Of a stretch of 64,000 nucleotides of DNA, positions 1 through 64,000 are shown in pieces (positions within the stretch are counted from its first letter, which is position 1; each line of letters begins with the position of its first letter). Source of the DNA: Candidatus Daviesbacteria bacterium (GTDB taxonomy: Bacteria > Patescibacteriota > Microgenomatia > Daviesbacterales > UBA10151). Made by a program: the position numbers and the translations under genes. The stretch is taken from assembly GCA_016176415.1 (NCBI GenBank), contig JACOXH010000003.1, positions 12,419-76,418 on the forward strand, given 5' to 3'. The notes below the pieces were generated by a model. That model saw nothing but the letters and a program-made list of their open reading frames with translations. It ran no database searches and was not told the DNA's origin.

Positions 1-1025
1 AAACTTCAAAACTAAGAGAACAAAGAAGAATAATTGTGGAACTGCCGGGGATAAAAGATGCCTCCGTTGCAGCCAGTTTGGTGGGAAAAACAGCGCAGCT
101 GGATTTTAGGGAACTTTCCCCGGAGGCAGAACAATCTGAAGCGACTCTTTCTGGTGTTCCTCTCGCGGCTTTAACAAAGTCCACGGGATTAACAGGGGCA
201 GATTTGAAAAAAGCTGAGGTGACTTTCGGGTCAGGAGGAGGAAAAAGCGGGCCGCAGGTGGCAATAGAATTTACCTCTGAAGGCAGCAAAAAATTTGCAG
301 AAATTACCAAAAGAAACGTGGGCAAACCATTGTGCATATTTTTAGACGATATTCCTGTACAGGATGGGTGTCCTACAGTTGAGCAGGAAATTATCGGAGG
401 TAGCGCCGTAATAACAGGTCAATTTACTACCCAGCAAACAAAGGAGCTGGCAGTTCAGCTTAATGCAGGCGCTTTGCCTGTCCCAATTAAAATTATTGAA
501 CAGCACTCTATTGGACCAACATTGGGTCAGGAGTCGGTAAATAAAAGTTTAGTTGCAGGTATTATTGGTCTTGGGATAGTTGCCTTATATATGGCAGCTT
601 ATTATGGTTTGTTGGGACTAATTGCAGATGCAGCTTTAATTATCTATACGCTTTTGGTTTTGGCAATTTTTAAAACAGGTTTATTTTTACTTCCTCCTGT
701 AACTTTAACTTTGGCAGGAATTGCCGGATTTATTTTATCAATCGGAATGGCGGTTGATGCAAATATTTTAATTTTTGAAAGAATGAAAGAAGAGATCAGG
801 TGGGGTAAAAGTAAGCAGATGGCTTTAGAGTTAGGGTTTAAAAGGGCTTGGGTATCAATTTGGGCCTCCAATGTTTCATCTCTTATGACCGCTGCAATTT
901 TAATTGGGATGGGAACATCTTTGATCCGCGGATTTGCCATAACTTTAACGATAGGAGTATTGGTATCAATGTTTACAAGTTATATAGTAACCAGAACTTT
1001 TTTAAGATTGATAATAAAGTATTAG
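1..1025 (+). CDS. secD: Protein-export membrane protein SecD (5' end truncated by window edge)
   Basis: Open frame runs to nt 1. '...IVELPGIKDASVA...TAQLDFREL' matches SecD periplasmic motif (E. coli '...VQLPGVQD...ATLEFR'). C-terminal multi-TM region typical of SecD. Confidence 0.8.
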   Translation, partial: TSKLREQRRIIVELPGIKDASVAASLVGKTAQLDFRELSPEAEQSEATLSGVPLAALTKSTGLTGADLKKAEVTFGSGGGKSGPQVAIEFTSEGSKKFAEITKRNVGKPLCIFLDDIPVQDGCPTVEQEIIGGSAVITGQFTTQQTKELAVQLNAGALPVPIKIIEQHSIGPTLGQESVNKSLVAGIIGLGIVALYMAAYYGLLGLIADAALIIYTLLVLAIFKTGLFLLPPVTLTLAGIAGFILSIGMAVDANILIFERMKEEIRWGKSKQMALELGFKRAWVSIWASNVSSLMTAAILIGMGTSLIRGFAITLTIGVLVSMFTSYIVTRTFLRLIIKY

Positions 1026-1026
1026 T

Positions 1027-1899
1027 ATGAAATTTAAAATAAAAAAACCACACTTTGAATATTTAAAAAATAAATGGGAATTGCGTCATCAGGCTATTCA
1101 AAATAATTTTTGGGATAATCATGGTCAGTCTTTAAAGCATCTGGCAATTGGTTCTTTAGGAGGGTTAATGCTGTTGTCTTCACCGGTTCATAAAGAGTTG
1201 TCTCCTCCTCATTTGGCTGTCAGTCGTGATGATGTAATGAGGGGTTTTGATAAAAATGTGCTTTTGGCTCAAATTTTGGCAGAAACTGTGCCCACAGAAG
1301 TAAGACCTTTAACTTCTGATGAAGAGAAAGAAATAACTGAAGTTTTATCCAAAAATTTTGGCTTTAAAGTTACGGTAGAAATGGATGATATAAAGCTTAA
1401 CAGAAACTATGGTTTGATTGGAGGGGAGCAGCATTTATATAGATACCCCGGTGATAATTTATACGCTCACGCAGATACTACTTCTGATTGGGCAAAATAC
1501 GGGGGTTCTGGGATTGCGCCGGGATTGGGAGCATGGGGACATTTTGCTTATTCAAAAGAAAATTTTACTCCTCAGGATAAGCTTAGAGAGCGTTATTATC
1601 TGGCAATACAGACATTTTTAGCGCCGGGTTTTGCAGAAAATTTTGCCAAATACAGGGATTTTTTCAAATACAGAAAAATGCTGGTAGTCAACGCTAAAAC
1701 CGGTCAGGCAGTAGTGGCAGTAATAGGTGATGCAGGACCTGCAGAGTGGACGGGAAAACATCTGGGAGGGTCACCGGAAGTAATGGATTATTTAGGACTT
1801 GCCCAGGGACCAAGAAAAGGGGCAGTGCTATACTTTTTTATTGATGACCCAAAAGACGAAGTGCCTTTGGGTCCGGTGAAAGTGAGGAGCGAGGCCTGA
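1027..1899 (+). CDS. Hypothetical protein inserted between secD and secF; C-terminal 'VIGDAGPAEWTGKHLGGSPEVMDYLG' weakly resembles DPBB/3D-domain proteins
   Basis: 290-aa ORF starting 2 nt after secD stop. No confident family from sequence alone. Confidence 0.4.
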   Translation: MKFKIKKPHFEYLKNKWELRHQAIQNNFWDNHGQSLKHLAIGSLGGLMLLSSPVHKELSPPHLAVSRDDVMRGFDKNVLLAQILAETVPTEVRPLTSDEEKEITEVLSKNFGFKVTVEMDDIKLNRNYGLIGGEQHLYRYPGDNLYAHADTTSDWAKYGGSGIAPGLGAWGHFAYSKENFTPQDKLRERYYLAIQTFLAPGFAENFAKYRDFFKYRKMLVVNAKTGQAVVAVIGDAGPAEWTGKHLGGSPEVMDYLGLAQGPRKGAVLYFFIDDPKDEVPLGPVKVRSEA

Positions 1900-2237
1900 T
1901 GAAAAATATTTTCTTTTATACACATTTGATTGAAATAGAATCTGTAACCAGAGAACTTGATCAGTTGGATTTATCACAAGAAGAGCGCCATCATTTGGCC
2001 CACCTGGTTGACTCCAGTATCCATCACACTATTTTGGATGCAATCTTTTCTAAATTATCTGAAACTGATAAAAAAGTTTTTCTAAATTACTTAAAAGATG
2101 ATGATCATCAAAAAATTTGGAATTTTTTAAATGAAAAAACAGAAAATATTGAAAGTAGTATAAAAGAAGCAGCTCAGGAGTTAAAAGAACAGTTAAGAAA
2201 AGATATTAAAGAGGCAAAACTAAGAGGAAAAATATGA
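1899..2237 (+). CDS. Hypothetical acidic/coiled-coil protein
   Basis: 112-aa ORF, start overlaps previous stop (ATGA). Charged, helical composition. Confidence 0.35.
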   Translation: MKNIFFYTHLIEIESVTRELDQLDLSQEERHHLAHLVDSSIHHTILDAIFSKLSETDKKVFLNYLKDDDHQKIWNFLNEKTENIESSIKEAAQELKEQLRKDIKEAKLRGKI

Positions 2238-3121
2238 ATAATTTAATGCGGTACAAAACTTTATATTTTATTCTGTCTTTGCTAATTATTCTGCCGGGCC
2301 TTTATTATTTGGTAACTTCAGGAGTGAAGCTGGGAATAGATTTTACAGGTGGGGCATTGCTTGAATATCAGTTTGAAAAAAGCATAAATTCAGATGAGTT
2401 AAAAAAAGAGATATCAAATAGGGGTATTGAAGTAGGTCAGGTTACTTCTTCATCTGAGAATACTTATATTATCAGAACAAAACCTATGGAGCAGGAGAAG
2501 ATAGGTAAATTAAAGTCTGATCTTAGTGAAAAATTTGGCAAGATAGAGGAGAGAAGAATAGAATTTGTAGGGCCTGTGATCGGTTCAGAATTAAGACAAA
2601 AAGCAGTAATTGGTATTGTGCTGGCCTCAATAGTGATAGTTTTGTATATTGCTTACTCTTTCAGAAAAATACCCAGACCTCAATCATCATGGCGTTTTGG
2701 GGTAGCAGCTGTACTGGCTTTAGTTCATGATATTTTGGTAGTGGCAGGAGCTTTTGCAATTTTAGGGCATTTTGCAGGAGTAGAAGTTGATACTTTGTTT
2801 GTAACAGCGCTTTTAACAATAATTGGTTTTTCTGTTCATGACACAATTGTGGTGTTTGACAGAATCAGGGAGAATTTGACAAAACACATAGGCAGGAAAT
2901 TCGTGGATGTAGCAAATCTTTCTATAGTTCAAACTATTGGCAGATCTTTAAACACGTCCTTAACCGTAGTATTTGTACTTCTTGCCCTGCTTTTATTTGG
3001 AGGAGAAAGCTTAAGGTGGTTTGTGGTGGCTTTGCTTGTAGGTATCGTTTCGGGAACTTATTCTTCAATTTTTAACGCCACAGCAATGCTTGTCTGGTGG
3101 GAAGAGCGGTTGGGTCATTAA
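2234..3121 (+). CDS. secF: Protein-export membrane protein SecF
   Basis: 'GIDFTGGALLEYQF' and C-terminal 6-TM region with 'FDRIREN' typical of SecF. Start overlaps upstream stop. Confidence 0.85.
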   Translation: MNNLMRYKTLYFILSLLIILPGLYYLVTSGVKLGIDFTGGALLEYQFEKSINSDELKKEISNRGIEVGQVTSSSENTYIIRTKPMEQEKIGKLKSDLSEKFGKIEERRIEFVGPVIGSELRQKAVIGIVLASIVIVLYIAYSFRKIPRPQSSWRFGVAAVLALVHDILVVAGAFAILGHFAGVEVDTLFVTALLTIIGFSVHDTIVVFDRIRENLTKHIGRKFVDVANLSIVQTIGRSLNTSLTVVFVLLALLLFGGESLRWFVVALLVGIVSGTYSSIFNATAMLVWWEERLGH

Positions 3122-4539
3122 GCGAGCTCTTTTATTCTGTTTAATAAGTAATCTTTATTGTTTTTTTCAGCGTTTTCTAAAACTTCTTCAAAAAGTTTTT
3201 GTAAAATTTCACCAATTTTAGGACCGGATTTAATATTTAATACCTCCATTATATCATTACCGTTTACTTTTAAATCTGAAATAGAAAATGGTTTTTGTAA
3301 AACCTGTTTAATTCTTTCATTGAATTTTTCCATTCTCCAAGAGACCGCTCTTTGTGTGCCTCCCCCCAGTCTGTCACCTATTCTCACTGCCATCATATCC
3401 TCAATATTTTCCAGCCCCACGTTATTAATAAAACGCCTGATGGCAGAATCAGTTTGATTTTCATCTACTGTAAAAAGATGCCATCTGACTAATTTGTATA
3501 ATTTATCAGTTTGTTTTTTGGATAAATTAAATCTTTGGGCAATTTGTAAAACTAACCTTCCTCCGTAAACATCATGGTTGTAAAAGGTAACATTGCCATC
3601 GCTTTCAGTTTTGACAGTTTGCACTTTGCCGATATCGTGTAAAAGTGCAGCTAATCTGACTAGGGAATTTTTTGATGGAGTATGCTGTAAAGTCATCAGA
3701 GAGTGTTCTCCTATATCGTAAACTCTGTCATGCTTGGGTCCTTGCTGCACAATACCAAAACATCTTTCCAGCTCAGGTAAAATAATTTGCAATATTCCTG
3801 CCTCCCTTAATTTGTTGATACCCTCAAGAGGGTTCTCAGCTGATAAAATTTTAAATAACTCATTTCTTACCCTTTCTTTTGCAATTTCCTCAATAAGTCC
3901 TGCATTTTCTTTTATTGCTTCAAAAGTTTTAATTTCTATCTCAAACTTTAATTGAGTAGCAATCCTTATTGCTCTTATCAACCTTAAGGCATCTTCTTTA
4001 AACCGATCATTGGGATTTCCAACAGTGCGAATGATTTTATCATGTATGTCTTTTTCTCCATGATAAGGATCTATGAGAGTCAAGTCGCTAGAATCTAGAG
4101 TCAAAGAGTTTATTTTCCTAGACTCTTGACTCTTGACTCTTGACTCTATACCCAAAGCAATAGCATTAATAGTAAAATCCCGTCTGGCTAAATCCTCTTC
4201 AATTTTATCAGTCCAGCCAACCTGGGCAGGGTGACGGAAATCTTTATAGTCACCCTCCTTCCTCATGGTAGTGACTTCGAAAACTTCCACCTCGGGGGAG
4301 TCAAAGCCCACCCCCGAGGTGTTCTTCGTCGGTATTCCCACAGTGCCGAATTTATTGTCGTAAAAGCCTTCAGGGATAATTTTTAAAATTTCCTCTGGTT
4401 TGGCATCAGTAGTAAAGTCCCAGTCGTTAACTTCTTTACCCATTAAAATGTCTCTGACTGCCCCTCCGACAATGTAAATTTGAAAACCGGCTTTTTGAAA
4501 CTTATTTAAAATATCTTCTACTTCTTTAGGTAAGTGCAT
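3118..4539 (-). CDS. cca: CCA-adding tRNA nucleotidyltransferase / poly(A) polymerase family with HD domain
   Basis: N-terminal 'IYIVGGAVRDILMG...DWDFTT' is the pol-beta nucleotidyltransferase head. C-terminal 'LAALLHDIGK' is the HD domain. Contains in-frame repeat insertions (see repeats). Confidence 0.75.
   Translation of the reverse strand: MHLPKEVEDILNKFQKAGFQIYIVGGAVRDILMGKEVNDWDFTTDAKPEEILKIIPEGFYDNKFGTVGIPTKNTSGVGFDSPEVEVFEVTTMRKEGDYKDFRHPAQVGWTDKIEEDLARRDFTINAIALGIESRVKSQESRKINSLTLDSSDLTLIDPYHGEKDIHDKIIRTVGNPNDRFKEDALRLIRAIRIATQLKFEIEIKTFEAIKENAGLIEEIAKERVRNELFKILSAENPLEGINKLREAGILQIILPELERCFGIVQQGPKHDRVYDIGEHSLMTLQHTPSKNSLVRLAALLHDIGKVQTVKTESDGNVTFYNHDVYGGRLVLQIAQRFNLSKKQTDKLYKLVRWHLFTVDENQTDSAIRRFINNVGLENIEDMMAVRIGDRLGGGTQRAVSWRMEKFNERIKQVLQKPFSISDLKVNGNDIMEVLNIKSGPKIGEILQKLFEEVLENAEKNNKDYLLNRIKELA
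4078..4147. repeat. Low-complexity insertion inside cca: inverted 'gagtcaag/cttgactc' plus 4 tandem heptamers 'gactctt'
   Basis: Direct reading: 4121-4147 gactcttgactcttgactcttgactct. Translates in-frame as 'ESRVKSQESRK'. Confidence 0.6.
4284..4321. repeat. REP-like hairpin copy (CCACCTCGGGGG-AGTCAAAGCCCA-CCCCCGAGGTG) inserted in-frame in cca
   Basis: Perfect 11-bp inverted repeat with 12-nt loop. Shares core CCACCCCCGAGGTG with the IS200-like element ends at 59000/59716. Confidence 0.7.
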
Positions 4540-4605
4540 ATATTTATGGATCCCATAACGAGTATGGGATGACAGTTACACTGTCATTTTACCCCGTAGC
4601 TGTCT

Positions 4606-6282
4606 ATGATACAATGCAGCTTGCAAAGGAAACTAAAAGTGAAGTGGAGAATACTGCCAAAAAAGTCAGATAGTTTAACAGAGCAGCTTTTGATAAACCG
4701 CGGTATAAAGAGCGAAAAGGAAATAAAACAATTTTTTAACCCCAGGATTTCAGATTTTGAAAAAGATTTACAAATCCCCGGTACTTCAAAAGCGCATAAA
4801 AGAATTCTGGAGGCAATAAAAAAAGAGGAACTGATAGCAGTGTATGGAGATTATGATGTAGACGGGATTTGCGCCTCGGCAATTTTGTATAAGGGTTTAA
4901 CATCAATTGGGGCAAAAGTCCTACCGTATATTCCTCACAGAGATAAAGAAGGGTATGGACTTTCTGTTACCGGACTTGATTCCATTAAACTGTCAGGCGC
5001 AAAGTTGGTAATTACTGTAGATAACGGGATTGTAGCAGTAGAACAGGCAAAATATGCTAAAAGTTTAGGACTGGATTTAATTATTACAGATCATCATATC
5101 CCGGGTGATCAGGAGCCTGATGCTTATGCAATAGTTCATTCAACAAAAATGTGTGGGGCCTCTGTGGCATGGTGTTTAACCCGTGACCTTATTAAAGAAG
5201 ATTTATCAGAGGAGCTTTTACAATTTGCAGCCATAGCTACAGTTTGTGATCTTTTGCCTTTGGTGGGTTTAGGCAGGGGATTCGTCACAGAAGGTCTTAA
5301 GGTTTTAAGAAGCACCACTAATCCCGGGATATTGGCACTTTTGAATGAAGCGGGTGTATCGGTTGGAAATATCAGCTCTTTTGAAATAGGTTTTATACTA
5401 GGTCCAAGACTTAATGCTATGGGCAGAATGGAGCATGCCATAGATTCTCTGCGTCTGCTTTGCACCAAAGATCCGGTTAAGGCAAGAAGTTTGGCAAAGC
5501 TTTTGTGTAATACCAACGCCAGTCGTCAAAAATTAACAACAGAGGCTTTGGAAGAAGCTAAAGAGATGGTTAAAAAAGACAGCAAAATTCATATTTTATA
5601 CTCAAAAAACTGGTCAGCAGGAATCATAGGACTCGTGGCAGGGAGGGTTTGTGAAGAATACTCGCTACCTGCAATTGCCATTTCAGTAGGGGAAGAAATT
5701 TCCAAAGGTTCGGCCCGTTCTGTTGACGGTATCAATATTGTGGAAGTAATCAGGAAGCATGCTGATATTTTAATTGATGTAGGAGGACACAAAGGGGCAG
5801 CAGGATTTTCTATTTTAAGCAAACATTTAGAAACTTTTAAAAAAAGATTAGAGCAGATAGTTTTGACAGTGCCGGAAGAGAAGGTTTTGGAAATTGATGC
5901 TGAGGTTTATAGCAGTCAGTTAAATAAAACTTTAATAAAAGAGCTGGAGAAATTTGAGCCTTTTGGACTGGATAACAGAAGGCCTGTGTTTGTTTCATTT
6001 AACATGAAAGTATCAGATATCAGAACTGTGGGGAATGGAAAACATTTGAAATTTAAAATTTCTTCCTGTCATTCTGAGCACATTTGCTTCGCTCAGTGTA
6101 AACTCCGCGAAGAATCTAATTATATTGATGCTATAGCATTTGGCATGGGAGAGTGGGAAAAGCTGCTTAAGACAGGACAGATGATAGATTTAGCTTTCAA
6201 TATAGAACTTGATACTTATGGTGGATTTGAAAAAGTGCAATTAAAAGTTAAGGACTTGAGAGTGGGGCAGTTTGGAGTGTAG
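4606..6282 (+). CDS. recJ: Single-stranded-DNA-specific exonuclease RecJ
   Basis: DHH motifs 'VYGDYDVDGI' and 'ITDHHIPG'. DHHA1-like C-terminal region. Confidence 0.85.
   Translation: MIQCSLQRKLKVKWRILPKKSDSLTEQLLINRGIKSEKEIKQFFNPRISDFEKDLQIPGTSKAHKRILEAIKKEELIAVYGDYDVDGICASAILYKGLTSIGAKVLPYIPHRDKEGYGLSVTGLDSIKLSGAKLVITVDNGIVAVEQAKYAKSLGLDLIITDHHIPGDQEPDAYAIVHSTKMCGASVAWCLTRDLIKEDLSEELLQFAAIATVCDLLPLVGLGRGFVTEGLKVLRSTTNPGILALLNEAGVSVGNISSFEIGFILGPRLNAMGRMEHAIDSLRLLCTKDPVKARSLAKLLCNTNASRQKLTTEALEEAKEMVKKDSKIHILYSKNWSAGIIGLVAGRVCEEYSLPAIAISVGEEISKGSARSVDGINIVEVIRKHADILIDVGGHKGAAGFSILSKHLETFKKRLEQIVLTVPEEKVLEIDAEVYSSQLNKTLIKELEKFEPFGLDNRRPVFVSFNMKVSDIRTVGNGKHLKFKISSCHSEHICFAQCKLREESNYIDAIAFGMGEWEKLLKTGQMIDLAFNIELDTYGGFEKVQLKVKDLRVGQFGV
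6067..6117. repeat. Family-2 short repeat copy (TGTCATTCTGAGC-[insert]-GCGAAGAATCT) in-frame inside recJ
   Basis: Flanks identical to copy at 49731-49756. Contains hairpin CTGAGC...CGCTCAG. Encodes 'SCHSEHICFAQCKLREESN'. Confidence 0.6.
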
Positions 6283-7923
6283 TATGACAGTTTGTGCAAA
6301 AGCTGCTTCTTCAGGAGTTTGTGAAGACGCTGCTCTTTTGGGTAATCGCAGATCTAAAATAAGCGGACGGGGAGTTGAAAGCATTTCGTCGCAGGCGAGC
6401 GCTAAATCGTAGCAGGTACGCACCGTCCTTCCTTCTATGCCGTAAGTTGCCCCTAAAGCCGGAAAGTCAGGGTTTGTAAGGTCAGTTAACGAAGAATCAA
6501 CTCCAAATTCTCTGATCATGCCGTAGCCGCAGTCATTGTAGATTACTATTTTAACAGGTAGTTGGTATTGCATTATTGTGCCTAATTCCTGTATATTCAT
6601 CTGGAAGCCTCCGTCTCCCATTATCGCTATAATTCTTCTATCCGGAGAAGCAATTTGTGCACCTATGGCAGCCGGTAGAGCAAAGCCCATTGTTCCCATG
6701 CCTCCTGTGGTAATAAAGCTGCCGGGTCGTCTGAATCTGCCATACCGCGCAACTGACATTTGATGTGAGCCGGCATCGGATACAATGGTGTCGGTATCCA
6801 AAGTGTTTTCAAAAAGTAAGTTGGTTGCATCAGTTATTGTCAGATCATTATCTCCGGCTAACATTTTTCTGGTTTCCGTCATCGAAGAACTGTCGCTAAT
6901 ATAATTATCGAGCGGTTTTTCTATTGCCTGTTCTGCAAGGACAGGGAGTGCCAGTGCTAAATCTGCTCTGATCGTTAATCTGTCTCCCCTTCTTCTGTTA
7001 AGTCGGTTTGAGTCAATATCAATACGGATAATATCAGCCAGTCTGGTAGAATCAAGAATTTTTCCACTGACCCGATCGTCAAATTTCATACCAAGAGCTA
7101 AAATTACATCAGCTTCCTGCGCCAGTAAATTTGCTACCGGTCGTCCGTGTGTTCCTATCATGCCGACAAACAAAGGATGGTCAGAAGGTAAAGCAGATAA
7201 TCCATGAAGTGTGCTGGCTACACGAATTTGAGTTTTTTCAGTAAGCCTCCTAAGGTCAGAGACAGCTCCGGATAATAAGACTCCCTGACCTGTAATAATT
7301 AAAGGATTTTGGGCGTCATGCAGTATTTGGGCTGCTTCTTTCAGTTGTGCGTGTATTTCAGGAGTAAGTTCCGGTTTATCTGCTTTGGGAGGTATTTCTT
7401 TTTCAGGGAATAAAGTTTCGTGTATCTGCAGATCTTTTGGTATATCAATAAGTACCGGTCCCGGACGGCCATTGGTTGCAATTGTAAAAGCTTTATCCAA
7501 AACATAGGGAATTTCTTCCGGAATTTTAATCTGATAGCTCCATTTTGTGATATGACCTGACATTTCTACAATAGGAGCTTCCTGAAATGCTTCAGTTCCA
7601 AGTAACGATGTTGGTACCTGACCACAGATTACAATGATAGGTGTTGAGTCCCATTGTGCATCGGCAATTGCTGTTAGAGTATTAATTGCACCAGGACCTG
7701 AAGTTACCAATCCTACCCCCACTTTTCTTGCTTCTCGGGCATACCCTGAAAGGGCATGACCAAGTCCCTGCTCATGGCGGAATAAAAAACGATTTATCCT
7801 GTTGGATATCAAAGCCTCGCAGATAGGCAAATTTGCTGCTCCGGGTATCAGAAAAACATCTTTTATGTCGTGTTCCTTAAGAGTGTTTACTAAAGCTTCG
7901 GCTCCCGTTAGAGTGCGCCCCAA
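6241..7923 (-). CDS. Thiamine-pyrophosphate-dependent enzyme, acetolactate synthase large-subunit family
   Basis: N-terminal TPP-enzyme pyrimidine-binding domain 'GHALSGYAREARKVGVGLVTSGPGAINT'. C-terminal TPP-binding 'IMGDGGFQMNIQEL'. Confidence 0.75.
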   Translation of the reverse strand: MGRTLTGAEALVNTLKEHDIKDVFLIPGAANLPICEALISNRINRFLFRHEQGLGHALSGYAREARKVGVGLVTSGPGAINTLTAIADAQWDSTPIIVICGQVPTSLLGTEAFQEAPIVEMSGHITKWSYQIKIPEEIPYVLDKAFTIATNGRPGPVLIDIPKDLQIHETLFPEKEIPPKADKPELTPEIHAQLKEAAQILHDAQNPLIITGQGVLLSGAVSDLRRLTEKTQIRVASTLHGLSALPSDHPLFVGMIGTHGRPVANLLAQEADVILALGMKFDDRVSGKILDSTRLADIIRIDIDSNRLNRRRGDRLTIRADLALALPVLAEQAIEKPLDNYISDSSSMTETRKMLAGDNDLTITDATNLLFENTLDTDTIVSDAGSHQMSVARYGRFRRPGSFITTGGMGTMGFALPAAIGAQIASPDRRIIAIMGDGGFQMNIQELGTIMQYQLPVKIVIYNDCGYGMIREFGVDSSLTDLTNPDFPALGATYGIEGRTVRTCYDLALACDEMLSTPRPLILDLRLPKRAASSQTPEEAAFAQTVILHSKLPHSQVLNF

Positions 7924-8062
7924 TGTTTCTTGTGTAATATTAAACTCCTTAGCAGTTAGGACAAACGGGCATTAAAGCGGCAAAAGCGGAATCTCTTTTC
8001 TCGGCAAGATTAAGAAGAAAACAAAGTTTTTTGAACCTTGTAATATACATTCTACTTACAAA

Positions 8063-8086
8063 ATTATCTATTTGTCAATAGATAAT
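8063..8086. promoter_or_regulatory. Perfect 10-bp inverted repeat ATTATCTATT-tgtc-AATAGATAAT (operator-like) upstream of the TPP-enzyme gene
   Basis: Palindrome seen directly; about 140 nt upstream of the minus-strand start at 7923. Confidence 0.3.
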
Positions 8087-8233
8087 CTCACAAAAATTCT
8101 ATCTTGCTAGAGGTGTTACTGATGGGTTATTTAATGTCATAAGCAGCTAGTGTTTCCGGACTGTCAACGTGTATAGATGTACACCTATGGTACCTGGTCT
8201 TAGTTCTATGCTTTTCATTGTAAACAGCCCCTT

Positions 8234-8617
8234 TCAAATTAATGTATGTACATTATTAATTGGATTTATTGTATTAATAAAGCAACTAACAGCTTGCGCA
8301 GAATTAACACGATCTTCTAATTTAGCAATCATTTTTGATAAGGCTCTGCCTGTCTTTCTTGAAGGATTTTCTGTAACAGAAGCAGTTTTTATAGCAACTT
8401 TAGATACTAAATCAGGATTAACATGATAATTTTGTCTCTGATCTGCTACTAAGGTAGCGATGAGTTTGCCCAATTTTCGATCATGAAATCGCTCTATAGG
8501 GGATAGAGCAACAATATGAACTTCTTTGTGCGTTTCTTCCTTTTCAATAGCAGTAGGACAGGTTGTAACTACCTTTAAAGGTGAAACTGTTTCTCGTTCT
8601 AATGCTAAAACTGGCAT
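8234..8617 (-). CDS. Hypothetical protein
   Basis: 127-aa ORF, no recognisable family. Confidence 0.35.
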   Translation of the reverse strand: MPVLALERETVSPLKVVTTCPTAIEKEETHKEVHIVALSPIERFHDRKLGKLIATLVADQRQNYHVNPDLVSKVAIKTASVTENPSRKTGRALSKMIAKLEDRVNSAQAVSCFINTINPINNVHTLI

Positions 8618-8630
8618 ATTTTTTCCTCAA

Positions 8631-8660
8631 AAAAACCTCCCGTTTGGGAGGCTTAAAATT
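8631..8660 (-). terminator. Rho-independent terminator (CCTCCC-gttt-GGGAGG + U6 on minus strand)
   Basis: 6-bp GC stem followed by T-run on minus strand, downstream of the aroG / small-peptide transcription unit. Confidence 0.5.
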
Positions 8661-8680
8661 CCTTTCTTTTTAGATTAATT

Positions 8681-8785
8681 TTATCTAAAAAGGCCTCCCA
8701 GAGTTGCTCCTAAAAGGAGCACTGTAAGGAGGACTAAACCTAAATTTTCTACTCTTTTTAAATCAATACTAATTACTTTTGACAT
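8681..8785 (-). CDS. Small hydrophobic peptide (34 aa) MSKVISIDLKRVENLGLVLLTVLLLGATLGGLFR
   Basis: Below ORF-track length cutoff. ATG with weak SD (GGGGAA), single TM helix, followed by terminator. Confidence 0.25.
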   Translation of the reverse strand: MSKVISIDLKRVENLGLVLLTVLLLGATLGGLFR

Positions 8786-8851
8786 ATAATTTCCCCAAAG
8801 GGTTTAAGATTATTATTCTAAGTACAGTTTAACACTTTGTCAATGTTTATT

Positions 8852-9934
8852 TTAAGTTAATGCATATATTGGGAGTCTTATTGATCTTGCAAAATTTAAC
8901 AAAAGACGCTCTGTTTCTTTCCAACCAATACAACCATCTGTTAATGAAACTCCGCGTTTAGGAGTTTTGCCAGGAACGTAGCTTTGTTGACCTTCAACTA
9001 AATTACTTTCAATTAAAAGTCCCATTATCCGTCGTTGTCCGGTTTTGATTTGATCTAAAACATTTTCAGCAACACCTGATTGTTTTTTATAATCCTTTGA
9101 AGAATTTCCGTGCGAACAATCTATCATTATCGGGCGACTAGATTCAGTAAGCAATCCAGCTCCTTCGACTAAATTAACTGCATTACCGATAGATACTGCA
9201 TCGTAATTTGTACCCTTATTGCTACCTCTTAAAACAATATGAGTATCCGGATTGCCGTTTGTTTTTACTACTGCTACCCTGCCCGATGCGTCAATACCGT
9301 AAAAAGTATGACTACTAGCTGCTGATACCATAGCATCGGCGGCTACTTTGATATTACCTTCAGTAGAATTTTTAAATCCAACAGGCATTGATAATCCGCT
9401 GGCAAGCTGCCTATGAGTTTGACTTTCTGTAGTTCTGGCTCCAATGGCAGCCCATGAGACTAGCTCGTCAAAATATTGCGGTGTGAATGGGTCTAAAAAT
9501 TCAACAGCACAGGGTAATCCTAGTTTATTAACATCAGATAATACTTGACGTGAAATCGCGAGTCCTACACCTGGTGCCGCTGATCCATCCAAAGAGGGGT
9601 CGTATGCCAACCCCTTCCAGCCAACAGTTGTTCGAGGTTTTTCAAAGTAAGTTCGCATTACAATAACTAAATCGTCTTCAACTCTTTTTTTGATATCTAT
9701 TAGTGTCTCGGCATATTCAATTGCTTGCTCCGGGTCATGTATTGAGCATGGGCCAACAACCAATAGCAATCTTCTGCTATCTCGTCCATGCAGTATATCG
9801 CCGATTTCTCTCCGGGTCTTTACCACCAGATCATCGCTGCCATTTGTAATTCTTTTTTTTAGTTCAATAGGTGATTCAATTGGAGTGATTGAAGTAACCC
9901 GCGTATTTATAATATTGCTTTCTATTTTGTTCAT
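8852..9934 (-). CDS. aroG: 3-deoxy-7-phosphoheptulonate (DAHP) synthase, class I alpha (AroG/AroF type)
   Basis: Long collinear identity to E. coli AroG: 'LLVVGPCSIHDP', 'YFEKPRTTVGWKGL', 'GARTTESQ', 'DCSHGNS', 'DGCIGW'. Confidence 0.9.
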   Translation of the reverse strand: MNKIESNIINTRVTSITPIESPIELKKRITNGSDDLVVKTRREIGDILHGRDSRRLLLVVGPCSIHDPEQAIEYAETLIDIKKRVEDDLVIVMRTYFEKPRTTVGWKGLAYDPSLDGSAAPGVGLAISRQVLSDVNKLGLPCAVEFLDPFTPQYFDELVSWAAIGARTTESQTHRQLASGLSMPVGFKNSTEGNIKVAADAMVSAASSHTFYGIDASGRVAVVKTNGNPDTHIVLRGSNKGTNYDAVSIGNAVNLVEGAGLLTESSRPIMIDCSHGNSSKDYKKQSGVAENVLDQIKTGQRRIMGLLIESNLVEGQQSYVPGKTPKRGVSLTDGCIGWKETERLLLNFARSIRLPIYALT

Positions 9935-9960
9935 AAATTTATAACCTGTTAACCATAAAA

Positions 9961-9992
9961 AAACCTCCCAGTCCGGGAGGTTATAATTGGTT
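9961..9992 (-). terminator. Attenuator terminator between leader peptide and aroG start (AACCUCCC-ggacu-GGGAGGUU + U7)
   Basis: 8-bp stem plus 7 U on minus strand, about 27 nt upstream of aroG ATG. Confidence 0.45.
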
Positions 9993-10010
9993 GAAACCTT
10001 TAAAAGGTTT

Positions 10011-10079
10011 TTATCCCAACAAGCCTCCCTCCTTTCGGAAGGTAAAGCTAAACCAAAAATAATTCTTTACGAGATTCAT
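10011..10079 (-). CDS. Putative aromatic-rich leader peptide MNLVKNYFWFSFTFRKEGGLLG (22 aa)
   Basis: Codons UAU UUU UGG UUU AGC UUU ACC UUC in a row. Overlaps a 1:2 hairpin (CCUUCC-GAAA-GGAGGG) whose 3' arm can alternatively pair with the terminator 5' arm. Confidence 0.3.
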   Translation of the reverse strand: MNLVKNYFWFSFTFRKEGGLLG

Positions 10080-10148
10080 AAAAAGTACTTTACCATCGAA
10101 GATGGCATCTTGTCAATATTCTTACTCTGCTGATATGATGCAGAAAGT

Positions 10149-11492
10149 ATGGAGAGAACATTAATTTTAGACTGTAATGAGAAAATTGATCAAACAGTAC
10201 ATATTTGTGGTTTTGTGCAAGTCAGGCGCGATCACGGAAAAATTGTATTTTTAGACATAGCTGACAGATCTGCTGTTATTCAGGTGGTAATATCGTCAGA
10301 TGCAATCCACCTCGAAGGAGTCAAAGCCCACCTTCGAGGTGATATTAGGCCGCAGGATGTTGTCTGTATAACAGGAAAAGTTAATAAACGCCCCGAACAC
10401 TTAATAAATAAAAATATCCCTACAGGCGGTATTGAGATTTTTGCTGAGAGTATTGAAGTTTTGTCAAAAGCATCAGAATTACCTTTTGACATGGGCGGAA
10501 AGGATCTGGATCTGCAGCTTCCCACTTTGCTGGATTACCGTTCTTTAACTTTGCGTCACCCAAAAATAAAATCAATTTTTAAAGTGCAGTCTGCAATTTT
10601 AGAAGGTTTTAGAAAAGCAGTAAAAGAGATTGGGTGTACTGAAATTGTAGTGCCCACTATTGTGGCAGGTTCTACAGAAGGAGGGGCAGAAGTGTTTAAA
10701 GTAGATTATTTTGAACACAAAGCATATTTATCCCAAAGCCCGCAACTTTATAAACAAATGTTGATACCGGTATTGGAAAGAGTGTTTACCATTGCCAAAG
10801 CATACAGAGCAGAACCTTCAGTCACAACCAGACATTTAACAGAGGTAACTCAAATGGATGTGGAAATTGGATTTACCAACTTTGAGGAACTATTGGATAT
10901 TTTGGAAAATACTGCCACAAATATGTTGGAGTTTTGCCAAAAAGAATGCGAAGATATTTTATCTGAATTTGGAGTGGAAAAAATTAGTATTGGAAAAATT
11001 CCCAGACTTACTTTAAGAGAAGCACAAGAGTTAATTTTAAAAGAGTTTGGCCGTGACAACAGAAAAGAGAAAGATTTAACACCGCAAGATGAAATTGATC
11101 TTTGTAAGTGGGCCAAAGAAAAACACGACAGTGATTTTGTGACGGTGACTCATTTTCCAACTAATGCCAAGCCTTTTTATACTATGCCTGACCCCAAAAA
11201 TCCTGAATATTCTCTAAGTTATGATTTGCTTTTCAGGGGGGTTGAGGTAATGAGTGGTAGTCAAAGGATTAATGATTATGGGCAGCTGGTAGATTCTATT
11301 AAAGGAAGGGGCATGGATCCGGATAGTTTTGAGATGTATCTTCAGGCTTTTAAATACGGCATGCCTCCTGAAGGAGGATTTTCTTTCGGTTTGGAAAGAG
11401 TAACAATGCATGTATTAAATCTTGCTAATATCAGAGAAGCTTCACTTTTTCCCAGAGATATGGAAAGAGTAGATACTAGATTAAGTAAGTGA
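10149..11492 (+). CDS. aspS: Class IIb aspartyl/asparaginyl-tRNA synthetase (archaeal/type-2 AspRS-like)
   Basis: N-terminal OB anticodon-binding domain. Class II motifs 'FRAE', 'GGFSFGLERV', C-terminal 'FPRD'. Size ~447 aa fits type-2 AspRS/AsnRS. Confidence 0.75.
   Translation: MERTLILDCNEKIDQTVHICGFVQVRRDHGKIVFLDIADRSAVIQVVISSDAIHLEGVKAHLRGDIRPQDVVCITGKVNKRPEHLINKNIPTGGIEIFAESIEVLSKASELPFDMGGKDLDLQLPTLLDYRSLTLRHPKIKSIFKVQSAILEGFRKAVKEIGCTEIVVPTIVAGSTEGGAEVFKVDYFEHKAYLSQSPQLYKQMLIPVLERVFTIAKAYRAEPSVTTRHLTEVTQMDVEIGFTNFEELLDILENTATNMLEFCQKECEDILSEFGVEKISIGKIPRLTLREAQELILKEFGRDNRKEKDLTPQDEIDLCKWAKEKHDSDFVTVTHFPTNAKPFYTMPDPKNPEYSLSYDLLFRGVEVMSGSQRINDYGQLVDSIKGRGMDPDSFEMYLQAFKYGMPPEGGFSFGLERVTMHVLNLANIREASLFPRDMERVDTRLSK
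10307..10341. repeat. REP-like hairpin copy (CCACCTCGAAGG-AGTCAAAGCCCA-CCTTCGAGGTG) in-frame in aspS
   Basis: Same loop and outer stem as 4284-4321 copy. Inner stem GGGG/CCCC replaced by AAGG/CCTT (compensatory). Confidence 0.7.
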
Positions 11493-11498
11493 TTTTTC

Positions 11499-12413
11499 AT
11501 GAAGTATTATTTTTATTCCGTCGTTTTAATTCTGGCAGCAATTTTTATTGTAACTGCTTTTTCTTTTTCTGCTGATTTTGTTGATAATTTGATTGTTTCC
11601 TTACAGATTCCTCAGAATAATTCTCAGATTGCAGGTGTCCAAAAATACAATATTCCTCCCATAAGTAAAAACTTACCGGTCCCTTCTTTTTCTGCGAGGG
11701 CAGTTCTAATAAAAGATTTAGGAACGGGTAGCGCTCTTTTTCAAAAAGATGTTAATATTTCATATCCAATTGCTTCCACAACCAAGATTATTACAGCTTT
11801 AGTAGCAAATGAATATTTTAAACAGAATTCTGTTCTGACGGTTGGTAAAAGTGCTGCTATGCCCGGTTCAAAAGTCGGGCTTTATCAGGGAGAAGATTTA
11901 AGTTTCCGCTCCTTGCTTTACGGAATGTTGCTAAATTCCGGTAATGATGCTGCTTTTGCTTTGGCAGAAAACTATCCCGGGGGAGTATTGGGGTTTGTTT
12001 CTGCTATGAACAAAAAAGTTATGGATTTGGAGCTTAAAAACACGCATTTTGATAATCCTGCAGGTTTTGACAGTCCTAAACATTATTCTTCTGCTGCAGA
12101 TTTGGCAGTTATTACAGAGGAAGCTTTGAAAGATTCAACACTGGCCCGGATATTTGCCACCAAAGAGACAAATATTGTTTCTTTAGATAAAAAATATACT
12201 CACCAGCTATTTAATTTAAACAGGCTTTTGTCAGATGTTAAAGGGGTGTTGGGGGTTAAAACCGGTACCACAGAAGGAGCAAAAGAGAATCTGGTAACTT
12301 TGGTAGAAAGAGACGGTCATAAAGTGCTGTTGGTATTGTTGGGGAGTGACAGCAGGTTTGCAGAAACCACAAAATTAATTGATTGGACTTATTCTAATTT
12401 TGACTGGCCCTGA
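11499..12413 (+). CDS. D-alanyl-D-alanine carboxypeptidase (S11 serine peptidase, PBP5-like)
   Basis: SxxK 'ASTTK', SxN 'SGND', KTG 'KTGTT'. N-terminal signal/TM. Confidence 0.8.
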   Translation: MKYYFYSVVLILAAIFIVTAFSFSADFVDNLIVSLQIPQNNSQIAGVQKYNIPPISKNLPVPSFSARAVLIKDLGTGSALFQKDVNISYPIASTTKIITALVANEYFKQNSVLTVGKSAAMPGSKVGLYQGEDLSFRSLLYGMLLNSGNDAAFALAENYPGGVLGFVSAMNKKVMDLELKNTHFDNPAGFDSPKHYSSAADLAVITEEALKDSTLARIFATKETNIVSLDKKYTHQLFNLNRLLSDVKGVLGVKTGTTEGAKENLVTLVERDGHKVLLVLLGSDSRFAETTKLIDWTYSNFDWP

Positions 12414-13465
12414 TATTGGTCAGGAACAGCTGAAACATAAGCCATAAATTGAGGCCCTTCAAAGATAAAAATCGGCTGGAGGTAGGGACTGTAATTTTGA
12501 GGTAAGTAGTAGCCTAAGCTGACAGAAGAGATGGAAACCTGAGGCTTTTCCGGTTCAATAATAACTACCCCTTTACCGCTTTTTAAATCCTCAAACGCTA
12601 AGGCAGTATCTTTAAGAGGGTAGGTGGCAAAGGTAGAGGCGTCTATCGGATGATAGGTAAAATCCAGTGACAAATAATTGTCTATTTGAGAAGAGCTTCC
12701 CAAAACAACAGCAGTAACCAGGGATTCATCGGATCTGGCTGTTAGAACAGGCTTGCCGTCTACTGAATTTGGCCATAAAGAGATTTGAGCAGCCTGCGCT
12801 TCAGATCTGATTTGAGTAGGAATTAAAGCATTTTGAAATATTTTAAATAATACAACTTTATCTCTGCCTGCAGCCAGATCGTCTTTTATCATCCCCAAGG
12901 TAGCAAGAATAGATTTAAATCCTGAAACCAAACTGGTGTTATCGCTCAGACTTTCTTTAGCTGAAGGAGAAGATTCATTGGTATAGGAAAAATTCCCGTT
13001 ATCCAAATCTACAAAAAGGGTTTTATCGTTTTGAGAGAATTGATATTGTGTTTCACTTAAAATTTGCGGTTGTTCGGTTATGTCAAATTGCCGGGCTAAA
13101 TTTGTGGAACGGTCTGGTGAAAGCAGTGTGGCAAAAGACCGGGTAATAAAATAAACTTTGATCAGTTTTTCAAAACCCTCATCTTGTCCTATGCGCGGCA
13201 GGCCGCCTGTGACAGTATCCAAAGAATAGGAAAAGTTGGAGGAGGAAACAGAGACTTTGGGGAAGTCAATTGGAGGAAGTGTCCCGAATTTGAGATCAGG
13301 TTTTTCTTCAACAGGGGGCAAATTTGCCAGGTAGTATGCATGCCAAACGTTGTAGCCTATCAAACCCCCAATCAACAGCACCAAACCAATCACTGTAAAT
13401 ACAATGATTTGTCTTGTTAAAATGGCAGTTTGAGTCAGGGTCATGGGCGTACTGTTATTATACAA
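12389..13465 (-). CDS. Hypothetical membrane-anchored protein
   Basis: 358-aa ORF with N-terminal TM; no family recognised. Confidence 0.4.
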   Translation of the reverse strand: MYNNSTPMTLTQTAILTRQIIVFTVIGLVLLIGGLIGYNVWHAYYLANLPPVEEKPDLKFGTLPPIDFPKVSVSSSNFSYSLDTVTGGLPRIGQDEGFEKLIKVYFITRSFATLLSPDRSTNLARQFDITEQPQILSETQYQFSQNDKTLFVDLDNGNFSYTNESSPSAKESLSDNTSLVSGFKSILATLGMIKDDLAAGRDKVVLFKIFQNALIPTQIRSEAQAAQISLWPNSVDGKPVLTARSDESLVTAVVLGSSSQIDNYLSLDFTYHPIDASTFATYPLKDTALAFEDLKSGKGVVIIEPEKPQVSISSVSLGYYLPQNYSPYLQPIFIFEGPQFMAYVSAVPDQYQGQSKLE

Positions 13466-13488
13466 GAATGAGGGATATAATGATTGCT

Positions 13489-14802
13489 ATGAAAATAAAA
13501 ACAAGATTTGCTCCCTCTCCAACAGGCATGATGCATATCGGAGGAGTGAGAACTGCTCTATACGCCTGTCTGGTTGCCAGAAAAAATGGCGGGATGTTTT
13601 CCTTAAGAATAGAAGATACTGACAGATACAGGTTTGTGCCTGAAGCTCAGGAAGACATAATTGCCGGTCTTAAATGGCTGGGGTTGGAATTTGACGGAGA
13701 ACCTATTATTCAGTCAGAAAGAAAAGATTTGTATCAGAAATATGCAAAAGAATTAGTGGATAAAGGTTTGGCTTACGAGAGTGACGGGGCTGTCTGGTTT
13801 AAGATGCCAAAAGAGGGAGAGGTTAGGTTTAAGGATTTAATCGGTGAAAGGGAAGTGGTTTTTAATTTGGCAGATCAAAAGGATTTTGTACTTTTAAAAT
13901 CTGACGGTTTTCCCACATATCATCTGGCTCATGTGGTTGATGATCATTTGATGGAAACAAATCCGGTAATCAGGGGAGATGAGTGGCTGCCTTCAATTCC
14001 AAAACATATTTTAACTTTTAAAGCCTTTGATTGGGAGATTCCCTCTTATGCTCATCTGCCTTTGATTGTGGGAACTGACAGAGCAAAACTTTCCAAAAGA
14101 CACGGGGCCAAATCAGTGGGAGAATTCAGAAAAGACGGATTTTTGCCTGAAGCAATTTTAAATTACATGGCGCTTTTGGGCTGGACCCCACCAAATGATA
14201 AAGAAATTTTAAGTTTTGAAGAGATGGTGAAATTATTTGATTTAAAAGATGTGCACTGGGCTCCTGCTGTTTTTGATGTTACAAAACTGGAATGGATGAA
14301 TGGGGAGTATATCAGGAAATCTCAAAACTCAAATCTCAAAACTCAAATCTCAAATTATTTAAAAGATTTGTCAGGGGGAGCTTTGGAGCATCCTACAGAA
14401 GAAGAAATTGAGAAAGTAGTTCCTTTAGTTAAAGAAAGAATTAAAAAATTATCTGATTTTGTGCCTTTAACAGACTTTTTATGGGAAAAGCCGGAATATG
14501 ATCAGTCTCAATTTAAAAAATTAAATATTAAAAATGAAAAAGAAGTACTGGAAAAGGTTTTGGAAAAACTGGAAGAGATGGAAAAACCATGGGATGCTAA
14601 AATATTTGAAGAGACTTTCAGAAAACTGGCTGAGGATTTAGAGTTATCAGCTTCTCAGATGTTTCAGCTGATCAGAGTATCGGTTTCAGGACAAACTGTA
14701 ACTCCACCGCTTTTTGAAAGCATACAAATTTTAGGGGAAGAAGAAACTAAAATCAGGATAAGAGATGCTGTAGAGTTTGTGAAAAATTCCCCCGTTGCAT
14801 AG
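13489..14802 (+). CDS. gltX: Glutamate--tRNA ligase
   Basis: 'FAPSPTGMMHIGGVRTALY' (HIGH) and 'KLSKRHG' (KMSKS). Likely start MKIKTRF at 13489 (track ORF begins 13414). Confidence 0.85.
   Translation: MKIKTRFAPSPTGMMHIGGVRTALYACLVARKNGGMFSLRIEDTDRYRFVPEAQEDIIAGLKWLGLEFDGEPIIQSERKDLYQKYAKELVDKGLAYESDGAVWFKMPKEGEVRFKDLIGEREVVFNLADQKDFVLLKSDGFPTYHLAHVVDDHLMETNPVIRGDEWLPSIPKHILTFKAFDWEIPSYAHLPLIVGTDRAKLSKRHGAKSVGEFRKDGFLPEAILNYMALLGWTPPNDKEILSFEEMVKLFDLKDVHWAPAVFDVTKLEWMNGEYIRKSQNSNLKTQISNYLKDLSGGALEHPTEEEIEKVVPLVKERIKKLSDFVPLTDFLWEKPEYDQSQFKKLNIKNEKEVLEKVLEKLEEMEKPWDAKIFEETFRKLAEDLELSASQMFQLIRVSVSGQTVTPPLFESIQILGEEETKIRIRDAVEFVKNSPVA
14320..14356. repeat. 2.6 tandem copies of 14-mer TCTCAAAACTCAAA inside gltX
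   Basis: Seen directly. Translates 'KSQNSNLKTQISN'. Confidence 0.6.
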
Positions 14803-14832
14803 TTTAGGGCTTTCTGATAATATGCGGCCATA

Positions 14833-15180
14833 ATGGAAGACCCAAAGTGGCTAAGACTAGTGACTATTGGTTTAGTTCTGGCAGCAGTTGCTGTGGGGTA
14901 CTTTTTATTAAGCGGCAGATTTACTTCAGATACTAAAAAGCCTGCAACTCAAATCAGTCAGGCAAGTCCTACTCCAACCATGAGTCCTGTCCCCACTCAA
15001 ACACCAGCAACTCCTTCACCCGCTTCTGCTTATGACAGAATTGCCCAAAGGACAAACGGAGCAACTGGCGGACAGAATCTGCAAACACTTCCAAGGACAG
15101 GTTTTCCAATAGGGGCAGCAGCTGCTTTATCAGGATCTGCTATTTTAATTGGCTGGGGTCTTAAACGTTTTCCTCATTAG
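14833..15180 (+). CDS. Small putative sortase substrate: N-terminal TM/signal, Pro/Thr-rich linker, LPRTG + hydrophobic + KR tail
   Basis: '...QTLPRTGFPIGAAAALSGSAILIGWGLKRFPH' is a classic LPXTG cell-wall sorting signal architecture. Confidence 0.5.
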   Translation: MEDPKWLRLVTIGLVLAAVAVGYFLLSGRFTSDTKKPATQISQASPTPTMSPVPTQTPATPSPASAYDRIAQRTNGATGGQNLQTLPRTGFPIGAAAALSGSAILIGWGLKRFPH

Positions 15181-15216
15181 TTTATACAGGTAAAAATTGG
15201 TATAATTTCCATGCAT

Positions 15217-15287
15217 TGCGGGATCATCTAACGGTAGGATACATGCCTCTGGAGCATGGCATCTTGGTTCAAATCCAAGTCCCGCAA
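15217..15287 (+). tRNA. tRNA-Gln (anticodon CUG)
   Basis: Manual fold: acceptor TGCGGGA/TCCCGCA, D-loop with GG, anticodon stem CATGC/GCATG with loop CTCTGGA (U33, anticodon CTG), T-arm CTTGG-TTCAAAT-CCAAG, discriminator A. CCA not encoded. Confidence 0.75.
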
Positions 15288-15365
15288 CCCTTCGACTTTG
15301 GTTCGACTACTTCGACTCCGCTCAGTACAGGAACGCTCACCATCGCTCAGGGTTATAACCCTGAT
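15288..15365. repeat. Family-2 repeat cluster immediately 3' of tRNA-Gln (TTCGACT x3, CGCTCAG x2, palindrome CAGGGTTATAACCCTG)
   Basis: Direct reading; related copies at 22061-22106 (inverted), 40438-40457, 6067-6117, 49731-49756. Confidence 0.55.
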
Positions 15366-15385
15366 AAATGTACTATACTTACTTA

Positions 15386-15691
15386 ATGAGTAGGTCGAAG
15401 GGCTGTTATACTGTTTATATTCTTAGGACCTCTGCTAATACACTGTATATTGGTCAAACTAATAATTTAGAAAAAAGGCTAAAAGAACATCAAAATAAAT
15501 CTTCCAAATCTGCCAAATATATTAAATATTTTGATTCTTTTCGATTGGTTTACTCAGAACAATACCCTACCAGAATTGAAACAATGAGAAGAGAATATCA
15601 ACTTAAACATTGGTCAAAAGCTAAAAAAGAAGCATTAATTTCCGGTAACGTGCAATTAATAAAATTGCCAAAACTGCAACAGCCACAATAA
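15386..15691 (+). CDS. GIY-YIG nuclease-family small protein
   Basis: 'YTVYILRTSANTLYIGQTNNLEKRLKEH' is the GIY-YIG motif. Likely start MSRSKGCY (track ORF starts 15368). Confidence 0.7.
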   Translation: MSRSKGCYTVYILRTSANTLYIGQTNNLEKRLKEHQNKSSKSAKYIKYFDSFRLVYSEQYPTRIETMRREYQLKHWSKAKKEALISGNVQLIKLPKLQQPQ

Positions 15692-16046
15692 GCCAAACCA
15701 TATAACCATAATAGCAGATATAATAAATTGATTTGTGGCATGGCAGTGAGCACCCGTCCTGAACTTGCTGAAGGATGTTGAATGGGCTATAGTACTGAGT
15801 GAAATCGAAGTGCTAAAATAAGGCAAGAAAATATGGGATTAAATGAAGCAGATACAAGAATACAATTAATGACTCTAATTCTAATGCTTGTGATTGGTAT
15901 GAGTACCTTATTACAGTTTCTGGAAAATCAAAAGCTGGATGATGAACCTGTAAAAACACCATTCACGCCTATCTTTGCAACGACAAGTTCTAACTACAGT
16001 GGTACTGCTAGTGGCACAACTACCACTTTGTAGGTAAAATAAAAAA

Positions 16047-17714
16047 ATGGCACAACTACAATTTAAAGGAAAACAATTTGTACAAAATCATCATTTATCT
16101 GTTCCTTATCATGAGTTGATTCCCAAAAAGGATAAAAGTTTAACGGATAAAGTTAGCTTGCATGATAATTTAATTATTCATGGTGATAATCTAAAGGCAT
16201 TAAAAGCCTTACTCCCCACTTACGCTGGTAAAATCAAATGTATTTATATTGATCCTCCATATAACACAGGTAATGAGGGATGGGTTTACTCCGATAATGT
16301 TAATTCCCCAATGATTCAGGAATGGCTGAAGGCAAATAAACCAGTAGACAACGAAGACCTAACCCGTCATGACAAATGGCTTTGTATGATGACTCCACGA
16401 CTTAAACTTCTTAGAGAGCTACTAAAAGATGATGGTGTAATTTTTGTATCAATAGATGACAACGAAGTTCATCACTTACGAATGTTAATGGATGAAATTT
16501 TTGGAGCGGAAAACTTTATAGCCATACTTCCTACGATAATGAACCTAAAAGGAAATCAGGATCAATATGGTTTCGCTGGAACGCATGAATATATTGTTGT
16601 ATTTGCTAATTATAGAGATAAGTCTAAGGTAGGAGAGTTTAGTTTAAATAATTTAGAGGAAGAGGGGTGGGAGGAAGACGAGGTTAGTTATTTTAAAAAG
16701 GGCGCAAATCTAAAATCTTCAGGGGTTAATGCGCCTCGAGAGAAGAGACCCAACCTTTACTTTCCTATTTATATTACAAAGGATAACAATATTATCCTAA
16801 ATAGATCTTCTAAAGATGACTTAGAAATTTTCCCAGTTACTGACGGAAAAGAAATGTGTTGGCGATGGAGTAAAGAGAAAATGAAAAGCGAAACTTATGA
16901 TTTAATGGTTGCAAGAGAGGGGGATGTAGTTAGCATATACAAGAAACAGAGACCAGAATTAGGTGAGCTGCCCTCTAGAAAACCAAAATCACTATTTTAT
17001 AAACCGCAGTATAGTAGCGGTAATGGAACCAATCAAATAAAAACAATTTTTGGGGAGAAGGTTTTTGACAATCCTAAACCGCTTGAACTAATCAAAGATA
17101 TATTATCCATTTCAACTGACTCTGATTCAATAGTTTTGGATTCCTTCGCTGGCTCAGGAACTACAGCTCATGCTACGCTTGTCTTAAATAAAGAAGATGG
17201 TGGTAATCGTAAATTTATACTCGTTGAACTTGAAGATACTGTAGCAGATAAAATTACTGCTGAAAGAGTAAAAAAAGTTATCAAAGGTGTTCCAAGAGCG
17301 AGGAATGAGAATCTTAAAAATGGATTAGGTGGGACTTTTAGTTATTTTGAACTTGGGAAACCGATTGAGTTAGAAAGTATTCTTTCAGGAAGTAACTTAC
17401 CTACGTATAAAGAATTAGCTAGGTATGTATTTTATACTGCAACCGGTGAAGAATTTGACGAGAGTAAAGTTGATGAAGAGAAAAATTTTATTGGAGAAAG
17501 CAAAGATTATGAAGTCTACTTATTTTATAAACCGGATTTAGATTATCTTAAAAATACTGCATTAACTTTAGACCGTGCCAGATCTTTGGGTAAGCACAAC
17601 GGCAAAAAACGTCTTATTTTTGCTCCTGCAAAATATTTAGATCAAGATCATTTAGATGAACTAAGAATAGACTTTGCCCAGTTACCTTTTGAGATTTACA
17701 AACTAGCTAAATAA
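16047..17714 (+). CDS. mod: Type III restriction-modification system methyltransferase (Mod), N6-adenine/N4-cytosine beta-class
   Basis: Motif IV 'IYIDPPYNTG' precedes motif I 'DSFAGSGTTAHA'. 555 aa. Confidence 0.85.
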   Translation: MAQLQFKGKQFVQNHHLSVPYHELIPKKDKSLTDKVSLHDNLIIHGDNLKALKALLPTYAGKIKCIYIDPPYNTGNEGWVYSDNVNSPMIQEWLKANKPVDNEDLTRHDKWLCMMTPRLKLLRELLKDDGVIFVSIDDNEVHHLRMLMDEIFGAENFIAILPTIMNLKGNQDQYGFAGTHEYIVVFANYRDKSKVGEFSLNNLEEEGWEEDEVSYFKKGANLKSSGVNAPREKRPNLYFPIYITKDNNIILNRSSKDDLEIFPVTDGKEMCWRWSKEKMKSETYDLMVAREGDVVSIYKKQRPELGELPSRKPKSLFYKPQYSSGNGTNQIKTIFGEKVFDNPKPLELIKDILSISTDSDSIVLDSFAGSGTTAHATLVLNKEDGGNRKFILVELEDTVADKITAERVKKVIKGVPRARNENLKNGLGGTFSYFELGKPIELESILSGSNLPTYKELARYVFYTATGEEFDESKVDEEKNFIGESKDYEVYLFYKPDLDYLKNTALTLDRARSLGKHNGKKRLIFAPAKYLDQDHLDELRIDFAQLPFEIYKLAK

Positions 17715-17723
17715 CCAGATAAT

Positions 17724-17942
17724 ATGGCACGAGTAACTTTTAATTCAATTTTTATTCAACACCCTGATGGAAGCCTAGAACCGAGACAACGTATAAGAAT
17801 AAGTGGTATTGAATTGGGTCCTGGCGTCAGATTTACTAGAGGCGCATCCTTCGCTGGCATAGATTTTACTCAATTCATAGGTAGAGATTTGGATATTGGT
17901 ATTGGCGATGGAGGGATAGTTATTATTAAAGGAATTTATTAG
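17724..17942 (+). CDS. Hypothetical small protein between mod and res
   Basis: 72-aa ORF, tight spacing. Confidence 0.3.
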   Translation: MARVTFNSIFIQHPDGSLEPRQRIRISGIELGPGVRFTRGASFAGIDFTQFIGRDLDIGIGDGGIVIIKGIY

Positions 17943-17944
17943 AA

Positions 17945-18283
17945 ATGGCAAAGAGTAGACCAGAAATTGTTATATCTTCGGGTAAAAAAGATCAACCTGC
18001 AGTTAAATTACCACCAGACCCCAATCAAATTATAGCTGATAGATATGATTTTCAGACAAAGATAATACTTGCAATTTTTGTGATAGCTTTCATTACAATG
18101 ATAGTTATGGTTGCTACTCTTGTGATAGACTCATTTCATATAAATTCAACAATTTATAAAGAATATTCGGATAAAAATGATGTAATAAAAAGTCTACAAG
18201 AAAGCAATAAAATTCTTTTAGAAACCGTTCAGCAAAACCAAAAAATTATAGAAGAATTTATTAATAAAAATTCTAAACAATAA
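17945..18283 (+). CDS. Hypothetical membrane-anchored coiled-coil protein between mod and res
   Basis: 112 aa; TM 'ILAIFVIAFITMIVMVATLVI', C-terminal helical region. Confidence 0.35.
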   Translation: MAKSRPEIVISSGKKDQPAVKLPPDPNQIIADRYDFQTKIILAIFVIAFITMIVMVATLVIDSFHINSTIYKEYSDKNDVIKSLQESNKILLETVQQNQKIIEEFINKNSKQ

Positions 18284-18285
18284 AT

Positions 18286-20769
18286 ATGGAACTTAAGGAA
18301 TATCAGCAAAAAGCATTAAAGCAGGTTAGATCATTTTTGACTGTTTTATCAAATGAAGTTAAAGCAGGGAATTTAAAACATGCTTCTGAAGATGCATGGG
18401 AAGCTATTGAACTGAAAAGTTATACAGAAAGCAGAAACGGGCTAGATAAAGACCTTCCAAATTTTTGTTTAAAAATTCCAACGGGTGGAGGAAAAACGCT
18501 GCTTGCCGTTAGGGTTATTGACCTTGTTAATCAAATTTATTTGCAAAAAAGAAATGGTTTAGTGCTTTGGATTGTACCGACAACTCAAATCTATAACCAA
18601 ACCATTAAAAATTTAAGGAATAAGGAGCATCCCTACAGACAATATCTTGACATAGCCAGTGGCGGGAAAACTTTGATTATAGAAAAGACAGAAAAGTTTA
18701 CCCCTTTAGATATTGAGGAAAACTTAGTGGTTTTAATGTTAATGCTGCCTTCGGCTTCCAGAAGTAATAAAGAAGCACTGAAGGTTTTTAGGGATAGTGG
18801 TGGTTTTACCGACTTTTTTCCTGGGGAAGATGATAGAAAAGGTCAACAAGAACTTCTTGCAAAGGCACCTAATTTAGATGCCTTTGGAGATGATCAGGAT
18901 TTTTGGGGAAGGCAAATAAAAACTTCTTTAGGAAATGTAATTAGAGTACTTAACCCTTTAGTAATTTTAGATGAAAGCCACAAAGGTAAAAGTCCAATCG
19001 CAGAGGATACATTATCTAATCTTAACCCTTCAATGGTGGTTGAATTATCTGCTACACCACACGAAGAAAGTAATATTTTGGTGGATATTTTAGGGAAAGA
19101 ATTGAATCAGGAAGAAATGATTAAGTTGGACTTGCATGTAATTAACAAAGCAAGTACTGAGTGGAAAAATACCATGCTTGCCAGTAAAGATAAACTGGAT
19201 TTGCTGGACCAAAAGGCAAGAGAACATGAAGCAAATACAGGGGTTTATATAAGGCCTATTTGTTTAATTCAGGCGGAGAGAACCGGAAAAGATCAAAGAG
19301 ACGGCAGGTATATACATTCAGAAGATGTTAAGGAATATTTAATTAAAGGCCTGGGAATACCGGAGGAGGAAATAGCAATTAAAACCAGTGAAAAGGATGA
19401 GCTGAAACAAATTGATGATATTGGCGGTTTGATGTCTAAAGATGCCAAGATTCGCTATATTATTACAAAACAGGCGTTGCAAGAGGGATGGGATTGTGCA
19501 TTTGCTTATGTATTAACAATATTAACAAATCCATCCTCTAGAAATGCTTTAACTCAGCTGGTTGGAAGAATTTTGAGACAGCCTTATGCCAGAAAAACAA
19601 AAGTTGAGGCATTGGATGAGAGTTATGTTTTTTGTTTTCAGCAAAGAGGTACTATTTTACTGGACGAGATAAGAAAAGGTTTCGGTCAAGAAGGATTGGG
19701 AGATCTGCAAAGTAAGGTAACAATAAGCGAAGAAGCAGAAGCAAGGGATAAAGAAAAGAAAACTTATGCAGTTAGAGATAGGTTCAAAGGGTTAGTAGAT
19801 GATGTTATTCTGCCATTTTTTCTTACCAAAGATATGGATAATTGGAGATTAATTGAGTATGAAACAGATATTTTAATTAATGTGGACTGGAAAAAAGTCA
19901 ATCTTAAAGAGCTTTTCAATTTAAGTTTATCTACCTCAGAAGAACAGGATAAGGAGCATATAACCAATCTTTCAGAAGATGTTAAGGAGTTAATAGAGCA
20001 GAAACAGATAATCCGTTTAAAAGAGGGTGGTTTAGTCCTGGATCCTGTATTCATAGCCCGACAATTATTGGAAATAATACCTAACCCTTGGATGGCCTAT
20101 GAGATAGGAGAAAAAGTTTTGTCTAATTTGCATAAAAAGTATGATATCAAACGCATAATTAATAATTTAGTTTTTATTATTGAAGAGACGAAAAAACAAT
20201 TAGAACGGGAACGTGACAGATTAGCACAAGAGGAATTTATGAAACTACTTGTAGTAAAAAGGATTAAGTTTATGGTTGCCGGAAACAATATAGGGTTTAA
20301 GATAAAGAAGGAATACAAAGCTAATGTCAATGCAAGAAGGCTAAATAATCAGGATGGAGCGCCCCTGCAGAAAAGTCTGTTTGAATTTTTAGAAGAGGAT
20401 GAATTAAATGAGGATGAGAAGAGTGTGGCTTGGTATTTAGAGGAGCAAGAGAAATTGCTTTTTTGGTATAGGAATTTAGCAAGAACAGATTATCCAATAC
20501 AAGGCTGGAGAAAACAAAAAATTTATCCGGACTTTGTTTTTACAAGTTCAGAAGACCAGAAAGATATTGATGAAATCTTTGTGGTTGAAACTAAAGGTAT
20601 ACATTTGAAGGAAAGTGATGATACTAAGTATAAAAGGTCAGTCCTGGAGATATGTAATACCCAAGCAAAATCTGAAAGTTTTATAAAGTTGTTTGGAGAT
20701 AAAAAAATTCATTATGAATTAGTATACGGGGATGAATGGGAAAGAAAACTAAACGAGTTATTAAGCTGA
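18286..20769 (+). CDS. res: Type III restriction endonuclease Res subunit (SF2 helicase + nuclease)
   Basis: Walker A 'KIPTGGGKTLLA', motif II 'VILDESHKG', helicase C-terminal motifs. 827 aa. Confidence 0.85.
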   Translation: MELKEYQQKALKQVRSFLTVLSNEVKAGNLKHASEDAWEAIELKSYTESRNGLDKDLPNFCLKIPTGGGKTLLAVRVIDLVNQIYLQKRNGLVLWIVPTTQIYNQTIKNLRNKEHPYRQYLDIASGGKTLIIEKTEKFTPLDIEENLVVLMLMLPSASRSNKEALKVFRDSGGFTDFFPGEDDRKGQQELLAKAPNLDAFGDDQDFWGRQIKTSLGNVIRVLNPLVILDESHKGKSPIAEDTLSNLNPSMVVELSATPHEESNILVDILGKELNQEEMIKLDLHVINKASTEWKNTMLASKDKLDLLDQKAREHEANTGVYIRPICLIQAERTGKDQRDGRYIHSEDVKEYLIKGLGIPEEEIAIKTSEKDELKQIDDIGGLMSKDAKIRYIITKQALQEGWDCAFAYVLTILTNPSSRNALTQLVGRILRQPYARKTKVEALDESYVFCFQQRGTILLDEIRKGFGQEGLGDLQSKVTISEEAEARDKEKKTYAVRDRFKGLVDDVILPFFLTKDMDNWRLIEYETDILINVDWKKVNLKELFNLSLSTSEEQDKEHITNLSEDVKELIEQKQIIRLKEGGLVLDPVFIARQLLEIIPNPWMAYEIGEKVLSNLHKKYDIKRIINNLVFIIEETKKQLERERDRLAQEEFMKLLVVKRIKFMVAGNNIGFKIKKEYKANVNARRLNNQDGAPLQKSLFEFLEEDELNEDEKSVAWYLEEQEKLLFWYRNLARTDYPIQGWRKQKIYPDFVFTSSEDQKDIDEIFVVETKGIHLKESDDTKYKRSVLEICNTQAKSESFIKLFGDKKIHYELVYGDEWERKLNELLS

Positions 20770-20904
20770 TAAACTGTACGACCTAACGCCAGAGGAGATT
20801 AAAATTGTGGAGGTTAATACAAAATAACTTTTTATTTAAAGGCAAAACAAAGGGGAAATAAAGGAGAGGCTCTTGTTGAAAGTGTTTTATCTGAACATGC
20901 AATA

Positions 20905-21483
20905 GTGCATAAAATCGATGGTTCAAAAGATGTTGGTATTGACATGATTTGTGAGTGGGTTAATGGAGAAAAACCAACACAAATAATGTTCGGAGTTCAG
21001 GTTAAAACTTTAAACATAAAACTTACGCCCAGAAGGGAAAAAAGTAAAAGAAATTTCTTAGAGGAATACGAGGGAAATGTCTCAATCAAACAAACAACCC
21101 TAGGTTATTGGAAAGGCTTTGATTTTCCAGTTTTTGTATTTTTAGTAGATCTAAAAAATTCAAAAATTTATTTCAAAAGGTATACTTCAATTGTTCATAG
21201 TTTAATAAAACATACAAAGGAACCTTTTTATCTGGTAACAGAAAATGGTAAGTTTCAAGCTTATGTCCAAGGAAAAGAGCATACATTTGGATTTTGTCGG
21301 GATTTATTTTTTGATCACCTTCGTTGTCAACACAATAAAGGCATATTAAGCGGAATAGATCCTAATGATTTAGACTTAAGGGGTTGGACTAAAGAAGCTC
21401 TTTATAAAGGGGTGTTTGATCAATACAAAGACAAAATCCGCGCTACATATAGAAGGTATCAAAAATGGAGCAAGTTTTTTTAA
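20905..21483 (+). CDS. Hypothetical protein with putative PD-(D/E)xK nuclease-like motif (D..GID...VQVK)
   Basis: 'DVGIDMICEW...FGVQVKT' resembles a restriction-endonuclease-fold core. GTG start. No confident family. Confidence 0.4.
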   Translation: MHKIDGSKDVGIDMICEWVNGEKPTQIMFGVQVKTLNIKLTPRREKSKRNFLEEYEGNVSIKQTTLGYWKGFDFPVFVFLVDLKNSKIYFKRYTSIVHSLIKHTKEPFYLVTENGKFQAYVQGKEHTFGFCRDLFFDHLRCQHNKGILSGIDPNDLDLRGWTKEALYKGVFDQYKDKIRATYRRYQKWSKFF

Positions 21484-21543
21484 GTAAACTCTACGGCCTG
21501 AATTCAGAGAAAATTAAGATTCTAGAAAATAACATATAAAAAA

Positions 21544-21942
21544 ATGAACAATTCTGACAGGTCACAGCTCTACAAAGAAGAGATTAAATTTATTTTCAGC
21601 AGAAAAGGATCCGATGTAAGGCGTGCGACAGTGATCTCTGCATTTATAGAATGGCAGATATTCTCTTTAGCAAGTCATTTTCTAGAGAAACGGAAGGTCG
21701 CACATAAGCCAGAACCTAATCAAGAATACAATCAGTCGTTTAATGTTTTAAAAGTAAATAAAATACTTGCGTTGATAGAACTTGAAAAAATACAAAAATT
21801 CCGCAGAGAAAGAAATAAATCTATCCACAGCATATTTAAAGGTATGACACGTATTGAATGGGAAAGACAAAATAAACTCGTAATAGAACTCGGGAGACCT
21901 ATTGTGAAAGCACTTGATAAGAAACTATATTCGTTAACGTAA
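21544..21942 (+). CDS. Hypothetical protein (partner of preceding ORF)
   Basis: 132-aa ORF, RBS-spaced, no family recognised. Confidence 0.4.
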   Translation: MNNSDRSQLYKEEIKFIFSRKGSDVRRATVISAFIEWQIFSLASHFLEKRKVAHKPEPNQEYNQSFNVLKVNKILALIELEKIQKFRRERNKSIHSIFKGMTRIEWERQNKLVIELGRPIVKALDKKLYSLT

Positions 21943-22060
21943 TTATTTAGGAATGGCGTACAATTGGGATTGATTAATTTAGCTTCCCACCCTCCAGGTA
22001 TTATAACTTCACACCCGCCAAAGGCGGGCAAGCCTGGGGAGTTTTATTAATAGGACAACT

Positions 22061-22106
22061 CATTCGAGTCTGAGCGACGAGGTCGCTAGACCTCAGAGTC
22101 GAAGAC
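22061..22106. repeat. Family-2 repeat copy, inverted relative to the copy at 15288-15365
   Basis: CTGAGCG...AGTCGAAG core. Imperfect palindrome TCGAGTCTGAGCGAC / GTCGCTAGACCTCAGAGTCGAA. Confidence 0.5.
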
Positions 22107-22172
22107 CACCTGTCCCATTAGGCTGCTGTTGATGTTTACAATTTGTATTAAATCTGTAATGATGTATATAAA

Positions 22173-22673
22173 GTGAAACTGCCTGTAAATATCTTTAAAC
22201 TGGTTGCATCTATTGCCCTTTGCCAGTCTGCCGGGATAATAGGCTCTTTTTTTACTGTTTCTTCCATCTCAAACTGGTATAACTTACTAAATCAGCCCTC
22301 ATTTAGACCTCCAAACTTTCTTTTTGGTCCTGTTTGGATAACACTTTATACCCTTATGGGCATCTCCTTTTACTTAATCTGGATTAAATTAGGAGATAAA
22401 AAATACAGTAAAAAAGCAAAACTCATAAAGCTGTCCTTAGTAATTTTTTTAATACACCTCTTCTTTAATGCCACCTGGTCAATTGTCTTTTTTGGCTTAC
22501 ACAATATCTTTTTAGCTCTAATAAATATTCTGGTTATCTGGGTGTTTATAGTGATTTTGATTAGTAAGTTTTGGAGTTTAGATAAAAGAGCATCTGTTCT
22601 GCTGATTCCATACCTGGCTTGGGTAAGCTTCGCCACCATCTTAAACTACAGCATCTGGATTTTAAACAGATGA
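22173..22673 (+). CDS. tspO: TspO/MBR family tryptophan-rich sensory protein
   Basis: 5-TM protein with 'PSFRPPNFLFGPVWITLYTLMG' and 'LLIPYLAWVSFATILN'. Confidence 0.8.
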   Translation: MKLPVNIFKLVASIALCQSAGIIGSFFTVSSISNWYNLLNQPSFRPPNFLFGPVWITLYTLMGISFYLIWIKLGDKKYSKKAKLIKLSLVIFLIHLFFNATWSIVFFGLHNIFLALINILVIWVFIVILISKFWSLDKRASVLLIPYLAWVSFATILNYSIWILNR

Positions 22674-22703
22674 AACTTTAAAATTTTTAGCTTCATACTG
22701 AAA

Positions 22704-23264
22704 TTACTCGGTTTTGCCGGTGAGGAGAGCGTCAATAATATCATGAGGTAACGCGGCAGCATTAAGTAAAGCTTTTCGAACGATTCCACCTGTTTCTGAT
22801 CCTATTTCATCTGCTGCCCTAAGGGTTCCCATTACCGCGCTCCTGGCCAGTTCTCCTGAGTCTGCACCAATGTCGCCTGCTGCTTTAATTGCTCCCTGTA
22901 CAGAAGATATAGCCACTTCTCCTACATCTTCACCAACTTTAGAGGCTGTTCTAACAGCTTGTGAAGCTGCTTCTCCTGCCGCTTCCGTGGTATTTACACC
23001 TGTATCTTTTGCTCCATCAATAACTCCTCTTACCAAACCTGTAACTCCATCAGTCAGGGATGCTCCTGTTGAGGAGACAGCTTCTAAACCTTCACCTACT
23101 ACATCATCAACAGTTTGAAGGCCTGTGACAGCTACATCTCCCGCTCCAGATATAAGTTTGACAACATTTTTCCTGGCTACATCCTGAACAGTTGAGGCAA
23201 CATCACCGGCACCGGATACTACAGAAGAAAGAGCATTTTTTAAATCATCAGTCAAATTTGCCAT
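22704..23264 (-). CDS. Gly/Ala/Asp/Val-rich repetitive protein
   Basis: Repeats of 'GAGDVA.TG / GE.AS.AV / G.D.G' units; no TM. Confidence 0.5.
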   Translation of the reverse strand: MANLTDDLKNALSSVVSGAGDVASTVQDVARKNVVKLISGAGDVAVTGLQTVDDVVGEGLEAVSSTGASLTDGVTGLVRGVIDGAKDTGVNTTEAAGEAASQAVRTASKVGEDVGEVAISSVQGAIKAAGDIGADSGELARSAVMGTLRAADEIGSETGGIVRKALLNAAALPHDIIDALLTGKTE

Positions 23265-23563
23265 TATAATTACACTAACACAACAAAAACTTTCCTGTCA
23301 ACTAAAAACCATTTTTCATTTAACACATATGGTAAATTATTAGTATGAAGGAATTTATTTTTTTGCTATATTTTAAGCGGCTGATTTGTTTGCTGAAGTA
23401 AATCACAATAATAATTTGTAAAAGGGCAGCCATGTAAACCCCCAAAAGCGAGAAAAAATTTCGTTGTTGTCTCCTAAAAAAAGAGGTATCAAAACTACTG
23501 AATCATCCAGGTAAGTAATAAAAGAAATGACAAATGAACAATAGCTTTCAAATTTTGCAGGCT

Positions 23564-23821
23564 TTAAGCCTGCAAAAGTTTATAAACCCGCATAAAAATC
23601 CAGCCGATCACCCAGGCAGTAACACCTGATGAGATTAAACCGGTGATAACAGATGATGCGGTGATCTCTAGGGCAGCTGTTTTAGTCAATTCTATACCAT
23701 GAAACCATGACCGGGCTACGGCAAAAGAAGCGTCAGGGAATAAAGCTACCAAAATCAGACATGCCACATATACAATAGCAGTAGTTACGGCTAAAGCATT
23801 CGGAATTACGTACGCTTTCAT
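23564..23821 (-). CDS. Small membrane protein
   Basis: 85 aa, 2-3 TM. Confidence 0.4.
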   Translation of the reverse strand: MKAYVIPNALAVTTAIVYVACLILVALFPDASFAVARSWFHGIELTKTAALEITASSVITGLISSGVTAWVIGWIFMRVYKLLQA

Positions 23822-23825
23822 ATTC

Positions 23826-24497
23826 TCACCTCCTTACTGTTAATTTAATACCCAAAAGATATTCATAAATTGGCCCAAGTAGGGCTCCGACTCCAAATGC
23901 CCAGACAATCTCCTCAAGAGGAACACCTAAAATAATAAGTCCTGAAAGATTATTTATATTCCAATGCATGATAAAGTCAGGGATGAAGAAAGCAAATATT
24001 GAAAAGAACAGGAAATAAAAAAGCCCAAAGAGTAAGCCTGAATAAATAACTTTTTTTATAAGGTCTGGTCTGGTAACAGCGATAAGGGCAATATTTATTA
24101 TTATCCCGATATATACAGCATACATGAAGTTTATCTTAAATATTGTGTATGTCAGGAAGATAGCTATTACACCTGTCCCTAAAAGCAAGCCATGGAAAAT
24201 TCCTCCATTAAAACAATCACAAAGCCTTTGATGTTTAACCCTACCCTTCATAAATAGTTCATAAATTACTGCTACTATGCCGCCTACAGCAAAGGTAAAG
24301 ATAAAGTCTTCTATAGAAAGCTTGGGATTGCCAATAGTATCGGGAAGCCAGTAGCCGGGAACAAAGAAGACTTCGGATAAAGCGGCAGGAGTAACAATAA
24401 GGCTTGCTATGAGCATTTCTTTTCTTAATTTCTTTTGAGAAATAAAAATTAAAAGCCAAATGGCAAGTAGAAGCAGTGAGCCGAGCAGATAGTGCAT
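23826..24497 (-). CDS. Multi-TM protein, possibly lycopene-cyclase-domain (CrtYcd-like) family
   Basis: 'GVPLEEIVWAFGVGALLG' resembles the PxEE motif of the lycopene cyclase domain. Weak call. Confidence 0.35.
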   Translation of the reverse strand: MHYLLGSLLLLAIWLLIFISQKKLRKEMLIASLIVTPAALSEVFFVPGYWLPDTIGNPKLSIEDFIFTFAVGGIVAVIYELFMKGRVKHQRLCDCFNGGIFHGLLLGTGVIAIFLTYTIFKINFMYAVYIGIIINIALIAVTRPDLIKKVIYSGLLFGLFYFLFFSIFAFFIPDFIMHWNINNLSGLIILGVPLEEIVWAFGVGALLGPIYEYLLGIKLTVRR

Positions 24498-24522
24498 ATA
24501 TTTAGTGTATCATCATAATTTT

Positions 24523-25923
24523 TCAGATACAGCAACTTAATTTAGAGATATCCTTAGTAAAGGATAAGGCGGCAATTTTAATAGCCTCTGAAAGAGTCGG
24601 AAACATGGGTAAAGAATTTATCACATCATCAATTGTATTTTTGTTTTTAATTAGCATCATGGCTTCTGCAATAAGTTCTCCAGCATTGGGAGCTAAGATA
24701 TGCACACCCATAATCTGTTTTGTTTCAGGATGGATAGCCATTTTAATAAGTCCTTCTGTACGATTTAGGATTAATGCTTTTGGGACATCTTTGAAAGATA
24801 CAGTCTTGCACATACACGTACCAAATTTTTCCATTTGTTCATCTTCTGTAAAACCCACTCCTGCAAGCTGCGGATCAGTAAAAATAGTCCAGGGGGCACT
24901 TTTATAATCTATGCTATTTTGAGTATTCTTTAAAGCATTTTCTGTGGCCAGTGTTCCTTCCCGTCCGGCCGTTGTTTCAAGACGAAGCGGAGCATTCGTG
25001 ACATCTCCCACTGCATAAATATGAAGTTGTGAAGTTTGGAATTGTGCGTTTACTTTTATCGCCTGCTTCTCATCAATCTCAACGCCTGCCTTATTAAGAG
25101 CTAATCTTTCGGTATTTGGAGTTTTGCCTACAGCCAGTAAGATCTCCTGTCCTGATATTTCTTCCTGCTGATCGTGAGTTTTGTAAGTAACAATCTTTTT
25201 GTTTCCCTCTTTTCGGGCACTCTTTACCTGAATATCTGTTTTAATAGTAATTCCTTCGTTGGTAAGTATCTCGGTGAGTCTTGTTGTTAATTCTTCTTCT
25301 CCCCGGAAAATGGATGGTCCCCGATGAAGAATGGTAACTTTCGTTCCAAAACGGGCATACATCTGGGCAAACTCAAGTCCTACCGGACCAGCTCCTATAA
25401 CAATAAGTTCTTTGGGTTGCTGCTTCATTTTCAAAGCCTCAATATGCGTTACAAAACCGGTCTCCTTTATGCCTTCAATTGGCACAACAGTTGCAGTCGA
25501 ACCGGTCGCAACAATAAACTTTCCGGCAGTATACTTTTGTCCATTAACTTCTATCTCACTTGAAGAAACAAAGCTTGCTTTTCCTTCTACATAAGTAATA
25601 TTTTCTAACTGGCTTAATACTTTTTCGTATTTTTCATTCCTAAGTTTTGTTACTAAATCAAGTTCGTGTTGGATAACTGTAGCAAAATCAAAGTTTTTAA
25701 CCTTAATTTCTAATCCCGGAATACCATGATTTCTTGCCTGATGCATTACTTCGCCTGCCCAAAGAAGAGTTTTTGAAGGTACACAGCCTACATTTACACA
25801 AGTACCACCAAGAGGTAGGCCCTTATTCACCATTAAAGTTTTTGCACCAAGTTCATTTGCTTTGATAGCTGATGCAAAAGCTCCTGCACCCCCACCGATA
25901 ATAATTAAGTTATATTGCTCCAT
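24523..25923 (-). CDS. merA: Mercuric reductase MerA (core, no N-terminal HMA domain)
   Basis: FAD motif 'IIGGGAGAFASA', redox disulfide 'GGTCVNVGCVPSK', NAD motif 'VIGAGPVGLEFAQ', C-terminal vicinal Cys 'KLSCCI'. True start at MEQYN (25923); track ORF extends to 26070. Confidence 0.7.
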   Translation of the reverse strand: MEQYNLIIIGGGAGAFASAIKANELGAKTLMVNKGLPLGGTCVNVGCVPSKTLLWAGEVMHQARNHGIPGLEIKVKNFDFATVIQHELDLVTKLRNEKYEKVLSQLENITYVEGKASFVSSSEIEVNGQKYTAGKFIVATGSTATVVPIEGIKETGFVTHIEALKMKQQPKELIVIGAGPVGLEFAQMYARFGTKVTILHRGPSIFRGEEELTTRLTEILTNEGITIKTDIQVKSARKEGNKKIVTYKTHDQQEEISGQEILLAVGKTPNTERLALNKAGVEIDEKQAIKVNAQFQTSQLHIYAVGDVTNAPLRLETTAGREGTLATENALKNTQNSIDYKSAPWTIFTDPQLAGVGFTEDEQMEKFGTCMCKTVSFKDVPKALILNRTEGLIKMAIHPETKQIMGVHILAPNAGELIAEAMMLIKNKNTIDDVINSLPMFPTLSEAIKIAALSFTKDISKLSCCI

Positions 25924-25963
25924 CTTGACACATACCCCCCAGGGGTGTATATTAACAGAATAT

Positions 25964-26233
25964 ATGAAAAGCAGTATGGATGTCAAGCAAGAGGAGCGTA
26001 AGAGGATAAATATCATCAAAGGGCAGCTGGATGGCCTTTTGAAAATGATTGAAGAAGATAAATACTGCATTGATGTGTTAAATCAAAGCCTGGCTATTCA
26101 AAATTCCATCAAAAGTCTGGATTCTTTAATTTTGGAAAAACATTTAAAAACTCACGTTGCAGATCAGTTTAATAAAGAAAGAGAAAAAGCAGTTGAGGAA
26201 CTTTTAAAGCTTTTCGGGAGAATACACCAATAA
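25964..26233 (+). CDS. csoR: CsoR/RcnR-family metal-sensing transcriptional repressor
   Basis: '[37 protein letters not shown]...LEKHL' is the DUF156/CsoR fold with Cys ligand. Start MKSSMDV at 25964. Confidence 0.75.
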
Positions 26234-28326
26234 TGAAAATGTATACCTGTCCAATGGATCCGGATGTAATAAAAGATGAGCCCGGTAATTGCCCAAAGTG
26301 TGGAATGAAGCTGGTAGTAATGGGGGATCATGGCGCCCACGAGGGTCATGCTTCGATGGAATATGATTTTAGAAAGCGCTTTTTTATCACACTTCCTTTT
26401 GTAATTCTTTCAATCTTTCTTTCCCCGATGATCCGGATGTGGCTGGGGATTGATGTGGCGATTCCTTTTGGGGAAATGCTGCTTTTTGTAGTCGGCGCTT
26501 TTATCTTTTTCTACGGCGGTTGGCCTTTTTTCATTGCAGCCAAAGGTGAGATATCCACCCGCAACTACGGCATGATGACTTTAGTGGCTTTTGCCATTAC
26601 TGTAGGATTTACCTTTTCAGTGGCAGCCACGTTTCTATTCCCCGGTGAGTCTTTATATTGGGAAATTGCAACTTTAATTTCGGTATTTTTGCTGGGACAC
26701 TGGCTGGAAATGAGAGCGGTGAGAGGCGCTACCGGCGCTTTGGCAGAACTGGCTAAACTGATTCCTCCCTCAGCGCACCTTTTAAAGGATGGCAAGGTGA
26801 CTGATGTGCAGACAAGTGAACTTAAGATTAAAGACGTGGTTTTGGTCAAACCCGGTGAAAAAATCCCGGTTGACGGCATTGTGATTGATGGAGAAAGCTC
26901 TGTTAACGAATCAATGGTGACAGGGGAATCAAGACCAATCGGTAAAAAGAAAGGTGATAAAGTAATCGGAGGCACCATCAATCAGGATGGATCGTTGACA
27001 ATTGAGGTTGCCAAAACAGGCGCAGATACTGCCGTCTCACAAATTATGAAGCTGGTCAGGGAAGCTCAAGCCTCAAAGCCCAATGTCCAGCATTTGGCTG
27101 ATAAAGCGGCTAATGTTTTGACATTTGCGGCTATTATTGCCGGTGGTGGAGCATTTTTATTTTGGTTTTTCATTGAACCCAGGGGTGCTGTTTTTGCAGC
27201 CACTTTGGCAGTTTCAGCAATTGTAGTGGCTTGTCCTCATGCTTTGGGACTGGCTATTCCTACAGTTACAACTATAACTTCTATGCTCGGGGCAAAAAAC
27301 GGCATTTTGATAAAAGATATGAAGGGTTTGGAGATAGCCAGAAAAATAAGTTATGTAGTTTTTGATAAGACCGGCACTTTAACAAAAGGGGAATTTGGAG
27401 TTGTTGATGTTATTCTGAACGAAGTGAAGAATCTCAAAATTAAATCTAGAGATTCTTCGCTAATCACTCAGAATGACATATTAAAATTGGCGGCGGCTGT
27501 AGAGGTTCAATCACAACATTCGATTGCCCAGGGGATTGTTAATGAAGCTAAAAAGAAAAATCTGGAGATACCGCAAGTTAAAGAGTTCAAATCTTTTCCC
27601 GGTAAAGGAGCGCAAGGCAAAGTTGACGGCATGACTGTGGCTGTGGGCAACAAGGTCTTAATGGAAGAGTTGAAGGTCAAAATGGAAGATCTGAAAACAG
27701 GGAAAAAAGGCAATACCCCGATTTTTGCTGCCATTGACGGGAAGCTGGCGGGAATCATTCTGCTGGCTGATATTATCAGGGAAGAATCAAAAGAGGCGGT
27801 AAAAAGGCTTCATGATATGGGAATAAAAACAGCAATGTTAACAGGTGATGTTAAAGATGTAGCAGATGAAGTAGGGAAAGAACTTGATATGGATACTGTT
27901 TTTGCCCAGGTTTTACCTGAAGATAAGGTGAATAAAATAAAACAGCTGCAAGCGCAAGGTAATATAGTGGCAATGGTAGGGGACGGGGTGAATGATGCCC
28001 CTTCTTTGACTCAATCACATGTAGGAATTGCTATTGGCGCAGGAACTGATGTAGCAGTGGAATCTGCTGATATAGTGCTGATGAAAAACGACCCGATGGA
28101 TGTGGTTAAAGCCATATCTTTGAGCAGAAAAACCAACAGCAAAATGATTCAAAATTTAATTTGGGCCACAGGTTATAATGTATTTGCTATTCCCACTGCA
28201 GCAGGGGTTTTGTATTTGAATCTGGGAATACTTTTAAGACCTGAATGGGCAGCTTTGCTTATGAGCGCATCATCAATAATTGTGGTTTTTAATGCCTTGC
28301 TTTTAAGAAGAGCAAAGTTAGATTGA
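26233..28326 (+). CDS. copB: Copper-translocating P1B-type ATPase, CopB-like (CPH motif)
   Basis: N-terminal 'CPMDPDV...CPKCGM' metal-binding, TM 'CPH', 'DKTGTLT', 'GDGVNDAP'. Confidence 0.85.
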
Positions 28327-28342
28327 AAAGAAAGGAGGAAAT

Positions 28343-28534
28343 ATGTTTGGACTTTTCGGCGGAGTAAAAGACCCGGTTTGCGGGATGAAGGTGGATAAAA
28401 AAAGCCAGTTCTCGACAGAGTTTAAGGGCCAAAAGTATTACTTTTGTTCTGAAAATTGCTTAAATCAGTTTAAAGGAGCTCCGGAAAAATATGTCACTGT
28501 TCAAAGCAATCATTCCCAGAGTTGCTGCCACTAA
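28343..28534 (+). CDS. YHS/TRASH-domain metal-binding protein
   Basis: 'DPVCGMKV...YYFCSENC' is the YHS/TRASH signature. Confidence 0.7.
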   Translation: MFGLFGGVKDPVCGMKVDKKSQFSTEFKGQKYYFCSENCLNQFKGAPEKYVTVQSNHSQSCCH

Positions 28535-28560
28535 AGTATTTTTTTTGGTAAAATTAAGCA

Positions 28561-29475
28561 GTGAAAAGATTAATTTTTTTAATCCTGATACTTTTTCTTG
28601 GAGCCTTCTCTTATTTACAGGCACCTTTTTTAAAGGAAAATTATAAAAAACTAATGTATTATTCTCCCTGCGATAAGCCTTTGGGGTACACAATCGGAGA
28701 AGTAGATTCTGAATTTGGTATTTCCTCTGCTGATTTTGCTCAAATTGCAAATGAGACAGCCCGGGAGTGGAATGAAGCTTATGGGAAGCAATTACTAGCT
28801 CCGGATTTTAAAGCAGAACTGGATATTAATTTACTTTATGATGAAAGACAGTCTTCAAAAAGCAAAGTAACCAGCATTAAAGATGAGGTGCAGCAGGATA
28901 AAGCAAAGCTGACTCCGACAATTGGGGAATATGAAAAGAAAAAAGGAGAATTTGAAGCTCGTATAACCTCCTTAAATGAAACAGTCAAACGCTGGAATGA
29001 ACAGGGAGGAGCTCCTGAAGAGGAATATAATAAACTGATTGAAGAGCAAAAAGCCTTAAAGCAGGAGGCTGATCAGTTAAATGGGTTGGCCAGGTCTTTA
29101 AATAAATCAACCTCGCAGTACAATGCCAAAGTAGATACTTTAAGACAGGCAGCTTCTGATTACAACTCAACTATTCAGATCAAACCTGAAGGAGGGATTT
29201 ATAATCCTCAAACTCAAAAAATTGAAGTTTATTATGGAAATGATCAGGATGAGTTGAGACGGATTTTAACTCATGAATTTGGACATGCTTTAGGATTAGG
29301 TCACAGTCAAAGTCCTGATGATATTATGTATTTTGAATTTAGCGGCAGAGACAGCAGTATTTCCAAAGAAGATATTTACTCACTTGAAATAATTTGTCAG
29401 CAAAGAAGCAGGCTATTTTTACTTCAGGAAATTTTACAGGAACGCATACAGGTTCTCCTGCAAACGTTCCTGTAA
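28561..29475 (+). CDS. Secreted matrixin-like zinc metalloprotease with coiled-coil insert
   Basis: Signal peptide; 'HEFGHALGLGHS' (HExxHxxGxxH) followed by Met-turn 'DIMY'. Confidence 0.65.
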   Translation: MKRLIFLILILFLGAFSYLQAPFLKENYKKLMYYSPCDKPLGYTIGEVDSEFGISSADFAQIANETAREWNEAYGKQLLAPDFKAELDINLLYDERQSSKSKVTSIKDEVQQDKAKLTPTIGEYEKKKGEFEARITSLNETVKRWNEQGGAPEEEYNKLIEEQKALKQEADQLNGLARSLNKSTSQYNAKVDTLRQAASDYNSTIQIKPEGGIYNPQTQKIEVYYGNDQDELRRILTHEFGHALGLGHSQSPDDIMYFEFSGRDSSISKEDIYSLEIICQQRSRLFLLQEILQERIQVLLQTFL

Positions 29476-29476
29476 A

Positions 29477-30127
29477 TTAAATTTTTTCCAATTCTGCTGA
29501 AAGTTCACTGTTTCTGACTGCCATAGAAACATCATCTCTGACAAATCTTACAACACCTTCTTTATCAATTAGGACATAGCTGTGTCCGGGGTATTGCCCT
29601 TTATGCATAGATGAAGGGAGCGTTAAAACTCCGTAACTTTTGGAAACTTCTCCTGCGGTATCAAAAAGTACAGTAGCTTTGGCCAGTTCAGGCATTTTGT
29701 TTACAGCATAGTTCCAGTCTTTTTGCGGATCAACAGTAATACTTAATATCACTGCTTTTTTGCTGATTTCACTGTCTTTGCCAAAAGCTGCAATTTGATT
29801 CCAGCAGGATGGATAACACATTAGGCCCTCGTTAAAAAAGAGAATGACACTTTGCCCTTTTAACCCGCTTAAGGTAACCTTTTTTCCGTCATAGTTTTCC
29901 AAAGTAAAATCAGGTGCGCTTTTGTCGACTAGACTATCAAAAACAGCGGAATCGACAGCAGTTCCCCCTCCATGATGACTGTCCATTGAGTCTGCCTGCT
30001 GGCTTGCATTTTTTGTAGCCGAGCCATTGTTGTTAACATTGATTTCTATATTAAAGTTACTGACAATTAAAACGAGCGCTACTATAATACCGGTAGCTAC
30101 AATTGCAATCATTTTGGTTTTACTCAT
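29477..30127 (-). CDS. Thiol-disulfide oxidoreductase, TlpA/ResA-like redoxin
   Basis: N-terminal TM; thioredoxin fold with 'CYPSC'. Confidence 0.6.
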   Translation of the reverse strand: MSKTKMIAIVATGIIVALVLIVSNFNIEINVNNNGSATKNASQQADSMDSHHGGGTAVDSAVFDSLVDKSAPDFTLENYDGKKVTLSGLKGQSVILFFNEGLMCYPSCWNQIAAFGKDSEISKKAVILSITVDPQKDWNYAVNKMPELAKATVLFDTAGEVSKSYGVLTLPSSMHKGQYPGHSYVLIDKEGVVRFVRDDVSMAVRNSELSAELEKI

Positions 30128-30998
30128 TTATTTCACCCCCTTTTTTTAAATTAATAAATTGTTTTACAGCAAAATAAGTAATAGTTAAAGTAATGACACT
30201 GAAAATTGCTGCCCAGCCTATCTCAGGAATAACAGAAGTAAACTGACTGATGGATTTAATTAAGTTTGTCATATAAATATTTAAAGCCACCTGATATTGA
30301 GAATGAGAAGTAAGTTGGCTGGTTCTGGCAAGGTAAATAATAATTATTCCCAAAACCAAAAACATCAGTCCTGAAAATAGGTTGGCTAAAGTTAAAGATA
30401 TTTTTTGTCCCAAAATTGTGTAAGAAATACTTTTCCTGAAGGCAAAAAACTTCTTGGTAAAATCTACCTTGTCCAAAAACGCAGCAATAACAAAAAGAGG
30501 AATCACCATTCCCAATACATAAGCTAAGGTATAAATTCCTCCCAGCAAAACTGAACCAGGAAGAGCAGACAGGGCCAACACTCCTGCCAAAACAGGCGCG
30601 CAGCAGGTGGTAGCTATGGCAGAGAATATCCCTAGCACATAAACAGAGATGAAATCCTGCCTTTTAAGCTGAGGGTGGACACTGAAAGGCAGAGAGAATT
30701 GTTGTCCGGTAAGTAAAGTCATTCCAAGGAGAAGCAGGAATATTCCTCCTATTAAAAAGACAATGTCATGATACTGGCTGAAAATTTGAGTTAAAAATGA
30801 AACTCCAAGTCCAATGGGAAGGAAAATAGTTAGTATCCCCAAAAAGTAAACAAATGTCATCAAAAATACTGTGGATTTTTGTTTAAAAATAGAGGCAAAA
30901 TATGTCGGAAGAAGTACTGTGATACAGCAGGGAGCAAAAAGAGCAGCGATACCTGCAACGAATGAAGCTATAAATGATGCGCTTACTAAAAGATCCAC
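30120..30998 (-). CDS. ccdA: Cytochrome c-type biogenesis / disulfide-reductant transporter CcdA (DsbD TM domain)
   Basis: 6+ TM with TM cysteines 'LFAPCC' and 'TTCCAPVLAG'. Confidence 0.6.
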   Translation of the reverse strand: MDLLVSASFIASFVAGIAALFAPCCITVLLPTYFASIFKQKSTVFLMTFVYFLGILTIFLPIGLGVSFLTQIFSQYHDIVFLIGGIFLLLLGMTLLTGQQFSLPFSVHPQLKRQDFISVYVLGIFSAIATTCCAPVLAGVLALSALPGSVLLGGIYTLAYVLGMVIPLFVIAAFLDKVDFTKKFFAFRKSISYTILGQKISLTLANLFSGLMFLVLGIIIIYLARTSQLTSHSQYQVALNIYMTNLIKSISQFTSVIPEIGWAAIFSVITLTITYFAVKQFINLKKGGEINE

Positions 30999-31423
30999 TT
31001 AAAACTCCTTTCCACCCCTCCGATATTTTTAACTTTTAACTCTACTGATTTTGGTTTTGGGGAGATTGGGTTAAATTTCAAAGTTCCGTTACGGTGCTGG
31101 CCTCCGGGAGGGGCGCCTTCCCATGAGACAGCAGTGTATGATTTACCCTTATCATCAATTAGTTCAGAAACAGTTACCAGGTCCATATCCAATTCTTCAG
31201 AGTGGGTATTTAAACTGATTGCAAAATTCCAGGTGCCGGTAAAAGAGGGGGTAACAGCAATAGAAACCGGTCCTTGTGTATCCTCTTTTGTCTCAAAGCT
31301 TGTGGTTTGCGCTGTAGGAGCTGCCTCGTTTTTTGAGTTAATTTTAATGGAGAAGTTGTCTTTTAGGACAAAAGCCAAAACCGCAACTAAGGCAATAATG
31401 TAAACTGGCCAGATCTTTTTCAT
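30986..31423 (-). CDS. Hypothetical secreted protein
   Basis: Signal/TM then soluble domain; no family. Confidence 0.35.
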   Translation of the reverse strand: MKKIWPVYIIALVAVLAFVLKDNFSIKINSKNEAAPTAQTTSFETKEDTQGPVSIAVTPSFTGTWNFAISLNTHSEELDMDLVTVSELIDDKGKSYTAVSWEGAPPGGQHRNGTLKFNPISPKPKSVELKVKNIGGVERSFKWIF

Positions 31424-31848
31424 GATTGTTTAGAAAATTTTAGCACCTTGTTTCCCAAATATAAAATCCCCAAAAAATTAAACAATAAACCAAGCCAGAA
31501 AAATTTAACCTGATATTGACTGATAAAAGTTATTATTCCTGCAACTCCCAGTAGGGGAAGAATATTAGTCAGGTAATGGGCACAGCAGGAAATCATAGCA
31601 GCAGTGGAAGTGGTACCTGTGGCTGTCAAAACATGTCCGGTTTGAGCCCTTTCTTTGATGAGGTTTTTAAGGTGTGTATAAAGGCCAAACTGTATTGCAA
31701 AACCTAAAGCCAAGCCTGTTATGTAATACCAGAATTTTGAAAACTCCTCCAGGGCAAATGTCCACCCTGAAATAAGAGTCAAAAGGGAAAAATAAACGGT
31801 TAAGAGAGCAATAAAAGCTAAAAATCCTTTTAAAATTGGTTTGCCCAT
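31420..31848 (-). CDS. Small 4-TM membrane protein with vicinal-Cys motif (possible MerT/MerF-like metal transporter)
   Basis: 'AAMISCCAHYL' in TM3; context with merA. Low-confidence family. Confidence 0.3.
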   Translation of the reverse strand: MGKPILKGFLAFIALLTVYFSLLTLISGWTFALEEFSKFWYYITGLALGFAIQFGLYTHLKNLIKERAQTGHVLTATGTTSTAAMISCCAHYLTNILPLLGVAGIITFISQYQVKFFWLGLLFNFLGILYLGNKVLKFSKQS

Positions 31849-31887
31849 ATAATCAGTTTAGCATAAGTAATACTACAATGTGTAGTA

Positions 31888-33003
31888 TTACTTTCTGTTA
31901 AAAAATGCCGCAATCGCTGTAGTAATTGGTACTGCTGCAACCAGCCCTAAACTGCCTACAACAGTTCTTACAATTTCCGTTGCTATCATTTCCCGATTAA
32001 GCAGCACGTTAATAGGTTCTCCGCCGTTTAGAGTAAATAAAAGCAGGAGCGGCAAAGATGCTCCGGCATAAGCCAACACTAAAGTATTTACCAGTGAAGC
32101 AATATGCTCTCTTCCTATCCTTAAACCTCTTATGTACAACTCTTTCCATGAAAGATTCTTATTGGCATTCTTCAGTTCAAAAACACAGGCTGACTGACTG
32201 ATGGTAATATCGTCAAGCACCCCCAAAGAACCGATAATGATGCCTCCCAAAAGTATGCCTTGTAAATTTACCTGCATGCCGGGGAACATACTTAAAAAGC
32301 TGGCCTCTTCAGAACCAAAGCCTGAAAGTTTGCTGGCGCTGACAAAAAGAGAAGCCAAAAATGCTGTCAGTATTAAACTGAAAAAAGTGCCTAAAACTGC
32401 AGCTGTGGTTTTTTTACTGAAACCATGAGCAAGATATAAAGAGGCAATGAGAATCATTAAAGAGCCTGAAACGGCAATAAAAACAGGATCTCCTCCTGAA
32501 GCTATTTTTGGAATTATGTATTTAATTAAAACAATTAAGGAAATAACTAAACCTATAAACGAGCTTAGACCCCTTAATCCTCCAATTGCCACTACAGAGA
32601 CAAGAAAGGCAATCATCAGTAGATAGAGAGAGTCTGTCCTGATAAAATCTGCCACATAAAACTGCTCGCTGCCATCAATGTTTCTGATATGAGCTACTGA
32701 TATTTTGTCACCAACTTTAACTCTTTGATTGTCATTAGTTAAAACAAGGCCGCCCATTTGAGCTTCTACTTTTTGTCCTTTAAGCGGGCCTTCGGAGATT
32801 GCAGCTTCTACTTTTTGAAACGGTTGTTTAACTCCCGGTCCCACTTCATTTTCCCCTTCTTCCAAAATTGCAGTCACTTGCGCTTCGTGTCTTTCTTCAG
32901 GCGGAGGAGTTTCGGCCGGCATTTGGGCAAAAACAGTCTTAAAAGAAATAAAAAGTATAAATAGTGATCCGCCTAAAAAAATAATTTTTTTCATTGCAGA
33001 CAA
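31888..33003 (-). CDS. YibE/F-family-like membrane protein
   Basis: Signal peptide, periplasmic region, then about 6 TM; weak family resemblance. Confidence 0.4.
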   Translation of the reverse strand: MSAMKKIIFLGGSLFILFISFKTVFAQMPAETPPPEERHEAQVTAILEEGENEVGPGVKQPFQKVEAAISEGPLKGQKVEAQMGGLVLTNDNQRVKVGDKISVAHIRNIDGSEQFYVADFIRTDSLYLLMIAFLVSVVAIGGLRGLSSFIGLVISLIVLIKYIIPKIASGGDPVFIAVSGSLMILIASLYLAHGFSKKTTAAVLGTFFSLILTAFLASLFVSASKLSGFGSEEASFLSMFPGMQVNLQGILLGGIIIGSLGVLDDITISQSACVFELKNANKNLSWKELYIRGLRIGREHIASLVNTLVLAYAGASLPLLLLFTLNGGEPINVLLNREMIATEIVRTVVGSLGLVAAVPITTAIAAFFNRK

Positions 33004-33006
33004 AAA

Positions 33007-33561
33007 TTAAAGGGGAGCTTTTTCAGGACCTCTGTTTTCATTTGTTTCCATAAATGTTTTAATCTTATCTTCCTCTATGGTTTGAAGTTTTAAAAGTCTG
33101 CCCCATGAAGTTAAAACAATGGGCGCATCATCGAGGCTTTCCCGGGGAACCATGATTTTTTTGCTGACCGGTACAGAAGAAAAGATTCCTTTTAGTTTGT
33201 TAATTTCTTCTTTTGACAAACCCAATGTGCCTGATTGCGTTGACTCTCTGTACCAAAGAATAACTGCTCCGTGTTCCATGCTGTGAATTAAATTGCCGTC
33301 AGGTATGGCTTTTTCATAAATTCCAGCATCTGCAGACTGGGCATAATGAGGACCTGAAGTTGGAGGATTGGTATTATATGTGGCAGTTTCGTTACTGGGG
33401 ATATGTTGTGCTCCTTCATCAGGAATAACTTCCCCTAATTTAGGCTGAGTTAATTTTGCTTCCTCTTTTTGGGTCTGGCTGGTTAAAAACCAGACAGCTC
33501 CTCCCAAAATAAGGATGGTTACTACTATTACAGCAATGATAGTTTTTGAACCTGTGGTCAT
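33007..33561 (-). CDS. Membrane-anchored protein, DUF3105-like (GPH...SMEHG)
   Basis: 'TSGPHY...HSMEHGAVILWY' resembles DUF3105 metal-binding motifs. Confidence 0.35.
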   Translation of the reverse strand: MTTGSKTIIAVIVVTILILGGAVWFLTSQTQKEEAKLTQPKLGEVIPDEGAQHIPSNETATYNTNPPTSGPHYAQSADAGIYEKAIPDGNLIHSMEHGAVILWYRESTQSGTLGLSKEEINKLKGIFSSVPVSKKIMVPRESLDDAPIVLTSWGRLLKLQTIEEDKIKTFMETNENRGPEKAPL

Positions 33562-33775
33562 TTTTTGGTAACTACAATATTAACATTAAAAATTTTGAAA
33601 ATGTTGCTGAAGTAATCCGCCTTCCAAAGCAGGAACTGGTTTGTTAAAAATCCGGCAATAATTAAACCTATTAGAATTTTTTTAACAGGAACTTTGGGAA
33701 TGACTATTTTTAAATCCTCTTTTTCAGGTTGAAGCTTGTTAAGTTCCTCTTCAGATATAGAGCTAAATTTAATTT

Positions 33776-35020
33776 TCATCTTTTAAGTCCGTGCATACCG
33801 TCAGGTCCTGCTCCTCCGTGAGATTCGTGCGGCAGGGCGCTTTCATTGCCCGTTGCCAAAAGGTAATCTGAAAGCATACCTTTGGGATACCACAGCGCAT
33901 ACCAGCGGTGAGATTCTCCCACCATCTGTTCGTCTGTGTATTTATCACCATAATTTTGGATCATAAAACGGTAAAAACCTCTGACTGCTTTGGCATGGGC
34001 GCAGCCACAGTTTTTATTCATAGTCACTCTGTCAGCGCTGCCGCAACAATAGCTGCAGGTCATCATGGTAGAAATTAATTTTTGATATCTTGTTTCCTGA
34101 TCGCCGCTTAATTTTATAGAAGCTTCGTACGCTCCCCATTTGTTTTGAGCATTAATTGGGTCATCAAAGGAAACATCATCAGGAGCATAAAATGGTTTGC
34201 CTGTGGCAATCATTACTACCTTTGCATCAGTTAAAGCATTTGCGCTATTGGGGTTGGCTGGCACTTCAGTGATTGTGGGCCACTCATAAAGCACAGTTGT
34301 CCTCCCGTCAGGATTTACCTTTGGAGCAATAATAGTGAAAGACGATTTAGTTTGAATTCCCAAAAGACTGGCAACAATGCCTTTATGAGAAGTCATACCC
34401 ATATGGGCTGCAATTTGGGCCATTAAGATTTGATTTCCTAAAAATAATCCTGCAAGTAAGAAAACGAGAATATTTTTAACAGGAACAATAATGGTATGAG
34501 GTCCTTTTTGTTTTGCCACTTTGTGAGTTATATCGTTGCATTCTTTACAATGAAGGGCAGATTTTACCCTCGACAGACTGTAAAAAAGGGAACCTCCTAA
34601 AAGAACAAGACTTAAAATTTTAAGTTCCAGACCTTGTAGCGGGAATACAGATAATCCTCCGGCCACACCGATTGCAGAGAGTAAAAATGCTCCGCATACA
34701 GGGCAGCCCATACTGAAAGCAGATGCTACCAACCCCCCTAAATTAGCTGTCATGTTTTTAGTCTGACTTAAAACCGAGTGGTTAAAAAGCCAGACAACAG
34801 CAGAAACGCTGATTCCGGACAAAAAGATAATTATGATTGTGGCAGCAAAATAAATTATGCTGTATAAAAGAGTAGAATTTTCCAAAAATCTTTGGATACT
34901 GGTAGTCTGATAAAAAAGCCAGTATGAAATCAATGAAAAAACAACAGTGGTAAAAAGGGCAACATATTTGTAAAAAGGTTTTCGCAGTATTATTTTCAGT
35001 GCTGCAAACAGTTGCTTCAT
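33776..35020 (-). CDS. Multi-TM protein with TM CxxC ('GCPVCGAF') and Cys-rich C-terminal domain ('CSYCCGS...CGCAHAK')
   Basis: Seen in translation; family unknown. Confidence 0.4.
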   Translation of the reverse strand: MKQLFAALKIILRKPFYKYVALFTTVVFSLISYWLFYQTTSIQRFLENSTLLYSIIYFAATIIIIFLSGISVSAVVWLFNHSVLSQTKNMTANLGGLVASAFSMGCPVCGAFLLSAIGVAGGLSVFPLQGLELKILSLVLLGGSLFYSLSRVKSALHCKECNDITHKVAKQKGPHTIIVPVKNILVFLLAGLFLGNQILMAQIAAHMGMTSHKGIVASLLGIQTKSSFTIIAPKVNPDGRTTVLYEWPTITEVPANPNSANALTDAKVVMIATGKPFYAPDDVSFDDPINAQNKWGAYEASIKLSGDQETRYQKLISTMMTCSYCCGSADRVTMNKNCGCAHAKAVRGFYRFMIQNYGDKYTDEQMVGESHRWYALWYPKGMLSDYLLATGNESALPHESHGGAGPDGMHGLKR

Positions 35021-36150
35021 TTATTTTCTCCCTGTGGTGTTGGCGCTGCCTGACCTGTTATTTGATTGGTTACAAGATCCTTATATATCACTCCCTGAAG
35101 TTGCTGCATTTCCCTGAAAACATACCAGCCGTCGGCTTCCACAGTCCCTACGTTTTTCCAGACATTCTTTAAATTAGCATACTGATCTGCATCAGCGGAT
35201 AGTAATACAGTAGGAACTTTGGTTATATTATATCTGCTAATTAAGTTTTGTCCCTCAAAAGAGGAAATATCAACAGCCCGTTCATAATTTAATGCTATCC
35301 CATAACCTTGAGTTAAAATTGGTTTTTGCACCTGATCTGCTTTATAACAGGCAGGACAAGTTGAGTCTACAAGATATGTTAAATTAACAAGTCCCATTAT
35401 TTGATTTTTTTCTAAATCCCTGTAAGGTAAAAACAAATTCCTTGCTATATATGTTTTATCCTCTTCAATAGTGCCAATATTTGTCCAACTGGATTTAACG
35501 TTGTCATACAAATCTATATCAGAAGAAAAGAGGAAGGTTGGGATTTTGGTGATTTTATACTGATTAATAAGTTTAGTTCCTTCATAAGAATTATAACTGG
35601 CTTCTCTTTGATCAACTATTTTTATCCCTGCTTTTTTAAAATTCTCTATAGTTAGTTTAGGATCGATACATTTAGGGCAGGAAGGATCAGTTAAAATGGT
35701 GGCTACAACTTTGCCTTTTTCCTCGCGGCTATCAGCATCAACAAAAACAGGAAGGACTTTTTTAAAGACAAAAGTATCTGCTTTGATCTCTCCGTTATTT
35801 TTTACATAGCTTTCTAAATTACTTTTTGTAACCTCTCCTGTTACAAAGTAGGTAGGCACTTTTGTAATTCCCAATTGTTTTATAGAGGAGGCAGCTTCTT
35901 CCGAATCAAAGTTTAAGGTTTTTTCTTCCTCAACTTTAACATTTTGTTTTTTGAAATCACTGACAGCTTTTTCAACATCAAAACAATCAAGACAGGAATC
36001 GGTGGTGATTTTTACGATTTTTACATTGGCAGGGCGGGCTTCCTCTTTTGCGTCAGCAATATTTTTTTCAACCAAAGAAAGCGTTTTTGTTGAAAAAAAA
36101 GCGCCAGCTAAAGCCGCAACGAATGCAACAACCAAAAAGATTTTATTCAT
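35017..36150 (-). CDS. Secreted protein with three tandem thioredoxin-fold domains, each with a CxxC (CLDC, CPKC, CPAC) and a cis-Pro 'V/IPT' loop
   Basis: Three internal repeats '...C..C...K(V/I)PT(Y/F/V)...'. Confidence 0.5.
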   Translation of the reverse strand: MNKIFLVVAFVAALAGAFFSTKTLSLVEKNIADAKEEARPANVKIVKITTDSCLDCFDVEKAVSDFKKQNVKVEEEKTLNFDSEEAASSIKQLGITKVPTYFVTGEVTKSNLESYVKNNGEIKADTFVFKKVLPVFVDADSREEKGKVVATILTDPSCPKCIDPKLTIENFKKAGIKIVDQREASYNSYEGTKLINQYKITKIPTFLFSSDIDLYDNVKSSWTNIGTIEEDKTYIARNLFLPYRDLEKNQIMGLVNLTYLVDSTCPACYKADQVQKPILTQGYGIALNYERAVDISSFEGQNLISRYNITKVPTVLLSADADQYANLKNVWKNVGTVEADGWYVFREMQQLQGVIYKDLVTNQITGQAAPTPQGENK

Positions 36151-36157
36151 AGTTTAA

Positions 36158-36394
36158 TTAACAACCTCCTACCATTGATTCAGGTACATCGCTGTTGCCT
36201 CCCGTACCGGTTGTACCGGTATTAGAATTTGAAGCAGGCGCTGTTATAGCTTTAGTAGTAGCAGTTTTGGAATTTATCCTTACCAACTGGATGGTTTGAA
36301 AAACAGTGATTAGGGCAATAAGAGCTAAAACTATTGTCTGCAAATTAAGTTTTGGTACACGCAGTACGTAACTATTGTTATTCGTAAAAAACAC
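36158..36394 (-). CDS. Small TM protein
   Basis: 78 aa with one TM. Confidence 0.25.
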   Translation of the reverse strand: MFFTNNNSYVLRVPKLNLQTIVLALIALITVFQTIQLVRINSKTATTKAITAPASNSNTGTTGTGGNSDVPESMVGGC

Positions 36395-36412
36395 CCCCTT
36401 TCGTAATACTAC

Positions 36413-37375
36413 CTAGTGTAGTAGAAAATTTGAGCATTTGTCAACCGGAATATAATTTAGTTCCTTCTGTTTTGAAGGGTGGCATTGTTTTTGACAGGAT
36501 TGATTTTCTATGCATGCTGTTTGCAAATCTTGTTTTTGCATATGATCAGCCTTTGCCGGAGCATTTAGCATAACAAAGCTGACAATAATAAAAATAGAAG
36601 TAGTTGCTACACTAAAGAAGGAAAATCTTTTTTTAAGTTTTAAGTTGGGGTTAACCAAACGGTGAATTCTTATTTCAAAATAATCGGGATTTGAAGCATT
36701 GGAAACAAGCCCTAAGTTTTCAGAAGGTTTGCTCAAAACTTTTTTTAAAGCTTTTCTTAAATACCCTGATTTTTTCTGATATTTAATTGTCCACTGATCA
36801 GCCAAAAATTCTGCAGAGCTTTCTGCGTTTTTATGAAGTTCCTTAAAAATCGGCAGAAAGAAAAACATAGATGAAAGAGTTTTACCAATAAATACTTTTA
36901 ATGGATCTCTGTTTAAAAGATGAGATTGCTCATGAAGCAAAACAGCCTCAAGTTCTTTTTTAGTTAATGACTTTATCAGGGATGTGCTTATTACGATAAA
37001 AGGAAAGACAAATCCTGCGCAAAAGGAAAAAAGATTTTTGTCTTTAATTACCACTACTTTATTATTAATGCCTACATTTTGGAAAATTTTTTTCAAATCA
37101 GATGAGGGTGGCATTTTTTTTGAAAGCAGATTATTTAAAAACAGCTGTGTTTTAATTATTTGAATTAAAGCAGACAGCAGGCCTATCCCTAAAAGTGTAC
37201 CTGCGCCTAAAAGAAAAATGGTAGGGAAGGGAGAGGAGAAAAGCGCCGGTCCCATACAAGATAAGTTTTTTTCATCAAAGAGCGCAAAAGTTTTTTTGGG
37301 AATAAGGGTTAAAATAAAAGTTACAACAAGAGCGGAAATTACCAAAATTAAAAAGAATGTATTTACTTTTTTCAT
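36413..37375 (-). CDS. BlaR1/MecR1-like M56 peptidase sensor (antirepressor)
   Basis: 4-TM N-terminus, 'LLHEQSHLLNRD' HExxH, partnered with a BlaI/CopY-family repressor. Confidence 0.65.
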   Translation of the reverse strand: MKKVNTFFLILVISALVVTFILTLIPKKTFALFDEKNLSCMGPALFSSPFPTIFLLGAGTLLGIGLLSALIQIIKTQLFLNNLLSKKMPPSSDLKKIFQNVGINNKVVVIKDKNLFSFCAGFVFPFIVISTSLIKSLTKKELEAVLLHEQSHLLNRDPLKVFIGKTLSSMFFFLPIFKELHKNAESSAEFLADQWTIKYQKKSGYLRKALKKVLSKPSENLGLVSNASNPDYFEIRIHRLVNPNLKLKKRFSFFSVATTSIFIIVSFVMLNAPAKADHMQKQDLQTACIENQSCQKQCHPSKQKELNYIPVDKCSNFLLH

Positions 37376-37758
37376 TTATTGTCCAAAATCTTTAAAAGAT
37401 CCTGTCTTTTTTGCGGACTGACTTTTTGTATTTCTTTAACAAAATGAGTTAAAACTTCATCTCCCAAAGCAGAGATTGAAGAAGAGAAAATATTGTGGAC
37501 TGTTTTTGCAATAAATTTATCCTTGGAAACTTTGGGTTTATATAAGTAACTTGACCCGTTTAAACGTCTTATTAAAATACCTTTGCTAACAAGTCTTGCC
37601 ATTACAGTCATGACGGTAGTATAGGCAATTTTTCTCCTTATTTTTAAAATATCTGCAACTGTTTTTACTGAAACTGTTTCTTTATGGCCCCAGATGATGT
37701 CCATAATTTCAGATTCCAGTTCCCCCATCACCTTACCGTTTACCAATTTTTTATTCAT
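37372..37758 (-). CDS. BlaI/MecI/CopY-family transcriptional repressor
   Basis: Winged-helix 'ELESEIMDIIW...VSVKTVADIL...AYTTVMTVMARLVSKG'. Confidence 0.75.
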   Translation of the reverse strand: MNKKLVNGKVMGELESEIMDIIWGHKETVSVKTVADILKIRRKIAYTTVMTVMARLVSKGILIRRLNGSSYLYKPKVSKDKFIAKTVHNIFSSSISALGDEVLTHFVKEIQKVSPQKRQDLLKILDNK

Positions 37759-37788
37759 TACTATCTATTGTAGTACAAAAGGATTATT

Positions 37789-38784
37789 TTATACATAACC
37801 AATCGTTAAGATGTTGTCACCGAATTTTTTAAAGGATAAATTTTTTAAATAAATTGCTTTGCTGATGCTTTCCGCTCCATTTCCCTCAATGCTCACAGCA
37901 GTTTTACCTCCCAGAAGAATTGGGGCGTGAAAAGCGTATACCTCATCGATTATTTGGCAGTCAACAAATTTTCCTAAAGTTTTACCTCCGCCTTCAACCA
38001 GGATACTGATAATTCCTTTTTGTTTAAGCATTGATAACAGATCAGGGATGTTGTCGGTTGATGTAATAAGGATATTGGGGTCCCGTAAGATTTGAGAATG
38101 TTTTGGAATTTGCGTTTTAGAACCTAAGACCACCCGCAGGGGGTCTTTTTTTCCTTTTATGCGTGCTCCCAAATGCGGATTATCTTTGAGGATAGTATTT
38201 ATTCCTACTACTACTGCCTGATATTTGCTTCGTAAACCCCTTGCGTAAATTCTCGCCTTTTCATTAGTAATCCACTTTGAATTACCTGTGGAAGTAGCCA
38301 GTTTTCCGTCTAAAGAAGCTGCAAATTTTAAGGCAACAAACGGGCGTTTTTTTTCATGGAAAGTAAAAAATGTCCTGTTTAACAACCGGGCCTCATTTTC
38401 CAATATTCCAACGGAAGTTTCTATGCAGGCTTTTTTTAATGTTGCCAAACCCTTTCCGTTTACTTTTGGATTTGGATCTTTGGTTGCGCAAACGACCCTT
38501 TTTACCCCTGATGTAATAATTGCATCCGTGCAAGGCGGGGTTTTGCCGTAGTGAGAGCAGGGTTCAAGATTAACATAGAGCGTTGCTCCTCTTGGACTCC
38601 TCTTTACAGAATTTAATGCTTCAATTTCTGCGTGCGGAAGACCTGCCCTGCGGTGATACCCCTGCCCGATTATCTGGCCGTCTTTAACTATTACTGCTCC
38701 AACCATTGGGTTGGGGTTTGTCCAGCTTAAGCCTTTTTTAGCAAGTCTTAAGGTTTCTTTAAGGTATTTAATATCTTCGTCCAT
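37789..38784 (-). CDS. ribD: Bifunctional riboflavin biosynthesis deaminase/reductase RibD
   Basis: CMP/dCMP deaminase zinc motif 'HAEIEAL...EPCSHYGKTPPC' plus C-terminal reductase domain. Confidence 0.85.
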   Translation of the reverse strand: MDEDIKYLKETLRLAKKGLSWTNPNPMVGAVIVKDGQIIGQGYHRRAGLPHAEIEALNSVKRSPRGATLYVNLEPCSHYGKTPPCTDAIITSGVKRVVCATKDPNPKVNGKGLATLKKACIETSVGILENEARLLNRTFFTFHEKKRPFVALKFAASLDGKLATSTGNSKWITNEKARIYARGLRSKYQAVVVGINTILKDNPHLGARIKGKKDPLRVVLGSKTQIPKHSQILRDPNILITSTDNIPDLLSMLKQKGIISILVEGGGKTLGKFVDCQIIDEVYAFHAPILLGGKTAVSIEGNGAESISKAIYLKNLSFKKFGDNILTIGYV

Positions 38785-38786
38785 AG

Positions 38787-39365
38787 CTAAACCAGATTTA
38801 ATTTGTGGTTCATTTTATATTTTTTGGTTTTTAAATAAGTATTATTTGTTTTGTTTGGAGCAATTTCAAGAGAAAGACATTTTTTTATATTTACTCCAAG
38901 TTGTCTAAGTTGATTGACTTTATCAGGATTATTAGTGAGCAGGTTAATCTGATTAATATTTAATTTCTTTAAGATTTGGGCAGCTATTTTATAATTCCGC
39001 TGGTCAGCAGCAAATCCCAATTGTTCATTGGCAGTAACTGTATCCAGTCCATTCTCCTGTAAAGCGTAAGCTCTGATTTTATTAGTCAACCCGATACCTC
39101 TTCCTTCCTGGTTTAAATAAATTAAGACTCCATTTCGGGCCCGGCTGATTTTTTTCAAACTTTGTTGTAGTTGCTCACGGCAGTCGCATCTTAAGGAAGA
39201 GAATGTGTCGCCTGTTAAACATTGGGAATGGATTCTAACCAAAACTTCTTTGTCAAAATTTTTTCCTTTGATTAAAGCCGCATGTTCTAAATTATCCTTT
39301 GATTTAAAGATGCTGATTTGAAAAATTCCAAATTTTGTAGGTAAAGTAGCTTGTGCAATACTCAT
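38787..39365 (-). CDS. ribA: GTP cyclohydrolase II
   Basis: 'RIHSQCLTGDTFSSLRCDCREQL' zinc site and 'NQEGRGIGL'. Confidence 0.8.
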   Translation of the reverse strand: MSIAQATLPTKFGIFQISIFKSKDNLEHAALIKGKNFDKEVLVRIHSQCLTGDTFSSLRCDCREQLQQSLKKISRARNGVLIYLNQEGRGIGLTNKIRAYALQENGLDTVTANEQLGFAADQRNYKIAAQILKKLNINQINLLTNNPDKVNQLRQLGVNIKKCLSLEIAPNKTNNTYLKTKKYKMNHKLNLV

Positions 39366-39835
39366 ATTTTAGATAGTGTTTTAATCGTTTCCAGTAAAGT
39401 GCTGGCTGCTTCAATACCTTTATTATATTTGCCAATGCTTCTTTTTCTGGCTTGTTGCAAATTATAAACTGCCAATATTTCCAAAGTAACAGGAATGTTA
39501 AATTCTAAAGAAATTTTCATCAAAGCTCTGGTGCACTCATTGGCAATCATCTCAAAATGATAAGTTTCTCCCTTTAAGATAATGCCAAAAGCGATAATCC
39601 CGTCAAATTTTTCGCTAGCTGCAATATTTTTGGCAATAAGAGGGATTTCCCAGGAACCGGAAACTTCAAAAGTGGTTATATTATTTTCAGAAACGCCGGA
39701 AGCTGCTAAATGCTTTCTGCATGCTCTTTCCATGCTTTGAGTCAAATCTTTGTGATAATTACTTCTGATAATCGCAATTTTAAGTTTTTGATTTAGAGTA
39801 TCAAACCGGGTTAATTTTTGATGTTGTTTGATCAT
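39362..39835 (-). CDS. ribH: 6,7-dimethyl-8-ribityllumazine synthase
   Basis: 'KIAIIRSNYHKDLT', 'GSWEIP', 'FDGIIAFG'. Confidence 0.85.
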   Translation of the reverse strand: MIKQHQKLTRFDTLNQKLKIAIIRSNYHKDLTQSMERACRKHLAASGVSENNITTFEVSGSWEIPLIAKNIAASEKFDGIIAFGIILKGETYHFEMIANECTRALMKISLEFNIPVTLEILAVYNLQQARKRSIGKYNKGIEAASTLLETIKTLSKI

Positions 39836-40413
39836 TGTTTCAAAAGTCTTTCTGTGTATTTTGCCAAAATATCTGTTTCAATGTTGACTAAGTCGCCGGT
39901 TTTTAAGGTGTTTAGCATGGTATTGTTCCATGTATACGTGATAATTCCAACCGTAAAATGAGTTTTTCCTGCCTCAATTACGGTCAAAGAGATACCATTG
40001 ACAGTAATCGATCCTTTTTCTGCAATGTATCTGGTAAGACGGGAGGGAAGAGAGAATTTAAGAATAAAGCTATTTTTTTGTTTTGTAATGCTTAAAAGTT
40101 TAGCAACTCCGTCAACGTGGCCTTGTACTATATGCCCTGATAAAAAAGCTTGAGGGGTTAAAGGTAATTCCAAATTAACTATATCATTTACCTTAAGATA
40201 AGCCAGCATGGTTTTCTTTCGTGTCTCGGGCATCACTTCAACAGAAAAAGAATCTTTTGTAGGTTTTTTGAAAATAGTTAGGCAAACTCCATTTATGGCA
40301 ACACTGGTGCCGATTTTCAGTTTTTTGCAGAAAGATTGTTCAGCATTAAATGCCAGAACTGATCCGTTGCTACTATAAAGTTTCCCTAGATGGGTAATAA
40401 TTCCTGTAAACAT
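39832..40413 (-). CDS. ribE: Riboflavin synthase alpha subunit
   Basis: 'MFTGIITHLG' start and duplicated lumazine-binding halves. Confidence 0.85.
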   Translation of the reverse strand: MFTGIITHLGKLYSSNGSVLAFNAEQSFCKKLKIGTSVAINGVCLTIFKKPTKDSFSVEVMPETRKKTMLAYLKVNDIVNLELPLTPQAFLSGHIVQGHVDGVAKLLSITKQKNSFILKFSLPSRLTRYIAEKGSITVNGISLTVIEAGKTHFTVGIITYTWNNTMLNTLKTGDLVNIETDILAKYTERLLKQ

Positions 40414-40416
40414 ATT

Positions 40417-40586
40417 CTCTCTTTCATCCCGACTGTACCCTTCGACTACGCTCAGGGTCCTTCTCTGAAGGACGGTCGCTACCGGAGTTTCGCCGGTTCC
40501 TGCTTTTTAGGGCTCGTGGAGTTTACCACCGATCTTGACTTACACAACGTTGAAGTTGATTTACAACTTCAACCCCCGAAAGAATG
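40417..40586 (-). ncRNA. FMN riboswitch (RFN element)-like leader of the rib operon, with an extra ~38-nt insertion
   Basis: Minus-strand RNA read by eye: 'CUUUCGGGGG', 'GAUCGGUGGUA...GAGCCC', 'AACCGGCGAAACUCCGGUAGCGACC', 3' 'CAGUCGGGAUGAAAGAGAG'. Resembles RFN blocks (CUUCGGGGC / ACCGGCGGUA / GGAUUCGGUGAGAUUCCGGAGCCGAC / AGUCUGGAUGGGAGAAG). Extended -10 'TGaTATAAT' at ~40593-40603. Confidence 0.5.
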
Positions 40587-40736
40587 GCTACATTATATCA
40601 TTTTCCCTCAAAAAAACTCGCACAAAGCGAGTTTTCTTGAAAACTTACTTTTCAGTAAGCGTTAATATTTAATCAAAAACAAATTTGTTGGTCAAGTGGT
40701 ACAAAATAGATCATGAGGTGTGATATAGTATCTTCA

Positions 40737-41186
40737 ATGAAAGTATATCTCGCTACAGATCATGCAGGGTTTGAGTTAAAAGAAACAGTTAAAGAGTTTT
40801 TAATAAAAGAAGGGTATGAAGTAGAGGACTGCGGAGCTTACCAGTATGATAAAAACGATGATTACCCTGATTTTATCTCCAAGGCGGCAGAGATGGTTTC
40901 CAAAGATCCGGAAAATTCAAAAAGTATAATCTTTGGTGGTTCCGGACAAGGAGAAGCAATAGTAGCAAACAAGTTTCCAAAAGTAAGAGCAGCTGTTTAT
41001 TACGGAAAAGCTGAAGATATGCCTTCTTTAACCCGTCAGCATAATGATTCTAATATTTTGTCGCTGGGAGCAAGATTTTTAAATGAGGAAGAAGCAAATA
41101 ATGCTGTTAAATTATTCCTGGATACTCCATTCTCAGAAGATGAAAGACATATCAGAAGAATTAAAAAAATAGAAGAAATCAAATGA
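40737..41186 (+). CDS. rpiB: Ribose-5-phosphate isomerase B
   Basis: 'MKVYLATDHAGFELK', 'IIFGGSGQGEAIVANK'. Start taken at MKVYL (40737). Confidence 0.8.
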   Translation: MKVYLATDHAGFELKETVKEFLIKEGYEVEDCGAYQYDKNDDYPDFISKAAEMVSKDPENSKSIIFGGSGQGEAIVANKFPKVRAAVYYGKAEDMPSLTRQHNDSNILSLGARFLNEEEANNAVKLFLDTPFSEDERHIRRIKKIEEIK

Positions 41187-41830
41187 TTCAAATTCTTCCC
41201 GCAATACTTGATAAAACTCCCGAAGAGTTCGGGAAACATATTGATCAGTTAAGTCGCTCTGCTTCATTTCAGGAGGGTTGGGTACATATTGACTTCGCGG
41301 ACAATAAATTTGTTCTAAATGAGGCGATTGGCCCTGAAGAAGTAGCCAAATACCCCCTTAATCTTAATAAGGAAGCACATTTGATGGTGTCTCATCCTTT
41401 GCAGTGGATTGACAGGCTAAAAGAAGCAGGTTTCAAAAGAGTAGTTTTCCATTTTGAATCAGATGATGATCCTTTGGAAGTTATTAATAAAATAAAAGAG
41501 GCAGGAATGGAAGCAGGGATTGCTTTAAAAATGGAAACACCGATTGAAAAACTGGAACCATATAAAGATAAAATAGATTTAGTGTTACTCATGTCAATTG
41601 TGCCGGGTTTTCAGGGACAACCTTTTTTGCCTGAAGCGTTAGATAGGATTAAAAGTTTAAAGGAAAAAGGTTGGCCAGTCAGGATTTCTGTAGATGGTTC
41701 TGTACGTGACAGTAATGCCAGGCAAATAGTCCAAGCAGGAGCAGACCAGTTGTCTGTTGGATCTTTTTTGCTGACAGGAGATATTAATGAAAATATGGAA
41801 AAACTCTGGGAGGCTATAGGTGGATCTTAA
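41183..41830 (+). CDS. rpe: Ribulose-phosphate 3-epimerase-like (TIM barrel)
   Basis: 'ILPAIL...WVHIDFADNKFV', 'HLMV', 'VDGSV' resemble Rpe. Confidence 0.6.
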   Translation: MIQILPAILDKTPEEFGKHIDQLSRSASFQEGWVHIDFADNKFVLNEAIGPEEVAKYPLNLNKEAHLMVSHPLQWIDRLKEAGFKRVVFHFESDDDPLEVINKIKEAGMEAGIALKMETPIEKLEPYKDKIDLVLLMSIVPGFQGQPFLPEALDRIKSLKEKGWPVRISVDGSVRDSNARQIVQAGADQLSVGSFLLTGDINENMEKLWEAIGGS

Positions 41831-42449
41831 GGAAAAAAAGGCTAGAACAATTCAATATGTGGCAATTTTTGGTTATGCTGATGCTTCTGAAAAGGATGGA
41901 CTTTTCCAGTCTGTTGAGGGGGTCGCTAAAGAGTTGGCAGAGGCAGGCTACACAGTAGTAGACGGGGGAGGTCCCGGAGTGATGAGGGCTGCTACTATCG
42001 GGGCCAAAGAAGGCGGAGGCAAGGTGATTGGAGTGACTTTATATTCTGAAGATATTCCCAATTTTGAAGGACGGGATCCCAAAAATCTTTTTGATGAGGA
42101 AATAAAAACCACCAGTTACGTTGAAAGAACCCTGGCTTTGATGAAAATGGGGCAGGTTTACATTGTTTTTAACGGGGGAACAGGCACAATTTCAGAGTTT
42201 GGCATGGCCTGGGGTTTGGCTAAGTTGTATTTTGGCCATCACAAACCCTTAATTTTGTACGGTAAATTTTGGGAAGAAATTATAGAAGTTTTTAAGAAAA
42301 AAATGCTTCTTCGCCCTGAAGAGTTAAAAGTTTATAAAATAGTAAACAGTCCTTTACAGGTACTGGATGCTATAGCTGATTTTGAAAAGGAGTTGGAAAG
42401 AGGAGAACATGATCATGGCGTGCGTACAAGCAAAGATTACAGTTTGTAG
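41820..42449 (+). CDS. LOG-family protein (TIGR00730, cytokinin riboside 5'-monophosphate phosphoribohydrolase-like)
   Basis: 'VVDGGGPGVMRA' and 'FNGGTGTISEF' motifs. Confidence 0.7.
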   Translation: MDLKEKKARTIQYVAIFGYADASEKDGLFQSVEGVAKELAEAGYTVVDGGGPGVMRAATIGAKEGGGKVIGVTLYSEDIPNFEGRDPKNLFDEEIKTTSYVERTLALMKMGQVYIVFNGGTGTISEFGMAWGLAKLYFGHHKPLILYGKFWEEIIEVFKKKMLLRPEELKVYKIVNSPLQVLDAIADFEKELERGEHDHGVRTSKDYSL

Positions 42450-42605
42450 ATTATGAATTGTTATTTCTGTGGAGAGTTATTATCGCAACTTTTTGCCGCT
42501 TTTATAGCTTTGATAACCTTTTTAGTTGTACCAGTAATGCAGATTTTAGGAGCTACTATGAAATTAATTAGTGATAAAATTATATCTTTGAAAAAAGTTT
42601 AAACT

Positions 42606-43034
42606 ATGATTTCATCAAAACTTTCAAACAGACTGATTTTTATTTTCAGCTTACTGGGTTTTGCGGTGTCTGCTTTTTTGCTTTATGAATATTCTTTAAG
42701 CGGGCCAATGGTTTGTCCTGTAGGAAAAGGTTGTGATATTGTCCGGTCCAGTCCGTACGCTTCTTTTTTTGGTATTCCGATTCCTGCTTTTGGGATTGTT
42801 TTTTACCTTACTATGGCAGCGTTATCTGTTATCCATTCTCATGAAATACCTACAAAAATAATTAAAAGATTACAACTTTTACTTGCTTTAACAGGAGTTG
42901 GTTTTGGAGCGTATTTAACATACCTGGAAGCTTTTGTGATTAAAGCTTTTTGTTTTTGGTGTGTTTTATCTTTTATTATTTCAGTTATAATCTTAAAAGT
43001 TATACTTATCAGAAGAAATGAAAACAGAGACTAA
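42606..43034 (+). CDS. Vitamin K epoxide reductase (VKOR)-family disulfide oxidoreductase
   Basis: 4-TM with loop Cys 'CPVGKGC' and TM 'CFWC'. Confidence 0.7.
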   Translation: MISSKLSNRLIFIFSLLGFAVSAFLLYEYSLSGPMVCPVGKGCDIVRSSPYASFFGIPIPAFGIVFYLTMAALSVIHSHEIPTKIIKRLQLLLALTGVGFGAYLTYLEAFVIKAFCFWCVLSFIISVIILKVILIRRNENRD

Positions 43035-43668
43035 AGTACTGGGGATAATTTTACTTGTTACAGTGGCATTGCTTTTGGGTTTTGTATTTTTTTTAGGCAA
43101 AAGTTCAAATTCTTCCAATAATATAAGCAGTGAAGTTTTACAAATTGATTATTCCAAAGGGCAAAGAATAGGCAGTGACAGTGCTAAAGTAAGGCTGGTG
43201 GAATTTTCAGATTTTCAGTGTCCTGCCTGCAGATCAGCAGAACCATATATAAAGCAGGTGATTTCCTCTTATGGTGACAATGTGCAATTTATTTACCGCC
43301 ACTTCCCTCTTCCTCAACATCAGTTTGGTAAAAAAACAGCCTATCTGGCAGAAGCAGCAGGAGAGCAGGGTAAGTTTTGGCAGATGCATGAGAAGATTTT
43401 TGAAACCCAGGACAGTTGGTCTAAGATGTCAGGAAGTGATGCTGATTCATATTTCTTAAAATTAGCAAAAGAATTAGAAATTGATGAAAGTAAGGCAAAA
43501 GAGGCTATGGAGGGGGATGTTTACAAAACAAAAATAGATGAGGATATTGCTGAAGGCAGAAAATTGAGGATCAATTCAACCCCAACATTTTTCCTAAACG
43601 GAAAAAAATTAAACTTGCAAAGTTTTGCTGATTTAAATACTATAGTAGGAGAAGAGCTGAAAAAATGA
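43018..43668 (+). CDS. DsbA-like thioredoxin-domain protein
   Basis: TM anchor then 'FSDFQCPACRSAEP'. Confidence 0.7.
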   Translation: MKTETKVLGIILLVTVALLLGFVFFLGKSSNSSNNISSEVLQIDYSKGQRIGSDSAKVRLVEFSDFQCPACRSAEPYIKQVISSYGDNVQFIYRHFPLPQHQFGKKTAYLAEAAGEQGKFWQMHEKIFETQDSWSKMSGSDADSYFLKLAKELEIDESKAKEAMEGDVYKTKIDEDIAEGRKLRINSTPTFFLNGKKLNLQSFADLNTIVGEELKK

Positions 43669-44369
43669 ACATAGATTTATCAGATAAAGTAGCCATAGTT
43701 ACAGGAGGGGCGATGGGGATAGGTTTGGGGGTGGTAAAAAGATTAGAAGAAGCAGGAGCCAAAGTGAAAGTTGCTGATAAGACTTTGGGTACTGATGTGT
43801 CTTCAGAAGAAGACGTTAAAAGAATGGTTGAAGAAACTGTGGCGGAGTTTGGAGGGATAGATATTTTGGTAAATAACGCAGGAATCTATCCTGTGAAACC
43901 AGTAGAGCAGATGAGTGCAGAAGAGTTTGATAAAGTTATTGCCGTAAACTTAAAAGGTGTCTTTCTTTGTACAAAATATGTCTCTGAACAGATGATCAAA
44001 CAAGGAAGAGGGGGAAAAATTATCAATATTACCTCCATTGATGCCCTGCATCCCTCATCAGTGGGTTTAGCTCACTACGATGCTTCCAAACACGGAGTAT
44101 GGGGTTTTACTAAAAATGTAGCTTTAGAGTTGGCTCCACACAAAATTTGGGTTAATGCCATTGCTCCCGGGGCAATAGAAACACCGGGGGTCACTCAAGG
44201 GAAGCCTTTGGATACTGCTATTATGGAAAAATTCCTTGCCAAAATCCCCATGAAAAGAATGGGACAGCCTGATGAGATTGGTAAAGTAGCCCTCTTTTTA
44301 GCCTCTGATATGTCATCCTATATGACAGGCAGCCAGATAGTGGTTGATGGCGGGGTGCTGCTCTCCTGA
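43665..44369 (+). CDS. SDR-family oxidoreductase (FabG-like)
   Basis: 'VAIVTGGAMGIG', 'NNAG', 'YDASKHGV' (YxxxK). Confidence 0.8.
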   Translation: MNIDLSDKVAIVTGGAMGIGLGVVKRLEEAGAKVKVADKTLGTDVSSEEDVKRMVEETVAEFGGIDILVNNAGIYPVKPVEQMSAEEFDKVIAVNLKGVFLCTKYVSEQMIKQGRGGKIINITSIDALHPSSVGLAHYDASKHGVWGFTKNVALELAPHKIWVNAIAPGAIETPGVTQGKPLDTAIMEKFLAKIPMKRMGQPDEIGKVALFLASDMSSYMTGSQIVVDGGVLLS

Positions 44370-44372
44370 GCC

Positions 44373-45392
44373 TTATTCGTTTACAGATTTTGGTTTTTCA
44401 ATTAATCGTTCCCATTCTTTTTGTTTTTCCGGATCAGCTATTTTATTATCTGCATTCATCAGATTATTGACAGGACCTGGTTTATAACCTGCATTGATTA
44501 AAGCTCGCATATTGTCTGTTGTTTGCAGACCAGCATAATACTTGCCGTCAGGTCCTATAAAAGTAACAGCGCCGTCATTTCCTTGCATAGAGCCAATTAG
44601 TGCAAGTCTTTTTTCTGTTTGGGTTGGATCAAAAGCCGAAGGTACAACACTGCCTTCTTCATCAGCCCACGAGGTGATTCTCTGTCCGTCAAGGCATATA
44701 AAATCACCTTCAGGCATGGTAACACCTTTTTCATCAGCCTGTTTTTGATATCTGGTAAGAACCTCAACTTTTATTTGATCTTCAGTATCCACGCTAGATT
44801 CGGTTATTTCGACGTGCACTGGTTTTAAATTATCTAAGGGGATTCCTGTCAAACTGCCCTCAATCTGTACATATCTTCGGCCATCAGGCCCTATCCCCAG
44901 ATCGTCGATAACTCTAATAGGAATGTCGCCATCCTTGGCTTCCCAAAGATATTCTCCAAGGAGAGGCTTCGTTGCTTGAGGTGATGAGAGTGCTGGTTCT
45001 GTTTGAGGGGTTGCAGGAAAATTATACTTTTTCCTTAAGGCATTTATAAACGCCTGTTCTTCAGGTTTGATATCTATACCTAAGTCTTCCCTTAGTTTGA
45101 TACTACGTTGGATAGCACCTTCTTTATTATGATGGCGCTGATCTTCAATGTATAGTTTTTTTAATCTATCAATGAAAGATGTCTGCATTACTCCCTCAGG
45201 TGCTCTTCTCACAGCTTCCAAAAGAAACGGCTGGATTTGTTCCCTGCCTTGCTCGCCTGCTGCTTGAAATAATTTATCTGCATCATCTATTAGCTGGCTG
45301 GGTTTTATTTTGCCGGACAGAACTTGTTTGGTTATACGGTCAATAGCTTTGGATGCATTTCCGGAAGGTCGGTGTTCGGGTGAAGCAGGCAT
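44373..45392 (-). CDS. Hypothetical protein
   Basis: 339 aa, no signal peptide, no family recognised. Confidence 0.4.
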   Translation of the reverse strand: MPASPEHRPSGNASKAIDRITKQVLSGKIKPSQLIDDADKLFQAAGEQGREQIQPFLLEAVRRAPEGVMQTSFIDRLKKLYIEDQRHHNKEGAIQRSIKLREDLGIDIKPEEQAFINALRKKYNFPATPQTEPALSSPQATKPLLGEYLWEAKDGDIPIRVIDDLGIGPDGRRYVQIEGSLTGIPLDNLKPVHVEITESSVDTEDQIKVEVLTRYQKQADEKGVTMPEGDFICLDGQRITSWADEEGSVVPSAFDPTQTEKRLALIGSMQGNDGAVTFIGPDGKYYAGLQTTDNMRALINAGYKPGPVNNLMNADNKIADPEKQKEWERLIEKPKSVNE

Positions 45393-45471
45393 ATTTCTTA
45401 GTGTTATTTATAATATAGTACTATATTTGACACAAAGCAAATATTTAAAGTAAGATATAAAAAGTAAGAAT

Positions 45472-47382
45472 ATGGCAGTAGAAGATCCTATCTTGAAGTT
45501 AGCTGACGAAGCCCGTAGGGCTGTTGCCCCTAGTGGGGAAAATGTCTTTAAAAGAGGTTTAAATAAACTTGGAAATTTGGCAGGCGGGGTAGGCAGAAAG
45601 GCAGGAGGGGCTTTGGGAGGTGTGGGTAATGCAGCAGGCGGTGCCAGAGATATGGCAGGAAACATGGTAGGAGGAGTAGGTCATGGCTTGGGTGCAGGAG
45701 CCAGAGCAGTTGGTGATGGGACAGTGGGGGTTTTAGGCGGAGTAGCTCATTTAGGAATTGAGGGAGCCAAATTGCCTTTTAAGGGGGCAGGAAAAGGGGT
45801 AGAACTAGCTAAAAAATTAGGTACAGAAGCTGTAATTGGGAAAGCAGGAGATGTATTGAAAAATGTTCCTGCGTTTGGTAAGTCTATTGCCGGTTTTGCA
45901 ACGGGTAAAATAGGTGAAGTAGGGGCAGGTATGGCTTCCAGAGAATTAGCCAAAGGTGTACTTGCCTGGACTGCTACTACTGCAGGAATAGGAACAGGTA
46001 TAACAGGAACATGGGTAGGCGGAGCTTTTGTAGGCGCTATGGGTGGCGCTATGATTGAATGGGGCCGGCAGATAAATCAAAATCTTAAGGAGTCAGATCC
46101 TTCTATTGCCGGAAGAAGAGCGGCTTTTTTGCTGAAATTTAAAGAATTGCGTCATGCAGGAGTATTAAAACCCCGTGATTTGAAGAAGATCCGTAATGCA
46201 GCTATTTTTGGAGCTATCGCCGGCGCAGGCGCAGGAGCATTAGTTCAATTTGTTCCGGAAATTGCCCAATTCGTCGGCGAACATTCAGGGTTTTTGACAG
46301 GAACAGGTGATACAGCGGGAGCTGCAGCAGGTACTACAGCAGATGCTTTAGGAGGGGTAGGGGGTAGTATTGGTAATGCGGCAGGAGGAATCGGAGAAGG
46401 AATTGGTGGAGTATGGAGCGGAACGGGAGAGGCTATTGGGGGTATTGCCGGTGGAGCGGGCGAAATGACGCAAGGCGTTAGAGATATGGCTGGTAACCTT
46501 CCCGGAGTCAAAGGAACAGGAGATGTTTTAGGAGGTATAGGTAATGCTGCAGGAAATGTTTGGAGTGGAACAGGTGAAGTGGCAGGAGGAGCGCTGGCTA
46601 GAACAGGAGAAACAATAGGCGGAGCCACACAAACCACTGGAGATTTTGCCCGTAGTCTTCCCATGGGACAAGGAGCTGCTGATACTTTAGGAGGGGTGGG
46701 CGGTGCTATCGGCGGAGGGTTAGGACAAGCAGGAGAAGCAATAGGAAACGCCGCGCAAGCTGTGGGGTTAGGTGGTGCGCAAGAGGCAGCCCAGCAGGCG
46801 GGTCAGGAAACAGCCCAGGGAGCAGCAGAGCAGGCAGCCGGGGAAGCAGGAAATACAGGCTTGAGTGAGACTGTACAGGCAGCGGCAGATGAGGCCAATA
46901 GTACGGCTGCACTTGATGCAAGTAATGCAGCGGTCGGTGAAGCAGTCCAACAGACCGGTCAGGAAACGGTCCAGCAAGTAGGTCAGGAAGCGCTTGAGGA
47001 AGCAGGACAAGAGGTTGCTCAAGGTACAGAACCTATTGCCAATACAATGGTGCATGGTCATGAGGTTGCAGGGTCTGTGGTTGACCAGTCTTTAACTTAT
47101 GATGGTGCCCCCTGGGTACTGCTGGAAAACGGGACTAAAAACATTGGTAATGTTTTGGAGGCTGCAGGAATTGACGGCGCTCTTGAGGCTGTTGATAAAG
47201 GTGTGTTGGCCCAAAACTTACAGCAGGCAACCAATCTTTGGACACAGGGGCAGTTAACTCCTTCTGCCTATCCTGATCTTTATACTTTATTTCATTTGAG
47301 CAACGGCACTGCCAGTGTTTATAATGATCTTTTAAATGAAGATACTGTTGATATTCTTAAGAAGTTGAAAGTATTAAAGTAA
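45472..47382 (+). CDS. Large (636 aa) Gly/Ala-rich repetitive protein with central hydrophobic stretch and Gln/Glu/Ala-rich tail
   Basis: Dozens of 'G.(A/V)GG.(G/A)..G' units (e.g. GNLAGGVGRKAGGALGGVGNAAGGA), 'WTATTAGIGTGITGTWVGGAFVGAMGGAMI', then 'QQAGQETAQGAAEQAAGEAG'. Confidence 0.5.
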   Translation: MAVEDPILKLADEARRAVAPSGENVFKRGLNKLGNLAGGVGRKAGGALGGVGNAAGGARDMAGNMVGGVGHGLGAGARAVGDGTVGVLGGVAHLGIEGAKLPFKGAGKGVELAKKLGTEAVIGKAGDVLKNVPAFGKSIAGFATGKIGEVGAGMASRELAKGVLAWTATTAGIGTGITGTWVGGAFVGAMGGAMIEWGRQINQNLKESDPSIAGRRAAFLLKFKELRHAGVLKPRDLKKIRNAAIFGAIAGAGAGALVQFVPEIAQFVGEHSGFLTGTGDTAGAAAGTTADALGGVGGSIGNAAGGIGEGIGGVWSGTGEAIGGIAGGAGEMTQGVRDMAGNLPGVKGTGDVLGGIGNAAGNVWSGTGEVAGGALARTGETIGGATQTTGDFARSLPMGQGAADTLGGVGGAIGGGLGQAGEAIGNAAQAVGLGGAQEAAQQAGQETAQGAAEQAAGEAGNTGLSETVQAAADEANSTAALDASNAAVGEAVQQTGQETVQQVGQEALEEAGQEVAQGTEPIANTMVHGHEVAGSVVDQSLTYDGAPWVLLENGTKNIGNVLEAAGIDGALEAVDKGVLAQNLQQATNLWTQGQLTPSAYPDLYTLFHLSNGTASVYNDLLNEDTVDILKKLKVLK

Positions 47383-47383
47383 A

Positions 47384-47734
47384 ATGGATCCAATTACGCA
47401 GAATGTAAATGCAAATATTGAAGAATATATAAACAGTTTAGCTGCTGAATGTTTACAGGCACAGGGAATTGTTAACCTTACACAAGAGCAAAAGGATGCA
47501 TTTGCCGCTTCTGTGCAGGAATATCTTTCCCAAGCAGCTCTTGAGGTTTTGGTAAATAGACTTAATTCTGAACAATTAAGCCAGATTGAGAATCTTGATC
47601 CTGCAAGCGATGAGATGATGGAAAAAATACAGCAACTGGCAGCTCAGGTGCCAGGATTGGCAGACGAGATGGAGAAAAGATTCAGATCCGATGTAGAATA
47701 TATAAAACAGAATTCTAAAGTTCCTCAAGGTTAA
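47384..47734 (+). CDS. Hypothetical acidic Gln/Glu-rich helical protein
   Basis: 116 aa, starts 2 nt after previous stop. Confidence 0.4.
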   Translation: MDPITQNVNANIEEYINSLAAECLQAQGIVNLTQEQKDAFAASVQEYLSQAALEVLVNRLNSEQLSQIENLDPASDEMMEKIQQLAAQVPGLADEMEKRFRSDVEYIKQNSKVPQG

Positions 47735-47754
47735 AAACAGGAGGTGATTTTAAA

Positions 47755-47886
47755 ATGATGGGTGGGGGATATGGTGGAATGATGGGTGCAGGTTTTGGGT
47801 TTTTTGGAACAATCTTGTGGATAGTAATTGTAGCTGATCTTATTCTTCTGGGTGTGTGGCTTTTTAAACAAGTAAATAAGAAATAG
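47755..47886 (+). CDS. Small Gly-rich TM peptide MMGGGYGGMMGAGFGFFGTILWIVIVADLILLGVWLFKQVNKK
   Basis: Strong SD 'GGAGGTGA' 7 nt upstream of ATG; below track cutoff. Confidence 0.35.
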   Translation: MMGGGYGGMMGAGFGFFGTILWIVIVADLILLGVWLFKQVNKK

Positions 47887-47906
47887 GCTTCTGTTATACT
47901 AAAATA

Positions 47907-48896
47907 ATGACCTTTGATTTAATCTCCATTGGGGTTACTTTTGTTGATACTTTTATCCCTTTAATAGACGCCAAAATTTTAAAAGACGGGGAAGTGAATT
48001 ATTTGGGTGTACCATTTGGGTCTAAAGTTCCTGTGGGTCCTTCTACTTCTGCTATTGGAGGAAATGCTGCCAATAATGCTGTAGCTTCCTCAAGATTAGG
48101 ACTTAAAACTGCCATTTATACTCATGTAGGAAATAAAGATGAAGATCAGTGGGATAACAGGGTGCTGGCAAAATTTAAAAAAGAAAAGATAGATACAAGA
48201 TATGTCAAAGAAATACAGGAGCTGCCAACAGGGCACAATATAATTTTAGAGTTTAAAGGAGAAAGGACAATTTTGTCCCATCATCAACCGTGGGAGTACG
48301 GTTTGCCTGATCTGGAAAAAACAAAGTGGGTGTATTTAACTTCCCTTGCTCCCAGTTTTGAAAAGTCTAATTTAATAAATCAGCTGTTAAATTTTACAGA
48401 AAGATCAGGGGCAAGACTGGCTTATCAGCCGGGGACTTTTCAGATTAGTTTGGGTTATAAAAAAAACAGTAAAGTTTTAGTTTTGTCAGATATTTTTATT
48501 CTAAATTTAGAAGAGGCAAAAATTTTTTTAGGACTAGATATTACTGAAAAAATTCCTGTTAAAAAGCTATTATCAAAGCTTTATGATTTGGGCCCCAAAA
48601 AGGTAATAATTACTGACAGTATAAGGGGCTCTTTTGGATTTGATGGAAGTAATTTTTATCAGATGGGAATTTTTCCTGTGGATGCTATACAAGTTACAGG
48701 TTGCGGGGATGCTTATGCTTCGGCAGTAGCGGCAGGGTTGTTTTACGGGAAAGATTTGTCAGAGGCAATGAGGTGGGGAGCAGTAAACAGTGCTGCTGTA
48801 GCCCGGTCAGTGGGAGCCCAGGCAGGTCTTTTAACTTATGAAAAAATGCAGAGTATTTTAAAAGAAAACTCTAAAATTAAAGCTTTAGAAATTTAG
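47907..48896 (+). CDS. PfkB-family carbohydrate kinase (ribokinase-like)
   Basis: N-terminal 'GGNAANNAVA' and C-terminal 'VTGCGDAYASAVAAG'. Confidence 0.75.
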   Translation: MTFDLISIGVTFVDTFIPLIDAKILKDGEVNYLGVPFGSKVPVGPSTSAIGGNAANNAVASSRLGLKTAIYTHVGNKDEDQWDNRVLAKFKKEKIDTRYVKEIQELPTGHNIILEFKGERTILSHHQPWEYGLPDLEKTKWVYLTSLAPSFEKSNLINQLLNFTERSGARLAYQPGTFQISLGYKKNSKVLVLSDIFILNLEEAKIFLGLDITEKIPVKKLLSKLYDLGPKKVIITDSIRGSFGFDGSNFYQMGIFPVDAIQVTGCGDAYASAVAAGLFYGKDLSEAMRWGAVNSAAVARSVGAQAGLLTYEKMQSILKENSKIKALEI

Positions 48897-49774
48897 CGGA
48901 CTACTACTCTTGTCCCGGGGTTTTCAGGGGTGGCATGACCCACATTTTCCCCTGCAGGAACCACTGGTCCTGCCCATTCAAACAGTTTTGCCACAGAGGC
49001 CAGAGGGGAGTTGACGCAACCATGGCTCATTGGGTGACCAAAGTTGTTGTGCCAGTAAGCCCCGTGAATTGCATAGCCTTTATGAAAAAAAATGTTGTGG
49101 GGAACATTAGGCAGATAGTAGTAAGTTCCCAGCTCTTTTGAGCCTCCTGACATGGTTTGACTTCTGGTTTTGTGCCAGATATTAAAAGTGCCTTTTGGTG
49201 TAGGTGCCCAAAGGCCTGAAGAAATAGGAAATTCCATAACTAATTTATTTCCTTCCCATGCCCGTAGTTTTTGTTCTGCCAAAGAGACTTCTATCCACTT
49301 CTCTTCACCACTTTCAGTAGTGGTGCCTAACACTGCCTGATCTTGATTTGAAGATTTTGCCAAAGATTCCTTAAGATCGTCAGATCGCAAGCTTTGCTTA
49401 TAGCTGTAAGCAAGAGAGGTTTTTGGGTAATCAATTACCTTGCTGTTAAAAATAGCAGTAGCAGCTTCTTCGTCAAATTTACCATTAGCTTTTAAAACAT
49501 CTTCCTCGTTAAAGTCAGAATGGGTGATATCACCTGAAATATTTAACTTATATACTACAGTTCTTTTGATAGTTTGAAAATTCAAAGAAACAAATAAAAT
49601 AACGCCTATTAACAGTAAAAGAGGTATCAGACGGTGCAACATATCTTTAAGAGTGTGTCCGTCTTCCACACTAATTCCATTGTTGATTACTTTTAATATA
49701 GACGTCAAGGGCCAGTTTGCTCCCCCTCTGTCATTCTGAGCGAAGCGAAGAATCTGATATGATAGATAATTCAT
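48893..49774 (-). CDS. L,D-transpeptidase (YkuD domain)
   Basis: 'HGAYWHNNFGHPMSHGCVNS' catalytic motif. N-terminal 22 aa are encoded by a Family-2 repeat, so true start may be the internal MLHRLIP. Confidence 0.7.
   Translation of the reverse strand: MNYLSYQILRFAQNDRGGANWPLTSILKVINNGISVEDGHTLKDMLHRLIPLLLLIGVILFVSLNFQTIKRTVVYKLNISGDITHSDFNEEDVLKANGKFDEEAATAIFNSKVIDYPKTSLAYSYKQSLRSDDLKESLAKSSNQDQAVLGTTTESGEEKWIEVSLAEQKLRAWEGNKLVMEFPISSGLWAPTPKGTFNIWHKTRSQTMSGGSKELGTYYYLPNVPHNIFFHKGYAIHGAYWHNNFGHPMSHGCVNSPLASVAKLFEWAGPVVPAGENVGHATPENPGTRVVVR
49731..49756. repeat. Family-2 repeat copy GTCATTCTGAGCGAAGCGAAGAATCT at ldt N-terminus / dac junction
   Basis: Exact flank match to 6067-6117 copy. Confidence 0.6.
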
Positions 49775-50687
49775 GAGAAAACTCTTTCCCCTTGGTGTTT
49801 TTTTGACAATTTTTTTATTGTTTGGAATTTTTCATTTTAGTTTAAATACAAAACCATTTCAGTTAGTTTCACCACTTTTAAAGCAGGAAAGTGTGCTCGG
49901 AGTTAACCAGTGGTTTCCTGCCATGGCAACAGAGGGAGCAGAGGGTCCTCAAGTCAGCGCTAAAGCAGCTTTGTTTACTGATACAAAAGAGGGAAAAATG
50001 CTGTATGGAAAAAGTATCCATGAGAAATTACCAATAGCCTCTTTGGTGAAAGTGATGACAATATTGGTGGCTTTAGAGCACAAGAATATGGATGATGAGT
50101 TTATAGTGAGTTCCAGGGCTGCTGATATGGAGCCTGATAAAATGCTGCTTATTGCAGGAGAGAGGTTAACTTTAAGGGAGCTTTTGGACGGGATTTTTTT
50201 AATTTCTGCAAATGATGCAGCAGAGGTTTTAGCAGAAGGGGTTACAGGAAATAGAGAAGAATTTCTAAAACTCATGAATGCAAAAGCTCAACAGTTGGGA
50301 ATGAAAAATACTTATTACGCAAACCCAACAGGACTGGATGAAGATACTAATAACTCCCGCTCTTCAGCTTATGACCAGGCAATTTTAACAAGGTATTTAA
50401 TCAGAAATTTTCCTGAAGTAGTTAAAATTTCTTCACAGGAAAGAGTATACCTGCCTCAAACAGAAAAACACCAAGATTATGATATGTATTCAGGGATCAA
50501 TCTTTTAACAACTTACACGGGGGTAGTAGGTTTTAAAACAGGTTATACCCCAGAGGCAGGAATGACCCTTATAACTTTGGCCAGAAAAAACGGGTTTGAG
50601 GTAATAGGTGTGCTCTTGGGTTCAGCCAGCAGAAGAGATGAGGCAAGGGAGCTTTTGGATTATAGTTTTGAAAAGTTAGAAAATTAG
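49773..50687 (+). CDS. D-alanyl-D-alanine carboxypeptidase (S11), second paralog
   Basis: 'ASLVK', 'SAND', 'KTGYT'. Confidence 0.75.
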   Translation: MRKLFPLGVFLTIFLLFGIFHFSLNTKPFQLVSPLLKQESVLGVNQWFPAMATEGAEGPQVSAKAALFTDTKEGKMLYGKSIHEKLPIASLVKVMTILVALEHKNMDDEFIVSSRAADMEPDKMLLIAGERLTLRELLDGIFLISANDAAEVLAEGVTGNREEFLKLMNAKAQQLGMKNTYYANPTGLDEDTNNSRSSAYDQAILTRYLIRNFPEVVKISSQERVYLPQTEKHQDYDMYSGINLLTTYTGVVGFKTGYTPEAGMTLITLARKNGFEVIGVLLGSASRRDEARELLDYSFEKLEN

Positions 50688-51310
50688 AGGGAGATGTCAA
50701 TTTCACCTAAAAGATCATTAAATTTTTCCCGTTCTAATGTTTCCTGTTTTCTTTCATCATCTGTTAATTTAACAGGTAATCTATTTCCCACTTCAAAAAA
50801 TTTAAAGGTCCTTAACAGTGGAGGATAAGCTTCCAAAGTAGTGCGCGGTTCTACATCTCCCACCACTACCAGCCATACCCCAATTCTTAATTCCTTAATT
50901 CTTTCTAAAAATTCTTCCAATGTAGCAGGGGGTTTTAAAGAGCCCTTTTTAGAAAATCCTTGAGGGTAAATGGCAGATTTTGCTTTGTCTGGAAGGAAAG
51001 ACATAATAACTGCAGCATAGTCTGTAGCTTCTCTTGTTTCTAAATCAACTTCATGAACAGATTGTCCTTTTATCTGCTCGTAGTATGCAGGTGCACCGTC
51101 TGCAGCTGCTTTTAAATAGCCTAAAGTATAATCATGCAGGTATTCTTGCGCAGGTTCTGAGTTTCTGATTACTCCCTGATAATAAAGTCCAAGTAGGGTA
51201 TGGGTTTGTCTAACTACAACAGGTGGAGATTTCTCAACCTCTCTGTAACCAATAACAGATTGGAAGTTGAATTTATTAGGAACAAATAAGTCTCTTTCAG
51301 AATCAGCCAT
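50684..51310 (-). CDS. Hypothetical protein
   Basis: 208 aa, no family recognised. Confidence 0.4.
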   Translation of the reverse strand: MADSERDLFVPNKFNFQSVIGYREVEKSPPVVVRQTHTLLGLYYQGVIRNSEPAQEYLHDYTLGYLKAAADGAPAYYEQIKGQSVHEVDLETREATDYAAVIMSFLPDKAKSAIYPQGFSKKGSLKPPATLEEFLERIKELRIGVWLVVVGDVEPRTTLEAYPPLLRTFKFFEVGNRLPVKLTDDERKQETLEREKFNDLLGEIDISL

Positions 51311-51373
51311 AATAGGGTCAAAGTTTATAGGGTAAAATTTTTAATGTCAATGGTTAAGAAAAATTCTTGTAAA

Positions 51374-51410
51374 TATCACACCTCGGAGGTGTGATAGAGG
51401 TGTGATAAAA
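51374..51410. repeat. REP-like palindrome TATCACACCTCGGAGGTGTGATA plus partial direct repeat (intergenic)
   Basis: Perfect 23-nt palindrome containing CACCTCGG/CCGAGGTG core. Confidence 0.6.
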
Positions 51411-51722
51411 AGCAAGATGGAAAATAAACAAATAGTAAGGTATGCTGAAAGTATGTTGGGATTTACATTAAAAAGATTTTTAATTACTTTAGGGGCAAGT
51501 GTAGGGGTATGGATTATATCTGCTATTATTCAGGCGTACTTAACTTTTGGGAAATATATAGGCACATTTTCAAGCGGTTGTCAGGTGACTGGATATCCAA
51601 TAGATGTGTGCGCATTAAGAGGTCCAGATATTCCTGCAATTTTAATCATTATTATTAATATCGTTTTTTGGTTTTGGGTTTTACATTTTATATTTAATTT
51701 GTTTAACAAACGCGCTAAATAA
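51402..51722 (+). CDS. Small membrane protein
   Basis: 106 aa, 3 TM. Confidence 0.3.
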   Translation: MIKSKMENKQIVRYAESMLGFTLKRFLITLGASVGVWIISAIIQAYLTFGKYIGTFSSGCQVTGYPIDVCALRGPDIPAILIIIINIVFWFWVLHFIFNLFNKRAK

Positions 51723-54644
51723 ACTAAAAGAAGCAAAAGATGCTACGCTCCCTGAAACTATAAGCAGCCCTCCAAGAATTTCTTTATAAGAATAACCAGT
51801 ATTTTGGTTTATTGATAATTGTTTTTGTTGATCTAGAAATCCCTCTTTATTTATCTGATCAGAAATTTCATCAGGGTTTTTAAAAGTAATTCCCAAAATA
51901 TCAGATTGAGAAAGTATAGAATCAGGAGATTGGTTTGTTTTACTGCCAATGTTCACCCCGGAGGTGTTAACCTGGTTACTGCTTGCGCCCACCTCCGGGG
52001 TGGTGCTGATGGAAGATGGTGCCGGAGTAGGTGATAGAGCAATTTGAATAGTAAAGGTTTGAGGGATTTCCTCATTTCCTAATTTGTCTATTGCCTTAAT
52101 TTGTAATGTAGTAGTACCGGGAGTTGAGATGGTAAAAGGTTCTGAATAAGTTTGAACAGTTTGGCCGTTATCTAAACTGTATTCAATTTTTAATATTCCT
52201 GCTTCTGTATCGCTGGCAGTTAGAGTAATGGTAACGGGTCCTGTATAAATACCTGAAGAGTTTTTAGTACCGGAGATTTGTATAGAAGTAGAAGGAGGGG
52301 TTTGATCTGTAGCTGCAGAACCGGTTACTTCACTGGTAGAAATAATAGTGGTGGTAGTTGAGCCCTGATAAAGATTTAGAGAAGGAGAGGTATCTAAAGA
52401 TGGATCAAGGTCAAATTCTATTTTATCTGCAAAAGAAATACTCAGATCTTTATAAAGAGTAGTTTTGGAGATTTTATCTTCTCTGTAAGTTCTTTTTTTA
52501 AGATTGGTAGTTTTAGAGCTGTTTGAAGGGTTTTTCCGGGTAGCTTTAACTTTTACTTTGGAAGCTTTCTTTTTTACAAAAGCATGTTTGGTATTACCGG
52601 AAGTAGTACAAGTTACGTCAGGAATATTTTCTTCGATTTCGCCATTATCATTTAATCCACAGTGGCGGTTTTGATCGTCATATAAATCAAGTTCTCCGTC
52701 ATCCAAAGTTAATTGCTCGCCTTCCAAACTTATTTTTTCGCTCTTAACCTGAACAGGAATAGCTAAATTATCATCATTTAAGATTCCTCTTACAGCTGCC
52801 ATTGCAGGACCGCTGCTATTAACAAGATCACTGTGCTTTTGTTCTACATAGTAAATTTGAGAAGCTCCGGAAATATCTAAAGAATCATTTTTTAAAGAAG
52901 CGCTATAAAGGGGGACAGTGCCGTCACCGTTAATAAAAATTTCATCTCTTTTTGTAATGAGATTAATTGGCCATGTGATCCACCAAGTTTCGTGAATTTG
53001 TCCTAAGGTAGGTTGTGATGTGCCAACTATTTCATATGCAATAACACCATTTGCTTGGTTAAGGGTGACATCAAGACTGTGAAATTGTTCTGCGATCCCA
53101 AAAGTAGTCATGTTGTAATTAAGATTTGTTAAAAGTGTTTTTATCTGATTAAAATTTAGGGAACCTGTAACGTTGTTATTATCAATATCGCGATCATCTT
53201 TAAAAGGATATAATATTTCATTCCTTGAGTTATCATAAAAATCAAAGTATTTGTTTGACGGTAAAAGTTGAAAAGCGCTCGAAAAATTTTGGAAAAGATC
53301 TTTAACTTCTGATGATGGAATACCGAGATAAAAATCTCCCAATATTTGCCTACCTAGAGGCTTGCCATACATCAGAGCTTTTGTAGCATCTACTGCTCCC
53401 AAATGGGGAACACCTAGTTCAATTAATTTATTTACCTTTGTAGCCTTTGAAGAATCTGAAATATAATACCTGGCTACTAAACCGCCCATGGAGTGAACAA
53501 CTAAATTTACCTGTGATTGTCCGGAGGCAATCCTGGCTGATTCTATTAAAGCATCTAAGCTGTCTTTTGTGCTTCTGACATCTTTTCTCCAGTCGTATGG
53601 AAAAACAAAAAAGTTTGTGCCCTTGTTATATCCCATTTCAGCAAAAAAGGAATCAATTTGCGAATAACCATCAGAAACTAAAGCTCCTGTTAAAGATAAA
53701 TCTGCTTCTGAAGTTACCCCATCAGATTTTAATTTCAATACATCAAAATAATCATCATTACCCAAGGCAGCTGCCTCATTTGTGTTAACCCAAATTTTTT
53801 CATCAGCTGTATATGCATGAGAATATGTTCCCCCGTGTCCATTATCAGCAGACCACACAATATCTTGAGTAGCTTTCATTTCTGATCCACCAATTCCGGG
53901 GATAAAAATTACAGGAAGTCTGGGCGGAGATGGTGGAGGAGAGTTGTTGTTTAAAACAAAGTATAAATCATTTTTATAGTAACCAAAAATATTACAACCA
54001 AAACTTGCAGTTTGTGAGTTCCAAATATAAGAGGAGGCATTACACACTCCATTATCAAAAGCATATCTGACTCCTCCTCCGGTGAAATAATCATTAGAGG
54101 TGCCGCTATAATTTGCAGTAGCAAGCTTCATTCTTTTGCCTCCCCATTGAGCTGCATTTGCATTTGTTAAAAGAATTAAATATCTGTGACCGAAAATAAA
54201 TTCATAATTTCTGCAGGAAAAATCTATGGTAACGTCTTCATACCCTGCAGGAACACCTGTAGTGGTAAATGTTAGACCTGTCAGTGGATCTGAGGCATTT
54301 GAGACACAGGGAATAGTGTATGAATTATTGTTGTCTTTATCGTAAATTTTAGTATTTAAACCAGCGAAATCAAACTGATCTATATTTGAAGCAGAAGTTG
54401 AAACCCTGAAAGTAAAATTTTCCAGTGTTCCTGAAAGGTTGTTTCCGAGTTCTTGAATTGCCTGCCAGACATTTAAAGTGGAATCGTATCCTTGTGTTTG
54501 TTCTGCTACAGAAACTGCATAAGATGGATGGGTGAAAGTCACAAAAACTCCTCCCAAAAGGGCAAACCCGAAAATTAGGGCAATTGGCAGTTTTTGATTC
54601 ACTTTTACTAAAATGATTGTTGATCGTGAAAAAGGGAAGCGCAA
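51681..54644 (-). CDS. Large (987 aa) secreted alpha/beta-hydrolase (lipase/PGAP1-like GxSxG 'VHSMGG') with C-terminal Ig-like domain and hydrophobic anchor
   Basis: N-terminal signal/TM, 'VIFIPGIGGSE', 'LVVHSMGGLVARYY', Thr/Ser-rich linker, beta-rich domain, C-terminal hydrophobic + basic tail. Confidence 0.55.
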   Translation of the reverse strand: MRFPFSRSTIILVKVNQKLPIALIFGFALLGGVFVTFTHPSYAVSVAEQTQGYDSTLNVWQAIQELGNNLSGTLENFTFRVSTSASNIDQFDFAGLNTKIYDKDNNNSYTIPCVSNASDPLTGLTFTTTGVPAGYEDVTIDFSCRNYEFIFGHRYLILLTNANAAQWGGKRMKLATANYSGTSNDYFTGGGVRYAFDNGVCNASSYIWNSQTASFGCNIFGYYKNDLYFVLNNNSPPPSPPRLPVIFIPGIGGSEMKATQDIVWSADNGHGGTYSHAYTADEKIWVNTNEAAALGNDDYFDVLKLKSDGVTSEADLSLTGALVSDGYSQIDSFFAEMGYNKGTNFFVFPYDWRKDVRSTKDSLDALIESARIASGQSQVNLVVHSMGGLVARYYISDSSKATKVNKLIELGVPHLGAVDATKALMYGKPLGRQILGDFYLGIPSSEVKDLFQNFSSAFQLLPSNKYFDFYDNSRNEILYPFKDDRDIDNNNVTGSLNFNQIKTLLTNLNYNMTTFGIAEQFHSLDVTLNQANGVIAYEIVGTSQPTLGQIHETWWITWPINLITKRDEIFINGDGTVPLYSASLKNDSLDISGASQIYYVEQKHSDLVNSSGPAMAAVRGILNDDNLAIPVQVKSEKISLEGEQLTLDDGELDLYDDQNRHCGLNDNGEIEENIPDVTCTTSGNTKHAFVKKKASKVKVKATRKNPSNSSKTTNLKKRTYREDKISKTTLYKDLSISFADKIEFDLDPSLDTSPSLNLYQGSTTTTIISTSEVTGSAATDQTPPSTSIQISGTKNSSGIYTGPVTITLTASDTEAGILKIEYSLDNGQTVQTYSEPFTISTPGTTTLQIKAIDKLGNEEIPQTFTIQIALSPTPAPSSISTTPEVGASSNQVNTSGVNIGSKTNQSPDSILSQSDILGITFKNPDEISDQINKEGFLDQQKQLSINQNTGYSYKEILGGLLIVSGSVASFASFSLFSAFVKQIKYKM
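51954..52002. repeat. REP-like inverted repeat CACCCCGGAGGTG ...23 nt... CACCTCCGGGGTG inside the 987-aa hydrolase gene (in-frame)
   Basis: 13-bp arms are exact reverse complements. Confidence 0.6.
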
Positions 54645-54769
54645 GAGAGATTAAAGGTGATTTAAAGTAACAAACAAATACACAGGCCCACCTGGAAGGT
54701 GAGCTTTGGCTCCTTCCAGGTGAACGGGAAGTCTTGCAAAAGAGGTTTGGGAAGTGATATAAAAGGGCA

Positions 54770-55465
54770 GTGTTTACCAATCAAAAAGTTTTGGGATTAG
54801 TTTTAATTTTATTTCTTTTGGGAACCGGAATTTATTTTGCTGTTTCAAAATTAAAAGCAGATGTGGATAGCGCTACTGCTTCACCTACCCCTTCTCCCTC
54901 ACCCTCTGCGCAGCTTAATTTCTTTGCCAGTCCTACCCCTAATGCCCAACAAACTCAAACCCAGGAACTGCCTCTTTCTAAAAACAAAAGACTGGATAAA
55001 TTCCCGGGGGTTTTACAACCTGAAGTTTTAAATGGTAAGCAGGCAGTAATTCAAACTACTAAAGGTTTAATATCTTTGGAAATTTATCCTGAAGCCACGA
55101 TGGCTGCTTCTAATTTTATCCTGCTTTCTGCTAATGGTTTTTATGACGGGTTAAAGTTTCACAGGGTGGAAGATTGGGTGGTGCAGGGGGGAGATCCGCA
55201 GGGGACTGGCAGGGGTGGCCCCGGGTACCAATTTCCTGATGAGCCTGTAAACAGAGAGTATACGAAGGGAATAGTAGCAATGGCTAACTCAGGTCCTGAT
55301 ACCAACGGTAGCCAGTTTTTTATTTTGAAAAAAGATACTCCGTTGCCTCCTAATTACACAATCTTTGGGAAAGTAATAGCTGGTCAGGAAGTGGTGGATA
55401 AATTAAATACTGGAGATGTGATGCAAAAAGTTGTAATTGGGGATCTTCAGCAAACCTCTCACTAA
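54770..55465 (+). CDS. Cyclophilin-type peptidyl-prolyl cis-trans isomerase (secreted/anchored)
   Basis: 'FHRVEDWVVQGGDPQGTGRGGPGYQF', 'MANSGPDTNGSQFFI'. Confidence 0.8.
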   Translation: MFTNQKVLGLVLILFLLGTGIYFAVSKLKADVDSATASPTPSPSPSAQLNFFASPTPNAQQTQTQELPLSKNKRLDKFPGVLQPEVLNGKQAVIQTTKGLISLEIYPEATMAASNFILLSANGFYDGLKFHRVEDWVVQGGDPQGTGRGGPGYQFPDEPVNREYTKGIVAMANSGPDTNGSQFFILKKDTPLPPNYTIFGKVIAGQEVVDKLNTGDVMQKVVIGDLQQTSH

Positions 55466-55480
55466 AATCTTACTAAGATT

Positions 55481-55496
55481 ACACAATATATTGTAT
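55481..55496. promoter_or_regulatory. Putative NrdR box ACACAATATATTGTAT upstream of nrdR-nrdJ
   Basis: 16-bp near-palindrome (1 mismatch) resembling the NrdR box consensus acaCwAtATaTwGtgt; about 45 nt upstream of nrdR. Confidence 0.4.
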
Positions 55497-55541
55497 ATTG
55501 ACACTTTAAGATATCAATATGTTATGTTAGAATGGTTGTAA

Positions 55542-55982
55542 ATGAAATGCCCCTTTTGCAACAGTACTTTAAGTAAGGTTATCGATAAAAGGTCAGTGGA
55601 AAAACGCGGCCAAATCAGAAGAAGGAGAGAGTGTTTAAAGTGTTTTAAACGCTACACTACTTATGAGATGTGCGCACAGCTGGAAATTTTAGTTATCAAA
55701 AAAGACGGCAGCAAACAACCATATATAAGAGAAAAACTGGAAGTTGGGTTGACGAAAGCTTTGGAAAAAAGGCCGGGGATTGACAAGGTTTGCATACTGC
55801 TTGATAGAATAGAAAGCCGGATCAGGACACGGGGACTAAGTGAGGTTGCCTCGCAAATGTTGGGTAAGTGGGTCTTGTCGGAACTTAAAAAGTTGGACCC
55901 GGTTGCCTATTTGCGTTTTGCCAGCGTCTACCGGACTTTTTCTGACCCGAAAGACTTTAAAAAAGAATTGGAGACATTATGA
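55542..55982 (+). CDS. nrdR: Transcriptional repressor NrdR
   Basis: Zn-ribbon 'MKCPFCNSTLSKVIDKR...RRRECLKC' plus ATP-cone. Confidence 0.85.
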   Translation: MKCPFCNSTLSKVIDKRSVEKRGQIRRRRECLKCFKRYTTYEMCAQLEILVIKKDGSKQPYIREKLEVGLTKALEKRPGIDKVCILLDRIESRIRTRGLSEVASQMLGKWVLSELKKLDPVAYLRFASVYRTFSDPKDFKKELETL

Positions 55983-58555
55983 AAAAAACAAAAGCCACAT
56001 TACAAGTTGTAACAGCGCCAAGAATCCAAAGAGGCAAGAAAACTAATGGTCAGGTCAAGCCCAATGGTTTGGATCATAACAGCAGGACTTTTGAAACAAG
56101 GTTTATTCCCCGCTACAAAACTATTCCTCAGATGCCAGAGGGTTTGCCTGAACCTACTTTTTCTGAATCCTCCAATAAGATTTTATCTGAAAGATATCTT
56201 TTAAAGGGTGGCAATTTAGAAGTGGTAGAAAGCGTGGCTGAAAGATTTTGGCACATTGCTTATGATATTGCCTCCGGTGACTTTGACTTTAAAGTTTCTC
56301 AAAGCCAGGTTTTTGATATGGCCAAAGATTTTTATACCATGATGGTCAAACAGGAATTTTTACCCAATTCTCCTACAATCATGAATGCCGGTAAGCAAAA
56401 CGGTTTGCAGTATTCTGCCTGTTTTGTGTTGCCTGTTGGGGATTCTTTGCCGGAAATTTTTGATACCGTAAAGTATGCAGCCTTAATTCATCAAACAGGA
56501 GGAGGCACAGGTTTTTCTTTTTCCCGTCTTCGTTCTGCAGGCTCAATTGTTAACACAACCGGCGGCGTGGCTTCCGGGCCAGTTTCATTTTTACGGGTTT
56601 TTAATGCAGCCACTGAATCAATAAAGCAGGGGGGTACCAGAAGGGGGGCTAATATGGGTATTTTAAGAATAGACCACCCTGATGTTTTGGAATTTATCCG
56701 CTGTAAAGCAGAACTGGACGATTTAAACAAGCCAGTATACGAGAGAATTGCCCCGCTTTTATCTTCTGATGAAGCCAGGGATTTTGTAAAAACTTTGCTT
56801 TTGGACAAGCAAATATCCAATTTTAATATTTCTGTGGCTATAACTAATAAATTTATGGAAGCTTTGGCAAAGGAAGAAGATTATGAACTGATCAGTCCTC
56901 ATGATGGCAGCGTGGTTGGTAAATTAAATTCAAAAGAGGTATTTGATGAAATAGTGGAGAGGGCATGGAAAACAGGCGATCCTGGTTTGATTTTTATTGA
57001 CAGGATTAACAACTCCCCTGCCAATCCTGTACCTGGTTTAGAGCATATTGAAGCCACAAATCCATGTGGCGAACAGCCACTTGCACCTTGGGATGCCTGT
57101 AATTTGGGTTCTATAAATTTAGGAAAATTTGTGCTGGCAGACGGGATGGATGTGGACTGGGAAAAGTTAAGACAAATAACCCGTCAGGCTGTGCGCTTTT
57201 TGGATAATGTGGTACAAGCAAATCCTTTTACTCTAAAACAAATTTATGATCAAGTGCATAAAAACAGAAGGATTGGCTTAGGAGTAATGGGGTTTGCTGA
57301 TATGCTTTTTAAGTTAAAAATCCCTTACAACTCTGATGCTGCTTTGGAACTGGCTGCCAGAATAATGAAGTTTATTAATGAAGAAGGACACAAAAAATCA
57401 GAAGAGTTGGCTGAAGAAAAAGGCGCTTTTCCTAACTGGATTCACTCTATTTATGCCAAAGGCAACCCAATCAGAAATTCCACTATCACCACCATTGCTC
57501 CCACAGGTACTATTTCCATTATCGGTGATTGTTCTTCAGGGATTGAGCCTGTATTTGCTTTAGCTTACATCCACAGAGCCAAAGCTAAGGGTGACCAGTA
57601 CAGGACTTTAACTATTGCCAATCAGACATTTACAGATATTGCCAAAAGGGAAAGTTTTTATTCAGACGACCTGGCAGCTAAAGTATTGGAGCATGGTTCA
57701 GTCAGCGGGGTTGACGGCGTTCCCCAGGAATGGCAAAAGGTGTTTGTGACAGCTCCTGAAATTGATCCTGTTTGGCACGTTAAGATGCAGGCGGCTTTTC
57801 AACAATTTACTGATAACGGGGTTTCCAAAACCATTAACTTACCAAACAGCGCTACCCGTGACGATGTCAGAGATTCTTATATGCTGGCATGGGAAACAGG
57901 CTGTAATGGCATCACTATTTACCGTGATGGTTCCAAAAGTACTCAAGTATTAAATGTTTCTTCATCTTTGGATAGTCAGGTTGCTCAAGATGATTCGCAA
58001 GCGCCGGTAGCAGAAAGGCCAATGATTTTAAGAGGCAGGACTTATAAAATTTCTACCCCTGTAGGTGAAGCTTTTATTACTGTTAACCGTGATGAGCAGG
58101 ATCAGCCTTTTGAGGTATTCGTAACAGTGGGTCGGGCAGGAATGCACACTATGGCAGATGCAGAAGCCATGGGCAGGTTAGTTTCACTTTCTTTAAGACT
58201 GGCCAGAGGTGCCAAAGAAACAGATCCCAAAGCTGTGGCTTTGAAGATTGTAGACCAGCTCAAAGGAATAGGGGGAGCTTCATATGTGGGATTTGGTAAA
58301 AACAGGGTGATGAGTCTGGCTGACGCTATTGCCAAGGTTTTGGCAGAAGATTTGTCTTTAGGGTCTCAAGGGGAGATAATTGAAACAATACCTTTGAATT
58401 TAACTATGAACGGAAACAGTAATGATCCAGAGCCTTCAAGCTATGGTTCTCACTCCAAAACCAATGCTGATCTTTGTCCTGAATGCGGCAGCGCTTCCTT
58501 TGTAATGGAAGAAGGATGTAAGAAATGTCATAGCTGTGGATACAGCATGTGCTGA
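55979..58555 (+). CDS. nrdJ: Class II (adenosylcobalamin-dependent) ribonucleotide reductase NrdJ with C-terminal Zn-ribbon
   Basis: Active-site '[11 protein letters not shown]', 10-stranded barrel region, C-terminal 'CPECGS...CKKCHSCG'. Confidence 0.85.
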
Positions 58556-58950
58556 CATTTCTTGCGACAGCAGGCTGTCTTAAGAAGTGTCATTCGTGCG
58601 GGTACTCGATGTGTTAACCAAGAATTGGCAGGGGGAAACCTTTCCTTTAGAAACTTAAGGTAAATTTCAATATCTTCTCCGTGATCAAATGCCATTTCTT
58701 CTTTCGCGGGAAGATTGTCTAATTCAAACCATCTTAGCTCCTTTACTTCCCGTTTTACGGCTTGTTCCAGGTTTTCATCTCTGTCAAAAAAACCTCCAAG
58801 CAACGCCCATTTTCCTGATTCAAGAATAGGTTGACCATTCAGAGCCCCCCTTTTGCCTAAAAGTATTTTGCTATCTTTTATTACTATTGCATTAACGGTG
58901 ATATGTTTTGATGAGGCTTTATTTTTATTTTCAAAATGACATGTAATCAT
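58528..58950 (-). CDS. NUDIX-family hydrolase
   Basis: Nudix-box-like 'GGFFDRDENLEQAVKREVKEL'. Confidence 0.5.
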   Translation of the reverse strand: MITCHFENKNKASSKHITVNAIVIKDSKILLGKRGALNGQPILESGKWALLGGFFDRDENLEQAVKREVKELRWFELDNLPAKEEMAFDHGEDIEIYLKFLKERFPPANSWLTHRVPARMTLLKTACCRKKCQHMLYPQL

Positions 58951-58999
58951 AGATATATTTTATCACTCTCTACTGTTGACTAACCCGACGTGCAGCTAC

Positions 59000-59738
59000 A
59001 CTTCCACCCCCGAGGTGGAAGTTAGGTGGAAGTTAATCTTCGCCATCTAAGAGCTGGTGTTTAATTAATTCCAATTCCTGCGCATAGCTAATTTGGTCGT
59101 CAGTAAACTTTTTATAATCTGCAACAGATTTAAAAAAATTAAGTATTTCTTCCTTTGTACATACTCCTTTACCATTCAAATATTCATTGTAAGATGACCA
59201 TTCATAATCCTCTGGTTTCTTGGTCAGAAACGAAGAAACAGAATTTAAGTGGATATATCTTGATACATGGACTAATTGTTCGTCAGATTCTATTAAGACA
59301 GCTTTAAATTGTCCCTGCAATAGAGGGCCAACTCTATTAAATTTAGTATTATAAAATTTAGTATAGCTATTGGTAAGCTTGCTAATAAATTCGCTTATAC
59401 CACCTTCTTTCAGTTGTTTTATCAGGAAATGAAAATGGTTAGGCATTAAGCAGTAACAGACGATGTCAACTATTTTTTTATTAGGATCAGGCTCGAATGA
59501 TTTATATTGGATAAAGTTTGAAAATTTCGGTTTAGGCCCTTCTAAGCGATAATAATTAATTGCCTGTAAAAATCGTGTATATGTTCTTCTGTTTTCATAT
59601 ATTCTTCTTTTTTCCACTCCACGGTTGTAAATGTGATAAAACTGACCGTTAATTAAAGGAATAATTCTTGCTGGCATAGATTTAGAATAAATAAAAATTA
59701 CCGAGGTGTCAATACACTTTCACCCCCGAGGTGGAAGT
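59000..59738 (-). mobile_element. IS200/IS605-like element: Y1 HUH transposase flanked by same-orientation subterminal hairpins ACTT(C/T)CACC-CCCGA-GGTGGAAGT
   Basis: Hairpins at 59000-59022 and 59716-59738, gene between. About 740 bp is typical IS200 size. Confidence 0.55.
59033..59677 (-). CDS. tnpA: IS200-like / REP-associated tyrosine (Y1, HUH) transposase
   Basis: HUH motif 'CLMPNHFHFLI' and catalytic Tyr region 'VSRYIHLNSV'. 214 aa (longer than canonical IS200 TnpA, like RAYTs). Confidence 0.7.
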   Translation of the reverse strand: MPARIIPLINGQFYHIYNRGVEKRRIYENRRTYTRFLQAINYYRLEGPKPKFSNFIQYKSFEPDPNKKIVDIVCYCLMPNHFHFLIKQLKEGGISEFISKLTNSYTKFYNTKFNRVGPLLQGQFKAVLIESDEQLVHVSRYIHLNSVSSFLTKKPEDYEWSSYNEYLNGKGVCTKEEILNFFKSVADYKKFTDDQISYAQELELIKHQLLDGED

Positions 59739-59771
59739 ACAAATTCATAGATTCTCTGGTAAAATCAGCTC

Positions 59772-60305
59772 ATGAGCGAGGGCAAGGGTCTGATTATTTT
59801 ATATACTGGTGAAGGGAAAGGGAAAACTACAGCTGCTTTGGGATTGGTTTTAAGGGCTGTGGGCTATAAAAGAAAATGCTTAATTGTTCAATTTGGCAAA
59901 ATGTGGTTTACAGGTGAGGCTGAAGGGGTGAAAATGCTCTCCCCTTTTGTTAAATTTGTTCAAGGCGGAAAAGGATTTGTAAAAATTTTGGGGGATAAAC
60001 TGCCTTTAAAAGAACACAAAAAGGCAGCGAATAAGACCTTTGATCTATTATATAAGGAAGTAATGTCCGGTAAGTGGGATGTAATAGTGGCTGATGAAAT
60101 AGCGGGAGCGGTCTCTTCAAAAATACTTTCTCTTACAAAAGTATTACGCCTTTTGAAGGCTAAACCTCAAAGACTGGATTTAGTATTAACTGGTCACCAT
60201 GCACCTGAAAAATTAGTTCAACTGGCAGATTTGGTTACTGAAATGCAAGAAGTCAAACACCCCTACAAAACCGGAATTTTGGCAAAAAAGGGGGTTGACT
60301 TTTAG
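59772..60305 (+). CDS. cobO: ATP:cob(I)alamin adenosyltransferase (CobA/CobO/BtuR family)
   Basis: 'LYTGEGKGKTTAALGLVLRAVG' P-loop and 'VIVADEIAGAV'. Confidence 0.75.
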   Translation: MSEGKGLIILYTGEGKGKTTAALGLVLRAVGYKRKCLIVQFGKMWFTGEAEGVKMLSPFVKFVQGGKGFVKILGDKLPLKEHKKAANKTFDLLYKEVMSGKWDVIVADEIAGAVSSKILSLTKVLRLLKAKPQRLDLVLTGHHAPEKLVQLADLVTEMQEVKHPYKTGILAKKGVDF

Positions 60306-60329
60306 CACTCTGCATGGTAATCTGCTAAT

Positions 60330-60806
60330 ATGTCTGATTTTATTAAACCTTCTGCGCGCGAACCTTTGAAACTTAAACCTACTTTACCTGTGGGTCCTTT
60401 AAGAGATACAGTAATTTTTCCCGGTAATTCTGTCCCGATTGTTTCAGGCAGGCCCAAATCTAAAGCCGCTTTGGATATTGCCTGGAATTCTGATAAACTA
60501 ATTGTTTTTGTTACCCAAAAAAACTCCCGTATAGAAGACCCTGTTGAAAAAGATTTATATAAAGTAGGAACTGTCTGTTTAATCAGAAGAGTGGTTAAAA
60601 ACCCTGAAGGTGAGTATACACTGCAGGCAGAGGGGTTAAGCCGTGTATTTTTGAAAAACTTTACAAAAATAGAGCCATATCTGGAGGCAGGGGTAATCCT
60701 TTCTTTGATCAAAGCAATTTTGCCAACTGGTCACTTTTTACTTACAGTGATGATCCGAATCAGTTGGTTAATTCTGTTACTCAGGCCATTGATTTTAAAA
60801 CCATAG
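60330..60806 (+). CDS. lon: Lon protease N-terminal (LON substrate-binding) domain fragment, frame-shifted relative to the rest of lon
   Basis: '[25 protein letters not shown]...KLIVFVTQK' is the Lon N-domain. Frame 0 ends in a non-Lon tail after ~60695. Confidence 0.6.
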
Positions 60807-62650
60807 ATAAACAGCAGATTTTAGAAATGGTTTCTGCTGCAGACAGGCTACAAAGATTATCAGAGCTTTTAGCTAAAGAAATCAGGATTTTAGAGATTTC
60901 CCAAAAAATTTCTTCCCAAACACAGGAAAGAGTTTCCAAGATGACCAAAGAGGCAATCTTAAGAGAGCAGATGAAAAGTATTGAGGAGGAGTTGGGGGGA
61001 GCAGATACAGAACATCAGGAAATAAGGGAATTCGAGCTGAAGATCAAAAAAGCAGGCATGTCTAAAGAAGTGCTGGAAAGAGCCAGAAAAGAGTTGGCAA
61101 GGCTTGCCAAAATGTCCTCATACAACCCTGAAGCAGGCTATATAAGAAATTATTTAGAGTGGCTGACAGATTTGCCCTGGAGAAATGAAAAGAAAAGCAG
61201 CGTAGATCTTAAAAAAGCAGAAGGAATTTTAGAAGAAGATCATTATGGTTTAAAAAAGGTCAAAGAAAGAATTTTGGAATATCTGGCAGTTTATAAGCTG
61301 GCAGGTAAAATGAGAGGGCCAATCCTTTGTTTTGTGGGCCCTCCGGGTACAGGTAAAACTTCCATCGGTAAATCAATTGCCAGAGCATTGGGCAGAAAAT
61401 TCATAAAAGTCTCTTTAGGAGGGATCAGGGATGAGGCGGAGATAAGGGGTCACAGAAGAACTTATGTAGGTTCTATGCCGGGCAGAGTTGTGCAGGGAAT
61501 AAAACAGGCAGGCGCTACAAACCCTGTATTTATGCTGGATGAAATTGATAAAATTGGCGCAGACTACAGAGGTGACCCTTCAGCAGCATTACTGGAAGCT
61601 TTGGATCCTGAACAAAATGAAGGATTTTCAGACCACTATCTGGAGGTGCCTTATGATTTGTCTAATGTGATGTTTATCACTACAGCCAATATTTTAGACA
61701 CTATTCCCCCGGCTTTAAGAGACAGATTAGAAGTTATAAGATATCCAGGTTATACAGAGGATGAAAAATTCCACATTGCCAAAAAATTCTTAATCCCCAA
61801 ACAGATGGAAAACCATGGCTTAAAAGGCGATAAGATAGAGTTTGAAGACGAAAGCATCCGCGCAATTATCCGGGGATATACCAGAGAAGCAGGAGTGAGA
61901 AATCTGGAAAGAGAAGTTTCAGCAGTATTTAGAAAAGTGGCGAGAAAAATTGCAGAAGGTGAAACCAAAAAATTCACTATTACCGTAAAAGATATTCATG
62001 GATTTTTAGGTCCAATTAAATTTCTGCCGATTTTGGCTGAGAAAGAAGATGAGATAGGGATGGTGACTGGTTTGTCTGTTACAGAAGCAGGCGGAGAGGT
62101 GCTGTTTATTGAAGTGACTTTAATGCCGGGTAAAGGCAACTTAATTCTTACGGGTCAGCTGGGAGACGTGATGAAAGAATCAGGACAGGCAGCCATGTCT
62201 TATGTCAGGTCTCGCTGGGCAAGCTTGGGGCTAAAGGAGAATTTCTTTCAAAAAGTTGACGTGCATGTGCATGTGCCGGAAGGAGCTATTCCCAAAGACG
62301 GTCCTTCAGCAGGTATTGCCTTAACTACCGCCATTGTTTCAGCATTTACAAAAGTTTCTGTACATAAGGAAGTTGCTATGACAGGTGAGGTAACTTTAAG
62401 AGGCAGGGTGCTGGAAATAGGCGGACTTAAAGAAAAAGTTTTGGCAGCTCACCGGGCCGGAGTCAAAATAGTGATTTGTCCGGCTGACAATGAAAAAGAC
62501 ATGGAAGATATTCCTGATTATGTACAAAAAGATTTAAAATTCTTCTTTGTCAAACATATGGATGAGGTTTTAAAAGTGGCTCTTATCAGGCCTCCTCAAC
62601 CGGCATCCCGTAAAAGTGTCCCAATCCCCCCTCCGGCCTATATGGCTTGA
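60764..62650 (+). CDS. lon: ATP-dependent Lon protease (AAA+ and S16 protease domains); upstream in-frame sequence also Lon-like back to ~60695
   Basis: Walker A '[15 protein letters not shown]', 'FMLDEIDK', catalytic '[10 protein letters not shown]'. Track start is TTG at 60764. Confidence 0.8.
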
Positions 62651-62685
62651 TTGTCATACTAACCTTTTTGTGAAATAATTAGGGT

Positions 62686-63072
62686 ATGGATCAGCAGCAA
62701 CAGATGTCTCCTCAACAACCACAGCCTTCCGTACCCCAAGTCAATAGAACCTCTTTAGGCCTGGATGAAAATATTGAAGGATTGCTTTGCTATGTTTTCG
62801 GCTGGATTACAGGTCTGATTTTTCTGCTTCTTGAGAAAAATAGTAGATTTGTGAAATTTCATGCGATCCAATCTTTAATTGTTTCTGTTGCCGGTTTTAT
62901 TTTAATTATAGGAACAAATCTTCTGCCTATGGGGTTTTTAATACTCTTTGCGATAGGTCCAATCACTTTTATCCTTTGGATTGTGCTTATGGTAAAAGCT
63001 TATCAGGGAGAATGGTTTAAATTGCCTATAGCAGGAGAAATTGCTTTAAATCAAGTAAATAAGCAAGCTTGA
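62686..63072 (+). CDS. DUF4870-family small membrane protein
   Basis: Gln/Pro-rich N-terminus then 'LCYVFGWITGLIFLLLEKNSRFVKFHAIQS' typical of DUF4870. Confidence 0.55.
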   Translation: MDQQQQMSPQQPQPSVPQVNRTSLGLDENIEGLLCYVFGWITGLIFLLLEKNSRFVKFHAIQSLIVSVAGFILIIGTNLLPMGFLILFAIGPITFILWIVLMVKAYQGEWFKLPIAGEIALNQVNKQA

Positions 63073-63088
63073 TGTTTCATGATAAGAG

Positions 63089-63670
63089 TTAATTTTTAAC
63101 TGCGATATTAATCATCACAGCATTTTCAAACCTTTGGTCCTGGGAGATATTAATTGTTAATTGTACCTGGCGGGTACCCTTGGTATAAGCAAAAAGACTA
63201 CCTTGTGCCGTAGAGGCTGTAGATCCTTCTGTCCAACCATTTGCGACCATTTCATTTTTGTAAAAATCGGAAATTTGACTAAGATTTCCATTGTTAACAG
63301 CCCAGCTTACAATATCTACCCCTTCCTGGTTCAGTGCCATTACCAAAGTACTATTTGGATATTCTGGGATGTCAGTAGGAAAATTAGTAGGCAGCTTAAC
63401 TGTTTGGCCAACGCTTATAGTTTTACCTGGGGTTTTAATATTAATAGTATTGCCGGAAGTGTTAATTTGGGAATCAGGTCCAAGTTGGCTGCGGGCTTGA
63501 AATAAGCCAATCTGCATAATAATAAAAGGGATGCTTGAACCAATAGCCAGTATCACAGCACCAACAATAATTAAGATAATAACTAGTTTAGATTTGCTTT
63601 TAGTAGGGATAGGAGGTGGGGTAGTGGATTGAGGGAGGGGAGTAACAGAAATTGGATTTTGTGGGTCCAT
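63089..63670 (-). CDS. Hypothetical membrane-anchored protein
   Basis: Pro-rich N-terminus, one TM, soluble domain. Confidence 0.4.
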   Translation of the reverse strand: MDPQNPISVTPLPQSTTPPPIPTKSKSKLVIILIIVGAVILAIGSSIPFIIMQIGLFQARSQLGPDSQINTSGNTINIKTPGKTISVGQTVKLPTNFPTDIPEYPNSTLVMALNQEGVDIVSWAVNNGNLSQISDFYKNEMVANGWTEGSTASTAQGSLFAYTKGTRQVQLTINISQDQRFENAVMINIAVKN

Positions 63671-63773
63671 ATAAAAAACTATGACAGCTTATTCTTTTAC
63701 TGTCAAGTTGCCTTCTTGACTAAATAATATCTTCTAGTGTAAATTCTATTAAGTTACTGCTCCGAAAATTTTC

Positions 63774-64000
63774 ATGGATTTCATAGTAAATAACACAAAT
63801 TTAATTATCTGGCTCGCCGTGGCGAGTGCTTTAGGTTATGGTTTTTGGCTGGTTATTGATGTTTTAAAAAGAGACTCCGGTGACGAGAGAATGAAGGAGA
63901 TTGCTTCTGCTATACAACTGGGAGCTGCAGCATACTTACAAAGGCAGTACAAAGTAGTAGCTGTAGTAGCAATAGCTCTGGCCATAGGCATTTATTTTTT
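63774..64000 (+). CDS. hppA: Membrane-bound proton-translocating pyrophosphatase (H+-PPase), 3'-truncated by window edge
   Basis: 'MKEIASAIQLGAAAYLQRQYKVVAVV' matches the conserved H+-PPase N-terminus. Confidence 0.7.
   Translation, partial: MDFIVNNTNLIIWLAVASALGYGFWLVIDVLKRDSGDERMKEIASAIQLGAAAYLQRQYKVVAVVAIALAIGIYF

Follow-up and report, generated by a model that had tools for sequence, protein, structure and literature searches.

The aspS Gene and Its Hairpin

The window, which is the whole stretch of 64,000 nucleotides of Candidatus Daviesbacteria DNA analyzed here, includes the aspS gene on the forward strand (positions 10149–11492). aspS encodes an archaeal-type non-discriminating AspRS of 447 aa, which is 100% identical to one Candidatus Daviesbacteria protein. 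Pfam recognizes tRNA_anti-codon, an OB-fold domain, at residues 17–105, followed by tRNA-synt_2, the class II catalytic core. At positions 10308–10341 of the same strand, a 34-nt perfect palindrome is present in frame and encodes HLEGVKAHLRG, corresponding to AspRS residues 54–64. An earlier note on this DNA reported a palindrome at 10307–10341; it is real, and position 10307 is one flanking C. The same note placed it in the N-terminal anticodon-binding domain, and the Pfam OB fold indeed contains the encoded residues.

The palindrome can be written as CACCTCGAAGG-AGTCAAAGCCCA-CCTTCGAGGTG, a perfect 11-bp stem with the 12-nt loop AGTCAAAGCCCA, and its stem box is CGAA/TTCG. Folded as single-stranded DNA, it shows a dG of −12 kcal/mol (z = −5.0 versus shuffles). 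In the AlphaFold model of AspRS, the overall quality of which is moderate, the segment encoded by the element connects two strands in the N-terminal OB fold, and pLDDT is below 50 at residues 54–62. The low pLDDT and the inter-strand position fit a tolerated surface loop. The insert of about 10–11 residues in this variable OB-fold loop is probably neutral for the enzyme.

Other Copies and Related Hairpins in the Window

A second copy was found at positions 4288–4321 on the forward strand, with the box CGGG/CCCG and the sequence CACCTCGGGGG-AGTCAAAGCCCA-CCCCCGAGGTG. It lies antisense to cca (positions 3118–4539, reverse strand), a gene for a tRNA nucleotidyltransferase of 473 aa with the Pfam domains PolyA_pol, PolyA_pol_RNAbd, and HD, and is read there as NTSGVGFDSPEVE. 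The sole difference from the aspS copy is at two inner pairs, G-C in cca and A-T in aspS, which are fully compensated. This agrees with the description in the earlier note that the loop and the outer stem are shared while both arms of the inner stem are changed (GAAGG/CCTTC in aspS). The inner stem in cca is GGGGG/CCCCC. The cca genes at two other loci, L016 and L094, contain orthologous copies.

A third copy, absent from the earlier note, is located at positions 54689–54722 on the reverse strand, probably between the gene for a 987-aa hydrolase and a PPIase gene. Its box is GGAA/TTCC, in which one more pair is compensated (C-G to G-C), and its loop variant AGCCAAAGCTCA gives 3 more pairs in the fold. 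The pattern common to the cca and aspS copies had no match in 100 shuffles of the window, in which three copies are present. A related doublet at positions 51954–52002 has 13-bp arms (CACCCCGGAGGTG and CACCTCCGGGGTG) separated by a 23-nt spacer, and is in frame in the 987-aa LCAT-like gene. A solo hairpin of the monomer type, TATCACACCT-CGG-AGGTGTGATA with a partial tandem copy, is intergenic (positions 51374–51407). The 13-mer motif CACC-N5-GGTG was counted 8 times in the window, where 0.31 would be expected. Four doublets, one solo copy, and two flanks of a transposase gene were recognized in the window.

A Dispersed Family in Microgenomates

The 34-mer consists of two inverted 13-mers (CACCY-NNN-RGGTG) and an 8-nt spacer, which together fold into the 11-bp hairpin. 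The monomer hairpin is 13–19 nt long, and the 34-nt doublet with its 11-bp stem agrees with the REP definition of a short (about 20–40 nt) imperfect palindrome that can form a hairpin. A degenerate search pattern with 20 specified bases, for which about one chance match is expected in 596 Gb, matched at least 112 loci in the genome contig collection. The listed loci are nearly all from Daviesbacteria or other Microgenomates (CPR), including Curtiss-, Gottesman-, Shapiro-, and Levybacteria, and CPR2. Among the matches listed, several MAGs have at least 5–6 copies of the aspS loop type. Identical 34-mers are observed at many unrelated sites, both within and between genomes. The search for the element in viral contigs, as a possible phage vector, returned 0 matches. 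An assembly or adaptor artefact was ruled out, as over 100 MAGs, produced by many different studies, contain the element in frame.

The 5′ flank of the copies has the consensus T (63%)-C/T (84%), the 3′ flank has T/G/A, and no GTAG or CGTC tag is present. Conservation is higher in the 12-nt loop than in the stem box, the opposite of the spacers in Pseudomonas REPINs.

Copies Inside Genes

Most copies (104 of 118, 88%) are read through by an ORF of 120 codons or more. In these loci, 88.3% of all positions are in such ORFs, which indicates that genes are not avoided. Five of the six reading frames of the element are open, and the sixth, which has a TGA, is used by 0 copies. The frames in use are S0 (HLxGVKAHLxG, 31 copies), S2 (TSxESKPTxEV, 33 copies), S1 (PxRSQSPPxR, 14 copies), A2 (TSxVGFDSxEV, 24 copies), and A1 (2 copies). 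Of the 104 copies in genes, 26 (A2 and A1) thus run antisense to the gene. An explanation as a protein motif was ruled out, since five different frames of one DNA sequence are in use. Other host genes, as classified with Pfam, include those for TrpRS, TsaD, YchF, an Mg-chelatase-like ATPase, DnaX, topoisomerase I (TopA), RecG, and an S1-domain protein. The orientation of copies relative to GC skew is 75 to 43, a ratio that is confounded with gene orientation.

Stem Covariation

In nearly all copies that matched the search pattern, the 4 unconstrained stem positions of one arm are complementary to those of the other, and about ten box variants were observed. The same loci were also searched with the loop only, leaving the stems unconstrained, and 135 copies (53 distinct) were obtained. 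Stem positions form Watson-Crick pairs in 1441 of 1485 cases (97%), and the remainder are 12 G·T, 10 A·C, and 22 others. Among 51 distinct sequences, 95.7% of the cells are paired, compared with 83.8 ± 0.8% in shuffles, and 65 cells are doubly changed, compared with 16.8 ± 3.1; neither value was reached in any of 500 shuffles. Double changes are distributed over 6 of the 11 stem pairs, and slid controls pair at 45–56%. Stem mismatches are therefore not as frequent as compensated pairs, and the maintenance of a secondary structure, proposed in the earlier note from two copies, is upheld by strong covariation. The note had left DNA and RNA as alternatives; RNA is not favored, as there is no excess of G·T and copies are present in both orientations. 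The stem complementarity is of the DNA type: G·T is no commoner than A·C, and a copy may point either way with respect to its host gene.

If the element were a structured RNA within mRNAs, acting in ribosome pausing, stability, or processing, its stem would be under selection for RNA folding. The RNA folds are stable (−19.5 kcal/mol for aspS and −28.4 kcal/mol for cca, z about −4), and covariation is present as such a reading predicts. However, a quarter of the genic copies are antisense, the loop is found in either orientation at the same site, and the counts of G·U-type and A·C pairs above are nearly equal. The host genes are unrelated, and the positions within them are arbitrary. The Rfam scan of the window gave no match to the element, and the tRNA at positions 15217–15287 alone reached the gathering score. 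The RNA reading is thus considered very unlikely.

The 13-nt monomer hairpin is present twice in inverted orientation, and its 3-nt loop makes up the variable box. Because the box is the monomer's own loop, part of the apparent compensation represents different monomer variants used as inverted pairs. Template switching is a further route by which a palindrome can become perfect again. The hairpin is probably kept intact by selection on propagation, and not by template-switch repair alone.

Presence, Decay, and Probable Exchange at Homologous Sites

The AspRS protein was aligned with its 120 closest homologues (at least 73% identity). Most close homologues have a short loop, VVxxGxKxxDLRPQD, and the protein from the window is about 10–11 residues longer. 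Other homologues contain the same element in the same frame, the element in another frame (TSKESKPTFEV), a truncated remnant (KAHLRG), or relatives with other loops. Decayed or truncated copies are represented by P0012 and P0006, and AspRS alleles with a same-frame copy share flanking residues. Judged from these sequences, at least five independent members of the family are present in this one loop of AspRS, with differing frames and loops. At other sites, the net gain compared with element-free orthologues is 8–12 aa at the protein level, and the cleanest case is +11 aa, equivalent to 33 nt.

A clean insertion was sought at the DNA level in the two closest filled/empty AspRS pairs (L015/L196 and L197/L198) and was not found. 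The flanks in these pairs are 94–100% identical, and the members differ by a replaced, locally diverged patch. The patches are best accounted for by recombination, with a short tract bringing in an allele that contained the element.

The signal for a target-site duplication is weak: for k = 2, 22 duplications were observed against 15.3 ± 3.1, with TC...TC in 18 copies, and it was not accepted. The absence of a consistent duplication bears on whether the element is a classical MITE, with 13-bp terminal inverted repeats and mobilization by a DDE transposase with target-site duplication. The inverted-repeat architecture and the variable interior resemble a MITE. However, MITE criteria include a length of 70–300 bp, terminal inverted repeats of 15–30 bp, and a duplication, while the present elements are only 34–49 nt long, far under that range, with a variable net insert. 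Recognition of double-stranded ends also needs no covariation between the arms, and the sole associated enzyme found is a Y1/HUH protein, described below. Classification as a MITE is hence extremely improbable.

Different species often have copies at the same site, and the identity of the flanks is then about 75%. Of 61 such pairs, 19 differ by an inversion of the loop with the stem unchanged. Small hairpin-loop inversions at inverted repeats are known in plastid genomes, where the same site is found with either loop orientation. Inside a reading frame, the loop flip swaps four encoded residues, ESKP versus VGFD. Fully compensated box changes at the same site were also found, for example in L027/L108 and L056/L099. 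Other orthologous sites show the same arms with different or longer loops, or no element. Sequence identity between same-site copies is 95% in the element and 75% in the flanks, a comparison inflated by the search pattern, which fixed 20 of the 34 nt, and given no weight as a sign of selection.

The persistence of such copies could alternatively reflect a DNA signal beneficial to the host, such as a protein-binding site, a cruciform or nucleoid-structuring element, or a DNA uptake signal, selected at each locus independently of any transposase. Conservation of the loop is very high among candidate phyla, same-site copies are intact between diverged flanks (an observation subject to the ascertainment just mentioned), and proteins are known to target REPs in E. 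coli (PMC3733652). On the other hand, location tracks coding density with no positional logic, and many orthologues lack the element or contain decayed copies. A signal of fixed sequence needs no covarying stem, and the motif is concentrated at transposase genes. A host signal of this kind is accordingly judged to be improbable, with a small chance of being correct.

The Y1/HUH Transposase Gene

A gene for a RAYT-like Y1/HUH tyrosine transposase of 214 aa (Pfam Y1_Tnp, E = 3e-7) is present on the reverse strand at positions 59033–59677, 49 kb from the aspS hairpin in the window. The sole NCBIfam match of this protein is REP_Tyr_transpos (NF047646), with a score of 50.9 bits, which is below the cut-off of 80. 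Among 50 homologues, neither the HUH motif (H81-F82-H83) nor Y141 varies. The PDB search by sequence gave no match for the transposase. The predicted structure has a pLDDT of 90, and the best fold match in PDB is 4ER8, E. coli RAYT with a REP hairpin (E = 1.4e-6, TM 0.64 normalized on the target), followed by TnpA of IS608 and ISDra2.

The same transposase locus was found in three other Daviesbacteria (L193–L195), four in all with the window, and the neighbors there encode CobA/BtuR-like, ribonucleotide reductase, NrdR, PPIase, and Lon proteins. One transposase copy was found in the window and in the loci scanned. In the three other Daviesbacteria, the gene is flanked by direct repeats of 40–46 nt that contain the hairpin. 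With its conserved locus and flanking repeats, the gene behaves as a domesticated RAYT that is inherited vertically, and not as a hopping IS.

Link Between the Transposase and the Hairpins

In the window, the hairpin ACTT(C/T)CACC-CCCGA-GGTGGAAGT brackets the transposase gene on both sides. The downstream hairpin, ACTTCCACC-CCCGA-GGTGGAAGT, is located at positions 59000–59022, just 3′ of the gene, and the upstream hairpin, ACTTTCACC-CCCGA-GGTGGAAGT, at positions 59716–59738, which is 39–61 nt upstream of the start codon. The core 13-mer of the flanking hairpin, CACCCCCGAGGTG, is the exact 3′ arm of the cca copy.

This arrangement was compared among 75 homologous transposase loci from metagenomes (45–69% identity). 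The motif CACC[CT]NNN[AG]GGTG is present within 130 nt of the transposase gene in 51 of the 75 loci, at stereotyped offsets. It occurs 94 times in 18.9 kb near the transposase (5.0 per kb) and 8 times in 250 kb elsewhere (0.03 per kb), a 155-fold enrichment. The stem type of the flanking hairpins, one example of which is TTCCACCT-CGG-AGGTGGAA, tracks the transposase clade; the solo hairpin at 51374–51407 in the window has the same stem type as the flanks of transposase clade 9. The loop triplets at the transposase flanks (CGG, CCG, CGA, TCG, and GGA) are box variants of the dispersed 34-mers. No 34-mers of the aspS loop type were found in 317 kb around 80 metagenomic homologues of the transposase. 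The box variants of dispersed copies are often unlike the hairpin flanking the transposase of the same genome, which suggests further paralogues or loose specificity. The transposase is presumed to mobilize the 34-mers.

Alternatively, the copies may be immobile today, as fossils left by an old burst. Template-switch correction and loop inversion would then keep the palindromes, homologous recombination alone would spread them, and the link with the transposase would be historical or coincidental. The recombination-like patches in both near-identical filled/empty AspRS pairs, the flanking residues shared among same-frame AspRS alleles as from a single origin, the frequency of loop inversion at shared sites, and the decay and truncation of copies such as P0012 and P0006 are all consistent with such a history. 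Nevertheless, identical 34-mers at many unrelated sites and the five or more independent insertions into one AspRS loop are contrary to it, as is the conserved active site of the transposase. The flank enrichment together with the clade-specific hairpins argues for a live protein-DNA relationship. Immobile fossils are thus regarded as unlikely, although with a modest share of the probability.

Proposed Mechanism and Its Implications

The aspS hairpin is best explained as a REPIN-like inverted REP doublet of a dispersed Microgenomates family, apparently tied to the RAYT-like transposase and tolerated in a surface loop of AspRS; the probability of this explanation is put at roughly 0.6. Several findings fit it poorly: no transposition event was observed, the net insert length varies and a convincing target-site duplication is lacking, 34-mers of the aspS loop type were absent around the metagenomic transposase homologues, box variants often disagree with the transposase flank of the same genome, the loop exceeds the box in conservation, the extragenic location and the tag that define REPs are missing, and the NCBIfam RAYT score is under its cut-off. 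Under the proposed mechanism, the transposase would recognize the hairpin in single-stranded DNA and then copy or move it. Most landings would be genic because the genome is about 88% coding, and the surviving copies would be those with a net length in multiples of three, free of stops, and in tolerant surface loops. Stem complementarity would be kept because the hairpin is the very thing recognized or copied. Both arms would come from the same monomer variant, and palindromes may also self-correct via template switching. Once fixed, copies would persist across species, flip their loops, switch box variants, and decay, while short recombination tracts could pass them between lineages.

A broader proposal is made tentatively, at somewhat less than even odds: the family may be a RAYT-REPIN-type replicator with a niche inside protein genes. 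In this proposal, a domesticated Y1 transposase propagates the doublets, which persist for long periods in essential genes (aaRS, TopA, DnaX, and TsaD), and loop flips (ESKP/VGFD) remodel protein surfaces. If so, intragenic doublets would continually supply reduced genomes with variation in protein surfaces.

The usual view of REP/REPIN-RAYT systems is that they are passengers of large proteobacterial genomes and lie outside genes. Their analogue here is found in ultra-small CPR genomes with almost no intergenic space, and its copies reside within essential genes and are translated. If the explanation is correct, these replicators have a broader host range, and a broader permitted niche, than has been assumed. 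It would also account for many short and so far unexplained insertions in CPR proteins, which affect alignment, annotation, and structure prediction. The family would further offer a natural system for studying selfish hairpin DNA against protein function, similar to that of the Rickettsia RPEs but with a candidate enzyme.

Comparison with Known Systems

REPINs are inverted doublets found in proximity to RAYT genes, and compensatory changes are frequent in them (PMC3116915; Bertels & Rainey 2011). The present family shares several features with the REP/REPIN-RAYT systems of Pseudomonas and Enterobacteria. In both, short GC-rich palindromes are present mainly as inverted hairpin doublets, compensatory changes in the hairpin are frequent, and the motif flanks a single-locus, vertically inherited Y1/HUH transposase. 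The hairpin type co-varies with the transposase clade, and the fold of the enzyme is closest to 4ER8. The differences are also clear. REPs are by definition mostly extragenic, and intragenic REPs have been reported as a minority, tRNA synthetase genes included (PMC3733652; Di Nocera et al. 2013), whereas about 88% of the present copies are in ORFs and are read through. The monomer is 13 nt and the doublet 34 nt, compared with about 25 nt and 70–110 nt for REP and REPIN, respectively. The GTAG/CGTC tag, a criterion for REPs (PMC3733652), is lacking in the present family, and its spacer is more conserved than its box, unlike in Pseudomonas REPINs. Unlike curated RAYTs, the transposase in the window scores under the cut-off of the NCBIfam RAYT model. 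Compared with known REPINs, the family thus differs in being predominantly genic, extremely small, untagged, with a conserved spacer, and in CPR. No prior description of such a system in CPR was found in the literature searched, the coverage of which is incomplete.

The RPEs of Rickettsia are the classic selfish in-frame palindromes in functional, often essential genes of a reduced genome, and the added peptide is tolerated (PMC3733652). The present elements are likewise inserted in frame in functional ORFs. RPEs are about 100–150 bp long and confined to Rickettsia, and no cognate transposase is known for them, whereas the present elements are 34 nt long, are found in CPR, and are linked to a Y1 transposase; size and host set the two apart.

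The IS200/IS605 elements, such as IS608 and ISDra2, encode a Y1/HUH transposase with subterminal hairpins, often in direct orientation, as does the gene in the window, and their enzymes recognize hairpins in single-stranded DNA. In contrast to these elements, the gene in the window is located at one conserved chromosomal locus in four species and is not scattered. Its protein is longer (214 aa) and closest to RAYT, and the dispersed units are gene-free hairpin doublets.

Elements within aspartyl-tRNA synthetase and other proteins

Two AspRS alleles, L197 and L198, come from a common groundwater site. Their first ~130 nt are 100% identical, and they are near-identical beyond a diverged block of about 130–170 nt, which constitutes the difference between them and contains an element with 13-bp arms. 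Such a mosaic would fit either the exchange of short tracts by recombination between strains or a chimeric assembly.

A 508-aa AspRS-like ORF from Gottesmanbacteria (L034), named by its match to AspRS sequences, shows 33–38% local identity to the 447-aa AspRS of the window and is only a distant relative. It bears the element, read as TSKESKPTFEV, which is placed by alignment at the OB-fold loop equivalent to that of the window AspRS.

Two or three family members were observed at separate sites within one protein in the element-bearing ORFs of L082, L099, L105, and L032. The membrane protein of L082 includes HLEGARAHLRG, PRGSQSPPPR, and HLEGVRAHLPG, and TopA of L099 includes HLRGETKVTASVHLGG and TSEESKPTSEV.

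The element was also found on CAZ.../CAY... contigs, including L002, L006, L011, and L014, which are TPA assemblies titled "uncultured Gammaproteobacteria". Their gene content nonetheless resembles that of Daviesbacteria; one example is an AspRS that shares about 81% identity with the AspRS of the window. The Gammaproteobacteria label is probably wrong.

A second repeat type in cca

The minus-strand gene cca contains a palindromic stretch with heptamer repeats at 4076–4148, GAGAGTCAAG...CTAGAGTCAA...(CTTGACT)x3-4, whose peptide is ESRVKSQESRKINSLTLDSSDLTL. It shows no relation to the 34-nt element in the same gene. A stretch resembling it, GGGTCAAG/TTGACTCTAG, was recognized in the TsaD gene of the compared locus L073. 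The cca and TsaD stretches may represent a further family of in-frame repeats.

Neighbourhood of the transposase

The direct repeat flanking the transposase includes TTGACA and, ~17 nt on, a TATTCT-like box, directly upstream of the gene. These boxes were located at 59700–59750 in the window and in the upstream flanks of the three Daviesbacteria loci with the transposase (L193–L195). With these boxes directly before the gene, the upstream repeat may be the source of its promoter. The downstream repeat duplicates the promoter-like stretch of the upstream repeat.

The ribonucleotide reductase gene adjoins the transposase (55979–58555 in the window; 5110–8645 in L193). In L193, representing one Daviesbacteria genome, the 1245-aa protein includes an intein with a LAGLIDADG domain, and the intein is absent from the window (858 aa), L194, and L195.

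Within the 64-kb window, the sole Rfam match at the gathering score is a tRNA gene at 15217–15287.

Follow-up and report, generated by a model that had tools for sequence, protein, structure and literature searches.

The DNA that follows tRNA-Gln(CUG) in the 64-kb stretch of a Candidatus Daviesbacteria genome analysed here (the window) can be read, with moderate confidence, as a mosaic of modules with separate histories, in which the repeats do not delimit a single island. The evidence supports the view that this variable DNA of distinct composition was acquired horizontally and that it carries a complete Type III restriction-modification (R-M) system without an integrase. In these respects the initial annotation, which described a defence island bounded by inverted repeats, was sound, as it was in recognizing the tRNA, the repeat block, the GIY-YIG gene, mod and res; its island limits, its ORF count, the likeness of its right-hand repeat copy, the tspO flank and the role of the repeats as ends are revised below (coordinates in Table 1).

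Table 1. Features of the region downstream of tRNA-Gln and of related sites in the window.
Feature	Position	Strand	Basis
tRNA-Gln(CUG)	15216-15290	+	ARAGORN; Rfam RF00005, 56.5 bits
Structured modular leader (left repeat block)	15291-15385	+	Conserved junction; RNA and DNA fold
Single-domain GIY-YIG nuclease, 101 aa	15386-15691	+	PF01541, 2.6e-17
Inverted repeat unit 3′ of GIY-YIG gene, ACTTCGATTTCACTCAGTAC	15792-15811	-	17/20 identical to 15309-15328
Five-gene module (p66, mod, p72, p112, res)	15833-20769	+	Unit found in three related contigs
p66, small predicted membrane protein, first module gene	15833-16033	+	Hydrophobic stretch read from sequence
Type III Mod, beta-class N6-adenine methyltransferase	16047-17714	+	PF01555, 2.1e-36
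p72 and p112 cassette	17724-18283	+	Orthologues between mod and res
Type III Res, SF2 helicase (PTGGGKT, DESH) with C-terminal PD...ExK nuclease motif	18286-20769	+	PF04851, 4.4e-15
DUF4365 nuclease-like ORF	20818-21483	+	PF14280, 2e-08
p132, orphan ORF	21544-21942	+	No family match
Solo miniature hairpin (right repeat copy), 41 nt	22063-22103	-	Alignment to L180 leader; folds
Remainder of variable region	22111-37788		Pfam
ribD, start of riboflavin operon backbone	37789-38784	-	Pfam RibD_C and deaminase
Repeat copy, 35 nt, in P6 loop of FMN riboswitch	40437-40471	-	Riboswitch at 40412-40587

Extent and composition of the variable region

Judged by gene order in related genomes, which were compared at the level of species and not of strains, two conserved anchors bound the variable region, namely gltX-p115-tRNA-Gln and the riboflavin operon, and tRNA-Gln is a resident backbone gene. 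The order gltX-p115-tRNA-Gln is kept in Daviesbacteria, the block on the gltX side is conserved in about 40 loci, and in a tRNA scan of 41 related loci this gene, whose 3′ end in the window is encoded as CCC and not CCA, occupies the same position in 17. In about 10 related Daviesbacteria the riboflavin operon lies 0-6.6 kb past tRNA-Gln; only 22 nt separate the tRNA and the ribD orthologue in L004, and the distance is 0.9-6.6 kb in L021, L019, L005, L015, L013, L027, L016 and L047. The variable region here therefore spans 15291-37788 (22.5 kb), and the segment 15217-22110, to which the island had been assigned, is the tRNA-proximal third of this integrase-free region. Both gltX upstream and tspO downstream are present as annotated (tspO, PF03073, 1.2e-48), but tspO is not a conserved housekeeping flank, as no orthologue was found at the locus in about 80 gltX-anchored loci searched. 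Beyond 22110, where the GC content is 0.380, the region encodes TspO, p186, a lycopene-cyclase-domain protein, a flavoprotein disulfide reductase, CsoR, a CopA-type ATPase, redoxins, DsbD, YibE/F and a BlaR1/BlaI-like pair, of which only p186 (L008, L027) and CsoR/CopA (L030) recur in related loci.

The GC content of 15291-22110 is 0.343, the minimum over all 6.8-kb windows (mean 0.382, sd 0.018), so that this segment stands apart in composition, a point that had been left to be checked. As annotated, no integrase was found, nor any recombinase or transposase, among the scanned ORFs of the window. In related genomes the tRNA-Gln hotspot harbors a large serine recombinase (L008), Fic (L002) or a mod/res pair different from that of the window (L042), and L005 and L162/L163 retain remnants of the tRNA 3′ end (16-mer search; 14/16 in L162/L163), as, by eye, do L047 and L002.

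Several of these observations would suit a single defence island at 15217-22110 that integrated at tRNA-Gln, with the repeats (termed Family-2) as att or terminal remnants and with an integrase lost or acting in trans: the whole segment has the lowest GC content in the window, every gene lies on the same strand, repeats of one family stand at both ends in opposite orientation, the tRNA-Gln 3′ end has been used for integration in relatives (the serine recombinase of L008; the remnants of L005, L047 and L002), and L085 has the gene order tRNA-Asn, GIY-YIG, mod, res. Such an island is nevertheless unlikely, because the tRNA 3′ end has no second copy elsewhere in the window, tspO is not part of the backbone and the variable region continues to 37.8 kb; the contexts of the GIY-YIG gene, the weak similarity of the two supposed ends and the relatives of the R-M genes, all described below, also argue against it.

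The GIY-YIG gene and its leader

The protein encoded directly after the repeat block, annotated correctly as a GIY-YIG nuclease, consists of a catalytic domain of about 90 aa alone, without a DNA-binding domain, and its architecture is UPF0213-like and Ssn-like, with 1zg2 (UPF0213 protein BH0048) as the best PDB match (3.8e-13). An alternative start of this ORF is possible at 15368. Its homologues (n = 2288; 69-85% identity among the 120 listed) occur in several CPR phyla. Within the clade of at least 76% identity, tRNA-Gln lies 5′ of the gene on the same strand in 9/9 contexts, and in seven of nine independent CPR contexts, whether or not restriction genes are present, the gap is 72-180 nt; in four independent contexts (Woesebacteria, WWE3, Blackburnbacteria and one other bin) the tRNA is found 80-173 nt upstream in all four. 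Comparison of these loci thus shows that the gene and its leader co-occur with tRNA-Gln across CPR lineages.

The repeat block between tRNA and gene is non-random: the 16-mer CTTCGACTCCGCTCAG has three matches in the window at ≤3 mismatches, against 0.1 expected. The block contains three TTCGACT units, two GCTCAG units and the palindrome GGGTTATAACCC, and is closed by a helix in which 15288-15297 pairs with 15393-15402. The predicted RNA fold has -38.6 kcal/mol (z -4.5) and the DNA fold a z of -3.9; the closing helix is also predicted in L162 (z -3.8), and its covariation support is thin because the helix is almost invariant. A search of Rfam with the leader gave no family match. The junction tRNA-CCA|(GA)TTCGACT is kept in L002, L022, L162, L172, L180 and L182, and the leader is present only where the GIY-YIG gene comes after the tRNA. 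This comparative evidence identifies the left block as the conserved, structured leader of a GIY-YIG cassette. Block and gene together, without R-M genes, occur in at least six other contexts across CPR lineages, which is difficult to reconcile with a single R-M island.

Distribution of the cassette could also point to a homing-type mobilizer that cuts cassette-free tRNA-Gln loci, is copied by repair, drags cargo (R-M here, Fic in L002) and so seeds integrase-free islands. The cassette occurs patchily at a fixed junction, the protein is 76-87% identical across lineages in which GltX is only 40-52% identical, tRNA 3′-end remnants are found on the distal side of the cassette (L162/L163) and, by eye, of cassette and Fic (L002), a second clade has a duplicate of the first 12-13 nt of its local tRNA, and a precedent exists in T4 SegB, a GIY-YIG homing endonuclease encoded within a cluster of tRNA genes (PMC2330249). 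This scheme is also improbable, because Seg-type and intron homing enzymes possess a DNA-binding domain that the protein here lacks, no tRNA-end remnant lies distal to the cargo in the window, the leader is missing in L013 and L016, where the gene is 3.0 and 4.3 kb away from the tRNA, and co-transfer of cargo is pure inference.

Dispersed hairpin repeats

The left block had been paired with an inverted copy at 22061-22106, but the true inverted partner of 15309-15328 is the unit just 3′ of the GIY-YIG gene; this same variant, CTGAGTG(A/T)AATCGAAG, is also present in L026, L068 and L182. Directly compared with 15288-15365, the sequence at 22061-22106 shows only weak likeness (local score 31, null maximum 32). 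Both nonetheless come from one repeat family, as the reverse complement of the right-hand sequence matches part of the L180 (Blackburnbacteria) leader at 41/45 positions (score 60, null 99.9th percentile 24). This right copy is a solo miniature hairpin, with an outer 5-bp stem (22053-22057 with 22111-22115) and predicted RNA and DNA folds (RNA, -23.8 kcal/mol, z -2.8; DNA, z -3.4). Neither repeat is a remnant of an att site or of the end of an R-M island: the left one is the GIY-YIG leader, the right one a solo hairpin.

Repeat units occur as 20-mers (4-5 bp stem, 12-nt loop) or as 35-45-nt doublets, and the copy number in the window is low (four sites). One copy interrupts the FMN riboswitch, which scores 45.6 bits with the insert, against 93.3, 91.0 and 90.7 bits for the empty sites of L015, L005 and L021; L004 has an identical insert. 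The 16-mer has 50 matches, against 1-3 in shuffles, and is 46-fold enriched within 400 nt of these GIY-YIG genes (Poisson P ~1e-7), the motif having been defined from the window's own leader. Taken as sequence comparisons, these data show that the units are dispersed and can evidently insert.

It could be argued that nothing here is specifically mobile. The GIY-YIG gene would then be a housekeeping gene, long associated with tRNA-Gln and under strong constraint, the hairpins would act as terminators or processing signals, and relatives would differ through differential loss. The very high conservation of the protein, its fixed place beside one tRNA in many lineages and the intergenic position of the hairpins, where terminators are expected, agree with this. 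It is very improbable, however, because most Daviesbacteria loci lack the gene at tRNA-Gln, its identity does not follow phylogeny (85% in L182, 78% in the Daviesbacteria locus L022), a hairpin has been inserted precisely into a riboswitch loop that is empty in relatives, no U-tracts follow the hairpins, a terminator scan of 14.7-22.8 kb gave one site only, and the Res family is scattered over phyla.

The Type III R-M module and the genes that follow it

Type III Mod methylates an asymmetric site, and Res together with Mod translocates and cuts unmodified DNA. Both genes are present here, as annotated, and intact (PADLOC MTase_III, 5.7e-160; REase_III, 5.6e-170), and contig comparison shows that they belong to a five-gene module of their own, which three close relatives have kept as a unit. 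The orthologue of p66 in L185 is 52% identical and lies immediately upstream of mod; p72 and p112 have orthologues between mod and res in L184 and L185. In Mod, DPPY (residue ~69) and FAGSG (residue ~355) bracket the target recognition domain, and against L183/L185 residues 1-150 are 78-96% and 351-555 60-90% identical, but 151-350 only 10-38%, a pattern which shows that the predicted target recognition domain has been swapped. One transmembrane helix is predicted in p112; among 57 homologues of p72, a 92-111 aa gene is next in 8/8 loci examined, in three kinds of context, and the AF2 model (pLDDT 87) had no match in the PDB. The Res motifs were read from the translation. Three relatives of Res are 82-85% identical and the rest, from many phyla and one archaeon, 54-61%.

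Relatives of the module have p66 to res in common; wherever their contigs reach beyond res (L082, L183, L184), the genes that follow differ, contrary to what a single island would imply. The small ORFs noted previously are present, but they had been counted as four, and there are five further ORFs, one of which belongs to DUF4365. The first ~25 domain residues of the DUF4365 ORF are in frame with no ATG, GTG or TTG ahead of 20905; the gene is probably damaged at its 5′ end and decaying, and no counterpart was found downstream of res in L082, L183 or L184. For p132, no match was found in Pfam, NCBIfam or PADLOC, and no homologue among the related loci compared.

A probable mosaic of modules

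In the mosaic that is preferred here, the first module would be the GIY-YIG cassette, from 15291 to about 15811, composed of a folded leader of hairpin units, the nuclease gene and the inverted unit after it. The gene would lie in the tRNA-Gln transcription unit and would be transcribed from the tRNA promoter, and its product may recognize the cognate hairpins in the way that Ssn nucleases recognize theirs on single-stranded DNA. The second would be the intact Type III R-M unit, of a family spread across phyla, the third the probably decaying DUF4365 gene with the orphan ORF, and the fourth the solo hairpin. Because cassette, R-M module and solo hairpin appear to have separate histories, the repeats would mark miniature elements of the nuclease itself and not island ends. 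The suggestion of an enzyme acting on the repeats in trans was a good one; the GIY-YIG nuclease encoded next to them, and not a Y1 transposase, is the likely candidate. Cargo most likely entered when DNA was taken up and then recombined, either within the conserved flanks or at the hotspot.

Comparison with known systems

The R-M module resembles EcoP15I/EcoP1I-type systems in the homology of Mod to EcoP15I Mod (4zcf, 1.9e-43), the SF2 helicase motifs and PD...ExK of Res, the order mod then res on one strand and a target recognition domain that varies between close alleles. It differs in its three small accessory genes, p66 ahead of mod and p72 and p112 in the mod-res interval (all in L185, the latter two also in L184), and in that phmmer gave no match of Res to solved structures.

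Like tRNA islands and the R-M islands of Patescibacteria (PMC12455944), the region is accessory DNA directly 3′ of a tRNA, of lower GC content, with defence cargo and absent at the site in relatives. Unlike them, it has no integrase or tRNA-end direct repeat, and is mosaic and bounded by conserved genes 22.5 kb apart. The minimal mobile elements of Neisseria, reportedly described by Saunders and Snyder in 2002, are cassettes, often R-M, swapped between conserved flanks by transformation and homologous recombination. Shared features are cassettes that vary between the same two anchors in different genomes, the lack of a dedicated recombinase, R-M as typical cargo and small repeats nearby, although the mechanism would extend to CPR bacteria only by analogy and the present comparison is between species and not strains. 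REP/REPIN sequences are dispersed hairpin doublets associated with RAYT transposases of the Y1 (HUH) type; a single-copy enzyme gene between inverted copies of dispersed doublets is common to both, whereas the enzyme here is a GIY-YIG nuclease and the copy number is low (four sites in 64 kb). T4 SegB similarly is a patchily distributed GIY-YIG gene among or next to tRNA genes, but double-stranded DNA is the substrate of SegB, which has a DNA-binding part (PMC2330249), whereas the protein here is a catalytic domain alone.

The closest known system appears to be Ssn, single-domain GIY-YIG nucleases of 94 aa that act on single-stranded DNA and have dispersed cognate hairpins 5′ and 3′, such as SsnA of Neisseria meningitidis with its NTS/SRM hairpin repeats; Ssn modulates natural transformation, and its hosts take up DNA (Chenal et al., 2025; PMC11893778). 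Here the repeat sequences are unrelated, with no match to the published SRM pattern, and the units are the 20-mers and doublets described above; the word tRNA does not occur in that paper, which accordingly does not mention a strict linkage to the tRNA-Gln transcription unit. Since the best solved relatives are UPF0213 proteins and not known Ssn members, the nuclease of the window may represent a sister clade of cd10448. It is nevertheless a putative relative of Ssn by analogy, because both have a single GIY-YIG domain of about 90-100 aa, hairpin-forming repeats that flank the gene 5′ and 3′, the same repeats elsewhere in the genome, often beside accessory genes, and DNA-uptake hosts.

Gene order and limits of the variable region

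The DNA that distinguishes this locus starts at 15291, directly 3′ of tRNA-Gln(CUG), a site at which related loci carry other content or nothing. On the + strand the tRNA gene is followed by the GIY-YIG gene, p66, mod, p72, p112, res, a DUF4365 ORF, p132 and tspO (ORFs with the prefix p are named by their length in aa). The best GltX matches of the window are 70-82% identical and assign it to Candidatus Daviesbacteria (CPR, Microgenomates), and approximately 40 related loci (designated by L numbers) keep the block lysS-like/dacA-like/p358/gltX/p115/tRNA-Gln. The first window genes after the tRNA with orthologues in relatives are ribD and the remaining riboflavin operon. The tRNA and ribD are separated by 22 nt in L004, by 0.9-6.6 kb of varied content in eight other loci and by 22.5 kb in the window, and the only genes of 22111-37788 seen again in related loci are p186 (L008, L027) and CsoR/CopA (L030). 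The initial annotation had placed a defence island between tRNA-Gln and tspO, the latter serving as a housekeeping flank. The comparison that it proposed, with relatives lacking the island, shows that the backbone resumes at ribD and not at tspO, of which no orthologue is present at these related loci.

The compositional deviation that was to be looked for is present: the GC content of 15291-22110 is 0.343, compared with 0.386 upstream and 0.392 downstream, which makes it the lowest-GC 6.8-kb segment (about 2.2 sd under the mean of 0.382, sd 0.018). The GC content of 22111-37788 is 0.380. The distal variable region contains a set of metal and redox genes (see the table).

As the initial annotation had noted, an integrase is missing: no tyrosine or serine recombinase was found among the ORFs scanned, within the variable region or elsewhere in the 64-kb window. 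A Y1 (HUH) transposase of the IS200/IS605 type, which had been suggested as an alternative agent, was likewise absent from the window ORFs scanned. A search of the 64 kb for the terminal 16-23 nt of the tRNA, with up to 3 mismatches allowed, gave no further copy, and a distal att site in the form of a tRNA 3′-end duplicate within the window is thereby ruled out. Several relatives have the motif GGCACCCNNNGTGAYCGT after tRNA-Gln; the window lacks it, and the segment 21940-22175 has only a 17-nt hairpin, CACCCGCCAAAGGCGGG, in common with the post-tRNA sequences of L005, L047, L020, L008 and L002. The tRNA-Gln gene itself ends in CCC (15288-15290) and those of relatives encode CCA; a gene for the CCA-adding enzyme is present in the window.

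Features of the window and of related loci (L numbers)
Feature	Position or locus	Strand	Remark
CCA-adding enzyme gene	3118-4539	-	
Other short repeat family	4286-4326; 10306-10346; 58985-59022; 59701-59738		
tRNA-Gln(CUG)	15216-15290		
5′ hairpin repeats of GIY-YIG gene	15291-15365		
Inverted repeat unit	15792-15811		directly after GIY-YIG gene
Type III module	15833-20769		
mod	16047-17714	+	
p72/p112 cassette	17724-18283; L184, L185, L186-L193		
res	18286-20769	+	
DUF4365 ORF	20818-21483		
Further repeat copies	22063-22103; 40437-40471		away from GIY-YIG gene
Distal metal and redox set	24523-37758		flavoprotein disulfide reductase, CsoR, CopA-type P-type ATPase with heavy-metal-binding domain, M10 peptidase, AhpC/TSA, DsbD, YibE/F, DUF3105, thioredoxin-like proteins, BlaR1/BlaI-like pair
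ribD	37789-38784	-	
FMN riboswitch	40412-40587	-	upstream of rib operon
Second riboswitch insert	about 40550-40572		in P2/P3
mod-res junction cassettes	L085, L115, L117, L120, L127, L132, L146, L152, L191		
Large serine recombinase	L008 3120-4445		adjoins tRNA-Gln
tRNA 3′-end remnants	L005 11903-11918; L162 4507-4522; L163 706-721; L002 about 13440-13500		downstream of inserted DNA
Different mod/res pair	L042 17180-19734		5-7 kb downstream of tRNA-Gln

The same tRNA-Gln in relatives bears classical integration signatures. The site is occupied in L008 by a large serine recombinase, in L002 by Fic-MerR and in L042 by a distant mod/res pair. Remnants of the tRNA 3′ end were detected by 16-mer search in L005 and L162/L163 and by visual inspection in L047 and L002. 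Because varied content and these remnants occur at one site, the tRNA-Gln flank is a genuine hotspot. The mod/res pair of L042 differs from that of the window (33% and 26% identical), and R-M genes have therefore been captured by the hotspot more than once. Judged from its sequence, the locus is a mosaic hotspot; the earlier observation is largely real, and the reading of a single island with the repeats as its ends is not supported.

Type III R-M module

The presence of a Type III system beside tRNA-Gln is borne out by motifs, family scores and the co-orientation of the two genes with mod first. Mod matches PF01555 (2.1e-36), PADLOC MTase_III (5.7e-160) and EcoP15I Mod (4zcf; 1.9e-43), and in its translation IDPPYNT (motif IV) precedes DSFAGSGTT (motif I), the order of beta-class N6-adenine methyltransferases, with the target recognition domain between them. 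Res matches PF04851 (4.4e-15) and PADLOC REase_III (5.6e-170 across residues 45-795), and carries PTGGGKT and LDESH of an SF2 helicase/ATPase together with PDF...VETKG of a PD-(D/E)xK nuclease; a search of Res against PDB sequences gave no match. In Type III systems, Mod hemimethylates the target, and cleavage is ATP-dependent and requires two inversely oriented unmethylated sites.

Res is 53-81% identical in 80 metagenome loci, mostly with mod 7 bp upstream, and its named relatives belong to Desulfobacteria, Omnitrophota, Ignavibacteria, CPR groups and one archaeon. In three contigs the identity rises to 82-85%. L185 has a p66-like gene, mod, p72-like and p112-like genes and res, and L184 has the same order from mod on, whereas genes downstream of res differ where contigs reach past it (L082, L183, L184); the limits of the module were set on these grounds. 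The full-length p66 orthologue of L185, which has the same membrane-protein layout, led us to drop the guess, made from 'NEADTR', that p66 is a remnant of an HsdR N-terminus. Between Mod and these relatives, residues 1-150 are 78-96% and residues 351-555 are 60-90% identical, but the central residues 151-350 are only 10-38% identical, a pattern that is usual where specificities are exchanged.

In most relatives mod and res are 7 bp apart, and in the window they are separated by a 570-bp two-gene cassette, the conserved pair p72 and p112. p72 has 57 homologues, and in every locus examined it is followed by a gene of 92-111 aa. Three kinds of setting were seen for the cassette: Type III operons that enclose it, a Doudnabacteria genome where it adjoins RadC/MazG-like/SLFN-like helicase genes, and a position with a thioredoxin-reductase-like gene on one side and enolase on the other. 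The predicted model of p72 is a small beta barrel (pLDDT 87), for which a fold search against PDB gave no match at E ≤0.001. The junctions of other relatives hold different small cassettes, among them IrrE/ImmA-like HTH-peptidase with DUF4411/PIN, MNT with HepT, KilA-N and DUF3800; some of the cassettes are toxin-antitoxin-like pairs. The mod-res junction is an insertion site for small cassettes in relatives of this system, which on its sequence is an ordinary new Type III member with unusual small accessory genes. The DUF4365 ORF, which is not conserved downstream of res elsewhere, keeps the first ~25 domain residues in frame with no canonical start codon before 20905, and is probably a decaying gene.

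GIY-YIG gene and its leader

The GIY-YIG protein consists of 101 aa with a single domain (PF01541, residues 13-87 of the 107-aa ORF) and stops approximately 15 residues past it; among the matches listed, homologues are 83-151 aa long, most commonly 90. The best 120 of 2288 homologues are 69-85% identical and come from Woese-, Levy-, Blackburn-, WWE3 and other CPR groups, between which GltX identity is 40-52%. In 4/4 independent look-ups, tRNA-Gln (CUG or UUG) lies 80-173 nt upstream of the gene and the other neighbours are unrelated, and in 9/9 contexts of this clade tRNA-Gln is located 5′ on the same strand.

The repeat block that follows the tRNA (15288-15365) is kept only at loci with the GIY-YIG gene after tRNA-Gln, with an exact junction at which tRNA-CCA is joined to TTCGACT. 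Every leader starts with (GA)TTCGACTC after the tRNA and ends with GAGTCGAAGG at the ribosome-binding site or start, and these two ends are predicted to pair with each other (fold z -4.5 for the window, -3.8 for L162). The block is thus the leader of the GIY-YIG gene, and with no tRNA 3′-end duplicate in the window, its proposed role as an att remnant falls away. An Rfam search of the leader gave no match, the interval from the tRNA to the GIY-YIG gene contains no promoter-like site in the window, and a literature search on GIY-YIG with tRNA-Gln, REP or UPF0213 found nothing relevant.

Repeat units and their insertion

The leader is composed of units of approximately CCCTTCGACTNCGCTCAGGG in both orientations. 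Their 16-mer core has 50 matches in 2.27 Mb of sequence, compared with 1-3 in shuffles, and across loci its enrichment within 400 nt of these GIY-YIG genes is 46-fold, the motif having been defined from the window itself. The right copy (22061-22106), described initially as an inverted relative of the left block, does belong to the same repeat family, since a hairpin within a Blackburnbacteria leader matches its reverse complement at 41/45 positions, but its match to the left block is weak and the direct similarity of the two 'ends' is at chance level. A hairpin fold of this copy is predicted both as RNA and as DNA.

The third copy, 35 nt long, is inserted precisely into the P6 loop of an FMN riboswitch. 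An identical insert is present in L004, and the site is empty in L015, L005 and L021, whose riboswitches score 91-93 bits; these filled and empty sites directly show that the repeat unit inserts. The riboswitch of the window scores 45.6 bits, under the Rfam gathering score of 66.2, because it carries two insertions, the second being a different hairpin (TTGAAGTTG-ATTTA-CAACTTCAA). A function of the copy at 40440 as part of the expression platform was rejected, as it sits as an insertion in the P6 loop. The window also holds another short repeat family with CACC(C/T)(C/T)CGAGGTG palindromes as its core (TCCACCTCGGGGGAGTCAAAGCCCACCCCCGAGGTG and related), presumably the other family of the initial annotation.

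Second GIY-YIG clade

In six relatives (L016, L020, L021, L042, L045, L080) a second clade, ~40% identical, lies 3-10 nt 5′ of tRNA-Gln, with one case at tRNA-Asn (L087). In L020, L021, L042 and L045 the tRNA promoter and a duplicate of the initial 12-13 nt of the local tRNA come before the gene; L080 instead has the 5′ half of the tRNA in a degenerate copy. A hairpin (CCCCGCTAAGCGGGG) resembling NTS, a repeat cognate to Ssn nucleases, follows the duplicate in L020, L021 and L045. The order is hairpin, ORF and complete tRNA, an arrangement that speaks for the tRNA transcription unit being used.

A possible mobile element

Ssn nucleases, which belong to the cd10448 family, consist of a single GIY-YIG domain (94 aa) and cut single-stranded DNA at cognate hairpin repeats (NTS/SRM), which occur on both sides of the nuclease gene and dispersed through the genome, and they modulate natural transformation (Chenal et al., 2025; PMC11893778). 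The first description of the family dates from 2025 and concerns mainly Pseudomonadati, and tRNA linkage goes unmentioned in that work (PMC11893778). By analogy, an Ssn-like nuclease would live within the tRNA-Gln transcription unit, with two clades, one per side of the tRNA, and would propagate its own 20-45-nt hairpins, including those in riboswitch loops. Cutting of ssDNA at hairpin sites during DNA uptake or replication could then make the tRNA-Gln flank a place of capture for integrase-free cargo such as the R-M module. That the tRNA-Gln-anchored gene and its hairpins constitute a new type of autonomous element, one that spreads horizontally and sets cargo capture at this flank, is a speculative proposal, which we consider unlikely.

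R-M-bearing islands have already been reported in Patescibacteria (PMC12455944), and the island itself is routine; the pair of repeat and nuclease deserves specialist attention. In at least five CPR lineages, whose proteins are 76-87% identical, an Ssn-related single-domain GIY-YIG gene is fixed beside tRNA-Gln, and a filled/empty riboswitch insertion site is documented for the hairpin. If the nuclease cuts the hairpins, it would offer a testable handle on integrase-free DNA gain and loss in ultra-small, naturally competent bacteria and a new specificity for ssDNA tools, and would explain odd insertions in CPR structured RNAs. As a practical lesson, short GC-rich repeats beside tRNAs in these genomes should not be equated with att sites.

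Comparison with known systems

The locus shares with integrase-mediated tRNA islands the position at the tRNA 3′ end, absence in relatives and deviating composition, but lacks direct repeats with the tRNA 3′ end (attL/attR) and an encoded recombinase. In REP/RAYT systems the gene flanked by REP is a Y1 (HUH) transposase, whereas here the flanked gene encodes a GIY-YIG protein, and GIY-YIG homing endonucleases join the catalytic domain to a DNA-binding domain that is missing here.

The architecture in common with Ssn comprises a single-domain GIY-YIG protein, hairpins 5′ and 3′ of the gene and copies elsewhere, although the hairpin repeat is unrelated in sequence to Ssn repeats. The SRM pattern HGTCWYN(0-2)YYVSBRHN(0-5)WNVSBRGN(0-2)RNCYNB has 0 matches in the window and beside the GIY-YIG genes of 12 related loci; this pattern may be too narrow, because the NTS-like hairpins of the second clade likewise fail it. 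The best solved relatives of the protein are the UPF0213 proteins 1zg2 (3.8e-13) and 1ywl, which hints at a clade neighbouring Ssn. Because the SRM pattern is unmatched and the best relatives with solved structures belong to UPF0213, the likeness proposed is one of working like Ssn and not of membership. The most notable component of the locus is this Ssn-like cassette, in which the GIY-YIG gene is linked to tRNA-Gln and accompanied by miniature hairpin elements of its own.

Follow-up and report, generated by a model that had tools for sequence, protein, structure and literature searches.

In TolA, ZipA and FtsN, a membrane anchor is followed by a long low-complexity or helical spacer and a small C-terminal binding domain. 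Repeats of 11 residues, as they occur in tetrabrachion-type stalks, apolipoproteins, α-synuclein, LEA_4 proteins and perilipins, frequently stay unfolded until they bind or assemble; because of their periodicity, residues of one class line up as a straight stripe along an 11/3 helix. The genomes of candidate-phylum (CPR) bacteria are tiny, the cells are presumed to rely on other cells, and the majority of their surface proteins have no assignment. In phage tail tape-measure proteins, 11-aa repeats occur in variable number with mixed 11-11-18 periods (PMC3271669).

Within a 64,000-nt stretch of a Candidatus Daviesbacteria contig (hereafter the window), we analyzed a locus encoding a 636-aa glycine-repeat protein (HYS95_00990) and a 116-aa acidic partner (HYS95_00995). 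The two genes form a rare, lineage-restricted unit, whose architecture, glycine periodicity, pair conservation, head swapping and length variation are described below. We regard the finding as a lead rather than a result. A literature search found no described equivalent of the unit.

A lineage-restricted two-gene unit

The locus had originally been predicted to hold a cluster of three genes, and the three open reading frames are indeed real, all on the forward strand (Table 1). GC content by codon position (0.66/0.52/0.31) provides a coding signal for the 636-aa frame, and homologues at 37–45% identity exist; the protein itself matches an NCBI hypothetical protein at 100% and has 8 homologues. 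DNA-level tandem repeats were not found in this gene, and the glycine repeats are not of that kind. A promoter-like site ends 16 nt 5′ of its start codon. The 139-aa antisense frame was rejected as a gene, since it merely mirrors the GGN-rich codons of the opposite, coding strand.

Only the genes for the 636-aa and 116-aa proteins, rather than all three, constitute the conserved unit. The 43-aa gene does carry the predicted strong Shine–Dalgarno sequence (AGGAGGTGA, 7 nt upstream), but beyond this contig it was encountered solely on identical ones from the same population and is missing from all other loci. The partner gene, in contrast, lies on the same strand 1–16 nt 3′ of the large gene in 13 of the 13 loci examined. 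In the window, this gap measures 1 nt and not the 2 nt initially reported, and the partner is probably translationally coupled to the 636-aa gene. A profile search with the core of the large protein retrieved 26 family representatives (at 50% identity) among 1.84 billion proteins, 21 of them at E ≤ 1e-10. Co-occurrence statistics are weak because the family is tiny. Strain variation in repeat number was not seen at the window locus, where the only other contigs are identical.

Family scans against Pfam, NCBIfam, PHROG and PADLOC covered all three products, 27 family members and 35 partners, and returned sub-threshold coiled-coil or compositional matches only. Sequence and profile searches of the PDB with the 636-aa protein, its core and the partner returned nothing, and a PDB fold search with the 636-aa model gave a meaningless result. 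Thus, as anticipated, these libraries and the PDB sequence and fold searches assign the products to no known family.

Housekeeping genes lie on both sides of the window locus. Divergent to the unit lies a 339-aa gene whose product aligns to L014_695 with 34% identity over 138 positions (E 1.4e-15); the alignment extends into the first part of the PP2C domain and stops there. PP2C_2 genes adjoin the unit in three further loci (L002, L003 and L014), and the unit may be linked to neighboring PP2C phosphatases. A 186-aa protein elsewhere in the window (22704–23264) had been considered to be of similar repeat style. It contains 13% Gly and does not resemble the 636-aa protein in sequence, and on this basis the two are unrelated. 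It gave marginal matches to tape-measure PHROGs (E 0.001–0.002), and its assignment as a phasin was rejected (Pfam Phasin_2, 18.6 bits, below the gathering cut-off of 24.9).

Table 1. Features of the two-gene unit and its surroundings (positions in the window)
Feature	Position	Strand	Basis
Divergent 339-aa gene, truncated relative of PP2C_2 phosphatase genes	44373..45392	-	alignment to L014_695
Promoter-like site TTGACA-18 nt-TAAGAT	45427..45456	+	consensus match only, 10/12
636-aa modular membrane-anchored glycine-repeat protein HYS95_00990	45472..47382	+	ORF; homologues
N-terminal Gly tract, aa 30-100, 35% Gly	45559..45771	+	composition, periodicity
Family-defining conserved core, aa 107-271	45790..46284	+	family alignments; profile search, 26 proteins
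Glycine-zipper hydrophobic hairpin (H1), aa 161-197	45952..46062	+	conserved Gly; hydropathy; AF2
Basic amphipathic loop, aa 198-242, net +8, predicted cytoplasmic	46063..46197	+	charge count
Hydrophobic helix AAIFGAIAGAGAGALVQFV (H2), aa 243-262, predicted TM anchor	46198..46257	+	KD19 1.81, flanking charge
139-aa Pro-rich antisense ORF	46245..46664	-	wholly within conserved + strand ORF
Main Gly-rich hendecad tract, aa 284-465, ~31% Gly	46321..46866	+	periodicity; AF2 disorder
Q/E/A-rich acidic helical linker, aa 466-525, net -11	46867..47046	+	AF2, profile searches
C-terminal head, window type (LTYDG.PWVLLENGTKNI ... LFHLSNGT), aa 526-636, ~110 aa	47047..47379	+	alignment
116-aa acidic partner HYS95_00995	47384..47734	+	ORF; homologues; conserved position
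43-aa peptide: Gly-rich N-terminus + one TM helix	47755..47886	+	ORF, strong SD

Modular build of the large protein and the fold of its partner

The 636-aa protein (20.8% Gly, 16.7% Ala, pI 5.0) consists of an N-terminal Gly tract, a membrane core, a second Gly tract, a Q/E/A-rich linker and a C-terminal domain. The original prediction had it built almost entirely of repeats, with one hydrophobic stretch and a Q/E/A-rich tail. Instead, the Gly-rich repeats are confined to about residues 30–100 and 284–465 (~40% of the protein), and two hydrophobic stretches are found (H1 and H2). The Q/E/A tract exists, but it is not the end of the protein, since a separate C-terminal domain lies beyond. A signal peptide is lacking, and Cys pairs or other extracellular markers, which speaks against an external location, are also absent. 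The AF2 model of the full protein is of poor confidence (mean pLDDT 38).

In the N-terminal tract, 11-residue rows of the form G-x-x-a-G-G-x-x-x-G-h can be aligned, and a related tract is subject to a 26-aa presence/absence indel between the near-identical L005 and L006 proteins. Glycine autocorrelation in the 636-aa protein exceeds chance at lags 7, 11 and 18 (z = 3.4, 4.0 and 3.3; 2000 shuffles). Peaks of Gly autocorrelation fall at lags 4, 7, 11, 15, 18 and 22, and the highest z is 11.3. The repeat frame places Gly at i, i+4 and i+8 within 11 residues and stays in register for up to ~300 residues; L013 contains ~27 in-register 11-mers with the consensus x-A-G-[REG]-[TA]-[IGA]-G-[EDN]-[AV]-[LA]-G. 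The length of the main tract varies strongly: it is missing in some relatives and extends over ~350–400 aa in L005 and L013, and the listed family members have between 0 and 151 windows of 30 aa beyond the anchor in which Gly makes up 25% or more. A collagen-like arrangement, one of the suggested possibilities, does not apply, as the window tract displays no lag-3 Gly periodicity (autocorrelation −0.04, z −0.4). AF2 renders the main tract disordered and without the strands of a β-helix, but at pLDDT ~25 and from an alignment of 9 sequences. Lags of 4, 7, 11, 15 and 18 are better fitted by a helix than by a solenoid.

The core combines a glycine-zipper hydrophobic hairpin, a basic loop and a hydrophobic helix. 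In the family alignment of the hairpin, G176, G179 and G188 are invariant and G184 nearly so; the glycines follow GxxxG-type spacing (consensus GLAGAVGGGVTGTVVAGAFVGAVSGAL), and Trp residues occupy positions 165, 180 and 197. Hydropathy of the hairpin peaks at 1.3 (KD19, the Kyte–Doolittle 19-residue mean), and AF2 predicts, at low confidence, two short helices with a break at 174–176. In the divergent members P0009 and P0062, H1 is interrupted by an insertion or an Arg. The basic loop carries a net charge of +3 to +9 in those family members where it could be delimited. H2, in which G247 and G251 are invariant in the family, is flanked by KKIRN (+) on its N-terminal and PEIAQFVGEH (−) on its C-terminal side, and the residues C-terminal of it sum up to a net charge of −32 (−5 to −32 in the family). 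From this crude topology argument, which considers Kyte–Doolittle hydropathy and charge only, we infer that H2 is the predicted transmembrane anchor in N-in/C-out orientation.

At the position of the linker, homologues possess a true coiled coil, often accompanied by the motif PEGFVPQADYD, which is absent from the window protein, and the post-repeat segment of family members gives many sub-threshold matches to coiled-coil families. The same core carries at least four interchangeable types of C-terminal head. The window type reaches a pLDDT of 82–84 over residues ~581–610. A PDB profile search with two head types yielded nothing significant, and in Pfam and the PDB none of the head types matched a binding domain. 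A LysM-like or peptidoglycan-binding head was rejected, with no LysM in the 27 members (Pfam) and nothing significant in the PDB.

The partner is, as expected, an acidic (pI 4.2) and by prediction all-helical protein, without signal peptide or TM segment. AF2 models it confidently as a five-helix fold (pLDDT 86.7), for which fold searches gave no match (best E 0.88 in the PDB and 0.48 among the viral models of BFVD). Its 37 homologues share 59–100% identity. Across different head types, partners are 50–84% identical, the divergent L003 pair left aside, and partner identity tracks core identity (Spearman 0.54, from pairs that are not independent). The partner also gave weak, sub-threshold matches to ApoLp-III and ApoC-I. 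A match to Protein A in the PDB sequence/profile search was discarded, as it reflects a short motif that recurs and none of the single stretches passed, and L012_111 was ruled out as a partner paralogue by hhalign.

A proposed envelope tether and its competitors

Our tentative reading, to which we assign a probability of about 0.4, is that the unit encodes a tether or stalk of the envelope, oriented N-in/C-out and ending in a variable, putative binding head, assisted by a cytoplasmic chaperone or adaptor. The structural, envelope-associated role suggested at the outset fits the charge-flanked helix (KD19 1.81), the variable-length repeats and the interchangeable heads. The hairpin and the basic amphipathic loop would lie at the cytoplasmic face of the membrane, H2 would cross it once, and the remainder of the protein would project outward. 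The repeat tract, disordered alone yet of α-helical periodicity, may serve as a spacer or stalk, the number of repeats determining how long it is, while the Q/E/A helical or coiled-coil segment would oligomerize the large protein. The small head is a candidate binder of a wall, S-layer or partner-cell ligand. The five-helix partner would remain in the cytoplasm and bind the conserved core as a dedicated chaperone or adaptor, probably docking at the basic loop (aa 198–242). Since hendecads also occur N-terminal of the core (aa 30–100), which is cytoplasmic in the tether model, the repeat tract is not exclusively external.

A bolder extension of this model, which we consider unlikely, is an undescribed envelope device of Daviesbacteria-like cells, in which an oligomeric glycine-stripe hendecad forms the stalk, the head picks the surface, and the partner and, in some lineages, PP2C phosphatases regulate it. 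If so, repeat number would set the reach across wall and S-layer, the head would choose between the cell's own wall, a host cell or a particle, and the new-fold partner, with PP2C-type phosphatases in some lineages, would load or regulate the device from the cytoplasm.

The main rival, though doubtful, is a cytoplasmic membrane tether in the manner of ZipA or EzrA: the glycine-zipper segments would anchor the protein at the inner face, the hendecads on either side of the anchor would act as flexible linkers, and the target bound by the head would be cytoplasmic, with the 116-aa protein and the PP2C phosphatases acting on the large protein in that compartment. Indeed, the partner and the recurrent PP2C_2 neighbors are cytoplasmic and suit a cytoplasmic large protein equally well, which counts against an external tether. 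The rival is further favored by Gly tracts on both sides of the core, by the lack of a signal peptide on the large protein, by a highly conserved partner that has neither signal peptide nor TM segment, and by PP2C_2 genes or a remnant adjacent to the unit in four loci. Coiled-coil matches also include EzrA, DivIVA and GpsB, albeit at noise level and, for EzrA and DivIVA, far below the cut-offs. However, the hydrophobicity of H2 equals that of a true TM helix and its flanking charges are those of an N-in/C-out signal anchor, and the exchange of heads between closely related members is a trait more typically seen in exposed proteins.

The conserved glycines 176, 179, 184, 188, 247 and 251 in GxxxG-type spacing could alternatively belong to a pore or membrane-perturbing protein, whose core would oligomerize into a channel or lesion, as in VacA-type glycine zippers, holins or α-pore-forming toxins, and would be kept inactive by the partner. 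We regard this as improbable. One of the 27 family members matches Gly-zipper_OmpA (E 0.005, sub-threshold), one matches the α-xenorhabdolysin XaxA (E 1.6e-6), and several loci are situated among toxin–antitoxin genes. The XaxA match was rejected because it lies within the coiled coil and outside the core and scores 27.7 bits against a cut-off of 125; moreover, PADLOC and PHROG returned no holin matches, the window locus has housekeeping flanks, and the long repeat tract and the heads would be left unexplained.

Variable C-terminal domains on a conserved N-terminal body, with a small gene immediately downstream in all loci and TA and Fic genes nearby in some, are also reminiscent of polymorphic toxins, the C-terminal domain being a toxin delivered to neighbors and the 116-aa protein its immunity factor. 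This is very improbable, as the partner does not co-vary with head type (50–76% identity between types) and follows the core instead, and Pfam, NCBIfam and PADLOC scans detected neither a toxin domain nor one for trafficking such as LXG, Rhs or WXG. Least credible is a tape-measure or scaffold-like protein of phage origin, domesticated or left as a remnant: tape-measure proteins do carry variable 11-aa repeats with mixed periods (PMC3271669) and seven family members match Pfam Phage_scaffold (best E 1.8e-6), but the window protein has neither a PHROG match nor a scaffold-like motif, IMG/VR, phage and plasmid collections hold no relatives, no locus contains tail or capsid genes, and the gene order is unlike that of tail modules.

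The conserved pair is named by no library, and the combination of a glycine-zipper anchor, repeats of tunable length and interchangeable heads in the large protein makes the unit a concrete candidate for how CPR cells space or attach their envelope. The 11-mer with its glycine stripe poses an unusual sequence–structure problem, a striped helix versus disorder, while the partner presents a confidently predicted fold that, as modeled, has no counterpart in the PDB or BFVD.

Comparison with known systems

With tape-measure proteins, the 636-aa family shares a variable number of 11-residue repeats with 7/11/18 spacing (PMC3271669), hydrophobic Gly-rich segments and lengths that differ between relatives. 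In contrast, the 636-aa protein lacks a PHROG or Pfam sequence match, housekeeping flanks replace the tail module, and viral or phage relatives are missing. Furthermore, the repeat marker is Gly and not Trp or Phe, and a conserved small gene lies downstream in place of chaperone genes upstream.

The hairpin resembles the Pfam glycine-zipper and Rick_17kDa_Anti 2TM families in that ~36 aa hold two short helices, both rich in Gly/Ala and with GxxxG spacing. However, no member reaches the gathering score of PF13436, PF13488, PF13441 or PF05433, the window protein matches none of them, and the segment is embedded here in a ~170-aa conserved core that also includes a basic loop and a third helix. 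The Gly tract shares its 11-residue periodicity with tetrabrachion, apolipoproteins, α-synuclein, LEA_4 proteins and perilipins, but its stripe consists of glycine (31% Gly) beside Ala, Ile and Leu. Pfam places the large protein in neither the LEA_4 nor the apolipoprotein families, and AF2 predicts coil.

The order of anchor, long spacer and small C-terminal domain is that of TolA, ZipA and FtsN. The 636-aa protein is not homologous to these and differs from them in its spacer, a Gly hendecad tract, in its anchor, a three-segment glycine-zipper core, and in having an interchangeable head and an obligate small acidic partner.

Locus, coding status and partner gene

The pair, that is the genes for the 636-aa protein (HYS95_00990) and its 116-aa partner (HYS95_00995), lies in a Candidatus Daviesbacteria genome among ordinary housekeeping genes, with pentose-phosphate enzymes, VKOR, a DsbA-like protein and an SDR upstream and a PfkB kinase, a YkuD transpeptidase and an S11 carboxypeptidase downstream. 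All three ORFs of the original prediction were recovered at their positions, and NCBI lists the first two products, in identical form, as hypothetical proteins. A promoter-like site directly precedes the start codon of the large gene, whose stop codon is separated from the 116-aa gene by 1 nt. The large ORF is coding, as judged from its codon-position GC (0.66/0.52/0.31), the absence of a DNA-level tandem repeat within it, the use of all four Gly codons, and its protein homologues. The antisense Pro-rich ORF was rejected as a gene, being the shadow of GGN codons on the forward strand. Elsewhere in the window (51681-54644, reverse strand), a 987-aa protein, large for this genome, carries a mid-protein LCAT/PGAP1-like α/β-hydrolase (lipase-type) domain and is otherwise without family assignment.

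Features of the locus and of the 636-aa protein (nucleotide positions in the window; aa, residues)
Feature	Position	Strand	Description
636-aa ORF	45472-47382	+	ORF call
116-aa ORF	47384-47734	+	ORF call
43-aa ORF	47755-47886	+	ORF call
139-aa Pro-rich ORF	46245-46664	-	antisense, inside Gly tract of 636-aa ORF
339-aa gene	44373-45392	-	divergent; similarity to L014 PP2C_2 protein
186-aa protein	22704-23264	-	Ala/Val/Gly/Asp-rich, only 13% Gly
Part 1	aa 1-29		conserved start (MA..DPILKLA.E)
Part 2	aa 30-100		N-terminal Gly tract, 35% Gly
Part 3	aa 107-271		conserved core, family-defining
Core element 1			amphipathic helix
Core element 2	aa 161-197		37-residue Gly/Thr/Trp-rich hydrophobic segment
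Core element 3			45-residue basic loop, net charge +8
Core element 4	aa 243-262		second hydrophobic helix, AAIFGAIAGAGAGALVQFV
Part 4	aa 284-465		main Gly tract, about 31% Gly; AF2 coil, pLDDT about 25
Part 5	aa 466-525		acidic Q/E/A-rich helical linker, net charge -11
Part 6	aa 526-636		C-terminal domain; pLDDT 82-84 over about aa 581-610

The 116-aa gene is a real partner of the large gene, conserved and obligate: in 13/13 loci examined it follows on the same strand, 1-16 nt 3′ of the large gene. Its product has 37 homologues (59-100% identity) and frequently exceeds the core in conservation; between the window and locus L005, the core is 42% and the partner 75% identical. Partner identity stays at 50-76% across differing C-terminal domains (heads), the divergent L003 pair left aside, and tracks core identity (Spearman 0.54, non-independent pairs). 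Thus, the partner goes with the core and not with the head. Acidic (pI 4.2) and free of hydrophobic segments, it is modeled confidently by AF2 as a five-helix protein (pLDDT 86.7, pTM 0.76). A fold search with this model gave no match in PDB (best E 0.88) or BFVD (best E 0.48), nor did the family match any family library or PDB sequence significantly.

The unit had been proposed to comprise three genes, but the 43-aa Gly-rich/TM peptide, preceded by a AGGAGGTGA Shine-Dalgarno sequence, falls outside it, as it is encoded at no other locus. Its slot is there taken by RecG, a PP2C_2 protein, an AAA_5 protein or a CsoR-like repressor, and the sole other contigs with the peptide are identical to the window. 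Its GGYGGMMG-TM pattern is presumably akin to the N-terminal ends of small membrane proteins with a SHOCT domain. In a variant on Logan contig P0068, a TAG stop is read as Gln, giving 50 aa. The 186-aa protein, initially taken for a second one of similar repeat style, is a separate matter: similarity to the 636-aa protein is absent, and its Gly signal lies at lag 22 instead of 7, 11, or 18. Flanked by TspO (22173-22673) on one side and a lycopene-cyclase-domain gene (23826-24497) on the other, it yields only sub-threshold matches to Phasin_2 (E 0.002) and to tape-measure PHROGs.

Modular architecture and hendecad periodicity

Alignments, composition, hydropathy, and the AF2 model define a modular 636-aa protein instead of one built almost entirely from repeats, as originally described. 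The only stretch modeled confidently lies in the C-terminal domain. Within the core, the first hydrophobic segment is split into two helices at 174-176 in the AF2 model; G176, G179, and G188 are invariant and G184 nearly so in family alignments. The second hydrophobic helix, with a Kyte-Doolittle 19-residue mean of 1.81, contains invariant G247 and G251.

The glycine repeat, its unit given earlier as G.(A/V)GG.G..G, amounts in essence to an 11-residue hendecad by Gly autocorrelation. For the window tract, peaks lie at lags 7, 11, and 18 (z = 3.4, 4.0, and 3.3; 2000 shuffles), and the signal at lag 3 is flat, which excludes a collagen-like G-X-Y pattern. Homologue tracts are more strongly periodic, with z up to 11.3 at lag 11 and extra peaks at 4, 15, and 22. 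The cleanest example in the family is the product of L013 2946-5078, where residues 205-500 hold about 27 consecutive in-register 11-mers of consensus x-A-G-[R/E/G]-[T/A]-[I/G/A]-G-[E/D/N]-[A/V]-[L/A]-G, placing Gly at i, i+4, i+8, and i+11. The repeat has glycine-zipper spacing within an 11/3 helical frame; geometrically, Gly would form one straight stripe on such a helix, Ala/Ile/Leu an adjoining stripe, and charged residues and Thr would face away. AF2 returns only coil for the tract, which is most safely described as low-complexity, disordered alone, and of latent α-helical periodicity.

Family distribution and neighborhood

The family is small. A word-based search found 8 homologues of the 636-aa protein (37-45% identity); with the core alone, the word-indexed search returned zero matches and missed even the core's own protein, while a core profile retrieved only 26 proteins from 1.84 billion representatives (21 at E≤1e-10, 17 at E≤1e-30). 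Short Logan contigs belonging to a single run series account for nearly all of them, and a few stem from NCBI and ENA assemblies. The pair occurs in only two species-representative genomes and one JGI metagenome contig, and no relatives were found in IMG/VR, GenBank phages, or plasmids. GC is 41-45% across the other loci versus about 38% in the window. The MAGs carrying L004 and L008 (binchicken co-assemblies) are deposited as "uncultured Gammaproteobacteria", a label that looks doubtful since Ca. Daviesbacteria is the only informatively named carrier.

Across members, the core stays constant and all else is modular. The N-terminal regions, which are frequently Ala/Pro/Glu-rich, range in length between about 80 and about 350 aa; some members lack the Gly tract, and in others it extends over about 350-400 aa. 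Even close strains differ in tract length, as the L005 (3502-5799) and L006 (3326-5728) proteins are identical from core to C-terminus but differ N-terminal of the core by a 26-aa Gly-rich indel and several substitutions. In most members, a true coiled coil follows the Gly tract, frequently with a PEGFVPQADYD motif that matches Pfam Phage_scaffold in 7 members and is missing from the window protein. The last 85-125 residues form at least four unrelated-looking head types on the same body. The window type recurs in P0009, P0050, P0054, P0058, L005, and L006, the latter two at 62% identity.

Several neighbors are recurrent but non-universal. PP2C_2 phosphatase genes adjoin the pair in L002, L003, and L014, and the divergent 339-aa gene of the window is their truncated relative: its product aligns with the L014 protein over about 138 positions (34% identity, E 1.4e-15), shares a GxYxWxAxxGDxPxxVxxxLGIGPDGRxYVxxEGSxTGIP segment with the PP2C_2 neighbors, and its alignment ends just after entering the phosphatase domain. 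Coiled-coil proteins of 588-622 aa (53-63% mutual identity, no Pfam match) are encoded directly upstream in L005 (1667-3493), L006 (1441-3309), and L013 (1156-2922); L007 has a cut gene in this position. In two MAGs (L004 4849-10697, L008 10376-17577), two genes come after the pair, one for a 1291/1301-aa protein with a C-terminal dynein/MoxR-type AAA_5 domain (79% identity between the loci) and one for a large transglutaminase-core protein. Fic and toxin-antitoxin genes also recur. A further L008 gene (1268-3130) encodes a multi-pass membrane protein of 620 aa that has a signal-like N-terminus, is Gly-rich in its C-terminal tail (…GQEIGGGIGQG…GGMMGES), and lacks a Pfam match.

Predicted topology and comparison with known systems

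To the demonstrated modular architecture, hendecad periodicity, length variation, head swapping, and obligate conserved partner, charge and hydropathy add a predicted topology. Helix 243-262 seems hydrophobic enough to span a membrane and is flanked by KKIRN on the N side and PEIAQFVGEH on the C side. The preceding loop carries net +3 to +9 (members where it could be delimited) and the following region -5 to -32. By the positive-inside rule, the loop is thus predicted to be cytoplasmic and the C-terminal two-thirds outside. Segment 161-197 has too little hydrophobic character and too much Gly to form a single span and is interrupted by an insertion or Arg in divergent members; we read it as a putative short glycine-zipper hairpin that would keep the N-terminus inside. 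Our best model, to which we assign a probability of roughly 40% as a whole, is an N-in/C-out anchored protein, probably oligomeric via GxxxG contacts and the coiled coil. The hendecad tract would act as an adjustable-length spacer or stalk presenting the interchangeable head to the wall, the S-layer, or another cell, while the acidic partner may serve as a chaperone or adaptor bound to the basic loop on the cytoplasmic side.

A wholly cytoplasmic ZipA/EzrA-like tether, the main rival, is rather unlikely but is favored by a partner located in the cytoplasm, by the PP2C_2 neighbors, and by the Gly tract that the window protein has on the N-terminal side of its core. That the glycine zippers build a pore is improbable, and a polymorphic toxin with its immunity protein is still more so and is contradicted by a partner that is indifferent to head type. 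Least probable is a tape-measure or scaffold-like phage remnant, which genomic context and the lack of viral relatives contradict.

Generic features apart, the pair displays no defining feature of a known family. Because neither protein falls into any family library searched, the partner fold has no match, and the literature searched holds no description of such a combination of parts, we rate the pair as categorically new at the family and module level. This rating carries the caveat that candidate-phylum genomes are full of unassigned families, that the family is very rare, and that no new mechanism is shown. The resemblances of the pair to known systems are functional. TolA, ZipA, and FtsN combine an anchor, a spacer, and a small binding domain, a layout the 636-aa protein shares, and its hendecad periodicity recurs in tetrabrachion and lipid-binding 11-mers. 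A hairpin is common to the core and Pfam glycine-zipper 2TM domains. In tape-measure proteins, too, 11-residue repeats vary in number, and their periods are mixed (11-11-18; PMC3271669). Resting on sequence and models, the pair offers a well-defined, testable lead into the envelope biology of candidate-phylum bacteria and repeat-protein structure.
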